A stretch of 63,976 bases of DNA, the filler included, from Gonapodya sp. JEL0774 (lineage: Eukaryota), in NCBI GenBank assembly GCA_027604505.1. It is 6 parts of 6 records of this genome, joined end to end, with 100 filler letters (N's around TTAATTAATTAA, not from the genome) between each part and the next. Parts side by side here need not be neighbours in the genome. Positions count along the whole stretch, not along the records: positions 44,009 to 54,620 come from JADIIX010000376.1; 5 more parts are not named here. One strand, written 5' to 3'. Shown piece after piece: positions 1-63,976 of the stretch. The first letter of the stretch is position 1. Every line of letters starts with the position of its first letter. A program made the position numbers and the translations under genes. The notes below the pieces were generated by a model. It made no database searches, had not been told where the DNA came from, and was given only the letters and a program-made list of their open reading frames with translations.

Positions 1-119
1 CTGTAGGCAAAACACTCCCCGACGTTTCGGCGAAACCTCAATCACGGCAAAGAACCCCTCCCCCTTCCCCCCTCAAAACTAAAAAAAAATAAAGCAACAA
101 GAAAGGAAAACCGACCCAC

Positions 120-901
120 CTTCGATGTTGAACCCGACTGTGGGTGGGACGGTCTGTTGTTCGAGTGTGTGGTGGGCGACGGGCGGGGGCACACGGGTTT
201 GGAGCACACGACACATCAAGTCCTGACCATCCACGCACACGCACACCCCACCCCACCCCCCGCCGACCCACCTCCATCGCCTCCCTCAGCGTCGAGAACC
301 CCCCTTGCACCGACCCGGTCCCGTTGCCCTTGACCACCGCCGGGGCCCCTCCCCCTCCCGGAGCGCCACCGCCACCGCCACCGTTGGCGCCGCCCTCCCA
401 CCTCCAGACGCCCATCGCGTCGATGCCCGACATGGACGCACTCCGGCGGCGGATCGAGGCCGAGGCGGAGGCGGAGGCGGTCGCGGTTGCCGGCGAGGCG
501 AGTGCGGACGTGGCCGTGGCCGTGTCCGTGGACGGACATACTGTGCGTCTGGGCCGCCTCGACTGTGGTTTGAGCGACAAGAACTGTTCCAGCGACAGGG
601 ACGCGACGGATACGTCGACACCGGTTTCGGAGACGGACCAGTCGTGGTAGATGACTTGGGGGTGGTGGGGGGTGGGGTGGGGAGTGGGTCGGTTCGGTGG
701 TTCGAAATTTGTCCACCCAGGCGGTGGGGACCGGGTACGGATGCCACCGCCGCGCCTACCCCCGGGCCCCCCCCCCCCCAACCCCCAACCCGGCCGCCCC
801 CGGTCACGGTCGTTCACGTACCAGGCACGTTATCCCTCGTGAGCTGCACATCCAGTTCTACGAATTCTGCGCCGAGGGAGGCGGCGGTGGAAAAGCTTGT
901 C
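120..901 (-). CDS. GDE1: Glycerophosphodiester phosphodiesterase (GDE1/GPCPD1-like GDPD domain), partial, spliced
   Basis: Exons ~901-822, 654-272 and 153-120, joined at GT-AG introns, read TSFSTAASLGAEFVELDVQLTRDNVP/VIYHDWSVSETGVDVSVASLSLEQFLSLKP...KGNGTGSVQGGFSTLREAME/TVPPTVGFNIE. This matches the GDE1-type GDPD motifs. A 3' splice site (ctacag) sits at the window edge. No N-terminal exons are recognisable, and the introns are full of poly-G/C runs. Confidence 0.8.
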
Positions 902-1549
902 TGGTGGGCGGTTTGGGGGGTCGGTGGGGGGGGGGGGAGGAAGAAGCGGAGTGTGTTAGTGCGTGGACGTGGACGTGCATTGGGCATGCTGCATGGTCGT
1001 CAAGACCGCCACCGTCACCGCGCCGTGCCGCTTCCCACCTGTCGTGCCCCGCCAACCCCCCCCGCCGCCGGGAAACGGCGCCCGCCCCCCCCCCCCCCCC
1101 CGGGGGCGGGGGGGCGGGGGGGGGGGGGTGGGGGGGCAAGTGGGACGTGGTGGAGAAGGAACAAATCTGAGGGATAGTAAAGACGTATACCCGCATTTCG
1201 CTGTTATTACATTGTATGTTGTCATTATAGTATGCCTTTCATGACACCTTGTGTTTCCATTCAAAGAGAAACCCTCGCACATGCTTGAGATAAAAGAATA
1301 GCAAGAGTGCGATTGGAAGAGTACGTACGTATTCATGTGTGATGCGAGTGAGATGTGTGCATAAGAAAAAAGAAACGTTCTCGACTGAAAGTGAATAGTG
1401 TGCATGGTTGTCCGTCTATGTGCGTTGCTCTGATATTGAACACAGGAGTAGACAGTGAGGGGGACCATTGGTTTTTCAAAAAGAATCCATGAGATTCAAC
1501 GAGAGGTTCCGAGAGCAGTGGGAGGTATCTGCCGAGGATCACCAATGCT

Positions 1550-2580
1550 TTACAGGGTTGTGGCCAGCGAAGATGATGATTGTGTTGCATTCAATTGTGT
1601 CGATGTGGGCACGGGCGTGAAGAAGTCATCCATCGTTCGAGTTTTCTGGAGACAGGGTGGGCAGGGGGAAAAAACTTTCGATGTTTATCCTTTTCTACCG
1701 TGTCGATTACTTGTCTGGTGGCTCACCTCATCCCGAACCAACTCGTACTCCTTTTCGCTCAATCTCTTCCCCTGCCTGACGCTGTCAAACACCCATTCAG
1801 GTTTGACCACGTGTATCCGACGGGATTTCGGGTGCGAAGCATTGTGGGTGAGCAGTTTGTGGGTTTTGGTGGCGGCGAGGGTAGTTGCGAGGATGTGAGT
1901 GGAGCTAGGTGAGGGAAACGGACTGTATCACGATGTTAAGGGCGGGATGGCAGGTGATGATTGGTAAACGAGCAAGAAGATCGGATCTTCGAAGTGTAGA
2001 ATCGATTTGGAACACTAAGATGCTCCAACTCACTACGACGCGCCGCCGTGTTGTGCGATTGTGCGACGGAGGGATAAGTTTGTCGTTTCCGATCCCATGT
2101 AGCCACACATGGAGATAGTCAATCCCGAGAAAATTGTTGATGTCGAGGACTTTGTGTGCTCAGCCGTCTAGAGCAGGGTGATACCGTTTACTCTGGAAAG
2201 CCAACTAAGAAAGAACGGCCGCGTTCCAGGCCAAGCCGACGTACTTGTTCCTTCGATTTACGTGTGCGTTCAGCCATGTACAGATTCCTGTTTTCGAGGG
2301 ACTCCAATTGCCTGCTCTTGATACCACCACCAGCGTTGCTCCCCTTCTTCGTCCTCCCTCCTCCCTCGGCGTATTTCGGTCTCCTGTGTACCTCCTGATG
2401 ACCATTTGCGATATTCTCGTAGGTTGTGGCACCGAATCCGAAGGGTCGTGGCAGAGGAGCGGTCAGTTTGGTGGAAATGGAAGTTGAGGGGGGGAGTTTT
2501 CGGCGTTTCGGGGGGGGTTCGGAGCCTGGCGGGGGTGATGGACGTTTTGTGCGGGTGAAAAAGGCGTCGATGGATTGCAT
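1550..2580 (-). CDS. Small BRCT-domain protein (Rev1-N-terminal-like BRCT), 4 exons
   Basis: Spliced product: MQSIDAFF...YMAERTRKSKEQ/...STIFSGLTISMCGYMGSETTNLSLRRTIAQHGGASY/PFPSPSSTHILAT...HVVKPEWVFDSVRQGKRLSEKEY.../KTRTMDDFF...TTL*. It has the BRCT hallmarks IFxG, HGG, THI and WxxDS. Confidence 0.75.
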
Positions 2581-2989
2581 CGGCTTTGGATCGTGGGCGC
2601 GCAAGTGGAGCGCGAGGGGACGCCAGTTCGTGATCCACCTACTTTCCAAGCGGAGCCCCGTGCACACTCGTAGTTACCAACTAACATGTTAAACATGAAA
2701 GAAGCATCTGCATTTTACTCAAACTTTGACTGCTTTTGAGACCTTTGGACCATCGCGCAAAATCCATCCACCTGAAGAGCAAACGATAAAATGGGGTGAG
2801 CCTATTGTCATGAGCTGAATTCATCATCGATTCCATATCCGGAAGAGGTGAGACACGGAGAAATTTTGTGTTTGAGCTCAACCGTTCAGCTCAACAAAGT
2901 ACATGTGGATGCTGTGGCCACTACTCCGCTCGCCCACATATAAAAACTGCCTGGGATGCGTGACCTTCAATCCCCGAATAACAGGCATC

Positions 2990-5900
2990 ATGTCTGGACT
3001 CTTTTTGTCCGAAACCGAACAACATCTGATCCCTCTGCAAAATGTCGCTGCCGACGTTTCCATCATCGACTGTATTGCGTCTGTCACTCTCTCCCAAACC
3101 TACTTGAATGAGGCCAACAAACCCGTTGAGGCCATTTACAAGTTCCCTATTTATGAAAGTGCAGCGGTCTATTCGTTTGAAGCCGTGGTTGATGGGTCAG
3201 TCATTCGAGGAGTGTGCAAAGAGCGTGAACAGGCAGCGAAAGAGTACAATGCAGCAATTGCGGCTGGAGACAGAGCGTTTTTGTTAGAGGAACAGAAAGC
3301 CGATAGTGAGTGCGCGTAACTGCATCTTCTTTTGCGTCCCAAATTCGTTGTATGGAGATGGTTCTGAGTGACTGATATCTTTAGTCTTTCAAATCTCTGT
3401 CGGCAATATTCCACCCGGCAAACCCGTTGCCATTCGCATATCCTACATACATGAATGCAAAACGGATGAAACCAATGACGAGCTCCGTTTCACTATTCCC
3501 ACCACCATCGCACCGAAAACATACGGCACTTTCACACCACCAAGCGGAACCAACTTACTCCCAGGTGGCACGACATACAGCGGCTCAGCAGACTACACTC
3601 TCTCTGTAGTCATTGACGCTCGCATGGCCGCCGGGCCGGTTCTTGAGCTGTCCTCTCCCACACATCAGATCAAGGTCTCACTCGACGCCGCGAATCCAAA
3701 GCACGCCAGGGCCACACTGGCCCTTGACACTGTATACCTTGATAAGGACTTTGTCTTGGTGCTGAAATCCACAGGTTTGGATAAGCCCAGGGCGGTGCTA
3801 GAAGAGGACACAAGAACCGGTACAAAATCATGTATGGTGACTTTTGTGCCAAAGTTCACTCTCAAGAGCGCACCTACAGAGATAATCTTTGTACTTGATC
3901 GGTGAGTGCTCGGATATCGCCTTTCTTTTCTGTTCTGACGGCATTTGTTCGGTATGTATTGTATTACCTTGGGCCCTCCTTTCTCAGTTCTGGCTCAATG
4001 GAAGGCGAAAATATTTCCTTCGCTCGGACGGCCCTCCTTCTTTTTCTCAAATCCCTACCTCAGTCTTGCAAGTTCAACATCATCGGATTCGGATCCGGCT
4101 ACGAGCTCTTGTTCCCCAACTCGGTGGACTACAACGAAGAGAGCTTGACCAAAGCGGTGCAACATGTGGAAAAAGTGGATGCGGACTTGGGAGGGACTGA
4201 GATTTTGCCTCCACTTCAGGCGGCGGTACGGGAACCGCTGAATAATGGTTGGCAAAGAAGTATCATAGTGAGTTGTGTTTGTCTCGTCATTGGCCAAACA
4301 TCGCTCTAGGATACTGTTATACATGTCAGAATGTTGCTCAAACGACGCTTTTGTATTTAGGCCCTTACTGACGGCGAAGTCTACCAGCCCGACAGCGTTT
4401 TTGCGTTCGCCGCGCAAATATCCTCATCGCAACCGACCCGTTTCTTCACCTTGGGAGTAGGGAGCTCCGTTTCGCACTTGCTGGTCAATGGGCTGGCGAG
4501 AGCGGGGTTGGGGTCGGCAGAATTCGTCGGAGCGGGAGAACGAATGGAGGCGAAAGTGGTCAAGTTGATCAAGGCAGGGACAAAGGGATTTGTGAGGGAC
4601 TACAAGGTCGGTGTAGCAAAATTCAGTGTATTTGTTGAGCCCCATCGTGGTGACTAAACATACACGTGTGCTGGTTGCCATCGCAGGTCACGTGGTTGCC
4701 TCCATCCGTCCTGGCGGCTGCCCAGCTACACTCTTCCACCGTACCCACCTCCGAAATTCAACCCCGCACAACTTCGACTTCCTTCTTCGATAATGATATC
4801 CCTTCCGACGCGCCGCCAGCACCAGACCCGGAAACCCCCGCACACGCGGTCCCACTCGTGCAACCCGCCCCGTTCCGTGCGCCCCCACTGTACGCGGGTA
4901 CGAGGTACATCGCCTTCGCTATCCTCGACGCCAAGCTACCCAACCCTACGTCCGTCACTGTATCTGGCGTCGGACCCGACGGGCCCATCGTGCTCGAAGT
5001 GCCCATCAGCGCGCTGGTCCGGGTCGGCGCAGGCGGGGATGGTGACAGCACGGCGCTGCCCACGATACACACCATGGCGGCGAAAAAGTTGGTACAGGAT
5101 ATGGTGGAGGGGACGAGCTGGATACATCTTGGTGCGATGGGAGATCGAGTAGAGGTGGATGAGGCGAGAGTGAGGGCGGAAGCGGTGAGAATTGGGACTA
5201 CGTGTGAGTTGGTGTCGAAAGTGTGAGGCGGTAGCAATTGCTGATCGCGGTGTTGTTTTGTTGGTTCGCAAACTTTGCAGATGGTTTAGCGTCCAAGTAT
5301 ACTTCTTACGTAGCAGTACAATTGCTACAGGGTGCAGAAAAGCTCGTGGGTACACCCGAACGTATCATTGTGCCGAGCAGAGCTCCTGAGGTTCGTGGAC
5401 AAATTTGAATCCATGCAACAGTAATGCGCGACCTAATACTGATTTCAAATATTATTTTTCCCCCCATATTGCACACGTCCTCCAGGCTCCATCCTACGGC
5501 GGATATGCCATGCCGACGGTCATGACAACCTCTGTTGCCTTCGACTCCATCACACTACCGATGATGCCGATGATGGCACAGGCAGCGCCCGTGTACACGC
5601 GCGCTATTAGGCGTGTAGCGCACAGTCAACTGGTAATGGAGAGTGAAGAGGATGAAGAGGATGAAGTGCTACCAACTACCTACTCTACAACGGAACAGGT
5701 GACTTCGTGGGACGGAATGCCACCCGAGATAGAAATGTCTTCTAGCAATTTCGAAGACGACGAAGACGAAGACGATGACATGGGATTCGGACTCTTTGAT
5801 GGTGGCCCCGTCATACTAGCGAAGCCAGTTGCTGATGCGGTACCCGTGGACTCCAACTCCTCCCCAGAGCAGAAACTTCTCCTCCTCGTTTCGTTGCAGA

Positions 5901-6157
5901 AGTTCGACGGGTCCTTTCCATTCGACTCCAAACTGTTTGCTCTTGACCCGAAAGTGTCGACTGGGCCACCCTCTGGCCGTACTCAGGAAGAGTGGGCAAC
6001 GGCGTTCGCACTGGCTATCATGCTCACCGTTCTGAAGGCGCTCAAGGACGAGTGGGAGCTGGTGGCAGATAAGGCGCAGGAGTGGTTGGATGCTAGAATT
6101 GGAGAGGTGGGCAGGAAGGTGTTGGTAGAGGCGGCAAAGATACAATTTGAGGCGTGA
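2990..6157 (+). CDS. VIT + von Willebrand A domain protein (VWA5A-like), copy 1, multi-exon
   Basis: VIT motif (LSQTYLNEANKPVEAIYKFPIYESAAVYSFEAVVDG). vWA MIDAS motif FVLDR/SGSM, split by an intron. Also FNIIGFGS, ADLGGTEI, LTDGEV and a C-terminal LVSLQKFDGSF...WELVADKA segment. Confidence 0.92.
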
Positions 6158-6693
6158 AACCACAAAGCTGATGTGATAATTCGAATTTGATTCAATTAGT
6201 GGTTATGATTTCATTAGGTTATTTCTTTACATAGTGGGCTCAAATGAGATTCGATTCCGCGGCGACTTGGGGAGAACGTCCACAGATGTGAGCAATAGAA
6301 TAGACTGTGAGACGTTAGAGCAACGCTGTGAGAGTTGGTTATCACAGTTGAAGTGAAATTCGTGGCTGGTGGGAGGTTGCCGGGGAACTGACGGACGCAG
6401 GTATATGTAGTACGGAATAAGCGGCTTTGGGGTCCGTGGTTGTATGATAAAGTCCTGATATCCGTCGTGACAGTTTCATTAATAATCAGGCATATGTCCC
6501 CTTTTCATTCCTGGCAACGGACCTTCACCCTGCGAATTGGTTCTGTCCCCCATTCATTGTCGGTGTCCTTCGCCAGTCCTTGATCGATCACACACAACTA
6601 TACCAAGCTTCGGTTCCCCACCAACCAAACCGACCGACGACCAAACCAATTAATTCCAAATTCCTTGCGCATCAGTTCTACTTCTACATATCC

Positions 6694-9600
6694 ATGGCTG
6701 CTTGTGGTCTTTACTTCATACAGCACGATTCTGCCCAGTCCGAGCAAGCAATTCCTCTCAAAAAGGTTGCAGCAGATGTGTCCATCATCGACTGTATTGC
6801 CTCAGTAACGCTCTCCCAAACTTATGTAAATGAGTCCCCGAAGCCTGTTGAGGCCATTTACAAGTTTCCTGTCTATGAGAGTGCAGCGGTCTACTCGTTT
6901 GAAGCCGTGGTTGACGGGGTCGTCATTCGAGGAGTGTGTAAAGAGCGTGAAGAAGCAGCAAAAGAGTACAATGCCGCAATCGCAGCTGGTAACAGAGCAT
7001 TTTTGCTGGAAGAGCAGAAAGCCGACAGTGGGTGAACTCCGGAAGTGTGAAAGACAGCACTCCATTTTATGTTCACATCTTCGAACCTCCAGTCTTCCAA
7101 ATCTCCGTCGGCAACATCCCCTCCGGAAAACCAGTCATAATTCTCATCTCCTACGTCCACGAATGCAAAACCGACGAAGCCAACGACGAGCTCCGATTCA
7201 CCATTCCCACCACCATTGCCTCCCAAACATATGGAACATTCAACCCACCACAAGGAACTAACTTGCTTGCAGGGGGCACCACATACAGTGACTCTGCGAA
7301 TTACACTCTTTCAGTGGCCATCGACGTCCGCACCCCCTCCGGGCCCGTCACGGAAGTCTCCTCTCCATCACACCCTATCAAAGTTTCGATCGACGCCACA
7401 AACCCTCATCACGCAATGGCCAAACTGGCGCTCGAGACTGTGTACCTTGATAAAGATTTCATCCTGGTAGTCAAATCCCCAGGCCTCGACAAGCCGCGTT
7501 TGGTTTTGGAAAGGGACCCAACCAAGGGCACAAAATGCTGCATGGTCACTTTCGTCCCAAAGTTCCGCATCAAGGAGGCCCCGACTGAAGTAATTTTTGT
7601 TCTCGATCGGTAATTACCCGTGTGTCCCGGCTGCAAGCCTCACTACGGTCCCATTGGTTGTCGTTCGGTCGTGTGTTCTTCCCAGGTCCGGCTCCATGGA
7701 CGGCGAAAACATCTCCTTCGCCCGCACAGGTCTCCTTCTCTTTCTGAAATCTCTCCCGCAAAACTGCAAGTTCAACATTGTCGGATTCGGCTCTGACCAC
7801 CAACTGCTCTTCCCGAAATCCGTGCCTTACGACGAGCGCAATCTCGCAACAGCAGTAGCGCATGTCGAAAAGGTTGAGGCAGATTTGGGCGGCACGGAGA
7901 TTCTCGCGCCCCTCCAAGCCATTGTTGCAGAGCCCGTTGAGAAGGACTGGCAAAGGACTATCATTGTGGGTTCTGGCGATCTATTTTTTGAATTTAGAAT
8001 CCTATAATTGAAAATCTACAATTGTAGGTCCTCACCGACGGCGAAGTCTACCAACCAGAATCCATCTTCGCCCTTGCGGCCGACATCTCCCGCACCCAAA
8101 ACACCCGTTTTTTCACCCTCGGCGTCGGCGACGCAGTGTCTCACTTGCTCATTAACGGACTCGCTCGCGCAGGTCTTGGATCAGCGGAATTTGTGGGTGC
8201 GGGAGAGAGGATGGAGGGGAAAGTCGTCAAACTCATCAAGGCGGGAGTCCGGGGGTTTGTCCGGGACTACAAGGTGGGTGGTGGATCATCATTAACGATT
8301 CTACTGCAAATTTTGATTAATTCAAGATTTTTTTACATCTCCTCTTTTGCAGGTGTCATGGCTTCCGGAATCCGCCATTGCAGAAGCCACCTCCATCGCC
8401 GATACCAACTCCAGCGCTCCACCATCCGAGCACAAACCAGATTCAACCTCCTTCTTTGACGACAAGGCTACTGACGACAAGCTTCCAGAACGCGTGGTGC
8501 CCCCAGCCAAGATCCCGAGCATCCAACCCGGCCCATTCCGCGCTCCTCCCCTCTACGCCGGTTCGAGGTACATTGCCTTTGCCATTCTGGACGGCAACCT
8601 TCCGGATCCCGCCACTGTCAAGATCTCCGGAGTGGGTCCTGACGGACCGATCCAGTTGGAGATTCCTGTAGGTGTGCAAACCGAGGTTGGCCCCGAAGTG
8701 AAGCCACTGGTGCACACAATGGCCGCGCGGAAGCTCGTTCAGGATATGATGGAGGGGACGAGCTGGATGCATGCAGAGGGTGTCTCGGTCGACGAAGCTA
8801 GGATAAGAACCGAAGTGGTGCGGATAGGCAAAACATGTAAGTCGAAAGTTTTGGGCGGGACTATCGCAGGGGGCGTGCGGGAATGATGAAACGTGCTCGG
8901 GGTGGTTTTAGACGGTATCGCATCAAAGTATACCTCTTACGTAGCAGTGCAGGTCCTTAACGGAGAGGAGAAAGCAGTGGGACTCCCCGAAAAAGTGATT
9001 GTTCCCAGCCGGGTAGGTGATCAGAGAGAGCTGATGCGCTTGTTCTTAGAGGGAACATCTATATTGCATTCTGACAAAACTTACTTTTCTATCCATTTGC
9101 TTCAGCCCGACGGACAATCAAGTGTAGATGCAAAGTCTTCGTTCATGCCTCCTCCCCCGTACAGCATGCGACTTTCCGCCGCCCCAATAGCCATGAACTT
9201 CGCAGCAGACCTCGAGGAATCCGAAGGTGCAGCACCCATGGAGATTATGGACCAAAGGGTTGCCTTATCAGCTCCCCCCCCAATGATTGCGCCCTCCAAG
9301 AAGAGGTCTTCGCCGGTACCGAGTGCGTCAGCAATGCTCTCGAGAGTGTCACAGGGAATGAAGTTGTCAAAGAGTTCTGAGAAGATGGAGGAAGCAGGAG
9401 TCGATGATGATGCAAAGGACGGTGCCAAAGGTTAGTTCGTTCCCACGCCCAGAAAGAAGGTCATTTTCGGGACCTCTCACACTCAGATTTGAATTTGGAC
9501 ACCCACCATGTTTTTGATTGTGCGCTTGCAACTGACACCGTATGTCAGGTGGTCCTCCAGCAGCGGGGGGCGGGGGGCTCTTTGGAATGTTCCGCAAGGC

Positions 9601-10045
9601 CAAGCCCATCTCGCCTATGCCACCTCCTCCACCGGCACCCGTTGCATCCGGGTCATCCATGGCGCCGGGAGCACCCATGGCATCGTACCAAGCTGCGCCC
9701 GCACCGGGCGGCCCATCAGCACAGGTCTCGTCGTCACCCCCTACAACTCCAGAACAGATCCTCCTCCACCTCATTTCCCTCCAAAAGTTCAACGGGTCGT
9801 TCCCCGCTGCACCCACACTCTTTTCACTCTCTCCCACCCTCACCGCGACCCCGCCGTCAGGCAGGACTCCCGATCAATGGGCCACTGCGTGCGCCATCGC
9901 GATCATGGAGGTTATCTTGGCAACGCTGAAGGAGGAGTGGGAATTAGTAGCGGAGAAGGCGCAGGGGTGGTTGGAAGGGTCGGTGGGCGACGGATGGACA
10001 GCGTTGGTAGAGGAGGCGAAGAAGCAGATCGGAAACAAGAAATGA
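6694..10045 (+). CDS. VIT + von Willebrand A domain protein (VWA5A-like), copy 2, multi-exon
   Basis: Tandem paralog of 2990-6157 with the same motifs and mostly the same intron positions. It has a different low-complexity linker before LISLQKFNGSF...WELVAEKAQGWL. Confidence 0.92.
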
Positions 10046-10941
10046 GACGCTACAGGTGTAGTGGTGAAGCATAGGAAGGAGAGTGCATGGAGCAGCTGGG
10101 AAGGAGAGTGTATGGAGCACCGTGTGGTGTAGTATGGGTTGATTGCAATCCACCCGCCCTGTCCTCTTTGGCAGCTTTCCGCGTTCAGCTATCTTTGCTG
10201 TGTGCTTTTAATTTGTATCTGCTGTCGTAATATCACAATCCCTTGTGACGAAACTGTTGTTATTGACGAGTGCAGGGGTGAAGTACTTTCTTCGGTTTCC
10301 TTTGTTGACATAGCCACAAACTCGTATCTATTTACAACTCACCTCCACAGTTTATGGTGTCCCGTCAGTTGTCCTACACTTCTTACATTCTCCCGACGAA
10401 GACAAGTATTGTGGTGTTCTGTTCAAGCCACCTTTGACAAAAGTCTCTGTGGCATTCGGACCAACCGTGAACCAATTCATGAGGAAAAAGCAAGCAGAAA
10501 GTATTTCCACTGTTACAGATTCATGGCAAGAACCTATGCGATTGCTTGTAGCGCTTGAATATGTAGTTGGAGAAACAATTGAAAAGGATGTCTGTTTCAG
10601 GAATCATTTAAAACAGACATGCTTTTTGATTGTTTCTCCAAGAAACCTTCGGAATCACATAATGGGCACTCAGTAAAGAATTGAAAACAACATGATGTCA
10701 GTGTTTGGTTTGGAATAAATTGTGATTGAAGAGGTCATATTTACCCTTTCAGGATTTTAGACCGTTTAGAATGATAATGGGACATTCGACTGTGGGCAAT
10801 AAATGAAGTTTTAGATGGATATCTATTTTGCCGTGTGCGCATGCTGCGATAAGAGATGTGGCATAGCGGCTGCGACCAGTGCGCAGTGCACGCCAGAAAT
10901 GACCCCTCAATATAAGGGAAGCACGACCTTCTAGTAGTGTC

Positions 10942-11041
10942 NNNNNNNNNNNNNNNNNNNNNNNNNNNNNNNNNNNNNNNNNNNNTTAATTAATTAANNN
11001 NNNNNNNNNNNNNNNNNNNNNNNNNNNNNNNNNNNNNNNNN
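10942..11041. other. Artificial scaffold spacer (N44-TTAATTAATTAA-N44)
   Basis: The identical 100-bp spacer with a six-frame stop linker recurs five times in the window. Confidence 0.97.
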
Positions 11042-12670
11042 GAATGTTAGCAAATCTAGTCTAGGGTTTCCCCATGAGTCATGTTCAACACATTGGGGAT
11101 AGACAGTTCTAAGGAATATATAAACATCCTCTCGCCACTTTGTCCAATAATTGTGGGGATACATAGGGAGAGGAATCTGTGCACCCTTGAAACTACGCTG
11201 GAACAGTGATGGGTACTTCATAATGAACAGCAGTGTGACACATGAAAATAATCCCCAGCTATGTCCATCTCCCCAGTTCCAAAACAGAGTCCAAACACAA
11301 TTTCTAGGTGAGGGTGCTATTGCCAACATGAGAATGTGTTTTAAAACATTGTGACATGCCTCCAAGCTCTCATCATAGTGGTGAGGATCATCACTCCTAT
11401 CCAGTGCATGTCCATCCTTGTACATCACAATAACATACCAGTGGAAGTGGTCCTCATTGACCATGAAAAAGTGATAGTCTTGGAGATCGATTTGTAGCGT
11501 CCTCACAAACTTGTTGCTCATCCACAAAATGAAGTCATCTGTCAAGTGGTTGGGGTTTTGAAACAGAAAGATGACTGGGGAGGAGAAATAGGAGATGGAT
11601 GGCTGCTTTTGTTGCCTGTCCCACAGTGCAATAGCAGGCAATAGAAACAGATCTGGAATGATATCACTCCAGTTCTGTGTTCCAGTGAGGTAAAATACCT
11701 CCTGAAAAGCAGTACCATCAGGAAACACAATTCTTAAGACAAAATAACGCATGAGTTCAAGACTGGTCTTCAAACATATGCATTAGTGTACCTTCTGAAT
11801 TCATCCTCAAAGGATGCCCTGTCTTGTGCTGAAACGTGGACAAGGGAAGTTGCCATGAGGGATTGGAAGTTGATGCCAGTGGCCATGGTGGTGCAATGGG
11901 GACAAATGGATACAGCTTAGATCCTTTTGAGGGCTTGGTTGGTGCCTTGGGGTCCAGGACAGCAGAATTTGTTGCTTTCAACAGTGTGGAGATTGCTGTG
12001 TCAGTATAGGAAGAGAGAATCTGGGATGTGCTCTTCAATGTCCTCTATGGGGAAGTTGAAATTTGTTCTATATATCACACAGGGATGCTTAGAAGGGAAT
12101 GAGAAACGTTTTGAAGTAAGATTGTACATACCTTGGTTCCCAAGTTGTTGCAGACAGTGGCCATCCGGTCCACTTGACCAGGTACAGTCTCAACTGGCCA
12201 GCATCTCCTCTAAATCCCAGAATTGCTTCGACTTCACCAGGCATTGCTAGTGTTGCCAGGGCAATGTCATCTGTGGACATTGTTGCTGGAATGGCCCTGA
12301 GGTTTTCCTGGTGGAACCACCTTGCTGCTTGTGAGCCAGGTACATCATCCAAGTTCAGGCCCTGGTGAATCCATTGCAACTGGTACAGGTATTTTTCATG
12401 GTTGACGTTGATGATTGTTGCCACGTGAGCCCAGACTGGTCCTGGCTGTGTACAGAGACCCTGAACTACCTTGTGAACAAACGCTTGGCCTCCCACACTG
12501 AGATGCTGAGGAAGTTGTGCCATTGATTCAATGATCTATAATAAAGTCAGTGTCACCCAGGTAGAAGGTTACAAACCAGGGACTCACCTTGCAGCTGGTT
12601 TTGCTCCTGCTGCAACCATGTTTTTGTGAGCAGTTGTTGGTGCTCTTCCCACCATAGAGTGCAACCTACA
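11042..12670 (-). pseudogene. Decayed chromodomain + Ulp1/C48-like cysteine protease gene (probably mobile-element derived)
   Basis: Chromodomain EVEAILGFRGDAGQLRLYLVKWTGWPLSATTWEPR (~12130-12240). Downstream is a Ulp1-like segment FMVNEDHFHWYVIVMYK...YDES...NWGDGHSWGLF, with Trp at the expected catalytic Cys position. In-frame stops lie between the domains and the DNA is strongly CpG-depleted. Confidence 0.6.
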
Positions 12671-12672
12671 AT

Positions 12673-12993
12673 GTGATCACAAAGGCTAGGTATACAGTAC
12701 CAAACACAGGACTGTACGATGTTCGTGCAAGAATGATAATTTCTGGATCTTCGTCTCTGTTTACCAAACAAATCAAAATTTCGGCACACATCAATGACAT
12801 AGAATACAGTACGTGGCCTGTCTTAAACGATGGGAGAAATGGACGGATTGCTCTCGAATGGGCAGAAATTCTTCGTTTGTCCAAAAATGACGTTCTATCG
12901 TTCAAAATAGAAACACCACTGGGTTCTTCGCCTACTATTTACAATCCAAACAATGGTACTCAAAGCTTTATAAACATTGTTCAACTCAGGTAA
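12673..12993 (+). CDS. C1q/TNF-like beta-sandwich domain, probably 5'-truncated
   Basis: RYTVPNTGLYDVRARM...ILRLSKNDVLSF...TQSFINIVQL resembles the gC1q pattern F/YTxPxxGLY...LxLxxGDxV...tF. It is intronless, has no ATG start and abuts the decayed chromo/Ulp1 segment. Confidence 0.55.
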   Translation: MITKARYTVPNTGLYDVRARMIISGSSSLFTKQIKISAHINDIEYSTWPVLNDGRNGRIALEWAEILRLSKNDVLSFKIETPLGSSPTIYNPNNGTQSFINIVQLR

Positions 12994-13030
12994 ACGCAGT
13001 TACTGATACAATTTGATGATCAACCAGATA

Positions 13031-14160
13031 TCAATAACGACGTCCCAACCGGCAGTCCTTGCGCCAATGCATGCCCCCGCAATTGAAACATGGCTGAGGT
13101 GGAGGATTGCTGGTGTCGAAGATACTTGTACTCCAATGAACGGTCCCATCCCGATTGTTGTAGCAAAAGGAACCATCCGAGAAGCGGGTCCAGTGATTAC
13201 CCTAAAAAGAGAATTGAATTCTGTGCTATAGACATACAGAGCCTTTCAACGTACCCATCTGTTAATCCCATGCTCAATGCTGTTGTGACCTCCACTGAGT
13301 GCCTTGGTGTTGTCGTTGTTGAGTAGTGAAGGATTTTTCGGGCTTGAGGAATTCTCCAGATGAATTTCCGATTCCAGGGGACTTTTCTCTTGAGTGCTGA
13401 CTCTGAAGTCGGAATCTTTGGACGGAAATACACCCCTGATTATTCTCTGTGGGGTTTCCGTAACTGGCCGATGAAGACGAATTTCGTTTTCGCGACCACT
13501 TTTTGTCACGTGGACAATTGTGTCCCCGTTCTTGTAGGCGTAAGACTCATCCTTGAAGAATGTGTGAATTCTCCTCACAGAGGACTGCAGCGCTGGAGGG
13601 ACGGAAGAGACGGCGCTAGAGACGAGAGGCTCTGAGGCAAAGTAAACTGGTTGCATTCAGAAACAAAAATTTCAGATGGGCGGAGACTTATAAACGAGGC
13701 AATCGCTGAAAGAAGTAACTTGCTTGGGGTGGACTGATTCTGGAGGTCAGCGTCGGATATTCCCGTAAAATATTTTCCGTTATTATACACAACAAAATTG
13801 AGTCGCTGTTATGACGGTGTTAACGCAACTCGCAAGGGCGCTACACTTCGTTGCGACATAGCTTACCGGATCGGATTCTCCAATGTGTAGAACCGCGAGC
13901 TGACGTTCGGTATATTTGTCCGTTTCATCATCCTGGATGTCTGATTTTTGGTCCACAGCGGTTCTCGAGTCGGAATCGTTTTCTTCATCTGTGATCGCTT
14001 CTGAATGAACGCGATAAGGCCGATTGATATCAGTTGAAAGTTTTCCAACGTGTCGATATGACGACCAGTGAGCGAGTCCATCGGAAGCAACTATTGTGTC
14101 AGAAGTACTGCAGAGACTAGCTCCATCAGCTTCACATTCTCCGTATTTCGATTCTGCCAT
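13031..14160 (-). CDS. Hypothetical multi-exon protein with C-terminal CCHC-type Zn knuckle
   Basis: The last exon (13201-13031) reads GNHWTRFSDGSFCYNNRDGTVHWSTSIFDTSNPPPQPCFNCGGMHWRKDCRLGRRY*. Upstream acidic/Ser-rich exons are joined by plausible introns. Confidence 0.6.
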
Positions 14161-14605
14161 GCGCCTCATCACAGAAAGCCAAATTCGGAAGAGAACGAGT
14201 CTGATCTCGGATCCTTCCAGAACTGCATAATGATGAATATATCCATGTGTCAGAACTCCCGTCCTCGTATGAAAGAACGTAACACCTAGTAGAAATCCGG
14301 CTCGGTTGATAGAACCCTGGGCTTTGGAGATTTCGACGTTTCGCGGGCTAACAAGAATAGTCCCAGACAAAATGAGACACAAAAACGGTCGCTTAAATAC
14401 CACGGACGCAACTTACATTTCTTCGGGTGAATGAAAGCGAAAGCTTTGCATGTCAGCAATGAGACGGTCGCCGCGCCGAAGGGAGTCGGTTCGCTCAAGC
14501 TTGGAATTGTAGACGGCAACTCTCCGCATAGCAACATATGTGAGTCTCAAAAAAGTCCTTGGAGACGCGAAGAATGTGCCACCATCTGTCAAAGTCGTCC
14601 GTTAA

Positions 14606-16151
14606 TTAATCAGGTACTTGCCAGAAATACAGTCTGCAGAGCAAAGCGCCCTCACCCAGAAATTGAATGATCCTCCTCATTTTCGTTGACGGGATAATGA
14701 ACATTTTCAACGACAAAGAGTTGATAACATCGCGAATTTGGTTAAATTTTTGAAGCTGCAAATTTTTCTCCGTCAAAGAATGGTTATCGGCCTCCAGCTT
14801 TTCTATCTTCTGTTGTTGAGCATCGATAAAGGCCAAAATCTCAAGATATGATTGTGCAGTCGCTACATGCAGTCGTGTACAACCACGTGTCACTAGGATT
14901 GAAAAGTAGTCGTGAATGTCAATACGATGTGACCCACGTGCTAGTACCCATTGAAAAGCTTTCTCTACCACAATATCATTTAGGTCATTCCCGTCAGTGC
15001 CAGTAAGTTTTATACATATGTCGTCATATCCAGGTAGGTCTCGTGCTTTTGGTATAGCTTTGATTTGGCATATTTCTGAAGAATGCAAATATTCTATTTG
15101 AAGCAAAGTTGCCTCATGTCCACCAAAAAATATTTTGACGTTCGCAAACCCTTGAAGAAACCATGCGGACAATGAGTCCCATGCTGCGAAAAAGACGGTC
15201 GCACTTACAATCACCATCACGGATGTTCTCAAGATATACAGTAACAATTATTTGTTCCTTAACAACAGCACATTGTGGGTCCACCGCATGAAATTGCGGA
15301 CTAAACTCGGTAGCAATGGTTGTCGCAAGGGTTTCTGATCTCAATAGACTGTAAAGTGAGTTATCCAATAGATCGTCATAAAGGGTGGCCGACGACTCGG
15401 ATGGTTGGGAGTTAAAAGAGTTATCTGGGCGGTCCTGATCGTAGTCCATCTCATCCCATCCCGAAGGTGTCGTAGCCGAAGGCGATGAGGTATTCGGTCT
15501 CAACACGGCACAAGCGTCACTCGGGTAGGCCTGAAGTACCGCGGTCGTTGTAGCAGTAGTACCAAGATTTAGTGTGTTGGCCGTTGAAGATGTGGGTGTT
15601 GAAAGGGACCCTTGGGGAGATGGGAAGAGAGATCAACTTGCAAACGATGATCATGTTTAGATGTACCCCACAATTCAATCTACTCACTGTGTTCAGAAAG
15701 ACATGTCTCAACTGCAGATGCTCTCTGCTCTGTAGACCACCCATGCGACTTCGAATTCGGAGTTTTCAGTTGGTTGGTCTACGTCAGAATGTACGAACAG
15801 GACGACGTACCCCTCCGCAGGGTGCACAAACATAGTGCAAGAAACCAGGGTTGTGGTTTCTTTTGGCTGCGACAAACTGCTTCAACTTCTTGGGACTTTG
15901 TGCTGAAAGCGGTGATCTCACTGGGGTGGCTGATCGAAGGGCAGACATTTGTCACTCACAACGGACGGCGCGCCTAAAAGGCAGGCACTTATCCAAATGA
16001 TCAGAGATTTTGCAAACATCTTTTCCCTCGACAACAGCGCCAAGGATTTCACCATCCCATTCGTGAAGTGTTAGTTTTCCGCCGGTTTTCTGGACAGCTA
16101 CCGAGAAACACGTGATGGTATTGTCGCAGCCACGACATTTGAAATGGCTCA
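14606..16151 (-). CDS. Hypothetical multi-exon protein (N-terminal CxxC motifs, Ser/Thr linker, C-terminal coiled coil)
   Basis: The ORF pieces MSHFKCRGCDN..., ...HYVCAPCGG, ...STPTSSTANTLNLGTT...EMDYDQD... and ...DAQQQKIEKLEADNHSLTEKNLQLQKF can be joined at GT-AG sites. No family was recognised and the ends are approximate. Confidence 0.45.
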
Positions 16152-16638
16152 TTCGGGTGGGTACTTGGTTACGCTGCGTCGGCGAATGTCCATGGTTAAG
16201 TCCAGAGGCCTGTGAATGTAGATAATTCAGCAACAGGAGCACGACGAAAATCTCGTTCCTCGGAATCCCCTCCATTCAGCAGAGTTTTTAATTGTCGTTG
16301 ACCGCAAAAGTTGACTATTTAGGGACACGAGGACCAGTTGAGATGGACGGCCGATATTGACCCCTCCCGATTCCTCGCCAGTGGAGCCAGCGTCCGAATA
16401 GCACATCACGTCCGCGTGAGAGAATTTTTATCCGCATTGCCTCTTAGTACCCACTTCGGTGTCATCCCTGTCGGTATCTTCAGAATTGTGACTCAATCTT
16501 GGGTTTACAGAGGAACCATTTCGCGAATCTTCGTGATTGACTCTCATTTGAGTACCGATCGCCGTCGTCGCAAGGGGAAATGTCGACTATTTAAGGTATT
16601 TGGCTAGCAAGTGCGGCCACAGCAGCCCTTTTTTTCGT

Positions 16639-16691
16639 CTAGCTGCTAGATTGCTAGACTGCTAGTCTGCTAGACTGCTAGACTGCTAGAC
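16639..16691. repeat. Tandem 8-bp repeat (TGCTAGAC) x ~6
   Basis: ctagctgctagattgctagactgctagtctgctagactgctagactgctagac. Confidence 0.9.
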
Positions 16692-16781
16692 GACAAGAGC
16701 ACCATAAATGAAATCTTCAAAGGAACATACGTGCAACTCTTTTGTCGTCACTGCCCCCGAACACAATCGGAGTCAATAATC

Positions 16782-17826
16782 ATGTCGCTTATCAAGAGCG
16801 CGGGTTTTCCGCCGTCAGAACGTAACCAAGAAGCGGCTTCCATCTCGGACTCGGACGTGAGCTCTAAGGCGAGTTCCGCTTTGGACTCAGACTCGGACTA
16901 CGAGCACGTTGGGTCCGTCTCGGACACTCGAGACAACAACTCGGTAGCTCAGAGTAAGTACCGAAACAGCTTGGATCTTCTCTGTATCTTTAGTGAGCAG
17001 AATTCGCATTTTTTACTCAACGCCTCTCTCCTTGCGCGGGAATATAGGAAACGACTCTGTAGTTGTGGTCGTTATCGGTGTAAACACAACGTCGCCTCTC
17101 GCTCAACCGAGCGACGTTCCTGAAACCTCGGGCCCCACAGGTCTGACCACGTCGTCTGATCGCAAGGTAAGCTTCAATTTTCAGCATCAGGAAATGCCCA
17201 TGAGTACTCCTCCATATTCACTGTACCCCTGTAAATTGAATCATCCTAATCGATGCAGGGCAAAAATCGCGTGAATGCCGCCATCAAAGGAAACAATGTT
17301 GAGAACACTCCAGTCGCGGCAGCGACATCCTTACGCAGCGCAGCCGGCACGAGCGAGGACGCTCGCAGTGGGTTCAAGAATGGTGGGGAAGCGGCAGTCG
17401 ACACTCCGGCAGCAAAGACGCCCCGTAAGTCTCAGTCTGACAAGGCTGTTTTGCAATCGACACCATCAGCAGTTGGCACGGTGAGTCGAGAAACGTTCCG
17501 CGTAATAGTCTTCCTCTCCACTGATGACCAATGCAACCGCAAACCAGGCCTTCCCCACGATCACTGTGCACCATTCTTCTCAAGCCAACTTCGACAACAT
17601 GCACAACGCCTTTGATCGAATGAGCATCTCCCGTTCGACATTCCGTAGGTCGGCAATTGACGGATCCCCCTTGGTCGTAGGTCCCGGGTTCAGTCATAAC
17701 GGAGCCAAGTATCGATCCACCAAAGGTAACCTTTTCGACACCAGCAACGATCCACCTAAGCCATGTTTCAACTGCCGTGGGAACCACTGGCGCAAGGACT
17801 GTCCACTGGGCCTGCGCTACTGGTAG
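16782..17826 (+). CDS. Hypothetical multi-exon protein with C-terminal Zn knuckle (paralog of 13031-14160)
   Basis: Ser/Asp-rich N-terminus, GT-AG introns starting near 16954, 17167 and 17481. The product ends GNLFDTSNDPPKPCFNCRGNHWRKDCPLGLRYW*. Confidence 0.65.
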
Positions 17827-18137
17827 CATGGGGTTGCAAAGAGCGGCTTTTTGGATCTTTTTGAGTTGGTGTTGGTCGAAATGAGTACGTGAATCAATTA
17901 TAAACAGTAATTTAGTGAGCGGAATCTTCAATAAACTTTGTCTTTGTTCTTTGAGAATTTTTGGCGTTGACTGTTACTCGCCGCACGGACCAAGTGTTTC
18001 ACACGCGCATTCTGGATATAAAAAGCTCTGTCTGCTAACCACCTCAGACAGAGCGTGCGCCAGACTCTATCTGTACTCCGCCTGCAGTCCAACGAACCTC
18101 TGGTCGAGCTCCTTCCTTCCCGCTCTCTCTTATTCGA

Positions 18138-19154
18138 ATGGCGCTCAACGCGCCTCCTACTTCACCGCAATGAGGTCCTGGGCCTTTGGTCAATTCGCCA
18201 GAGATTCCACTCGACATCATACCAATCGACGATGACGACGATGACGACGACGACGACGATGATGATGATGGTAACTTCTACGTGTCAAAACCCCTTCACG
18301 AGTTCCTCGCAACCGCCCAGTTTACGGATCCTGAGCTCCGAGAGGTCATAGATATGGTAGAATTCAGAAGATTTGCCCTTGGTTCTGTCCTGTATCATCC
18401 TGTATGGGGCACACTCGTCCGGGAAAAACTCATTGAGCATCCAGACCTGAAGGAGGAAGTCAACTCAATCGAAATGTACTTCTATTGTTTCAAAGCCCGT
18501 CGTATACCAATATCCACACCTCCACCTCGCCCCTCTGTCACACCGGTTTCACCCTCTCAGTCATATACTTGCTCCATCTGCAAGGATCTATTCTGCCAAC
18601 CCATGATTTCTTGTCGCGAGTCTCACATCTTCTGTTCTGGATGCATCTACGAGAATCGACAGAAGTCTCTCGAATCATCCGCCCGCTGTCCGCTATGTCG
18701 AACTACGTCATACATCGATCCACTCCCCGTTCCTCGCCAATTCCTCGATGAAATGGATAATCTCGAAGTCGAATGCAAAAATTGCAATGACCATTTTCGG
18801 TATGGGAGCGGAGCGAATCACATGCAAATATGTGTCCAGTGCAGCTCCTGTCTAAAGTACACTGGCCAGCTCCATATCGGAACACACAGAAGCTATTTAT
18901 GCACTTCCACCCTCACTGGACGCCAATGTTCCAATAAATACTGTCAAGAAACTTTCTTGTGCGCTGCGGATGCAAGCAAACATGAGCATAGCTGCGTATT
19001 CAGTCTCCAAAAAGTCAGACACGCTGTGCGTGGCACTATACATTCGCTCATAAATACGCTCAAAAGGAAGGCAGATGAGCTGGATACTGATTTGAACGAC
19101 GTAAATGCGTCACGCGCTTTGAGTAAACAACAGGAGGACAAACCTTTGCAATAA
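18138..19154 (+). CDS. C3HC4 RING + TRAF-like Zn finger protein, intronless, with a premature TGA near the N-terminus
   Basis: RING CSICKDLFCQPMISCRESHIFCSGC...CPLCR followed by Cys/His fingers, with a poly-Asp tract upstream. The in-frame ATG at 18138 is followed by TGA at 18171-18173 (possibly CGA>TGA). A TATAAAAA lies at ~18017. Confidence 0.8.
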
Positions 19155-19289
19155 CGCGCGGAAATATTGCATCAATATTGATTGATTGTATCCTTGATTT
19201 CACAAAAATATGGTTACAATGTTGGTAGATCAATGCATTCACACTTTCACTCTTCCACATTGCCAAGCACTCAAGGTATTGGCCCCCTT

Positions 19290-20769
19290 ACATCATTGAA
19301 TGCCCGAGTACTCGGTACCGCTCTTGCTACAAAAGGGTTGGATGGTGGTGGTGTCCTGAGTGGAGCTACAATGGAAGATGTTCTCGCTGCTACTGAAACG
19401 GTAATGGGATTTGGGGTCGGCGTGTCAGCCAGACAGGCCATCGGGAAGAAACCTGACGCATTAGTCGTGGTGTTCAGGCCCTGTTGGGAAGATCCTTCTC
19501 TCTAAGACCATCCTTCGAATTGTGAAAACGTATACCTACAGAACCCCATCCGTCCGCGCATTGAAAGTTACAAAATACCATGTGACCAACCGAAACCGCA
19601 ATCTCGTCTGGGTCTGACGGCGTGAAGTCGGCAACAACGTACATCATCCGCTTCACGTCAATCGGGGCCGCCTGTGCATGATTGCTCGTCGGTTCAAGGT
19701 CTCTGAGGGAGGCGACCTGTTGTTCTAGGCGGGCGACACAGGCAGACGTCTGGGTGTTACTTTGTGTTAGTTGTGTAAGCTGAGACGTGTTTTCGTTCAT
19801 TTGAGAAGTTGTCTGGTCCAGCCTCGTGTTCAGCTGAGATGTGGTTTGCTCTAACCTTGTGCTCACAGAGGTGGTCTGGTCAAGTCTTGTGGAGAGCGTA
19901 GCTACAATTGATTGTGTCTGGCGCTCAGCATTCTGTAACTTTGATTGGAGGTCTGCATTGCGTCCTTGGAGGTCCTTCACCTGTTGCTGGAGTCTGTCAG
20001 TGTCAGAGAGGAACCTTGTTGTGAGCTGCTCCAGTTGTGCAGTCAGAGCCTCCACCTCCGCCTTGAGGTCATTTGTTCCTCCGCGTGAGGTGACCACTGC
20101 TTCCGCGGTGTCATAGTCCGCTTCCAGCGGTTTTTCAATGAGCTCCGCGAACTGAGGGTCACTCAGTGTCCTTGCTTGGGTGAGGAGGTCTGCGTTTATG
20201 GCGCCAATTGCGCTACGGAGCAGCACCGCAACAACCTCGATGCGGGGTGTGTATGTCATTTCGTCAAGGCGGGCTGCGTGGGAAGCTGGATTGTCGAGAC
20301 GGACATCCCCACCCTTCTTATTCATCTGCACCTTGCCCTTCTCGGTATCGGGTCCCCAATCAGTTGAAACCCTCCCGTTGTACGTTGTCACCTTCCCACC
20401 GCGAGTGAGTGCCAGTGCAAGAGTCGAGGGATACGTGTATGTACGCAACCAACATGTGTTGTTCCATTCGTTGAGGTCCCAAGAAGAACTCCAAGTGCTT
20501 ATTTTCCACTCGACAGGACGGCATGGGTCAGCGCCAGCCTGTATGAGAGAGGCAACAATATACGCTGAACCGTGGATGACAGCGAGGACGAGGGCACACT
20601 CCCCCAGAACACTATCCGTTTTTGTTCCCCCTTCTTTGATTTTGGTGGTGAGTGTAATTCTCTTCCTGGCGTTTGGATCGGCTCCTTCTGTGAGAGCCTT
20701 TCGGACGAGTGCCAGACTGTTTGCTTCGACAGCTGCAATCAAGTCCAAGTCCTTCCATGCTGCTGCCAT
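19290..20769 (-). CDS. Ankyrin-like repeat + coiled coil + SH3 protein
   Basis: N-terminal LIAAVEANSLALVRKALTEGADPN and ALVLAVIHGSAYIVASLIQAGADP, then a heptad-rich middle. The SH3 domain YVVADFTPSDPDEIAVSVGHMV...DGWGS/GLNTTTNASGFFPMACL is completed across an intron at 19539-19481. The 3' end is approximate. Confidence 0.8.
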
Positions 20770-21129
20770 TGCCGTTCCTTCTTGACGTTTTTCAATTGGA
20801 AGTCCCCTTCACCTCGTTCACTCCTGTTTGAATTCTCTCTTTCCCCGCGCCGACTATTCGAGGGATTCCTGGAGTTTCTCCGGTGTCTTTGGCCGTGGCA
20901 CTTTTTTGGTATTCACTCCCCGGCTAAACTTCCACCTCCACCGCCGATACCACACACTCTCAACTTTGATTCTTCAGCCTCTCTCCCACTTGGAATGACC
21001 ACCTAGAGATCTTTATGCATGGCGGGAAGCGCTCGGGTAAAGAAAAGAAAAATGAGCGATCGCACTGTCATGGGATGTTCAATCCAAACAAAAGAAGTAT
21101 TGTATGTCCAAAAGACTGCATAATTTCTC

Positions 21130-21380
21130 ATGGACTTGATCACGTTCAATACGCTGCAAAATAAAATAAACTCGCTTCGTATCACTTCGACTTTGCCTCG
21201 TGAATTTCGCACAATCTACACCAAGAAACCATTTGCTGACATTGATGCTGCTTTCCAAAGCATGAATTCTCTAGCCCAAGATATACAATCTATGGCTACT
21301 GATATCAAGAACCTAGTAGATCAAACTCTCTCTAATAACTCTGCATCTTATAATCAGTATACACTCAACAACCCTGATTA
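21130..21380 (+). CDS. Hypothetical helical protein fragment, interrupted by Copia sequence
   Basis: AT-rich ORF MDLITFNTLQNKINSLR...DIKNLVDQTL that runs into the antisense Copia RT fragment. Confidence 0.3.
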
Positions 21381-21946
21381 TAGCTGCTTCAAGTCATACA
21401 CCCATTTTCCAGTCAACACTGTTTGGTCGGGTGGTGGATCAGTCTCATCCCAAGTACCCTGTTCCTGAAGCTGGTGAACTTCTTCTTTCATGGCCAACCA
21501 CCATTTCTCATGATATTTGTGTGCCATTGCTTCTTCAACAGTCTTTGGTACAGAAATTTTCTCAGAGGTCTCCATGGTTATAAGCAGTACTAATGGGTCA
21601 GGAGAACCAAAATCTTCAATACTCCCCCTGTAAACAGATTCCCATGGTTGCCTCTCAGGTGTTTTTGGATTGTAAGCTGTGTCAGTTATGGGATCAGGGG
21701 AATCTTCCCTATCAACAGGAGATGATGGAGGTGCTCTGGGAAGAGGTGGGCTCTGTGTGGGACTCCTTCTATTAGAGATTCTAAGATTTCCCATTGGCTG
21801 TGGAATACGGGATGGTGCTGGTGCTAATGGATGCAATTTCACTTGAGGTTCTGCCCTTTCAGCAACTTCAGAATTGTGATCCTCTTCACCAGAATCAGAA
21901 TCAGAATTGTCATCATCGTCATCATCACTGGAGTCATAGAATAAAA
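21378..21946 (-). mobile_element. Ty1/Copia pol fragment (linker and start of RT)
   Basis: VPKTVEEAMAHKYHEKWWLAMKEEVHQLQEQGTWDETDPPPDQTVLTGKWVYDLK is the classic Copia RT start. The DNA is CpG-depleted. Confidence 0.88.
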
Positions 21947-22046
21947 NNNNNNNNNNNNNNNNNNNNNNNNNNNNNNNNNNNNNNNNNNNNTTAATTAATT
22001 AANNNNNNNNNNNNNNNNNNNNNNNNNNNNNNNNNNNNNNNNNNNN
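21947..22046. other. Artificial scaffold spacer
   Basis: N44-TTAATTAATTAA-N44. Confidence 0.97.
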
Positions 22047-25000
22047 TATCTGAGCACAGAATTGGTCTTCCACGGTCGAAGCAAGAGGACACAGGGAACT
22101 ATCTGTTTTCGCCACAGTCGAGGAGTCTACCTCGCCTGAATCGCCGATACGTGGTTCTCCAGGTGAACCACTGGAGTCGAAGACTTTCAAGTCGTCCGAC
22201 CTTGTTCCAGAAGCTCTGAGACTTTCGGCAATTAAGGCTTGTCGTTGCTTGACCAGAGATATTTCACCCGGTACGCCACGACGAGCTAATCCAGACGCGT
22301 CGTTGGAAACTAGTGCCCCCAGAAGCCCACTCATTACATCCAAATCCTTGAGAAGGGACTTTAGTCCACTCGCCAGCTGCAACACGGAAACTATTAAAAG
22401 AGCGACATCTCTATGTTGACAATCATTTTGAATCGATATATGAACGGTCGTTATCTCACCTCTAGCTGCCTCGGGGATCCAACGAAGCTCACGAGCGAGT
22501 CCAAGAAGAGCTGGAAATTTGTCCTCGATGATTCTAGCCAGAAAATGGAGGAGAGTGACTTTATTGTCTCCGGTTTTGGTGTCGCGAAGCTAAAAATAGA
22601 TATTAACCCGCCCCCTAAGCTTCAGTTCGAAATCGCCAATCCTACGTTTCATAAAGCTCTCACTTTGTTTATTGAAGTAAGCCTTATTCCGTACGCAGCA
22701 CCCTAGGGATTCGATGGTGAGCCATTGAAAATTTGGTTCCGTTAAGTCGGGAACAAACCTTCGTCGTCCCGGCATTCATGTAGTTTCCAAGATGCAAAAT
22801 GATCTGAAGATATGACAAGTTATACAAAGTGTAGGGTTGTACGGTGATCTGACGGGATAGATACTCACATTCAAAATATGTGCAAGTGAATCACTTTGCA
22901 GAAGCGATTCCGACGAGTCAAGCACGTAGTGCATTTGCTGGCGACAGAAACAAGGGAATTTACATGAGCCGGCATCTCACTCAGTGTTCTGCGTGGTGAT
23001 CTTTGCCATATCACGGTAATTACCCTTTCCAAGTCTTTGACCCGCTCATCATATTGGAGTTTGAAATTCCACAATTTCAGGCGGTGGCGCACCGCAGGAA
23101 CCTTGGCAAGCTAAAGATAAATGCGGTATGAATGAGTTGCGATTTTGACAGCTAGTTGCTATTGAAGGACCCACCTCCAGGAGAAACCTTTCACAGTCAC
23201 GGTACTCCGACACTCTTTCTTGGTTTTTGAGGACAGAGTCCAACTGGAAGTGTCAGATACCAACACGGTTATCAGATCCAGCCCTTTTTCCGTGGCAAAC
23301 CCTCGTTCCCAACTTACAACGTCCTCCCCAGGCAAAGCGGGCTCGAGATCTTTCGCAAAGTTTGCGGTCACGACGGTTTCGTCCATGGTACGGAAAGCAT
23401 TAGCAATATCCGCATACGTCGTGCCTTTCATCTGGTTCAAAAGAATCACTATAGGAAGTGTGTGTGTATTAGCAGCAGCTAGCAACCTGAGTTCACCATT
23501 CAAACAGCTCTGCACGACTTACTAATTATGCGATATTTGTTCGCATCCACAACCTCAAACGCGGTTTTTGTTTCTTTTGATTTGAACTCAAGGCCCCGAG
23601 GTACATTCGTTGAAGAGTTAATTGCAAATGCTCCATCGAGCTCTTGCAAAACTTCTTCTTCTTTCAATAGGAGCTCGAGGTCAACGCCTTCGGCCACAGG
23701 TTGCAGGTCTGCGAGGACGTGCCTGAGCGTTTCCGGAGCTTTTTTGATGTAATTGTTGATATCGAATTCAGGTCGAGCGATCCTTTGTCCCCATATGCTG
23801 CTGACTGCAGTGAGGTCACTGAGCTTTTCCCACTGAAGAACCCTCAGTTTCTGAACTGGTTGATACTTGGTCTTGCGCTTAGGAACACGATCACCAATTC
23901 TCACTTGTCCTGCACCTGGCGGAGGCGGAGGGCCACCAGGAGGTGGCGGTGGAGGTGGCGGTGGAGGTGGCGGAGGCGGTGGTGGTGTTGTTGGAGATAC
24001 CCCACTCACTTCTGCTTTCAGATCTCCTGCGGGGCATTCAGGGCTGACTAATCTTCCAAGAGTTTGAGGTGCCATGAGATGCCCTTCCGAGATTCCAGTT
24101 GGCATGTTCTGTCCCGAGACGGATTTCTGTGGAATCTCTTGAGATCCGTAGGCCGAGTCTGTGTGACGCAACTGAGACAAATTATTCGGCCATTTTGTCA
24201 TTCAACATAGCAGATTGTGTCTTTCAGCAAAACTCACAAGCTTTTCCAGATCGGTCTTTTGCTTCTCTAGCATCGCTACTTTGCTCTTCCAAGTTTGAAG
24301 CTCCTCTGTCAGCTCAGATAGATTTCCGTGGTGATGTTGAACTGCTGTACGGTCACCGGAAAGTGCATCTCCAGGGACAACAATTCCTCGATTCTGGCAA
24401 GCTTGGAGAATTCTGTTGAGAGCTTCTTTGTAATAAATGCTGTTCGCTCTCCGCTTCTCCTGCTGCTCTACAAGTCTAGCTTGAAACTGGGTGATGAATC
24501 CATCCATCATTTGAATCGTATCTTCTTTGTCGTTTAGCTGTGCAATGCTTCTCGCTTCATTCAGCTCTACGTGAGAAGAATGAGGAGAACTATTGAAAAG
24601 CTTCTCCCCGCCACGGGCTCCTGATCAACTCACTCATCTTCGAGTCCCAATGCGCTTCTTTCAGTCGGAACTCCCGTTTTCGGCTCTCCAATTCTTCTTC
24701 GGAGTCATCGAGTTTCCGCTGGAGCCTTTCATAAGCGGATCTGTCCACAAAAGACCTCGAGAACTCGTCCAAGTCGATGGCCCGACTCAGGAAACGGCCA
24801 TCAGAGAAGTCGTACACCTGAATTTATGCACGTCGACCAAAATTCACAATGATCCAGCTTTAAACGCGTTGCTACCTAGAAGTACGATCTCACCTTTCCT
24901 TCGTGTATGACTTTTCGCAAAATGTGTTCAACCAAAGTGACAAGGGCAACTCTTCAGTTATAACACAATCCATATTGTGAAATCGACCATATTCTGTAGG

Positions 25001-27431
25001 GCTAGAAAAGTATACCCACCGTTTCGACACACCTAAATGAGCATTCCTCAGCCACAAATTTATAGTGGCAAGCTTTTTCTGAAGTTCTTGACCTTCGCTG
25101 GTCTCAGCGACAAGGTCTGGAAGTCCAAAGGCATCGCCTTCGACATCCACACCACGCTCACCCCACAGATCGCCGACTCGGTGTGGGCCTTCCTCCTCAC
25201 CAGAGGTAGCAAAGTCTTGTTCGTCTCTCGGGATACTCTGCCTGACATCGTCTTGGTAAAAGCTTGCATACTTGTCCGCTGCATCATGGTGGGCCTTGAA
25301 CTGCTCATGTGCAAAAGTCTTCACACGCGAGAGAATATCGTCAAACCGAACGTCTTCCAACAACGAGCGGTAGTATGTCCGGTGTTCGATTGACGTAGTG
25401 AAGTCAAGAATGCAGTTGACGAAGAGAAGAACAGGGAGCTTAGGGCATCACAGTGGAATTCAACATCACTCCTCTACTGAAACGGAAAAGATGTGATTGA
25501 CTCACGATGTAATCCGCAGCATCCTTCAATTCGTTCTTCTCTACGAAGTGCCCCTTGGCTGTGTTAGCTACGCCCTTCACCTCTCTTGTAGGAGACACCG
25601 ATCCCCCCGTCTCAAAGCTGCTCACAGACCTCGTCTCGTCAATACTCTCAGGCTTGCGTCCCCCGGCTCCTACCGCAGTTCCCATTATCCCTTGGTCCTC
25701 CACAGCCGCTCGACAGTTGTTTATGAGAAGGGTAAACGGGTTGCAATCTTTCCACTCCTCTGTATCTACATTAGGGAGAAAAGAGAGGGTTGTGCGGTCT
25801 AAAGAAGAAGCTTGGGAGTACGAGCGGGTAAGAACCGTTGAGCCTGCTCCGCCCGAGTACACCGACATCCGGGATTGGTGCCGTGAATGAGAGTTAGACC
25901 CTGTGCGTGAAGATGACCCAGAGTTGCCAGAATTGTGGAGGTCATCAGCCTGGGCCGTGGACGAACGAGTCCCTCCATAACGTCTTTGGTATTCAAATCG
26001 TCGGAGTCTGTCCAGAACACTTTTAGTAGAGTCCTGCCGTAGAAATTGCGCGTCGCGGTCTGATTCCAAGCTATCCGCACTGCTGCGCCGCTTCCCAACC
26101 AAGAGAAGCGATACTACAACTTTGGCGCCCAGTGTTCTGGTTATCCAAAGACGCGACTCGAGTAAGCTCAGCAAGGGATCCCGATCGTCAACAGTTTGCG
26201 GGGTGAGGGAAGCTAGAATCGGCGCCAGGCTGATAGCTTCGTGGTTGAGGACTTGGAGGAGGGAGAGGACCACTTGACGCTCAAGGCGATGATCGGAGTC
26301 CTTGCTGGTTACGCTAGTCAGTGTGATCAGACAGAAAAAATCAGGGAGTACTCTTACAGAACAGAATCTAAGCTAATACGTACTCAGAGTCTCTCTGTGA
26401 TTGGAGCCATGTGATGAATTGGAACTGATAGGATACATGAGCAAATATGAGCAAACAGCAGCAATACAGTTCGTATATCACGACTCACCAGGATTTGGGG
26501 ACCGTTGCACTCGATAAAGTCAGTCATGGCGCTGCAAAAGGGAAGGTCTAGTTCCGGGCATGTTGAAGCATGTCCACAAACAACAGTCACTCACGGAGAT
26601 CCACCAGTCCGCAAATGAACGTTAAGGCTTTCGATGTGCTCCGTCACACCCGCGGTACCAGCTGCATTCTTGGAAAATGCACCCAGGGCCCCCAACATTT
26701 TTCCTTTGATGGTTCCGCTCCGGGACACCTTTTTTTGGTCGATGTACTGTTGAAGTCGATTCAGAGTGCCGAGAATTTGAGATGCAGGATTTGATCGAAG
26801 TAGGGTAGATGAATGAGAAGGCGAATCTACCAGAGGTTTGGTGGGTGAGCGATTTGGGGGGATACTGTGCAACGCTCCAGGGCGCTCGGGAGAGGTGTTG
26901 GGACCGCCTTGGCCTCGTACCCGGAGAGCCTAATAAGAAGAAAGTTACTCGAAACACTACATACAATCATTTTCAATAAGACCCCATCTCACCAGTTGGA
27001 GCATTCTGAAGAGGTGTTCACTGCAGGATTCGCTGTTTTCTGTGGGTGGATCTAATTCCAGTACGTGCTGGATTGTTTCCACCGGCACATAAGTTGGCGG
27101 GTTTGTTGATACAATGGACTGAATTCGAGATAAATAGAATTTTGAAAGTAGAACTCAATGGATTTTATCCACAAATACTGCTTACCTCGAACTCTTCCCA
27201 TAGGTCACGAACCACGACCTCGAGGCGCATTCCAGCCTTGCCAATCGTAGATTGGACTGTTGTGACTTTTGTCGCCCAGTTCCACCATGCGTCCGCGTCG
27301 GGCTGGACGGTTCCAGGTCTGTCCAATGTTGATGTACCCACGCCGAGAGATGAGGCTAGTTCCCTACCAGGCGAAACAGAAGTAGATGATTCGCCAGTGG
27401 CATTCTTCTTGCCACGAGAAATTCGATTCAT
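22047..27431 (-). CDS. Formin (GBD/FH3-like N-terminus, coiled coil, FH1, FH2), multi-exon, 3'-truncated by the scaffold end
   Basis: Poly-Pro FH1 (~23915-23990) followed by the FH2 start KLRVLQWEKL...SIWG. FH2 segments include DCERFLLEV, HRLKLWNFKLQYDERVKDL and KFQLFLDSLVSFVG. Upstream are coiled-coil exons and FH3-like exons (LLFVNCIL). Confidence 0.85.
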
Positions 27432-27906
27432 TCTCCCGTGGACGGATTCGCTATGTATCAGGGACGGCGGTTTGCCGTTCCAAAAGTGCTGTGGTCACAG
27501 GAGCCAACTATCTCGACAATAATTATCTGTGAGCCATCTGAAGCTCACCGAGACAGAGAGTAAATGTCCTTGGGTTTCAGTAGATACATATGACATTCGA
27601 AGAGGTATGCTCCCCAAAACATGCCTATTCATCTTCATTTCGAGCATGTTCCCAGATATATGGTGAACGCCCATTCCAGGTCTTTCTCCTGTCACTGAGT
27701 CCATACACTTAATGCGTACAAGCATATGCGCTATCGGGAGAACGCTGTTGTTCCGGTGCTTTGTATTCCGGTGCCAAGGAGGCTTACGGGTGTGAAGAGG
27801 CAGAGCCACTTCCGTTCACCGCCGACTCATCAGCAACCGTTATCCCGATCCGCAGTTCATAAAGCAATACCGACATGTTTGAATCAGTTTCTGAAAATTC
27901 ACAAGG

Positions 27907-29160
27907 ATGTCTGAAAACAAATCTGTGACCTCTTCCTCACGTTTCGCCGCAGACTTCATGATGGGGGGTGTGTCTGCAGCGATATCCAGGACCGCAAGTG
28001 AGATGCTCTGTTTTCCGGATGACTGAAAAATTGTTCTGATAGTGTCACATCCAACGACTCGCTCGGGATCTGAACAGCTGCTCCGATTGAGCGCGTCAAG
28101 CTCCTCGTTCAAAGCCAGGACGAGCTGGTCAAGTCTGGGCGTCTTGACAAACCGTACAAGGGAGGTCTCGATTGTCTTACACGCGTGGTAAAGGCTGAAG
28201 GCACCTTAGCGCTGTGGTGAGTTTGCGAGATATGGAGAGAAAATTCTCGTTCACCGCCCACCAAATTTTGTTGCACACACCGACATGACTGCCAGGCGCG
28301 GAAACGTTGTGAATGTCCTTCGCTACTTCCCCACTCAAGCACTGAACTTCGCTTTCAAAGATCGTTACAAGCGCATGCTCGGGTTCAATCGAGCCAAGGA
28401 CGGATACTGGTTGTGGTTCGCTGGAAACATTGCTTCAGGCGCGGCAGCAGGTGCAACATCACAGGTGTTTGTTTACCCACTCGACTACGCTCGTACAAGA
28501 CTTGCGAATGATGGTATGTCGGCAAAGAGTGGCGGGCAGAGACAGTTCAATGGATTGAGTGAGTCCTTTTGTCTGCCACGAGCGATCCCGGAACTGCCCC
28601 TCACTGTCACATCAGTTGATCTATATAGCAAAACGCTCACCACTGATGGAGTAATCGGTCTGTACAGGGGCTTCATGGTGTCTGCATTGGGCATCGTGGT
28701 CTACCGTGGCTTGTACTTTGGAATGTACGACACTTTCAAGCCACTCATGCCGGGAACTCTCCAAGATAGTTTCGTGGCGCAATTCTTACTTGGCTGGGCC
28801 GTTACAGTTGGAGCCACAACTGTTTCTTATCCTATTGATACTGTGAGAAGGTATGGCCACTAGCGTTTCCTGATACTCGATTCGGATTGATCATGCCGCG
28901 ATCACTACACATTTCATTCTAACACGATCGCCCCCGCATATAGACGTATGATGATGACTTCTGGTGAAGCCGTCAAGTACAATACCTCGCTTGACGCCTT
29001 TTCGCAGATCATCGCCAAGGAAGGTATTCTATCCTTGTTCAAGGGGGCTGGAGTGAACGTTGTGCGGGCGGTCGGTAGCGCTTTGGTTCTTGTCGGATAC
29101 GATCAGCTGCAAATGTTGGTTTTCGGAAAGAAGATCGCAGGTGAGGACATCGTCTCATAG
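27907..29160 (+). CDS. AAC: Mitochondrial ADP/ATP carrier
   Basis: [73 protein letters not shown] (RRRMMM signature across an intron). Confidence 0.96.
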
Positions 29161-29475
29161 TGGTGTTCGACATGTCACGATATTGACAACCGAAAGGTGA
29201 ATGAACATTTCATTCATTCCAGGAAGCGAATAATGGAGTGTCGCAACGTCGTCATCATGTTGCAGATGGACTTTCTCACTTATGCTGATCGGACTTGTAA
29301 TTGAAAGGGACTTTCAAACATCGAAATGCATTCAAATATATTTCAAATCACTCGTGCTTCGTGGCCTAACTAAAACTGCGAAAGTGCAAGAAAAATCGTG
29401 CATGGAAGTACATAACTGCAGAAAGCGCTGGCCAATCTCCGATCCTACCACTGGATCAATTCCTTCCCTTTATCT

Positions 29476-31421
29476 TCAAATGTCAACTGAGATCGCAAAC
29501 CGTGTGGATGGCGCCCTCGTCGCACCACCTACATACTCATCGTTTACCTTAGACTTTCCAAACACCTTGGCCATTTTTTGTTTTAAGGAACCCGGAATAC
29601 TCTCCTTCAAACTTCACGATGCTCGTGATTGCCCATCGACGTTCCGAGGCGGCTCTGTTCTCGGGCTCGAGGGCTGTGTCAAGAAGATGCTGGGGTAGCG
29701 GGAGTGTCTGCATGATTGCGTCCCATGACGGGTCGAAGAAGAAAGGGATCGAAGTTCGATGTGTGGATTCGAGGTTCAGAACGCGGTGACGTGGGGAGAG
29801 GATGAGGCCGTGCGTGGCGCGATCAAGGAGATCACCTGCATTGCAAATCTGAGTTGATAATACGGGAGTGCAAAGTGAGCCAGAAGATCGACAATATCGG
29901 GTACCGAACACGATCCGAGTAAACGACAATGTATAGACTCACAATGGATCCAGGTATGTACGGAACTTGTCCCCACACTCCGATTTTCTCGTTCCAAAAC
30001 TCCAACCCTGGCGCATCCACTGCCAGCATTGTCCACAGTCCATAGTCTGAATGGTCACCGATCCCCGTCTCAGAAAGTTTCGCGGCAGGTGAGTACGAGA
30101 AGAGTCTCACTAGGGCGATCGGATCGTCTTTGGTAAACATGTCGCGTATGGTAGTTTGAGGAAGTTCCAAACCGGTAGAGAGCAGGTCCATGAAGCGTTG
30201 ACCAAGGTCAGTGACGGCGGAGATGTATTCGAGCGCGGCTGGGCGGAGAGACGGGAGTTCTTTATCTGGGAACTGATTGGGTCCAAACAGCGGTGTCGCC
30301 TTCTTGACCCGCGGATAATCAGGGCCGTGCTCGGGTCCCATGTAGAGGCCCTCTTTGTGATCTGTCGTTCCATGAGTAAGTTCTCCACAGGGCATGTAGC
30401 CTCTCCACGCCATGTTACCCTGTTTTTTGACGTGAAGGGCCATTTTGGTCGCCTCCTCAAGCTTGAAGAATGCACGAGCGGCAGCGAGAAGGTCCGCTTG
30501 AAGATTCGTGGGAAGGCCATGGTTCACAGCCACAAAGCCTCCCCATGATCGACATGCGTTGACTATAAGAGATCCAGAATTGGGTAGGGACACATCCACC
30601 ACCGGAACGCGATAAGCAGCAGATAGATCGCCAGCACCCAGCTCCCGTCCGAGACGGGCCAGGAAGTCAAGCATGTAGTTGTGTCGCTCAATAGCGATCC
30701 TCTTGCCCTCGCAGGTGTTTATGCGGTCCTTGAGAAGAAGCAGCTTTTCGAAAAAGTGGGCAACGCTGGACCCGCGATTTTTGTCTGCATACTGAGCAAC
30801 GGTCAATGCACCCGGATCGCGAGGGCCGTCACCTTGTTCGTGGATAGGGCGATGTCTGGTACCGCCGAACGTAAAGCACCTGGCTATTCCGATGGCACCG
30901 ATGGCATCGAGACGGTCTGCATCTTGTACAACGGCTAATTCGAGGGATTTTGAAAGCTGAGCTCCTCCAGTACCATTTGCAAGTGACGTTTTGAAACCGA
31001 TCCCTTCAACGATGCCCACGACCTTCTCGACGAGATCTTGGTGGCACTTTTTCTCCACGAGGAACTCCTTTACAGCGATAGGTCCTGCCTCTTCTGAGCC
31101 AGAGTACTTGTAGTCCTTGATATCGTGAAGAAGGGAAGCCAGTTCCACCACCACCAGATCCGCACCTTCCGCTCGGGCGATTCTGAGAGCTACAGAGCGA
31201 ACCCGGTCAATGTGCGAAAAGTCATGGGACTAAAAGGGACGTGATGACGGCAAGAGTGGAGTATATCGGGCGAGAAAACAAGTCAAGATTCGGGAAAAGG
31301 AAGATTGATGCTTCGAACTTGCGATTAATCGGACGAAACGCACGCCGTCCACTGATTTGAGCTCATCACGGACATATTGCTCTGTCTGGACAATCAGCGC
31401 GTCTTGAGAAGCGGCGGCCAT
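29476..31421 (-). CDS. Fusion of an HD-domain phosphohydrolase (YedJ-like) and a 2-oxoglutarate/Fe(II) dioxygenase (IPNS-like)
   Basis: HD part: SHDFSHIDRV...LLHDIKDYKY...VQDADRLDAIGAIGIARCFTFGG...HFFEKLLLLKD. It continues in the same exon and frame into DIOX_N (VPVVDVS...ACRSWGGFVAVNHG...WRGY) and 2OG-FeII_Oxy (HSD...HRV...RTSIPFF). As assembled the stop is at 29549; an alternative-frame stop is at 29476. Confidence 0.9.
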
Positions 31422-32011
31422 TGTGGAGTGTTCTTGATTGTCGGAAAAACTGTGCCAATCTTCCCATTTTCACGAGTGAAGGTAATTATTTGTTACCAGC
31501 AATCTCCAACAACGTCTATGCCCTACAATGCTGTTATTCTTTTGGAATACCGACGTGATTGTCTGTATTGCCTGCGAGCAAGCGAGCACAGTCGTAGAAC
31601 GACAAGTTTTGAGTACCCATAAATATTATTTTTTTTAAAAGATTATAAAGAATACTGCTCATTTCAGATAACATGGATTCATTTCGTGATGTTGCATGAT
31701 GAGGGTGAACTTCGCGACCTGAAGCTCGTCAGGGTATCCAAGCTGGTTGGACATCGGAACTCGGACATCTCGTGAACGGAATCCATTCGCTCGTACAACG
31801 CAAACATTCCATCACGTCCCCTGTGAGCAATTTGAATTCGTTGCTCCTTCCATCGGAGAGTTCCAGCCCCAATAGCGTCCCCAATACAATGTTCTGACTT
31901 GTTCTGAAATCGATCAATTGAACGCACAGAACCCACCTTCAATCCCACCTAGAGATGCCCTACAACTCATCAACAATGTACTTTGCGTCTCCAGTTCGTG
32001 CATCGGATGTC

Positions 32012-32948
32012 ATGGCTGACGCGCACGAGTTCATCAAGGGTGTGTTGCAACCGAACGCGGTCATATTGAAGCCCCCTTGTTCTGACTCTAGAATGCTGTG
32101 CTAACCATTACGTCCACTTCACTGGATACGCTTATTGTACGCTGTGAATGCTTATGACCCTAGACCGTCTTTTCTACGCTTCAACTGCTGGGCAACCATC
32201 CTCAACCGATACCATCCACTTCTTCACAATAGACGACCGCCTCGTTTACATTCCTTTCTTTGCGGATTTCGGTCCCAACAATTTGGCACATGTCGTTCGA
32301 TTCGTCATGCTTTTGAATGAAAAACTTGCTGTAAGGGTGGAACTGAACCACAACTCGGATGGATTCTCTGCTAAACAGAGTTAACCTCCTTTGATCGCAC
32401 AGAATCCTTCTCTCGCTGACAAAAAGTTATGCATGTACTCAAGTCCTGAGTCAGACAAGAGAGCGAATGCATGCTTCCTGCTGTGCGCCTACATGGTGGG
32501 CAGACGATTCGTTGATCCACGATTTGGTCATCTAATTCCTTGATTCTTCATCGAACCTGCCCTTTTCCAGGTCATCGCGCTAAAAAAATCCCCCGAGGCA
32601 GCTTGTGCACCAATAAAGGATATTCAGCCGTCTCTGACACCCTTCCGTGACGCTGGATACGGCCCGGCTTCATTTTGGCTTACCACTCTCGACTGCATCA
32701 CAGGACTCCACAAGGCCTTGACATTGGGATTGCTGGATCTTGATGAATTTGACCTCGCGGAGTACGAGTTCATGGAAAAGGTATGATTTGGAATGAGATT
32801 CTGAAGACAAGTCTGGACTCCACTACCTTATTGACCCCTAACTAGGTCGAGAACGGTGACATGAATTTCATCACCGACAAGTTTCTCGCATTTGCCAGTC
32901 CTCACGATGATCCTCCGAACGCTTACCCTCCCGCAACAGACCCGCGAG
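32012..32948 (+). CDS. CDC14: Cdc14 dual-specificity phosphatase, N-terminal part, truncated by the scaffold end
   Basis: EFIK/DRLFYA...HFFTIDDRLVYIPFFADFGPNNLAHVVRF; KRANACFLLCAYM; PFRDAGYG; FDLAEYEFMEK/VENGDMNFITDKFLAFASP. Confidence 0.93.
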
Positions 32949-33048
32949 NNNNNNNNNNNNNNNNNNNNNNNNNNNNNNNNNNNNNNNNNNNNTTAATTAA
33001 TTAANNNNNNNNNNNNNNNNNNNNNNNNNNNNNNNNNNNNNNNNNNNN
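32949..33048. other. Artificial scaffold spacer
   Basis: N44-TTAATTAATTAA-N44. Confidence 0.97.
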
Positions 33049-33223
33049 CCGGAGTTGTGTAGTAGGCGATGGCTCGAACCGCGATACTTGTGGGAGTGCG
33101 AAAGATGGCAACCAGAGCCCGGTTCAGAGCGCCGGTGGGCAGCCCGAGACGGAAGGGGAGGTAATCGCCGATCAAGAGGATAGTTTCTGTCGGCAGGTCG
33201 GTGAGACTGTGTGAGGATGGCAT
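33049..33223 (-). CDS. F-box-like N-terminus of a probable ankyrin-repeat family protein (truncated by the scaffold end)
   Basis: MPSSHSLTDLPTETILLIGDYLPFRLGLPTGALNRALVAIFRTPTSIAVRAI is a close paralog of the N-terminus of 40130-41021. Confidence 0.65.
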
Positions 33224-33899
33224 GATAGTGGGAGTTGAGGAGAGGATAGCGGGAGAACGGGAATGACGGAGCCGAGAAGAGGGGGGGAATCGAGAGGGAT
33301 TAGAGTGGGAAATTGTAGCAAAGACGTTCTCAGTCTCTTTATTAGCTGGCGTTGATTTGGAAGTTGCCGCGGGTGTTGACCCGCCTTTGGTCCTCCAGGT
33401 ACCAGCACTTCGGAACTTCCGCCTACTCTCTCAAAACGCGCAAGTATCGAGTGGCAGCTACACTCGGGGAAGTCGCACAGAGATAACGGAAGTACATGCA
33501 GTTGGATTCCGTACCCGTTTATGTAGAAGTTCACAAAAAGGGAGTGAATATAAGGAAGATCTTATCCGGAATGGTGAATGTGATACTCTCACTCCCATGA
33601 CAATTTAGGTCGTCCATATCAAAACAATTACTCCTACATCTCCTGAACGTCGCCACGTTCCCGTGTCCGTCCTGTATATCCCACCTCTTTTGAACGACCC
33701 CCAAGCTTATAGGGTATATTGCGCTTTGGAATCAGAGTTCCACAGTTGTCTCTAAAAGCAATTTCACCTTTCCAAGTCCACCGTGACGGACTTCCAGCGA
33801 ATGCAAGCTCAAAGTGCGTAGTTGGCGCTCATGGTTTAATGTCTGCTCCAATGATTCTAAAAGCACACTTCGCACCATCCACATGCACCATCCACATGC

Positions 33900-34471
33900 A
33901 CCTTCTTGGCACCAGAGACTCAGGCTTCCACCCGCAACCGGGCACCATCCACAATCACATGCACGTCTGCATCTACAGGCATCCTCCGAGCCCGATCTTC
34001 CAGGTACAAGACTTGTTGAAAGAGTCTGTCGGAGTGTATTTTATAAGGGGAGAGTCCGTGTGTGTGCATGTGGAGGTGGCGGATGAAGCAGAGGCGGCAG
34101 AGGGAGTAAGGGAGCTGGAATTGAAATGGGGAAGGGCCATACGAAGATGATAACCAGTCAGCTCAGTCTGCTTGGATGATCGTGACGGCGTGCTTTGAAT
34201 GGGGGTACGTACTTGGGGGGTCAAGTCAGGTGCTTTTCGGACAAAGTACTCGGGCTACATGGAGTCATTGACGTGGACGTGGTGCACGAGCAAAAGAGTT
34301 CGAAGCGAGTCGTCTGAGCGCATGCGTTTAGCAATCTGCCAGACTAGCCAGCACTCGTGCGTGTACCTTCTTTTCTTCTCCGCAGACTTCACATTCCCAG
34401 ACGAGCTCGTTCTCTGGGTGATCAGCAGGCGGCCACACACAATCATTGATGGCTCTCAAAATGAAAGCCAT
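33900..34471 (-). pseudogene. Possible degenerate RING/RBR-like gene, head-to-head with the RBR gene
   Basis: Spliced start MAFILRAINDCVWPPADHPENELVWECEVCGEEKK/PEYFVRKAPDLTPK resembles MECSICKDEKQ of the neighbour. Downstream frames are broken. Confidence 0.3.
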
Positions 34472-34823
34472 CTGTCGATCAATTGGGCAATCGGTTTAGA
34501 GGTGATTCTTGGGAGACCTTTCAGAAGCGAGGGTTTCAGCCGAATTTGCGGAGGCCACGTTGCAGTCAACGAACCTTTTTTCCCGATCACTGTTGTTTCG
34601 CAATGCTTCCAATGCACAGAGACCAGTCATTCACCGTACTCCGCAATTTTTGCGCATCTTTGAATTCATTTCACCGATTTTCCAGGGCAGGATTCTGCTC
34701 CACTTAGGAATTACTCAGGCCAGTGGTCGGCTAATTGGCCACAGCAACCGCTTGGGACAAACCAGAGCTTTTCCCACTGCTGCTCTCTCCTGACAACAGA
34801 GTCCAGAAAGAAAGAAAGCAGCA

Positions 34824-36754
34824 ATGGAGTGCTCGATTTGCAAGGACGAAAAACAAGTCAGTGGTCGCACTCATTCCCGTTACTCCAACTTTCCGTCCAT
34901 CACATTCAAGTTACGCGATTCCCATTGCCTGCTCCGCTTTTCTCCCTCCATCCATCATCAAAGCCTTGGCTATTCCCTTCGGCACCCCCCTCTTCTTCCT
35001 GCTCCGTAAGTCCTCTCGGCCCATGGCTCTTGGTCACAATAACTCCAAATCCGGGTAATCCCCACCGTCGCAGCACCCACCAACTACATGTTCGGATTGT
35101 ATGACTCAGTACCTAGATCACGANNNNNNNNNNNNNNNNNNNNNNNNNNNNNNNNNNNNNNNNNNNNNNNNNNNNNNNNNNNNNNNNNNNNNNNNNNNNN
35201 NNNNNNNNNNNNNNNNNNNNNCCAAATCCGGGTAATCCCCACCGTCGCAGCACCCACCAACTACATGTTCGGATTGTATGACTCAGTACCTAGATCACGA
35301 AGATTGGTCAGGAAGCCAGAACATCGCCCGTGGTCATATGTCCTGAACTGGCGTGTAAGGAGAGGATGAAGTACAGGGACGGTGAGTTCACGGGCCGGGC
35401 ACTGGCCCGAGGCGCTGACCGGCGGGTGTGCAGAACGAACTGGAGGCCGGTGGAATTGGTTTGGAAGGCGGCACACTACGCTGCTGGGATCAAGTGCAAT
35501 CAAGCGTCCATCCATTGAACCGCCGTCTCACCAACCATGCGCCCACTCCGTAATTCACTGACCCCTCATGCCACTCGATGTGCGTCTGACATCGTATGTG
35601 TACCCAGTTCACCGCCACGCGTCTCCTGCCACTTTCGACCGCTTTGCCGACCTGCTCCTCCACGACGCGTCTCGGGCCATGAGTAATTTCCGATGGTGTA
35701 CTAAGGAAGGATGCAAGTATGGTCAAGGTAGGCCGCTTTGGTATTCTTCGGTGCTTCGTACACCACAGCTTTAATGTCTAGATTTGTTTGCAAACACACC
35801 ACCCTCCTCCTACTCGTTCGGAGAGCTCTACTATCCACATCGAAACCCTCGCGTACAGTGTCAAGGCTGTCAAACAGCGACTTGCTTCTACCACGGAGGA
35901 CCCTGGCACGCGTGAGTGTCCCCCCAACTGAAACACGTTTTCCTTTGGGTTGGTGGTGTGCCAGACTAGAGACGTAACCCATATGATGACTTGTGTGTCC
36001 ATCCCGGAATATCGGGGTTCTCCAGTGGTCTAACATGCAAGGACTACGACGAAACCCTTGGGAGCACCGAGAAGGCGTCCGGTCGGTATTTGCAACGGTG
36101 AGTCTCATCGACAGTCGACAAATATAAACTTTTCGCGACACGACGCATTTACCCGTGGGCCGTGTGCAATCCACATACATTCTTACACAGAAATGCCAAG
36201 CCCTGTCCCGGCTGCTCGAAATTGATTGAAAAGGACGGGTGAATACCGTATGGTGGTGGCGCTCCCCTTCCCTCCCTGCACGTCCATCCCATCTCATCGG
36301 TTCTGCCATCACGTATCTGTTTGCCTTTCATTTCTCTACCATGTACTTGGTCCACTCACCCGTCGATCTTCACGTTACGAATGGCTCAAGTGGCTGCAAC
36401 CACATGACTTGCGCTCGGTACTCGGGTGGATGTGGAGCGGAGTACTGCTGGTACGTGAACATGCAGCCTCTCGGCGCCGCCATGATCCGAGTGACCATCC
36501 ACCTTGTCACACCTTTTGGCGCGTTCCGCTTTGTCTCTGCCTCCCTGATTCACGTATACGTAGGGACTGTCTCGTCATGTACGACCAAATCGCCGCCCGG
36601 GGACCTCGAGCACATAAAATAAGCGTGAGTTACATCGCAGATTTCACCTCACCAACGAACTCCAACCGCCAATTATCCACTTTATCAGTGCCCACACTAC
36701 CGCATGCCTAAACCGCGGGTATCGTTTCGAGAACGGACGTGTAACGTACAGTGA
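34824..36754 (+). CDS. RBR (RING-IBR-RING, Ariadne-like) E3 ubiquitin ligase, multi-exon
   Basis: MECSICKDEK...HPPTTCSDCMTQYL...ICPELACK; FRWCTKEGCKYGQ; PCPGCSKLIEKDG/GCNHMTCARYSGGCGAEYCW/DCL. It spans an assembly gap and has an apparent +1 frameshift near 35296. Confidence 0.8.
35124..35221. other. Intra-scaffold N gap with duplicated flanks (false gap)
   Basis: 35045-35123 is repeated identically at 35222-35300. Confidence 0.9.
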
Positions 36755-37097
36755 GCCCAGAAATTCTGTGGAAGTAGCCTTATCCGACGACATCGAATCC
36801 CCTTTGAGTTCGCGGGAAATCACATGGGGTGGGACAATCGGAGAGCACAGCAAGTGGCGGATCGGAGTGAAGCGAACTAACTTGAGTCTAATGAGCTCTA
36901 CCATGTGCAGAGTCCTGGTCTACTACCGTGGGCACACGGCGTCGCGACAAGCGATGTACCGAACGTTATTCCGATATGTTTTTGTCGTATGTACATAATT
37001 CGATGTTCCGAACCTGTGGACCCTGGAAGGTGAAACGGGGGACAAGGTTGCCATTTCAGGCAAATGGAGAGCCTCCGTTTTTGACGATCAGAGCAAA

Positions 37098-39015
37098 AAT
37101 GATGAAACGAATCATGCAACAAGTTGTCACCGTCTACGCTATCGCAGTCTTGTCGTGTCGGTATCGTCACGTTTCAGCGTGGCTGTTTTCCCCGATGTGC
37201 TGTTCCGAGCTTTGTACGCTCTTCCTTTCATTATGATCGAACGATTCCACACGACGATCGAACACGGTTTTCCACCGGACAAGTCCTCACAATGTCGGCT
37301 CATGCTTGTGTATCGGTATTTTGAACGTCGCTTCTCGTGAATGAAATGTTGCCGCTCTTCAGTGAATGCTGCTCCGCTCGCTTTGTCCTCGCCAGGATGC
37401 AGATTGCGTAGCGTCAACGTACACGATTCCGAACTTCTTCTCGTATTGCTCGAGTGGAATTTGTGTTCAAGGTTTTCATTGCTATTCATTCGGTTTTCCA
37501 ACCGTGTCGTGGACTAACCTCGCCTCCTCCTCCTCTCCAGGCTGCTCCTCCCCGTGGCTCTCCCCGTGCGCCCGCGGCAACGCCCGCCCCACCTGCGTCA
37601 ACTTCGCCACCGACGTGTTCAACTGTGGTGGATGTTACCGTTCGTGCGTCGGCGGGGGGTCGTGTACCGGTGGTGTCTGCTCGAGCGGGCAAGTGTCGTG
37701 CCCAGAGCCGGGGGGGAACTGTACCACTGTTGGACCGACTGTAGATCTGGTTTATCCACCCGCATTGAACTTGCCTGTGTCGACGGATGGAAAGTGTGGT
37801 GCGGCGGTGGGGACGCGGTGTCCGGCTGACCAGTGTTGTGGTGTGGGGAGCAATACGTGCAGGTAAGAGTACTTCCCCACGACTCTGTTATTACTGAATG
37901 AATTGTAAAAATATTTTGGTTTTGTTCACAGCTTAACCGAAAACTGCACTCGTAAGTTCGTTTGCCACTGCAATTTCTGTTGTACCCCTCCACTTCACCA
38001 AATTACCTCTCCACCCGGCACAGCCCCGACGTGCCAACTCTCTTTTGGATCTTGCATCTCCCTCCCGCCCCTCTCCCTCCCCTGCCCCACATCCACCCCG
38101 CTCCAGTTCGTCCTTACGGCAGCGGACGGGACGTTCGTGTGGTCGTACGCGGCCGCCACGGGAACGAGGTACGAGTGTGTAGGGTGTGCGGGGCAAGGCG
38201 TGGAAACGGTGTGGGATGCGGGGATACAGCAGTGTGTGCCTAAAACAAGTGGTTCCACAAGTGCAGGTGAGAGCGAGACAAGAGAGGATAGAGATGGAAC
38301 ACGAACAACTTTTGCTGACAACTACCCATTATTTGTAGTTGGTAGTTCGACCTCCTCGGTCTCATTTCGTAAGTTTCTCGCGTTCTATTTGATCTATCCG
38401 CCTCCGCTACTTCACATTCGTTCGCCATCATCACCAGCGTCACCAGCGTCACCAGCGCCGACACCAATTTCTTCCTCCAATAAACCATCTCTCACATCCC
38501 TCCTATCAACGGGCTTCTCTGCTCCTAGCCTTATAACCTCCGGTATGTAGAACAATGCCTGTGATTCCTTTCCTTTCGACCCCGGAAACATTTCTCGATC
38601 TCCCCGCTCAAACCACCCAAGCAAATCCGGTGACCTCCTCGTCTCCACCCTCTCCCTCTATAACCACCACCTCCACTGTTCCTCCGCTGACACGTGGCTC
38701 CGGGTCTGACCAAAACGGCTCCACCGGTGAACTGGACGGAACCAATCGCAACACAGTCTCTGTGGAGTGAGTCCCATTTCCTTGGCCCACACATTCTATT
38801 GATCTTTGACCAACCGCTCGTGCATCGTGCCACGCCTCTCTAGATCCTCATCCAGTACCCCGCTCTCCACAATCGTGGGAGCATGCTTTGGAGGAGGCAT
38901 CGCACTCGCACTCGGTATCGGAGCTGTGTTGATCATGACGAGACGACAGCGGCGATCAAGAGTGGCATTCGCACAAGTTGAGAAGATGAAGGGGGAAGGG
39001 GAGCCGGGACAGTAG
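37098..39015 (+). CDS. Cys-rich type-I membrane/cell-surface protein with Stig1-like and chitin-binding (CBM18/hevein-like) modules and a Ser/Thr stalk; may be partly degenerate
   Basis: TCVNFATDVFNCGGCYRSCVGGGSCTGGVC; VSTDGKCGAAVGTRCPADQCCG; Ser/Thr/Pro-rich exons; TM segment IVGACFGGGIALALGIGAVLIM followed by TRRQRRSR. The exon structure is uncertain. Confidence 0.6.
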
Positions 39016-40129
39016 GGTAATTGGGACGAGGCAGTCAAACCGGAGTTCCATGCAGAGGTCATTTGGGACATGTACGATGGCATTGCGATGTTATTTCCTG
39101 TATTATTGTACCATGAACATTTATCGGAGCTTCCAAATAGACACCAGTGCATTATTGATCTCCAGCCCTTCCAAGATGAGCATTCTGAGGTGGTTATTGA
39201 TAGAAACCAGCAGGACCCGAAGCAAGCTCCTGTATTGTATTATTGGTCAATTGCCAGAAGCCAGCAGGGAGGTGCTGGTCGAGGGATGCAGGTGGTTGAG
39301 CGGTATGAAGTGCGAGTGGAAGTGCGAGCTGCTGCTAGTGGCAAAAGAAGAAGACGACGAGTCGGAAGTGCCATAGCAGATGATGACTGAGGAGTGGTGA
39401 GTATCGATCCTGTAGCATGGAAACCGACGCAGTGGGGATGCAAACAGGACCGGGGTGGTGGTAGGCCCTGCAGTAGTGCTGACTAGTCGGAGTCCGGGAA
39501 GAGATGAGTCAGCCTAGAGGAAGGGGTGAGGGGAAAGAGCCGGAGCGCCGGGGAAGAATCAGAGTGATAGTAGAAGCTGCCATTGGGAGCCGAAGCTTTG
39601 CGTTTGAGGTCGATGATGGGAACTTTCGAGGAGATGTTGGAGTTCGAGTAGGGGACCGGTCGCGGAGTAAGCCGAGTTGGAAGAGTGAACGCAGAGGGAT
39701 TCAACATAGTCGTCGCAGGTGCAGTAAGAAAGTGTCCTCACAGGTGCAGCGTATACGGGGATTACAGACACTAGGGATTCGGCATTGAGTGTCGCGGTGG
39801 TGGTGGTGGAGGGATGTAAGGTCTCTGAACATAGTGCGTCCGTTGGATCCTGCACGACTCCCAGGAACGACACTCAGAGAATCTGATGGTGGCATTGTGC
39901 TGTGTGTCTGCCACCTCGGCGCCAGACTCACTCGGACGTGTCGTCTCATGCGCGCACGGTTTCGTCTGTGGGTCTCTCGCGTTCGACATCATCCCCTCGT
40001 CGTTCTTCTCTTTCTTGAACGCTAGTCAAACTGCCAGCGAATCGAGAATCGCCTCGAAGATTTTGACCTTTCCGTCAACAGGAAGGCCTCCACTGACTTT
40101 CCGCTCCACCAAGATCCGCCTCCAACCGG

Positions 40130-41021
40130 TCAACGTCCTTCACCAGTGTCTTTGTTCTTTTTGAGAGCTAACCGTCTATGTTTCCGAATATATCTCACAA
40201 TATCGTCATGTCCAATCCACTCTGCTTGCGAGTACGCACCGTTCTTGTACCGTGAGTATGATACAGAATCGGCACCGTTGTCCAGCAGCACCTTAACGAC
40301 TTCGAGTTGACCAGCCCGAACAGCATGCCACAACGCCGAATTGACGTCCAGACCGACATATGCCCTATGATTCAGCAGGAGTTGTACGACAGCAACGTGT
40401 CCATGCGCAGCCGCAATCTGCAAAGGACGCTCAAAGTCTGATCGGACATTTGGATTTGCACCGTAGGACAGCAGCAGTCGTGCAATTTCAACATCACCTC
40501 TTCTTGCGCATACGTGCAGTCCGCGGCCTTCATGAGTGTTAGTGTTAGCACCGTTCTCCAGCAACAACCTCGCCACGTCAAGACGTTCCATGGATCACGC
40601 CCTCAGGAATGGACGATTCGGGAGCTTTCTATCACCCCGTGCCTTTGAGCCTAATTCAAGCAAAACGCGGACTTTACTATGTTTCCGAACTCTACCGCGT
40701 GCTCCAGAGGCGTCCTCGTGTATCCCCAGTCACTGTGAATAAACAATCGATCCAAGTTCAAAGCGGGATCGGAACGGGAAAGTCGCTCGTGTATCGCCTT
40801 GATAACGAGGTACTGTCCAGGCTCAGTCCTGCTCGATTCCCATGTCAGAGTCTCCGCCGACGACGTGTAGGGGGCTATTGCTCGAACTGCGATACTGTCC
40901 GGAGTCCTGAAGATCTCCACCAGAGCCCTGTTGAGAGCACGCGTCGGCAAACCGAGACGAAATGGTAATACCGGCCGATGAGCAGGATAGTTTCCGGTGG
41001 AAGATTGGTGAGATTGAGCAT
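40130..41021 (-). pseudogene. F-box-like + ankyrin repeat protein, frameshifted
   Basis: MLNLTNLPPETILLIGRY, then a 1-nt frameshift relative to the 33049 paralog and further stops/frameshifts near 40600-40650. Four ankyrin repeats follow (GLHVCARRGDVEIARLLLSYGANPN, PLQIAAAHGHVAVVQLLL, ALWHAVRAGQLEVVKVLLDNGAD). Confidence 0.8.
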
Positions 41022-41660
41022 TCGAGGGAAGGATTCGAGAACGGGAGGAAAGGCAGAGTTGATACCGATGTGATTCGAGCGCCAGATTGAAGTTGATGAA
41101 GAAATGCGAGGAAAACTCAAATCGAGAACTGCCAGGCAGGACCGTGCACTTGTTTTTCAATGATTCTGAGATCGATTACCACGTACTTCGCTACCATTCC
41201 CAGTCGATGCTTTCCAATGCACCTTGCAATTCATATCCATGCGTCCATCTCTCTGTGCATGTGAGAGCACGGCAGCCAGTTTATGTAGCATGGTCCAGTG
41301 TTATGAAGATCGACAGAGTCCTCTGGACCATGCTTCAACATAAGATATTGCGAGGTGAATGCACTGAATTATTTTCTGTTATGCAATCTTGCCGCACCCA
41401 ATGAATGAATTAATTTGTATCACCAGAAAGTTCACACCGGCTTCGGCCGCGTAGACGGACGGAGGCACGACATTAGTCAACGCCCCTGCGATCATAAGTC
41501 GCGAGCGCTTCTGTAGCTTCCTCCAAAACTTCACATCCGTGAGATCGATCATCCATTCCTGCCAGAGCTCCCTGCCGCATCGGAACCCCGTTGCATCACT
41601 GATTGAGCATCGGGCCAGCTTGTACTTCTGAGAGAATCACCAGCTCGGCGAGCCCGAGCC

Positions 41661-43133
41661 ATGGCCGACGAAAACCGACCTCGATTGAAAAAGTCCGCGC
41701 TTAGTTTGATCTTGCCCTGGTCGATCGCGATCCCGTGGGTCTTGCACGCAGGGTTTCTGCTCCTTACTCTGTCGCTCGCAATCCAGGGCCAGCCGAGCCA
41801 ATCCGATACCACGATCTGCTCCATCTTCGAGCAGATGTTCGATTCCTCGGGTGCGCGACTGCCGTGGTCAAGAGGGGGGTGCTGTTTTCTTGACACGGTG
41901 TTCCCCGACGATCCCACGAGTTTCGACTGCTCTGCCGGGAGAGTCGTGGGTGTCCGACTGCAGGGTGAGAGATTGAGAGGACCAGTGCCTCTCGCAATAT
42001 CAGGCTTCGTTGAGCTGACGTATTTGAACCTTGGTGGCAACGAGTTGGATGGGACTTTGGACTGGGTTGCAAACCTCACCAGTTTGACTCACCTTGACTT
42101 GTATGGGAACTTCTTCTCGGGATCCCTCACACCGGTCAGCAATCTCGTCAATTTGAAACACCTTGATCTTGGGAGCAATCGATTTTCGGGATCTCTTCCC
42201 TCGAGTCTCACGAATCTCGTTCATTTGACCTACCTGGACGTTTACAGCACCGGTTTGAGTGGACTAATCACACTCAATTTAGCTGACTTTAAGGAGCTCT
42301 CGCATCTTAACCTTCGCTACAACAACTTCAGTGGGCCAATTGTGTTCGCTGGCCTAACCAAGCTGTCTTTCCTGGATGTCGCCTATAATCGGCTCACCGG
42401 ATCCTTTCCCTCCCTGACAAACCTCACCCAATTAAGCAATTTGGACCTTTCCCACAATTTTTTTGAAGGTCCTATCCCACCCTTCTCCTTTTCGGACATT
42501 GTAGGGGTCACATCTTTGAATCTTGCTGGAAACCTGTTCAACGGGTCTCTCCCTGACGCCGTGCTTCCAAACTTGACCTCTATAGACCTGAGCTCAAACA
42601 AATTTTCTGGGACTATCCCTCCTTTTGCTGGCTACAGTCGATTGCTACATCTGCGCGTTTCGCACAATCAACTCAAAGGACCGATTCCACCCACCATTTC
42701 CAATCTCTCCCACCTAGTCACTCTCGACCTCGATTCGAACAATCTCACTGGCCCGATCCCTCGAATCACCGCACTCACTAACTTGAGCCAGATGTTTCTC
42801 TCGCGGAACCAACTGGCCGGAAGCATCGATGGTCTTCTTCCGCCAACGCTGTACCGCTGTAGCCTCTTCGCTCAAGGCAGTAATCCTGGTCTCTACACAT
42901 GCACAGAAGACTTCCCGTCGACATGTTCCAATCCCGACGAACCAGCCACATATGGTGCTTTGTGTCCACCAAGAGCACTCGTACCACGCGTCGTGGGTGG
43001 AGTCGTTGGCGGCCTCGTAGCCATCAGCATCATCACTGTTCTCGTACTGTATCGCCGCGGCAAGATGTCCAGGGCGCATCTGAAGTCTTATCTTCGCTTG
43101 GATCGGAGTGAGTTCACTTCTTCGATATCATGA
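41661..43133 (+). CDS. Leucine-rich-repeat receptor-like membrane protein (plant-type eLRR)
   Basis: Hydrophobic N-terminal segment, Cys cap, about 13 LxxLxxLDLxxNxFSGxIP repeats, a Cys-rich C-cap, TM segment VVGGVVGGLVAISIITVLVLY and RRGK. The tail may be extended by splicing at ~43108. Confidence 0.92.
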   Translation: MADENRPRLKKSALSLILPWSIAIPWVLHAGFLLLTLSLAIQGQPSQSDTTICSIFEQMFDSSGARLPWSRGGCCFLDTVFPDDPTSFDCSAGRVVGVRLQGERLRGPVPLAISGFVELTYLNLGGNELDGTLDWVANLTSLTHLDLYGNFFSGSLTPVSNLVNLKHLDLGSNRFSGSLPSSLTNLVHLTYLDVYSTGLSGLITLNLADFKELSHLNLRYNNFSGPIVFAGLTKLSFLDVAYNRLTGSFPSLTNLTQLSNLDLSHNFFEGPIPPFSFSDIVGVTSLNLAGNLFNGSLPDAVLPNLTSIDLSSNKFSGTIPPFAGYSRLLHLRVSHNQLKGPIPPTISNLSHLVTLDLDSNNLTGPIPRITALTNLSQMFLSRNQLAGSIDGLLPPTLYRCSLFAQGSNPGLYTCTEDFPSTCSNPDEPATYGALCPPRALVPRVVGGVVGGLVAISIITVLVLYRRGKMSRAHLKSYLRLDRSEFTSSIS

Positions 43134-43908
43134 TGCGTGCTTCTGGTGCTGACTACTGCTGCAAACACGTCCAGTGAAAAACGGAAACCCCGCGTCTCAA
43201 ACCTCCACCGCTGGAACGCTTCAAAGCCCTGGACGAACAGTTGCATCTTCCGTTTGATGTTTCCCCGGATGTCAACGCCACTCATTTTCATTCCCAGTGT
43301 GAGTCTCTAGACCGTAGTTGATTGCGAAATGTCTCCCCACATCCTTTGTTGCATACCACAGAGCTTGAATCCTCCGGTCACGATGTCGTTGCGAGGAACC
43401 CTCCTCTATACCTGACAACAATGTGACACTTCATTCCTGCTTCTACGCAGATCTCACTGACGGTCGTCGTTGGGACTCCGATTTTGCTAATTCGAGGGTT
43501 GACTTCACATATCCAAGACCCTTTGAGGCTGGGCGAGTATTAGCTTAGTATCGTTTGTGGTAATTATTTCTCTATTGAACATGCATTAGTTTTGATTGCC
43601 GACGCTGTTGCTAAATCATGAGAAACATCAGAACATTGAAGACTTTGGATTACGCGAAGAAAGTAAATTGAAGGAAAACAAACAATAAAGCGGTTATTAT
43701 GTAAGGTGGTGGCAAGTTACTAAGGTTGAAGGTCCCACTCTGTCGCAAAGGATTACATAACCATCACACTCCACGTCACGCACTAAGATGATCACCCCAG
43801 AAGCTGTGGGCCCCGGCCCACTCCCAGCGCCGGTCCCTTTGAGCTCTCTTTGGGCTCCAGCGGGTCCCTCCCATTGAGTCCGAGCATATCCACGAACGAT
43901 TTCCTCCG

Positions 43909-44008
43909 NNNNNNNNNNNNNNNNNNNNNNNNNNNNNNNNNNNNNNNNNNNNTTAATTAATTAANNNNNNNNNNNNNNNNNNNNNNNNNNNNNNNNNNNN
44001 NNNNNNNN
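43909..44008. other. Artificial scaffold spacer
   Basis: N44-TTAATTAATTAA-N44. Confidence 0.97.
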
Positions 44009-44098
44009 CTTGGATCCACTAGTAGTGTGACGGCTACTTATTTCCGTCGCTGGTACCTCATTGTCTCTCTCAGCCAATTTCATAGCGGAGAACATTTA

Positions 44099-44500
44099 TT
44101 AACCCGCCCCCGTACATAATTGGAGGGTGACAGGACACCGAGAACGTTGACACTTGACACACAATAACGGCCGTGACGACACAAAAAATGTCTCCCGAGT
44201 GCAATACATGCACTTGTCAAATCCACCCAGTATACCTAGTCGAAACCGAACGGTAGCAATACCGAGGCGCCGGACCAGCTGGGCAGACACGACGAGCGGG
44301 ATGTCCATGCACAAAGAGACACGGAGAGCACACAGCACGTCAGGACGGAATCGTTCTACGGCTTGCGAGAGAGCACGGCAGGTGAAGCGAAGCCGAGCTG
44401 CCGCGCAGTAGGGCAAGGGCCGTGTTATATTGCCGATGACTTCCAGCGGCATCACATCGACCAAAGAGTAGAGACTGGAAAAAAAGAACAACATATAACC
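44099..44500 (-). CDS. Small F-box-like protein with C-terminal CxxC...CxxC motif
   Basis: SLVDVMPLEVIGNITRPLPYCAAARLRFTCRALSQAV fits the F-box pattern LPxEI...L..TCR. C-terminal KCMYC...LCVKC. The start is uncertain. Confidence 0.6.
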   Translation of the reverse strand, partial: GYMLFFFSSLYSLVDVMPLEVIGNITRPLPYCAAARLRFTCRALSQAVERFRPDVLCALRVSLCMDIPLVVSAQLVRRLGIATVRFRLGILGGFDKCMYCTRETFFVSSRPLLCVKCQRSRCPVTLQLCTGAG

Positions 44501-44649
44501 TCTCGTGGTTGTCAGCAATGAAGGGCAAACAAACGACGACTCGCCTAGACCGTTGCATTTTCCATCAATCCCAAGCCAAACTATCAAACCACTTCACAGA
44601 CACACCGACGCTAGTTTCGTCCGCTGAATTGAGTATACTTGGCAAATGG

Positions 44650-45794
44650 ATGGCGTGTCCAAGAACCAAGACGCACAAAGCGGCCGTTGAGAAGATCAAG
44701 GTGTACGAAACACAGGTGCAGCTCCCTCTGTACATGGAAGTCTGGTCTATAATCGTGCATATGGGAGCTTGGATGTGAGTACTTTCAAGTTATGTTTTTA
44801 AAGAGTAATAGTATATTCATCTACTTGTCATGACCAGGCTCCAGGTCTTATTCACCAGTATTTGAAGGGTCGTGCATCATACATTGCAGCGAATGCACTC
44901 ACACAGGAGCCTGTGTACAGCCAAGCCATCTTCCCTGTGATAAAGAATTCATCATTCAATGGGAGGCCAGTGACTCTCAAAATATTTGGTCCAGTTGATC
45001 AAAAGACACATATAGTATGCTTATACTATTCTACTCATTTGAGACTCTTGTTCATCCTGTTTTTCAATTAGGACGTGTGCAGTCTAATTGCAACTCACTT
45101 TTGCATTATTCATGTGAACATTGTTCAGTGCATTGGGTATACATTGCTTCACCAGTCTCATGTGGCAGCAGTACTGCCATATATTGAGGGCAGCAATCTG
45201 GAAGAAGTGCTTCCTGAAGATTTAGACACAGCAGATCACCTTTCTATCGTGAGTGTCTTTTGTTTTACATATGTTTCTTTTTGTATATCACCTGACCTGT
45301 TCTCCTTGAATTTTTTGGTTTTAGATCCTGCACATTGCACAGGGACTGCGTTTTCTTCACTTCAAAAAGCTCATGCACTGCAATATAAACCCTGGCAACA
45401 TCCTGATATCACGCACAAAAAACATGGTCTCTGCAATGTTGTGTGGGTTGAGTGGAATAGGTGCTCTGGATCATGATGGTAAAGTCACAGGAAGGCCATT
45501 TGTGGATTCCCCATATATTGCACCAGAGCGATTGGCAAATTGGAAAGCTCCTATGACAGCTGCTGCAGATGTGTGGAGCTTTGGGCAGGTGGCACTTGAT
45601 GTAAGTAAACACCTAGTATACTGATATTTGAACCTGATATATGTGTGTTTCAGATCCTTTTCAGCAAGAGTTCAAGTAGAAAGGGACCAGTACATACCCT
45701 TATAAGGAAATATGTCAGTCTGCAACTGGAAGATCGTCCGTCTATGGCAGAGGTTGTAGATGAGATGGTGCGGATTATTGCTGTCAGTGGCTGA
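44650..45794 (+). CDS. Protein kinase-like (pseudokinase or decaying kinase), multi-exon
   Basis: VTLKIF, IHVNIVQCIG, LPYIEGSNL, IAQGLRFLH, HCNINPGNILI (HRD replaced), no DFG, YIAPE, DVWSFG, DRPSMAEVV. The DNA is CpG-poor. Confidence 0.8.
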
Positions 45795-45886
45795 AGTAGT
45801 GTAAGGTTATTTTTAGGTCCTGTGTGATGTAACTTTGAAATAGGGTGTTGGAAAATTTCATGGAAGTTGCATTTCCGAATACTTGT

Positions 45887-46680
45887 TCAGGATTGGGATG
45901 GGATGCGCATGGAAGATGGAGATGGGCCTTTCGAGACTTTTTGGTGAGTGCTTGAAGGATGGGATGGGATGGGACCTAGATTCTGAAACACTACGAAACT
46001 CATCCGGGATGGGAATGGCAATGAGGATGTGATGAGACCTAGATTCTGAAACTTTCCGGTGAGTCTTTTAGGATGGGATGGGATGCGGATGGAACTTTCG
46101 AGACTTTTCGGTGAGTGTTTGAAGGATGGGATGGGATGGGATGGGGATGGGATAAGACCTAGATTCTGAAACATTACGAAACTCATCCGGGATGGGGATG
46201 GGGATGGGATGGGATGGAATAGTGATTCTGTAAACTTTCCGAAAACTTGTTTAGGATGGGGATGGGATGAGAGATTCTGAAACTTTTCGGTAAATCTTTC
46301 AGGATGGGATGAGGATGGGATTAGAGATTCTGGAACTTTGCGAAATCTCTTTCAGAATGGGGGATGGTATGAGGATGGGATCTGGATTCTGGAATTTTGC
46401 GAAATCTCATTCAGGATGGGGGATGAGGATGGGATGCGATGGATTGGATTGGTTGGGTTGCACGCAATGTCATGTGATCGAATGGTATGGGATGGGATGA
46501 GGATGGGGATGGGGGATGGGGATGGGATCAAAGATTATGAAACTTTTCGAAAACTCATCCGGAATGGGGATGAGGATGGGATGGGGATGGGATGGGTTGA
46601 GGATGGGGATGAGGGATGAAGATTCTAAAATTTTTCACAAAATGATTCGAGATGGGGATGGGGGATGGGGATGGGATGAA
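45887..46680 (-). repeat. Palindrome/GGGAT repeat array, block 1 (G-rich on +)
   Basis: Degenerate units of GATTCTGAAACTTTTCGAAAACTC(A/T)TCAGGAT followed by (GGGAT)n. Confidence 0.9.
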
Positions 46681-46718
46681 CAACTTGAAATCGGAAATCA
46701 ACGCGTTGTTGATTGTGT

Positions 46719-47513
46719 CTAGTTCTTACAGTCACCATCAACATCTCTGTACTGTGGAGGAGTGTCCGTTACTATGACTACTAATGGCTTCGCTGTCGCC
46801 TGCGACGACGACGCGAGTTCCACATCATCCGCTGCACCGTTTTGCTTCTTCCCACTGCAACACGCTGCGTAGTCCACAACACACAAACATACGCACACAA
46901 GCATAGAAACTATAAAGCCTGCAAGCATCGCCAACACAGCGAGTGCCCATGTCACACCCGTCACCACTGCCATCCAACGCGGCGACGCCGACGTTCCAGG
47001 AACCCACCCAATGTTCGTGCTGTTCAACACCCTTTCAATCGTTTCTTTCTCTCCGTCACTCATCGCCCAGTTCGTGCTAACATACACCGGCCCAGCTTTC
47101 CCAAAAGATGCCAAAAGTCCGTCACCCGAAACATGCCCTCCAACCATCCATTGTCCAGGTACAGTCCAGTCTAGGTCACCACCTCCGACAGTCCCATTCA
47201 GTTGGTCGGCCAATTCAGACGTCACAGCCAGTGCGTTCCCAATAATCTCGTTCGCCTGCGACAAGGAGTACCCGTACCCAATCGCTCTAATTCGCCGCTC
47301 TGATGGAAGATACACAGTCGCTCCATACATGCCCCAGGTGGTTCTTGCGTACAGTGGACATGTAGTACAGGTCAGTGGATACGTCCGAACCCATCGCGGA
47401 ACCAGCACGTCATGTGCCGTTGTCGTCGTCGTCGTTGTCGTCGTCGCAGTCCCCGTCGCCATGGAGAGTACGACGACTGTCAGTGAAATTAGAAGGGTGC
47501 AAAGAGATTTCAT
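46719..47513 (-). CDS. Intronless hypothetical membrane protein (signal peptide, Thr tract, C-terminal Cys-rich TM)
   Basis: 264-aa ORF: MKSLCTLLISLTVVVLSMA, poly-Thr, then TM segment WMAVVTGVTWALAVLAMLAGFIVSMLVCVCLCVV. Confidence 0.7.
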   Translation of the reverse strand: MKSLCTLLISLTVVVLSMATGTATTTTTTTTTAHDVLVPRWVRTYPLTCTTCPLYARTTWGMYGATVYLPSERRIRAIGYGYSLSQANEIIGNALAVTSELADQLNGTVGGGDLDWTVPGQWMVGGHVSGDGLLASFGKAGPVYVSTNWAMSDGEKETIERVLNSTNIGWVPGTSASPRWMAVVTGVTWALAVLAMLAGFIVSMLVCVCLCVVDYAACCSGKKQNGAADDVELASSSQATAKPLVVIVTDTPPQYRDVDGDCKN

Positions 47514-47694
47514 GGGGATGTGAGGTTGGGCTTGTTGACTCTTGTGATAGTTCGATGCTCAGTTGAGCTATTCTTTGTGCTTTTATGCGAATGCACTTGG
47601 TGTGGCTCAGTGCTATCCTAAAGTAAATATTTTTTTTCTCTTTTATTTGGGGGGATGGATTGGTTGGGTGGCACGTGATCGCATGAGATGTGAA

Positions 47695-47890
47695 TGGGAT
47701 GGGGATGGGGATGGGACTACAGACTTCTGAACTTTCGAAAACTCATCCGGGATGGGGATGAGGATGGGGGATGAGGATGAGGATGGGATGCGAGATTCTG
47801 AAACTTTTCGAAAACTCTTTCAGGATGAGGATGGGATGGAGGTTCTGAAACTTTTCTGAATTTCCTTTCAGGATGGGGATGGGGGATGAT
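47695..47890 (-). repeat. Palindrome/GGGAT repeat array, block 2 (G-rich on +)
   Basis: About 3 units, e.g. ttctgaaacttttcgaaaactctttcaggatgaggatggg. Confidence 0.9.
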
Positions 47891-47993
47891 AACTTTTTTT
47901 TTTCAAACTTTTCCTGGATGGTTCGACATTGTGGCGGAGGAGCACACTGCCTAAAATACCCTGTCGACTCGCCAGCTCTTCACTTTTCCCACC

Positions 47994-48641
47994 ATGACAT
48001 CTTCGCTATTCCCGCCGAGGCCGACTGACCTGGAGGTATCTCGCTGTGGTGGGTACCGCGCTATTCTCTCCCCACATACCTGGTCGGACCTGATAGTGCC
48101 TTCCACAGCTCTACTCTCTCGTGGAGCGTCCAAGCGCGGACTGCCATGGAATCCATTCTTTAATGCGGTTGTGCCTTTTGGCACCCAGGAAGCACTTCTG
48201 TGCGTGCCATATATCGATTCCAACGGGCAGGCCTCCAACTACGTCACGAGTGCTCGCCATGTACAGGTCATCACGAATTTGAACAACGGGTACCTAGCGA
48301 GACTGGACATGTTCAATGCGGTGATTGGATTTCTGGATCTAACATGGACAGAAGAGGTACGTACGTACGTACGTTCTTCTATTGGCGGTACTAACTCATA
48401 GATATTCCGTCAGACCTATGCCCGTCTCAAAGTGACAATGGCCAATCTCTTGCCACATGTCGACCACTACTCGACACAACTCAAAGTTATTCACTCTGAA
48501 TTCCTCGCGCGTCACGGCCTACCAAACAACCAGCAAACCTACGACCCACACCACATCGCTAAAATATGTCGCTCCCTTGTCGACACCCGCCTTCACATCG
48601 ATGTCATACTCGGTCACATTTCCACTTGCGCATCTTTGTAA
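47994..48641 (+). CDS. Hypothetical protein, 2 exons
   Basis: ORF 47994 joins in frame through intron ~48357-48413 (gtacgt...cag) to TYARLKVTMANLLPH...CASL*. Confidence 0.6.
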
Positions 48642-48645
48642 TCGT

Positions 48646-48951
48646 TTATGACGCCATGATTGCGAGAGCACCTATCATGTATCCCATTGTAATAAACTTG
48701 AGTGTTCCGTTCACTGGGGTGAAGTCTCCGTACCCTGTCGTCGTCCCTGTAGTCACAAGGAAGTACACCACGTCGTACATGCTCATCTTCTTCTCTTTGA
48801 ACGAAGAAGGCACGCCCCAGTGTTCCACATCTTGAAACATCCACCATATCACAATCGCCACTGCCATTGTCCACGCTAGCACCACTCCAACCCGCATCAC
48901 AACTTTCCAAACGTCAATCGACTGAAGCTCCTTTGCAAATATTGATGTCAT
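48646..48951 (-). CDS. Miniature 2TM/1P potassium channel, viral Kcv-like
   Basis: 101 aa, intronless. TM1 (VVMRVGVVLAWTMAVAIVIWWMF), turret, pore helix and filter YDVVYFLVTTGTTTGYGDFTP, then TM2 (LKFITMGYMIGALAIM) and an immediate stop. Confidence 0.9.
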   Translation of the reverse strand: MTSIFAKELQSIDVWKVVMRVGVVLAWTMAVAIVIWWMFQDVEHWGVPSSFKEKKMSMYDVVYFLVTTGTTTGYGDFTPVNGTLKFITMGYMIGALAIMAS

Positions 48952-49013
48952 TTTCCCTACCCTTTCTTACAGTAAATCTTTTCTGCTGGTACACTATGCC
49001 GTCATGTCATGGC

Positions 49014-49230
49014 GAGCAACTGTACCAATCCATCCCATCCCCATCCCCATCCTGAAATGCATTTTCGAAAAGTTTCAGAACCTCCATCTCCATCCTCCAT
49101 CCCATCCCATCCAGTATTTTCAAAATCTCCATTCCATCCATCCCATCTTCATCCTATATTTCGTTTTCGGAAAGTTTCAGACTCTGGATCCCATCCCCAT
49201 CCCTCACCATCCCAGGGATCCATCCCACAA
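49014..49230 (+). repeat. Palindrome/CATCCC repeat array, block 3 (C-rich on +)
   Basis: catcctgaaatgcattttcgaaaagtttcagaacctccatc... in reverse orientation relative to blocks 1-2. Confidence 0.9.
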
Positions 49231-49298
49231 TTTTTTCAAAGTTTATTTTTTACTTCATACAAGAATGACCGCCCATCCATCGTCCATCCAATCTTCAT

Positions 49299-49902
49299 AT
49301 GGAGAACGCATTGCAAGTCACTCGAACCAACATTGAGGCTATAACTGCCTACTACGCTCATCGTATATGCGCCAATGGCTTCCAACTCGACCAGCTTGTT
49401 TCCGAATTCAATGCAACCCTTCTGACTGGAAGTCCCACTTTCATACACTACTCAGAGGTTCGGTTTAGTCCTTTGTTCCGTGCCTTCCTTCCACCTGTCC
49501 TCATTCCAGCCATTTCATGTCCTCATTTAGTTGGACTCTTTTGCCCTCACCGCAATGTGGGAGGATTGCGATTCTCTCCATTCTGCACTCTCCAGCCAAA
49601 CTATCTCCACCTCATTTTCAGCCGAGTGTAGTCTCCTCAAAGAGACAATGATAGATCTCTCTATTGCACTCCCAGAGTTTTTGGCCTCCGTTGACAACCT
49701 CATCAATCTCACGACGGAAGAAGCCGTGCCCCAGCTTATCAAACTCGCTGACCTCCAGGACTTTCATGCCAAAACGTCTCGAATCCGCCATCTTCGGGAG
49801 CTAGTGTGGAGTAGTAGTATCTTTCCTTCCCACACTCCTTCAGCGTCCCTAGGCATCGATCCAAAATGTATTTGGGCACAACCTTCATGTGTAATTCAAT
49901 AA
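49299..49902 (+). CDS. Hypothetical helical protein, family copy A (2 exons)
   Basis: IEAITAYYAHRICANG...VSEFNA / ...QDFHAKTSRIRHLRELVW...GIDPKCI, homologous to 53490-54302. Confidence 0.6.
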
Positions 49903-49964
49903 CTGTCGTCATGAATACATCTCATTCGTTCACATTTGCCATCCAAAACACTGTTTCTGAAGCT

Positions 49965-50427
49965 CTATCCAATCCCATCCACAATGAGAGAATTGAGAAA
50001 GTTTCAGAGTCTCCATCCCATCCTGAATTCCGGTATCGAGAAGTTTCAGAACCTTCATCCGATCCCCATCCTCAAGGAGTTTTCGAAAAGTTTCAGAACC
50101 TTCATCCCATTCCCATCCCCATCTCCATCTCCATCCTGAAAGGAGTTTTCGAAAAGTTTCAGAACCTTCATCCCATCCCCATCCCCATCCCCATCCTGAA
50201 AGGAGTTTTCGAAAAGTTTCAGAACCTTCATCCCATCCCCATCCCCATCCTGTAGGAGTTTTCGAAAAGTGTCTGAAACTCCATCCAATCCCCATCCCCA
50301 TCCCCATCCCCATCCTGAAAGGAGTTTTCGAAAAGTTTCAGAACCTTCATCCCATCCCCATCCCCATCCTGTAGGAGTTTTCGAAAAGTGTCTGAATCTC
50401 CATCCAATCCCCATCCCCATCCCCATC
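49965..50427 (+). repeat. Palindrome/CATCCC repeat array, block 4 (most homogeneous, ~8 units of ~55-60 bp)
   Basis: Near-identical units CATCCTGAAAGGAGTTTTCGAAAAGTTTCAGAACCTTCATCCCATCCCCATCCC. Confidence 0.95.
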
Positions 50428-50439
50428 ACATTTCAAAAG

Positions 50440-50618
50440 TGCATATAAGTCATTCCATTTGTATTACAGGCAAACAAACCAGTGTCGTAGTTGTGGAATT
50501 TGACGCTCTCGCACAGGACTTTGACAACGCAACCTCCCGCATTCGTGATTTCCGTGAAACCGTCTGGATCAACGCCAGGGACTCTAAATACAGGAAAGAT
50601 GTCCCATCCGGTATCTAA
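50440..50618 (+). pseudogene. Internally deleted copy of the 53490 family gene
   Basis: ICITGKQTSVVVVEFDA is fused directly to LAQDFDNATSRIRDFRETVWINARDSKYRKDVPSGI*. Confidence 0.8.
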
Positions 50619-51221
50619 CACTGCTTGTATATGTAACAATTGAGAAAAAAACAAAGGAACAAAAATAAACTGTGTACAGGCCTGCGCCACGTCTTCGCCA
50701 CCCTTGTCGCCCATTTAAATACAAGCCCACTTCCCCACTTCCCCATTCCCACACATGTCCTCGTCACTCAAAGTAAGCCCTCGTTTTCATTCTATATGGT
50801 CCCACCTCTGTCTGACACCCGGCCTACTCCTGCTCCAGCGTCATCGCGACTTCACTAGATGTCCATCGGTTCGTTCGCCATCCCTCCACTCCCTCTCTCT
50901 TCCCATCGACATCATCTTTCCCTTCACCGCTCTTTCTAGGACTCTGAATCACTCCATACCGGTTCTCCAGGAAGGAGCGAGAGTCGCCACCCGGTATGCT
51001 CCACGTCATGCATTCACAACACATCCAGCAATCTCACTCTCACTATGCCCTTCAGATCGTCACCTCGGATTTATCAGTCAATCAGTCCACGCACGATGTG
51101 CGGAGGAAGCGCCGAAGGCTTGTGAGTTGGCACTACGTGTTACATCTGCCATGAACCCACCCACCCCAGCTCACACTCGTCTCTCACACACTCTCTCTTC
51201 AATCAGCCTCGCAGTAGCGAG

Positions 51222-52264
51222 GTGATTCGCTTGGTCGTCGACCGCAATGGTAAGGACGTGGTCGGTCAGGACCTTCCTGGCCCACCAATAGCCGATAATG
51301 AAGAGACACTGGTGAGATCAAGTCCTACAGGTATACCAAGTGTCGTCGCACTCACAAACTCACTTCCGTATATCAAGGGAGAACCCGTCTCATCCGCGTT
51401 GTCGTATGACAACAACCACTTTAACGAGGTGGGTGAGGAGGCTGACAATTCCGCTAAGGTATGTTACCAACCAGGAATGTGGTTTGTATGCTGAAAGATT
51501 CTCACCGGCTATCGACGACACAGCCCATCGTTTTTTACTCAACAGCGGCCGACCCTGCAAGCAAGGTGGAAGAGAACGTCCAACGTCTCATGCAAGAGAA
51601 GTTGTCACCGCTTTCCGTCGAATATGTCCCTCAGGACATTACCTCGTCTTTCGATGTCACTGGTGTTACCGACGATACACCATTTATCAACGCCAACGTC
51701 AGATGCACCGTCTGCCACATGGGGATCGTAACTAAAATCGTCTGCACCGAAGGTCACGGTCTCTGCTCATCCTGCTCCAGTCATTACACGGCCCAACGTT
51801 TCAGCCCTTGCACACTGAGCCGCTGCTCCGGAACCTTTCTTCCAGTCTTCGCCAATGCAATGTACCAGACTCAGAACGCCATGGCAATCTCCATTCCATG
51901 CTCTTCATGCTCCAAGGTCATGACTTATGGCGACTTACTCAGGCACCGTAGCGGCACACACGACCCATGTCCTTATTTTATCTGCCCCCTCGGCGAGTGC
52001 GGGCTCCCAGTGGGTCGCACCGAACGCAGACAGATTCAGCATCTCACTTACCAATGCTTGTCACCCGAGAGCGCCCGTACCTGTATGTTCGCCACCGCGT
52101 CATTCGCTGTGTCCTCTCTTACTACAAGATTCTCTGTCTGCGGCTATATCGGATCTTGTGCCGCTGACGCGACCAATCACGCCTCGATCAACAGATGCGC
52201 AGGATTCATGATGGGCCTTCTCGATAGGAATATTAGTATTTCAATCCATTTAATACCTGAGTAG
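51222..52264 (+). CDS. RING-like + multiple Zn-finger protein (related to 18138-19154); 5' structure uncertain
   Basis: CTVCHMGIVTKIVCTEGHGLCSSC...PCTLSRC; IPCSSCSKVMTYGDLLRH; CGYIGSCAADATNH. Confidence 0.65.
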
Positions 52265-52457
52265 CTTGGTTGTTGCAACGAACAAACGTTGATTTTTACA
52301 ACGTTGTCCCGTCCCAAACATCGTATGTGCGCCGGTATTTCAGTGGACTTCCTCATTGGCCTGAGCACTTTGTACTCCAGCCACTGTCGACGGAAAGTAT
52401 GGCATTTCGCGCGCGAATTGGCATGCGCGCATGAAGAAACATCCCAGCTGAAAAGCA

Positions 52458-52496
52458 GAAGAAGAAGAAGAAGAAGAAGAAGAAGAAGAAGAAGAA
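52458..52496 (+). repeat. (GAA)13 microsatellite
   Basis: Perfect GAA run just upstream of the ATG at 52528. Confidence 0.95.
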
Positions 52497-52527
52497 TACA
52501 AAAATCGGTTTTAGCTGTACAGGAAAA

Positions 52528-53211
52528 ATGGGGATATTGCTTTCCACATTACAAGGCCCAATCTCGTCGAGCATTTCTTGTGTTTGTGCAGTACTGGTTG
52601 TAGGTTTCCTTCTGAGACAATTTTTCGGAAATCTGTTCGACACAATTGTGAACTTTCTGGCAGTTTTGAATCCGTTCAAGAATTCGTACGGTCGCGGCGT
52701 CGGCACAATCCCATCTGTTTGCGCGAGCAATGAATCTCTCGAAGCCGGACTATGTTACACGAAATGCAAGACCGGGTACCGCGGTTTCGCCACAGTGTGC
52801 GTCCCCGACTGTCCGGAAGGTTTCAGAGACGATGGTCTTTTTTGTTACAAGCCCGGTCCAGATGGCAGAGGGGCGGGATACCCGTGGTCATTCGGGGACG
52901 GACTCAATTTAGATGCGGCAATGTCACGTTGCAACGCCGAAAACGCCGACATAGGATGTGAAGTATGCGGAGCAATAGTATATCCGAAATGCAAACCAAA
53001 CCAAACTGCCGTGGGATGCAATATATGCAGTCCTGTTTGTCCCTCCGACATGACGGATATCGGGATCAGCTGCACGAAGCACACTTACGACAGAGGCGTG
53101 GGTAAAATCCCTGTTAGCTGCCCGACTGAGCAGGAAAACAGTGGTGGTTTGTGCTACGACAAGTGTAAGCCAGAGTTTCCTCATGGAGCTGGGCCAGTTT
53201 GTTGGGCTTGA
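52528..53211 (+). CDS. Intronless Cys-rich YGRGVG-repeat protein with N-terminal TM
   Basis: TM segment, then repeats SYGRGVGTIPSVC...GLCYTKCKTGY...VC..DCPEGFRDDGLFCYKP...GRGAGY...TYDRGVGKIPVSC...GLCYDKCK...GAGPVCWA*. Confidence 0.8.
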   Translation: MGILLSTLQGPISSSISCVCAVLVVGFLLRQFFGNLFDTIVNFLAVLNPFKNSYGRGVGTIPSVCASNESLEAGLCYTKCKTGYRGFATVCVPDCPEGFRDDGLFCYKPGPDGRGAGYPWSFGDGLNLDAAMSRCNAENADIGCEVCGAIVYPKCKPNQTAVGCNICSPVCPSDMTDIGISCTKHTYDRGVGKIPVSCPTEQENSGGLCYDKCKPEFPHGAGPVCWA

Positions 53212-53445
53212 AGCAACTGAACCAATCCATCCCATCCCCAACCCCATCCTGAAATGCATTTTCGAAAAGTTTCAGAACCTCCATCTCCATCCCATCCCAT
53301 CTCATCCCCATCCACATCCTCATCCCATCCCCCATCCTGAAAGAGATTTCGTAAAGTTTCAGAATCCGGATCCCATCCCCATCCTGAACAAGTTCTCTAA
53401 TAGTGTCTGAAAATCTTCATCCTATCTTCATCCTATCCCATCCCT
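53211..53445 (+). repeat. Palindrome/CATCCC repeat array, block 5 (C-rich on +)
   Basis: The first ~75 bp are nearly identical to the start of block 3. Confidence 0.9.
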
Positions 53446-53489
53446 CTCAACCTAAAAAATACATAGAAGTGATTTTCCGAATCCCAAGT

Positions 53490-54302
53490 ATGGCTCCATC
53501 GTGGCGCGACCTGCGATCAGCACTCGAAATATCTGTGTCTCGCTTGGTCAGCGACCGCATGTCCGCCATCACAGCCCATCATGCAGCCACCATTTGTGCT
53601 GCAGGCAAACAAACTTATGTGGTCGTTGCGGAATTTGACGCTCTCCTCATCCGCTTTCGCGACGACCTCACAAATTCTCAATTGCCACTTTCAAAGAAAC
53701 TCTTCCCTTTCTCAATGGTAACTCGCGACAGTCCTTTGCTCCTCTGGACCTATTGCGTCACCTCTCGCATTTGTGTATTTCAGGACAATAAGCAATCCCG
53801 CGACATCTGGCATCTCTACGAACAACTGGAAGATGATCTATCAACTAACTCAGTCACAGCCAAACTCATCGCTACCTGCGAAACGCTCCGACTTGACCTC
53901 GTTGCTTTTTGTGGCCCCGCAGTCAATCCTGAATACATCTCTCGCGCTATCCAATCCGTCAAACTCTTCGCTCTCCCCGCTCTCGTCAACCTCGCTCTCG
54001 CACAGGACTTTGACAACGCAACCTCCCGAATTCGTGATTTTCGCGAAACCATCTGGATCACCGCCAGGGACTCTAAATGCAGAAAAGATATACCTTCCGG
54101 TATCGACCCCGCATGTATATTGAATGATAAGATTTTTTTTGACTGTCCATGGGCTGAGCCACTTTTTCTCGGCTGGCGACCGTGGCCACATTATTCTCAA
54201 TCGCCGATTCCCCATCGTACCAATGTCAGCCAAGGCAAGCCATCCACATCGCGCTATTCGTTTTTTTCCACCTCTGCCTTACACCGGACCTCCTCCTGCT
54301 GA
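53490..54302 (+). CDS. Hypothetical helical protein, family copy B
   Basis: MAPSWRDLRSALE...MSAITAHHAATICAAGKQ...VAEFDA, a likely in-frame intron at ~53718-53783, then QDFDNATSRIRDFRETIW...GIDPACI. The 3' end is uncertain. Confidence 0.65.
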   Translation: MAPSWRDLRSALEISVSRLVSDRMSAITAHHAATICAAGKQTYVVVAEFDALLIRFRDDLTNSQLPLSKKLFPFSMVTRDSPLLLWTYCVTSRICVFQDNKQSRDIWHLYEQLEDDLSTNSVTAKLIATCETLRLDLVAFCGPAVNPEYISRAIQSVKLFALPALVNLALAQDFDNATSRIRDFRETIWITARDSKCRKDIPSGIDPACILNDKIFFDCPWAEPLFLGWRPWPHYSQSPIPHRTNVSQGKPSTSRYSFFSTSALHRTSSC

Positions 54303-54620
54303 AGCGCGTTCGCGATCCATCGGTTCGTTCCGAACCAACTCCATCTCCGTCGTCACAATGAAAAAACTGGTATTTTTTCTGCCAGGTCACCAGTTCTAGC
54401 GAGAGTCCAAGCGGGTCAGGAGGTTCGACGAGTACTGCACGACAAAAACTGGTGAGTTGCTGGAACTGCTCATTATCTCTGCCATGAACTCTCTCTCCCT
54501 CGCATCATGAGACCAAACCAAAGGCGAAGCGCGGTTCGGTGTACAACGCCGACCCTCAAAACCAAGCGGTGAGTTCAAGGTCCTTTTTCATACTTTGAAT
54601 CACACCTCACATGCTCGACA

Positions 54621-54720
54621 NNNNNNNNNNNNNNNNNNNNNNNNNNNNNNNNNNNNNNNNNNNNTTAATTAATTAANNNNNNNNNNNNNNNNNNNNNNNN
54701 NNNNNNNNNNNNNNNNNNNN
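54621..54720. other. Artificial scaffold spacer
   Basis: N44-TTAATTAATTAA-N44. Confidence 0.97.
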
Positions 54721-56555
54721 TGCCAGATCTGCTGGCTGTTGCAGAAAAAGCATGAGCATTCAGAGCCATTGGCTCACCATTTGGATCAAGTGTGGAAACG
54801 TAAGCAAGGAACCCAACTGGGCTCTTATCTGCATCAAAATTCTGTAAAGTTTGAAAGCTAGAGGATTGATTGTCCCCTCCCCGACGGACCCACGAGCAAA
54901 AGTCTAAGGGGGGTTGGGGCCCCCCAGTGACTTTTGCTCGTGGGGCTGTCGGGGAGGGGAGGGAGCCCCGCGCAGCGGCCGCTTGTAGCGATGCTGTGCC
55001 ACAGTGCCGCGAAGAAAAGTAATTGCGGACAGGGTGTCCCTTCCACTCACCTGACTGTGCAACACGATCCAAGAAATGGGGCCTGCAATTCGAATACTGA
55101 GAAAAGTCCTCTGTATTCTGCTCCTCCTCTACATCGCCATCTACGTCAAATCCATCCTCAATATCCTTTTCTGCAAAATAAACCCTTGCGTAGAAACCAC
55201 CACGACCTCTGTTTTGACCTCTACCACCTCCACAACTAGTTCCTCTCCAGGTTCCATCAGCCTGGTTCATTCCACCTCCACATTAACCTCCGCGGTTGTC
55301 TGGAACTCCATGTCTCCTGCCAAATCTAACTTCACCACCGGGTCTTCCCCAATCACTTCTATTTCCACCAACCCTCGCTTGAATCTGACTCGCCCACTCT
55401 GCTGGTGTGGCGCAGTCACGACCAAAGTGTCCATATCCGAGACAGCGGTTGGATTGCTCAAATGGTGTTTCAGACCTTCGGTTTCCTCCCATCACTGCCT
55501 GTCCCTGATCCACTGCATTTGCCTCCGCGCCTGTGAGTCGACCACAAATCTTGGCGTCTCAAAGTGTGCTCGTGATTTCGGCAACAGATGGTGGTGTGGA
55601 ACCGGACGATATGATGAATCGATCGTAAAGATAATCTGAGAGATGTTTTGCCCCTTCCAAGAAAATTCTTGTTTCCTCAGACAGTGAGAGTGTTCCCCCA
55701 GTCGCTTGGTACTCGTTTTTGAGTCTGCTAAATGTGCTGAGATACTCAGTGACTGATCCGTCCATCTGCACATCTTCAAGTGCACGCCTCTTCGCAAACT
55801 CCTCTGCCTTCCGATTTCCATGAGACGTTGTTTTCAATTGCTCCCATAGTTCTACTGATGTGTTGCAATCCATGATCAAAAGGAATAGATCGTCAGATAT
55901 GATTGAAATCAACGCTGCCCTTAATCCCCGATCCATCTTGTCCCATTCGTCTTGTTTCTTCTCAATTTCCGCTTTGACTTCTTTGCCCGCTGTTGCTGGC
56001 GGGTCTGCGGGCCGTTTTGCAACCCCTGTGACCATCTTCCACGCCCCCAGGACAGTTTCCATTTGAACCCTTGCAATCCCCATCCATACCAGGTAATTGT
56101 CTGCTCCAGTGAGCTTATTTGTCACTCTCTTTGCCTGCGCATTGAATCTCCGTCCATCACTCATGGTTGGTTGACGTGGTGTGAGTGGGAGGGGTCCCAA
56201 TTCAATGTCCAACTCCGTCAAGAATTTCCACCAGTTCCTATTTGTATCCACCTTCAGAGCTCCAGGCTCATAACCTAATGACCTTTTGAGAGGTTGGAGG
56301 CGGTTACGATTCTTATCTATTCTTATCGATTGCTCTGTCGCTGTGCACTACTGTGGTCACTAGTGCTGCACTCTTGCCCCACACTCCAAGTCTAACTGCT
56401 CACTACATAACTCCACAACCAGGAACACTAGAGACATTGTTCAAGTACCAAAATGCATCTACTCTTCAAGACGGTTCCAATGCGCCTAACAGCATACCTT
56501 GATCACTATCCGCTGTTGAGCTATTTGACATCCAAACTCTACCCATACTTCAATA
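54721..56555 (-). mobile_element. Ty1/Copia element B: 5' LTR (56555-56276), PBS GGTTATGAGCC, decayed gag
   Basis: The gag reads KLTGADNYLVWMG...WKMVTG...DEWDKMDRGLRAALISIISDD...SVELWEQLK. The PBS immediately follows a 280-bp LTR. Confidence 0.88.
54872..55087. mobile_element. 216-bp non-autonomous insertion with a terminal foldback hairpin, flanked by ATT direct repeats
   Basis: 32-bp inverted arms at 54873-54904 and 54929-54960 (2 mismatches). ATT at 54869-54871 and 55088-55090. CpG-rich relative to the host Copia sequence. Confidence 0.6.
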
Positions 56556-57373
56556 TGAATATCAGGCTGTTATGGACAGGAGTCAATTTACATCTGCCTT
56601 TCATGTTTTGACAGAATTAGACAGACTTTACAAGAGCAAGTCTCAGATTTTTCAGGATCATCTTATGGATGATTATATCAGTTTACAGTTTGAGTTCCCA
56701 TCAGAGAACCTCCAGTCATTCCTTACCAGAGCAAATGAGATGAGGAGCAGATTGGACACTATCGATTCATCTCAGAAAATTCCAGAGAGAATTCATCGGC
56801 ATATACTTGTGAAAGCCATTTCATCTGTTGATGATTTCAAAGATTTCAGGACTGTTGTGTATGCTGGTCTTGGAGACAGTGAGAATCTCACTACTGAGAG
56901 GGTTTTAAGGGAGGCACGCCGTCTGGTGGAGAGTCGAGAAAGGGAGTTGAGGGAAAACTCTTCAGACAATGCATCTGCAAATTATACAGCACGTGGCAAG
57001 AAAGTGCTCACATGTTTTTCATGTGGAAAACCTGGGCATACTGCCAGATTCTGTCCATCTAATAAAGAAGAGAAGAAAGTCTCTCAAGATGATTTATCTG
57101 GTCACTCTGCTTCAAAGAGCACATATTTTCTTGGGGATAATGTTCAGTATCAGGCCCTTAACTGGTTTGCAGACAGTTGTGCACCAAATCATATTGTTAG
57201 AGATCAATATGGACTTCTTAATTATGAGTCCACATCATATACACCTATCACCATTGGTGGCAGAGAATTCTATGTGGAAGGCATTGGAGATCTGAAACTC
57301 AGTTTACCCAAGGGCAATGGACAATATGAGGATGTGATCTTGAAGAATGTTCAGCATGGTCCAGGTCTGAATG
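56556..57373 (+). mobile_element. Ty1/Copia element A: gag-protease fragment, cut on both sides by other elements
   Basis: Zn knuckle CFSCGKPGHTARFC; protease WFADSCAPNHI...VEGIGDLKL...LKNVQHGPGL. Confidence 0.88.
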
Positions 57374-60070
57374 TGTTGAAATATGGGAAGTTTGACATTT
57401 CGGATGGCCCTAGCACCACAGGGAGTTGAAATACGGGATTTATTAATTGATCAAAATTACTTGCCGTAAAATTCTCTACAAGTTTGTCATTCACAGTTTT
57501 GTGCTAGTGTTATTGGTTAGTGAGCTACACTAGGGAACGTTTGTAACTTGTGCACACACTTGGGGACAGTGCTGTGGCCACAATGTAGTAGTGAGGTTGT
57601 TTTGTGTGAATGTGTTTGAATAAGAAAATCGTAACGCTCAACAGGTTAGCCCGGTACCTCAACGTGCTTAAACCAGATCTGAATCAGTGGATCAAAGGAA
57701 GTGGAGTGTGGTGCTCTAGAAGGGCTGAGTTGAAAACTCCAGGCGCAATTGCTTGTGAACCAGCTGACATTTTAACCTGCAATTTTGTGGAGGCAATAAT
57801 GTTTTCATTTACTATCGATTGCCGTTGGTCCGCTTTGTTTTGGTGCAGAATTGATTGAGGATCGTGGATTCTTGTGGTGCATATAAAGACAATTTCGGAC
57901 TTCAATTCGAGGCCAATCCGGGACTTTGAGTAGTTGATTCCGACGCTAAGTTACACGAAGAGTCAATTGCCGTTGTTATTGAAGTATCGGTGGAATTTTG
58001 ATGTTGAATAGCTCAACAACAGACAGTGATAGAAGGACGCCAATAGGCGCATTGAAACCGTCTTGAAGAGTAGATGTGTTTTGGTACTTGAATGATCTCT
58101 CTAGCGTTCCTGGTTGTGGAGTTATGTAGTGAGCAATTGGACTTGGAGTGTGGGCCGAGAGTACAGTAGTAGTGACCACAGTAGTGCACAGTGACAGAGC
58201 GATTGAGAATAATATTGATACGTCGCAACCGCCCCCAACCCCTCGTAAGCTCATTAGTTGTTGTTTCTGGAATCAGAGCAGCTGTTTGCGATCAAATCCC
58301 AGAAAACCAAAAAATTGAAGACCTTTTCTTGGTCAGCTTTCTCCACATTCAGTGGCTTGTTCTCAGGGCAATTCAAACGACTAAGTTGAGTCATTGAGAC
58401 GTATTTACTGTGAAATTTTCAGGTCAAAATGAAATCTTGTGAACTTTAGGTGGTGGTGCTGTGTTAAGAGTTCTGCTGATCACCCCAACTCTCTTCAAAC
58501 TTGTTGCGTCAGACTAATTCTGGTATCACTAGAATTGTCTCATCAAACTCTACATTTTGTTTGCTCTGAAGGATCTGGAATTCCAATTTTTGAAGAACTT
58601 GGCATTTTGGTGTGGACAAGTGTGTGTGGGGCATACAGAAATGGAGACTAACTTTTCCTCTCACTCTTTCAAGAAAACTGTGGGAGTGTTAGAGTCTGCA
58701 GAAAAGTTTGCAGGGTGGAGAGACAAAGTTGAGGTTGAGCTGGATGCACAAGGCTTGCTTGGGATCTTGAATGGGAAAGAAGGACGTCCAACTGAAATTG
58801 AGCTCCAAAGGGTTTGGGATAAGAAAAACAGTGCAATACTGGCTGCATGGTATGCTACAGTGGCAGACAAATTGCGTGGAGTCCTGCAGAAGGATAAATT
58901 AGCTGCTGACAACTGGGTCAATTTGAGGACACTTTATGAGCCAAAGCTGATTTCAGAGAGATTTGTCCTACTCTCAAAACTTCAAAACATGAAGTTGCAA
59001 ACTTGTATACTGGATTTGCTGCAGAATCTTACAACTTGCTTCAAACGCTTGTCAGAAATAAGTCCTGATGAACCAGTTGCCGAGATTGATAAGATCCATT
59101 ATTTCCTGGCTGCTGTTAAGTCAAAGTATCCAGTGGAAGCCACAATTTGGTTCCAAAGAAGCAATGCTAGCTTTCTTGAAGTTGTTAATGGCTTACGTTC
59201 TGCTGAAATGAGAGAGTCTTATGAGAAAAGCTGTAAACCTTTGATCAGGTGTGTCAACTGTGGATTGACTGGCCACCTTCAGGCAAATTGCAGGAGACAA
59301 GAAGGGGGAAATCAGAAGAGTGGTTTTAAGTCCAGGTTTTCCTGGCCGGCATCACCCACAACTCCACCTGCAGCAAATTGGGGTGCGGGGGTGTCGAAGG
59401 GAGTTGGCCTTAGTCCCCACAAGGGACCTTGCAAAGACCCCGTTGCAAGTGGCCAGAAAACAGATAAGTTGAAAATGGAGATTGAGCATGCAAAAACTTG
59501 TCTTGCAACTGCTGATGTTGATCAATTTGGACCCAGTGATAAGGCTCTGTGTTTCTTGGCTGCAAGTTCTCAACACAGAATTCTTATTGATTCAGCTGCA
59601 ACAGATTGCATTACGTCTTTAAGTGATGCTCTGGTGGACTTTTCTCCACAACCTGTCATGTTAGCTTTAGCTGCAAAAGGGGCCAACTCTATGGCTTCTG
59701 GACGTGGATCTTTGACTGTCCGATTTCAGGGACCTCAGAAGTTTGTTGATGTGAAGATAGGAAGAGTTATTCTGGATCCAAATGCAAGGAATACCTTGCT
59801 GGCAACAGCATCACTGCAAGCTCTTGGATTTCAGATTACCTTCCCAGCATTTGAGAATACCTGTGTTATCAGTCATCAAAATGGTACAGAGATTTGTAGA
59901 GGTTATAGGCGTTCTGGCAATCTGTATGATATGCCCATTTCAGTGATTTATCCCAGTGTTGGAAATGCAGAGATTCATAGTGCAGAGCCTGCTGAACATG
60001 TCATAAAGCATGCATTGGCACATTTGAAACTTGCACATGTTGGAGATAGAGATCTGGTTGTAACTTTGAC
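57374..60070 (+). mobile_element. Ty1/Copia element C: 5' LTR 57374-57643 (TGTTG...CAACA), PBS-like GGTTAGCCC, gag-protease-preintegrase ORF (58557-60107)
   Basis: FAGWRDKVEVELDAQGLLGILNG; knuckle CVNCGLTGHLQANC; protease ILIDSAATD; pre-integrase HLKLAHVG. Confidence 0.85.
57977..58256 (+). mobile_element. Solo LTR of family B with 5-bp target-site duplication GTTGT
   Basis: 280 bp, homologous (inverted) to 56276-56555. GTTGT at 57972-57976 and 58257-58261. Confidence 0.9.
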
Positions 60071-60099
60071 GCGATATCAAAAACGTTTTTGCAACAGAA

Positions 60100-63000
60100 C
60101 TTTTTGAATAGTTGCCAGTATCCTCGTAGATTTGAGGCCAGTGAATTTTCTGTGGTGTTAGGAACTGGTCCAACGTCGTACTCAGTTGGAAGAATACATG
60201 TGTCTGTGCAAGTTGAAAACGGTTGACAATTGTATTCATGGCTTCACATTGTTCCAGGATTACAACATGATGTAACTCTTGGTATATGCTTTCACAAGAA
60301 CTCTGGCGCTTTGATAGATTGGCAAGCTGCAACACTCCAGTTCCCATTGACACAGAGCACTTCGGTCAAAACATGCGGTTACTCAGAACCTGCAAAGCTG
60401 AATGTTGAGTCACATGAAGTGATTCTTGAAGCAGGTGATGCTGTTCTCGCGTTGATGGAAGACATAACTGTGCCGATGGAATCATCTGTGGGAGTGAAAG
60501 TTATTGCTTTGAGTCATTCTCAATGCAAGATATCGCAGGCAGAGATGCTCTTGTCCACCCTAGCCCGCTATATTTGGCACGCGATGATCTCATGGTGCCA
60601 CATGGTGTACAAACGTTTGAATCCAATGGTGAAGCTTGGATAAGTCTTACAAATTGGACAACAAAAGACTTGTTCATTTCCAAAGGTGCCTGCATAGGCC
60701 ACTTTGAATTGATCAACACAAAAGACTTTCATTTCATAACAGGAAATGAGGATCAGCAACCATGTGATCCTTCTCTGCTTTTTTCACGTGATGGGAAGAT
60801 ACTTGAGCCAAAAACGAATTTGGTTCCTACAATTGGTACTGATGACCTTGGTATCCCTGGCCTTGACTTGTCCAAAACAGTTCTTCATGATAAAGAACTT
60901 AATCTTTTGAAAGAATTGTCACGTCGCAATCAAGATGCTTTCAGTGTTGGCGATAAACCTGGTTATATTTCCAGCGTGAAACATCATATTCCGACTGGTG
61001 GTGCTCTACCAATAAAAGCACCACTACATTGCTCTAGTCCAGGTGATCGGGCTAAGATTGATGAAGCATCTGATAAAATGCTGCTTGATGGTATTCTGGA
61101 ACATTCGGTCAGTGACTGGTCAGCTCCTGTTGTGATGGTGCCAAAGAAGGATGGAAAGCTACGTTTTTGTGTTGATTACCGTAGACTTAATGCCGTCACA
61201 AAAAAGGATGTTTATCCTTTGTGGCGCATTGATGATATGCTTGAGGCAATGCAAGGTGTGAGGGATTTTCCAATCCCGCAAACACTGAAAGAGCGCCAAA
61301 GGTTTTTGGGCATTACAGGGTATTACAGACACTTCATACGTAACTACGCACATCTTGTAGTGCCATTGACTGATCCGACTTTGGAAGTTTCTGTAGTTGA
61401 TGTGACTTCTGGTCCAGTGGTCATGAATATGTGGTTGACTACGGGAGTAAGCATTTAACTCCTGCTGAGCGCAAATGGGACACAAGAACCCTTGAAGCAT
61501 TTGCTACAATTTGGGGTTGTGAATATTTTAGACATTTTCTGGTTGGTGTGCCTTTTGACAAACTTATCATGAATTGCCTCAAAATGTTGAAAGATGCGAA
61601 GAGCACTGGCAAGATTGTGAGATGGGCTATCCAATTGACGGAATTTGATTTCATTCCTGTCTACAAACCTGGCAAACATCATTTCAATGTTGATGCCCTA
61701 TCACGAATTGAAATTCCTGGTGAGGACATGGAAGTTGATGATACAATTCCTACGTATGGTGATGATAAACCATCTGCTACTGTTGCACCTGTTGAACAGC
61801 AACAACAAGTGATGAATTGCTTCATGTTTTGCCCAAGCTTAGTTGTGCCTTTTGAAACTATGAATGAAGAAACCAAATGCTATTGAGCATGATGAAGACT
61901 CACACTAGATCTAGCACAAAGACAAGCACTGCTGCTACGTCTAACGACATAAATGCTGAAGTCTCAACTGAATCGGCTGAAAACGTTGCCCTTCCATTTG
62001 ATGGTATATCTTTTGATGATAAAGCATATTGTGCTTCAATGATTGCAGATCAATTGAAAGATCCTCAATTGTTGAAGATTATTGAGGTCTTGACGAATAA
62101 GATTCCTGACAGTAAATCAAATGAAAGAGCTTACGTTGCTGTGCGTGAAGCTGCCTCTGAAATGGCTTACTAATGCGTATTGAAATGAAGAATGTGCCAA
62201 CAACTGGTCCTAATGCTCAACCTGATGGAGAAGCCCAGCACAAGTTGTAGTGCCCCGCTTCCGTCGTGAAGCTATGCTGCAATCATGTCATGAAGATCGG
62301 ATGGCAGGACATCAGGCTGTGAATGCTATGTTGCAACGTTTATTTGAACGTTATTACTGGCAAGGAATGAGTCACGATGTTTGCGAGTGGGTTGGAAGTT
62401 GTTTGACTTGTCACAGTCGGAAATGTGCAAAGCCACAATGGCATGGGTTTTTACAGCCATTTGATTTTTCAACAGCGCAACTGTGGGAAGATATTGCGAT
62501 CGATCACATTGGACCATTTCCTGTTACTGAAAGGGCAGATCAGTACATTCTAGTTGTCAGTGATATGTTTACGAGATTTGCTGAGGCAATTCCTGTAACT
62601 GACACTACGGCAGCAACAACAGCGCTTTCCTTGTATAACTAATGGATTTGCCAGTATGGAATCTTCCGACGTTTACATTCTGACTGTGAAACTGCATTCC
62701 ACAAAGATCTGATGAAGGCATTGGCCCTACGCTTTGGTTTTGAGCAAACTATTACGTCCCCACATCACCCGCAAGGTAATCCTTACACGGAACAATTTAT
62801 GAAACCATTGGGTGACGCGTTGACTGCATATGTCAATGATCAAAGTCAATCTGATTGGGACAAAGTGCTACCATCCATTATGTTTACGTACTTATCATGT
62901 GTTTACTCTACAACAGGTGATACTCCATTTTTCTTCGCAATGGGACGTGATCCACAAATGCCTACTGATGTTATGTCAGGCTTGTCACATCGAGATTGAA

Positions 63001-63350
63001 GATTGAATGTTGAGCCTCACTTGCCCATCTCAACAATGTTGTCTGAAGCGTACTCAGCACTTTGTGAACGCTTGGTGAAGTCTGCTGAAAAGCGTAAATT
63101 CATCTATGATGTCAGGCATCTTGACACCCATTTTGGGCCTGAGAACATTGCGATGGTATATTATGAAGAAGCCCACCGTGAAGGCAAAAGTACAAATTTA
63201 TATCACGATGGATTGGTCCTTATCGTATTCTTGAGGAGGTTTCTCCAGTGACATATAAAGTGCGACACCTTTATACTGGTGCAGAGACTACTGCGCATGT
63301 TCAGCGTCTTTGGAAAATTGTGTCGCATCCACGAATACTTGGTGATTTCA
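60100..63350 (+). mobile_element. Ty3/Gypsy pol remnant (RT with internal deletions, RNase H, integrase), multiply disrupted
   Basis: WSAPVVMVPKKDGKLRFCVDYRRLN; FLGITGYYRHFI; EAFATIWGCEYFRHFL; RWAIQLTEFDF...YKPGK; integrase HEDRMAGH...CLTC, IAIDHIGP, TSPHHPQGN. Confidence 0.92.
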
Positions 63351-63559
63351 AATTATTGCTATCTCTAATAATTTGGTTAGGAATGATGGAATCCAATAGA
63401 AAACACTGAAAATACTGTGTGAACAACACACTGTCACAAAGAATGCCGAACACTGCAACAAGCAGCACCTAGACCGCAAATGTCCGGCTCCAATGGGCAG
63501 GGTGGATGGGGTAGTCGAACAGGTCCGGTAGAAAAAACGGGGAACTGCGTGTGGTGGAG

Positions 63560-63976
63560 CAAAATTATTGATTTTACAGTTTCAAGTTCAAAACCTTCAC
63601 TGTGTGGGCAAGTGACAGCAATTTTGCAACTACCTGTAAACAGTTCTTAAAGGAACTCGGCAGTCCAGTTCTCCATGAACAGACAAATCACATTGGTGTG
63701 AAGTTTCACTTTATCAGGGAGCAGTTGCAAAGGAGGTTACTTAAACTGTCTCACTGTCCAACAAAGCGCAACACTGCAGATGTCATGACCAAACCATTGT
63801 CAACACCTGATTTTGAAGGCACTGTGCAGGAATGGGAATAGGAGCAATTGGATAGTTGGAGTTGATAGGAAACAATACACTGGAGTGTTTTGTTTCAGTG
63901 GGAGTGTGAAGTCTTGGGTGATACACCATTGGTGACATGATTATTTGTATGTTTTGGATTTGGACTCTAGAGGTGA
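63560..63976 (+). mobile_element. Ty1/Copia 3' end: RNase H C-terminus, polypurine tract and start of the 3' LTR (~63905)
   Basis: HEQTNHIGVKFHFIREQL...HCPTKRNTADVMTKPL, then AGTGGGAG followed by TGTGAAG. Confidence 0.8.

Follow-up and report, generated by a model that had tools for sequence, protein, structure and literature searches.

Potassium channels of viral origin have been described from algal giant viruses and from some phages (PMC6163359). The Kcv proteins of chloroviruses are very short (KcvPBCV-1, 94 aa; KcvATCV-1, 82 aa; KcvGNLD22, 89 aa), as are the prasinovirus channels Kmbv1 and Kmpv12T (78-79 aa), and chlorovirus Kcv is reported to depolarise the host, with loss of K+ and water and a drop in turgor, and to exclude other viruses (PMC7354518). 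A giant-virus K+ channel gene can also reside within a eukaryotic genome; the example is Kesv 2, the host-integrated channel of an Ectocarpus siliculosus virus, which differs by 7 residues from its virus copy and belongs to a known lysogenic system of a brown alga (bioRxiv 10.64898/2026.07.31.740523).

Giant-virus genes are likewise reported from zoosporic fungi, the group to which the aquatic genus Gonapodya (Monoblepharidomycetes) belongs. Examples are latent Mycodnaviridae proviruses, capsid genes in two Monoblepharidomycota and, in three chytrids, lone viral genes within contigs that otherwise look like host DNA (PMC13533422); the main text of that report contains no occurrence of potassium, ion channel or Kcv. 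For the congener G. prolifera, 24 ViralRecall regions are given, some with MCP, D5, VLTF3 or capping-enzyme genes and one of them entered in the high-confidence table (PMC13524828), and its viral genes are said to lie in small islands surrounded by genes of eukaryotic type (PMC5294986).

Here we report that the assembly of Gonapodya sp. JEL0774 contains a complete, intron-free gene for a predicted minimal K+ channel. The stretch of DNA analysed (the window; 63,976 nt, filler included) consists of contigs of about 11 kb and is not one locus. The channel-bearing contig (44009-54620; 10,612 bp) is bounded by joining spacers of the form N44-TTAATTAATTAA-N44, and a reading of the window as one contiguous locus was rejected because these spacers separate contigs. 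The channel ORF lies on the minus strand at 48646-48951, with an ATG at 48951 and a TAA at 48646-48648, and is described here from translation, Pfam, alignment, AlphaFold2 modelling and an intron scan. It encodes 101 aa; on the plus strand the frame over the same interval is interrupted by stops and gives no ORF. The protein matches Pfam Ion_trans_2 with an E-value of 5e-10 (39.6 bits, curated cut-off 22.5). A simple GT..branch..AG scan of the minus strand from 48640 to 49400 yielded zero intron candidates, while the same scan was positive in neighbouring genes. The initial annotation had described an intact, intronless 101-aa ORF with the order TM1, turret, pore helix, filter and TM2, lacking regulatory domains and lying in a fungal-like genome, and all of this is borne out, the last point at the level of the assembly.

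The AlphaFold2 model, based on a 15-row alignment of the channel with 14 relatives, has a pLDDT of 91.1 and a pTM of 0.78. Its helices comprise an N-terminal helix (residues 2-10), TM1 (14-39), the pore helix (58-70) and TM2 (82-100), and there is no C-terminal tail; the turret holds W45-x-x-P48, and the filter consists of T71-T72-G73-Y74-G75-D76. By Pfam, model and intron scan, the channel has no extra TM segments, second pore or nucleotide-binding domain. It thus shares with the chlorovirus and prasinovirus Kcv channels two TM helices, a pore helix, a TxxTxG(Y/F)GD filter, the lack of a regulatory domain and a similar size, and its N-terminal helix resembles the slide helix of KcvPBCV-1. It differs from them in that it is found in a fungal assembly rather than in an algal virus, and in that it appears to fall in a clade of its own, marked by a W-x-x-P-x-x-Y/F turret. 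Named viral channels match it by fold only: a Foldseek search of the model against BFVD and PDB returned nothing at E 0.001 or better. The top sub-threshold rows were viral K+ channels in BFVD (Tetraselmis virus 1, Rhizochromulina virus, Fadolivirus and EsV-1; 12-28% identity) and solved K+ channels in PDB.

When four copies of the chain were predicted together, the complex scored 0.81 compared with 0.00 for the best of three controls, and filter residues 71-75 converged at the axis; across runs, contact agreement was at least 89% and pLDDT at least 81. Of 30 solved pairs, 21 attained the mark used to read this score, as did none of 23 single chains, in a calibration on two copies that is unlike the four-copy job. 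Because K+ channel tetramers have already been solved, the score reports likeness rather than binding, and likeness to solved channels may explain the pass. Read in this way, the channel protein is predicted to form a homotetrameric pore.

The selectivity filter is not unusual. The initial annotation had singled out TTGTTTGYG as atypical, a reading that we reject, because the stretch conforms to the T-x-x-T-x-G-Y-G signature (T68, T71 and G73-Y74-G75) and because the filter TTTGYGD is found in five of 26 SAG chlorovirus Kcvs, with TTTGFGD in the functional KcvGNLD22 (PMC7354518). In our collected set of pore modules, which is not de-duplicated, T-T-G-Y/F-G is present in 54 of 433. The unusual filters are instead those of the relatives, 13 of 14 of which have a Phe before the filter Thr (x-F-T-V/I-G), whereas the fungal copy has T-T-T-G and so lies nearer the usual signature. 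This Phe may alter selectivity or gating within the subfamily. Its members include L001 (9920-10234), P0160-P0164, and P0004, P0025, P0037, P0038, P0068 and P0087.

Could the ORF be an exon, or a decayed piece, of a larger fungal channel of the TOK, Shaker-like or CNG type? Fungal TOK and Shaker-like channels share its pore fold and filter but are much larger and have a multi-helix architecture. TOK chains are 758-795 aa long and match the channel weakly (E 0.12-0.22), TOK1 being among the weak PDB sequence matches at E 0.12. In a search of 1.84 billion protein representatives, the lowest E-values belonged to multi-pore proteins of 382-602 aa; however, such scores add up several pore domains. 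The gene structure argues against a fragment. The stop codon of a convergent gene lies 4 nt from that of the channel, so that downstream exons have no room; upstream there is a repeat array, and the minus strand offers no splice candidates as far as 49400. The C-terminal ends of all 14 relatives fall within two residues of the channel's end column in the alignment, and several relatives also begin at the same position. Because of the nearby convergent stop and this shared end column, we regard the gene as complete, and no other channel domains occur on the contig. At the sequence level the protein appears to be a stand-alone channel of the kind spanning about 80-125 aa without sensor or cytoplasmic domain, being 101 aa long and ending as its relatives do. 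An origin as part of a larger channel is therefore very improbable.

Database searches point the same way. Among the best 150 rows from the 1.84 billion representatives, the top identity to the channel was 46%, and none of 242 hits reached E 1e-30; an annotated longer product with the same pore is therefore absent from that collection. An exact-sequence look-up in the protein collection found neither the channel nor any of 10 other window ORFs, and the gene has probably been overlooked by annotation. A word-based homologue search with the single channel protein gave three candidates, none significant, and no close or named fungal relative, in a collection that included the proteins of G. prolifera. 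Scanning three of 64 metagenome parts with a generic filter pattern gave mostly generic matches and no subfamily members.

What the channel does have is a set of 14 small, uncharacterised relatives (75-139 aa) that share its W-x-x-P-x-x-Y/F turret, its length and its end point and fall with it in one clade. The best 150 representatives contained 14 single-domain proteins of 139 aa or less, eight of which have this turret in common with the channel. A profile search added five further members at E 1.5e-20 or better, the next hits falling to 5e-6, and IMG/VR contributed one, L001, the best among 49 loci, at 35% identity. Identity to any relative is 23-38%. In a leave-one-out HMM built from the 14 relatives with the channel excluded, the channel scored 76.3 bits; members reached 102-137, and the two highest-scoring non-members 62.1 and 55.0. 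Of the 433 modules, 16 have the turret motif, 15 of them within the subfamily, with both motif and subfamily defined after the hits had been seen. The pattern T-W-F-T-V/I-G has a single matching stretch across all of IMG/VR.

A maximum-likelihood tree was computed from 126 pore modules and 85 columns (56 short modules and the 70 best-scoring long ones; rows more than 80% alike were removed, including P0160 and P0163). The channel is sister to the 12 remaining members with support of 99/96, in a bootstrap that had not fully settled. It forms the basal branch of the clade and is not nested within it; the direction of transfer is therefore not fixed by the tree. The clade is separate from the other small IMG/VR channels, in a tree that holds no named chlorovirus sequences, and it lies on the side of the tree with 15 of the 18 small IMG/VR channels, at weak support (87/90). 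Forcing the channel to group with 18 modules of larger multi-pore channels lowered lnL by 23.7, and the AU test did not formally reject this grouping (p 0.126), nor with it a cellular origin.

The basal position leaves room for a second scenario, in which zoosporic fungi possess a native mini-channel and MY_03 viruses (see below) copied it from their hosts. The non-nested placement, the AU result, host-like codon use and the sporadic presence of the channel in viruses would all fit, and three relatives (P0007, P0011 and P0025) have a less AT-biased residue make-up than the others and could be cellular. On the other hand, the search of the 1.84 billion representatives gave no fungal relative that was close or named, the gene is intronless among intron-bearing neighbours, and its clade falls on the side of the tree holding most small viral channels. 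We regard this scenario as rather unlikely.

Still less probable, in our view, is a KcsA-like channel acquired from a prokaryote, or a contaminant contig from another organism. Two of the three top Atlas clusters for the channel (0.91) are labelled Bacteria, and the contig is assigned to Gonapodya from its introns and GC. However, across 185,579 prokaryote genomes the subfamily's commonest filter pattern is matched once, by a 151-aa channel of ordinary type with a score of 28 bits, and fungal-type introns with CTAAC branch sites flank the channel gene.

The genomic context is known for one of the 14 relatives; the other 13 are metagenome proteins on short contigs, although some of their clusters include contigs of 7-81 kb. 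The one that can be placed, L001, is a 104-aa channel on the giant-virus contig GVMAG-M-3300023174-59 (IMG/VR), where it adjoins a D5 primase-helicase. The same contig, with a GC content of 24%, also encodes TFIIS, asparagine synthase, dCMP deaminase, HSP20 and MSV199/T5orf172. A search with its D5 gave 31 loci. Seven of them (53-74% identity) belong to four GVMAGs that the supplement of PMC8575486 assigns to IM_18. In an unrooted D5 tree, the D5 of the L001 contig nests among those of IM_18, and none of the D5-relative GVMAGs whose classification can be traced, a minority of the names, lies outside IM_18; the family assignment of this virus comes from one marker gene. IM_18 has since received the name MY_03 and been united with Mycodnaviridae in a proposed order, Mycodnavirales, whose predicted hosts are fungi (PMC13524828). 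The channel is missing from all seven D5-related virus records, two of them rated complete; it is therefore not a core gene of this virus group, and its occurrence among D5-related viruses is sporadic. The initial annotation had called the channel viral-type, of the kind found in chloroviruses and prasinoviruses. The viral link is supported, in that the only placed relative belongs to a giant virus, but it points to IM_18/MY_03 rather than to chloroviruses or prasinoviruses. On an origin in Nucleocytoviricota the evidence is mixed: the one placed relative lies on a giant-virus contig, whereas the channel's own contig has no hallmark genes and the AU test gave p 0.126.

On the channel's own contig, genes with introns alternate with orphan ORFs and five repeat arrays in a mosaic, and we infer from its fungal-type introns and matching GC that it belongs to the fungus. 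The convergent neighbour (47994-48641, plus strand; 196 aa when spliced) contains a 57-nt GT..CTAAC..CAG intron at 48357-48413 and matches nothing in Pfam or NCBIfam. Other genes include an F-box-like ORF and a kinase split by introns, with several intron candidates. A Cys/His-rich zinc-finger ORF of RING/TRAF-like appearance (51461-52264, plus strand) gave a non-significant Sina_RING match only. Searches with Pfam, NCBIfam and BLAST of the ORFs found no capsid, polymerase, D5 or other giant-virus hallmark gene on these 10.6 kb, the whole extent of the contig. The GC content is 0.45-0.50, which is host-like, and the GC3 of the channel gene is 0.59, compared with 0.43-0.59 in six host-type genes and 0.26 in L001, the host averages being those of this window only. 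Host-like GC3 fits either long residence with the open frame kept, which would point to selection, or a GC-rich donor.

Alternatively, the contig could derive from a provirus, recent or intact, or from a free giant virus co-assembled with the fungus, and the channel would then still be a working viral gene. The tight packing of the convergent pair, the many orphan ORFs, the F-box-like ORF and a Cys-rich giant-virus look-alike would be at home in such a genome, and latent Mycodnaviridae proviruses do occur in zoosporic fungi (PMC13533422). But several introns on the contig are of spliceosomal type, including those of the kinase, GC and GC3 are host-like and no hallmark gene is present. In comparisons with three sets of viral loci and records, no ORF but the channel matched: the other ORFs of the contig had no match in the 49 IMG/VR loci, those of the window none in 492 kb of D5-related viral loci, and four neighbour genes none in any of five D5-related virus records. 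We consider a provirus or free virus unlikely.

The Cys-rich look-alike (52528-53211, plus strand) is a repeat ORF of 227 aa located 3.6 kb from the channel; its N-terminus is hydrophobic, and the intron scan gave no candidates in it. Its two nearest Atlas clusters, which are leads only, are 100% viral and mostly Nucleocytoviricota (0.85 and 0.83), and four IMG/VR loci among 32 candidates carry a similar repeat, one of them in GVMAG-S-1035082-44, which is also a D5 relative. Similar Cys-rich repeats occur in oomycetes and other protists. Because of this, and because the scan covered viruses only, the ORF is not diagnostic of a virus. The initial annotation had spoken of a putative fungal virus remnant; in favour of this there is the Cys-rich ORF as one virus-type lead, and against it the contig has no hallmark genes and the neighbours carry introns. 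Exact-peptide scans of IMG/VR with this ORF and with a second one at 46719-47513 found nothing. The latter (minus strand, 264 aa) has a signal-like N-terminus, a Thr run, one TM segment and a Cys-rich tail, and yielded no family match and no IMG/VR relative; it has arrays on both sides and no intron candidates.

Five intergenic minisatellite arrays are present (45870-46680, 47640-47920, 49015-49240, 49980-50430 and 53212-53450), with units of 47-72 nt, a palindromic core of the TTTTCGAAAA type and (CCCATC)n runs. The two on the left are inverted relative to the three on the right, and face away from the convergent pair that contains the channel. The other contigs of the window show no such arrays. 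The array core had no match in IMG/VR, which speaks against a provirus; the arrays may resemble viral homologous-repeat regions, a point in its favour. A mobile element is another possible source of the arrays, besides viral repeat regions. The array at 49015-49240 (plus strand) starts 63 nt upstream of the channel ATG, and from this position it may act as a promoter or enhancer of the channel. Its first 81 nt (49015-49095) are 98% identical to 53212-53292, so that array heads of this kind adjoin both virus-type genes, and the Cys-rich ORF stops exactly at the array junction, mid-repeat, as if truncated by capture. Directly after an array in each case lie three copies of a paralogue family (49299-49902, 50455-50632 and 53490-54302), one of them internally deleted and the second and third 88% identical in DNA over 129 nt; the family has no Pfam or NCBIfam match. 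Together, paralogues and arrays give the impression of a module, made up of an array and a gene, that was duplicated in tandem and now has other genes interspersed.

Taking these observations together, we favour the explanation that the gene encodes a Kcv-type channel, came from a Mycodnavirales-like giant virus and was left behind in fungal DNA, with a probability of roughly 0.6. A viral leftover is likely because the one relative with a known context belongs to a giant virus whose group is predicted to infect fungi. Gonapodya would thus have acquired the gene from such a virus, and what remains of the viral DNA would now be a small, eroded island surrounded by genes with introns. On this reading the gene parallels Kesv 2, as both would be giant-virus K+ channel genes within a eukaryotic genome, but the Gonapodya channel shares about 30% identity with the closest viral relative, uses host-like codons and sits on a contig without provirus genes. 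It also resembles the Mycodnaviridae-type endogenous elements of zoosporic fungi, which include single genes on contigs that match the host in GC and in intron density (PMC13533422). Those elements, however, are defined by capsid and core genes (PMC13533422), none of which was found on the channel's contig, nor does the contig have a GC content or intron density unlike that of the host.

By analogy with Kcv, and leaving aside membership of Kcv proper, the channel would work as follows. In the modelled arrangement, four subunits would set their T-T-G-Y-G filters about one axis to give a K+-conducting pore, which is presumed to be open without ligand, as in Kcv, because a sensor and a C-terminal domain are absent. 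In the donor virus, the channel would reside in the virion membrane and depolarise the host at entry or fusion; K+ and water would then be released, turgor would fall and a second infection would be blocked. Fungal cells are walled, as are those of algae, so the same need at entry plausibly applies. In the fungus, the channel, if transcribed, would act as a background K+ leak. A broader idea, which we put forward as speculation and rate as doubtful, is that Mycodnavirales possess their own minimal K+ channel lineage for depolarising walled fungal cells, and that Gonapodya has domesticated one such channel, expressed from the adjacent array, as a background channel or as a shield against superinfection. 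If so, it would be the smallest of all K+ channels that fungi use.

Channels of the Kcv type are already known, as are copies integrated into host genomes; what is surprising here is the fungal host kingdom. A literature search, with subscription papers and picture-only supplements outside its scope, did not find a Kcv-type channel in a fungus or in a fungus-infecting virus. The gene connects MY_03, for which fungal hosts are otherwise only predicted, with a cultured fungal genus by an independent route, and the channel is a candidate for the entry mechanism of MY_03 viruses. It also opens up a minimal-channel subfamily that is so far uncharacterised, in which the turret is distinct and the filter takes unusual forms, and at 303 nt the gene is directly assayable in K+-uptake-deficient yeast or in bilayers.

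Finally, we note several features on other contigs of the window. A RING protein clearer than the ORF at 51461-52264 is encoded at 18354-19154. On the contig at 22047-32948 (10,902 bp), a single frame on the minus strand (29835-31229) joins an HD-domain hydrolase to a 2OG-Fe(II) dioxygenase N-terminal domain, according to a domain scan; an annotated protein of Gonapodya sp. (P0189, 100% identical) keeps both domains and a G. prolifera hit (62%) covers the dioxygenase alone, so that the frame is either a real fusion or a merged annotation. The segment at 54721-63976 holds nested pieces of LTR retrotransposons, with fragments of copia-type gag, zinc knuckle, RT and integrase. Two tandem, intron-rich genes, read from the translation, occupy 2903-10045 on the plus strand, and presumably encode VIT/vWA-domain proteins.
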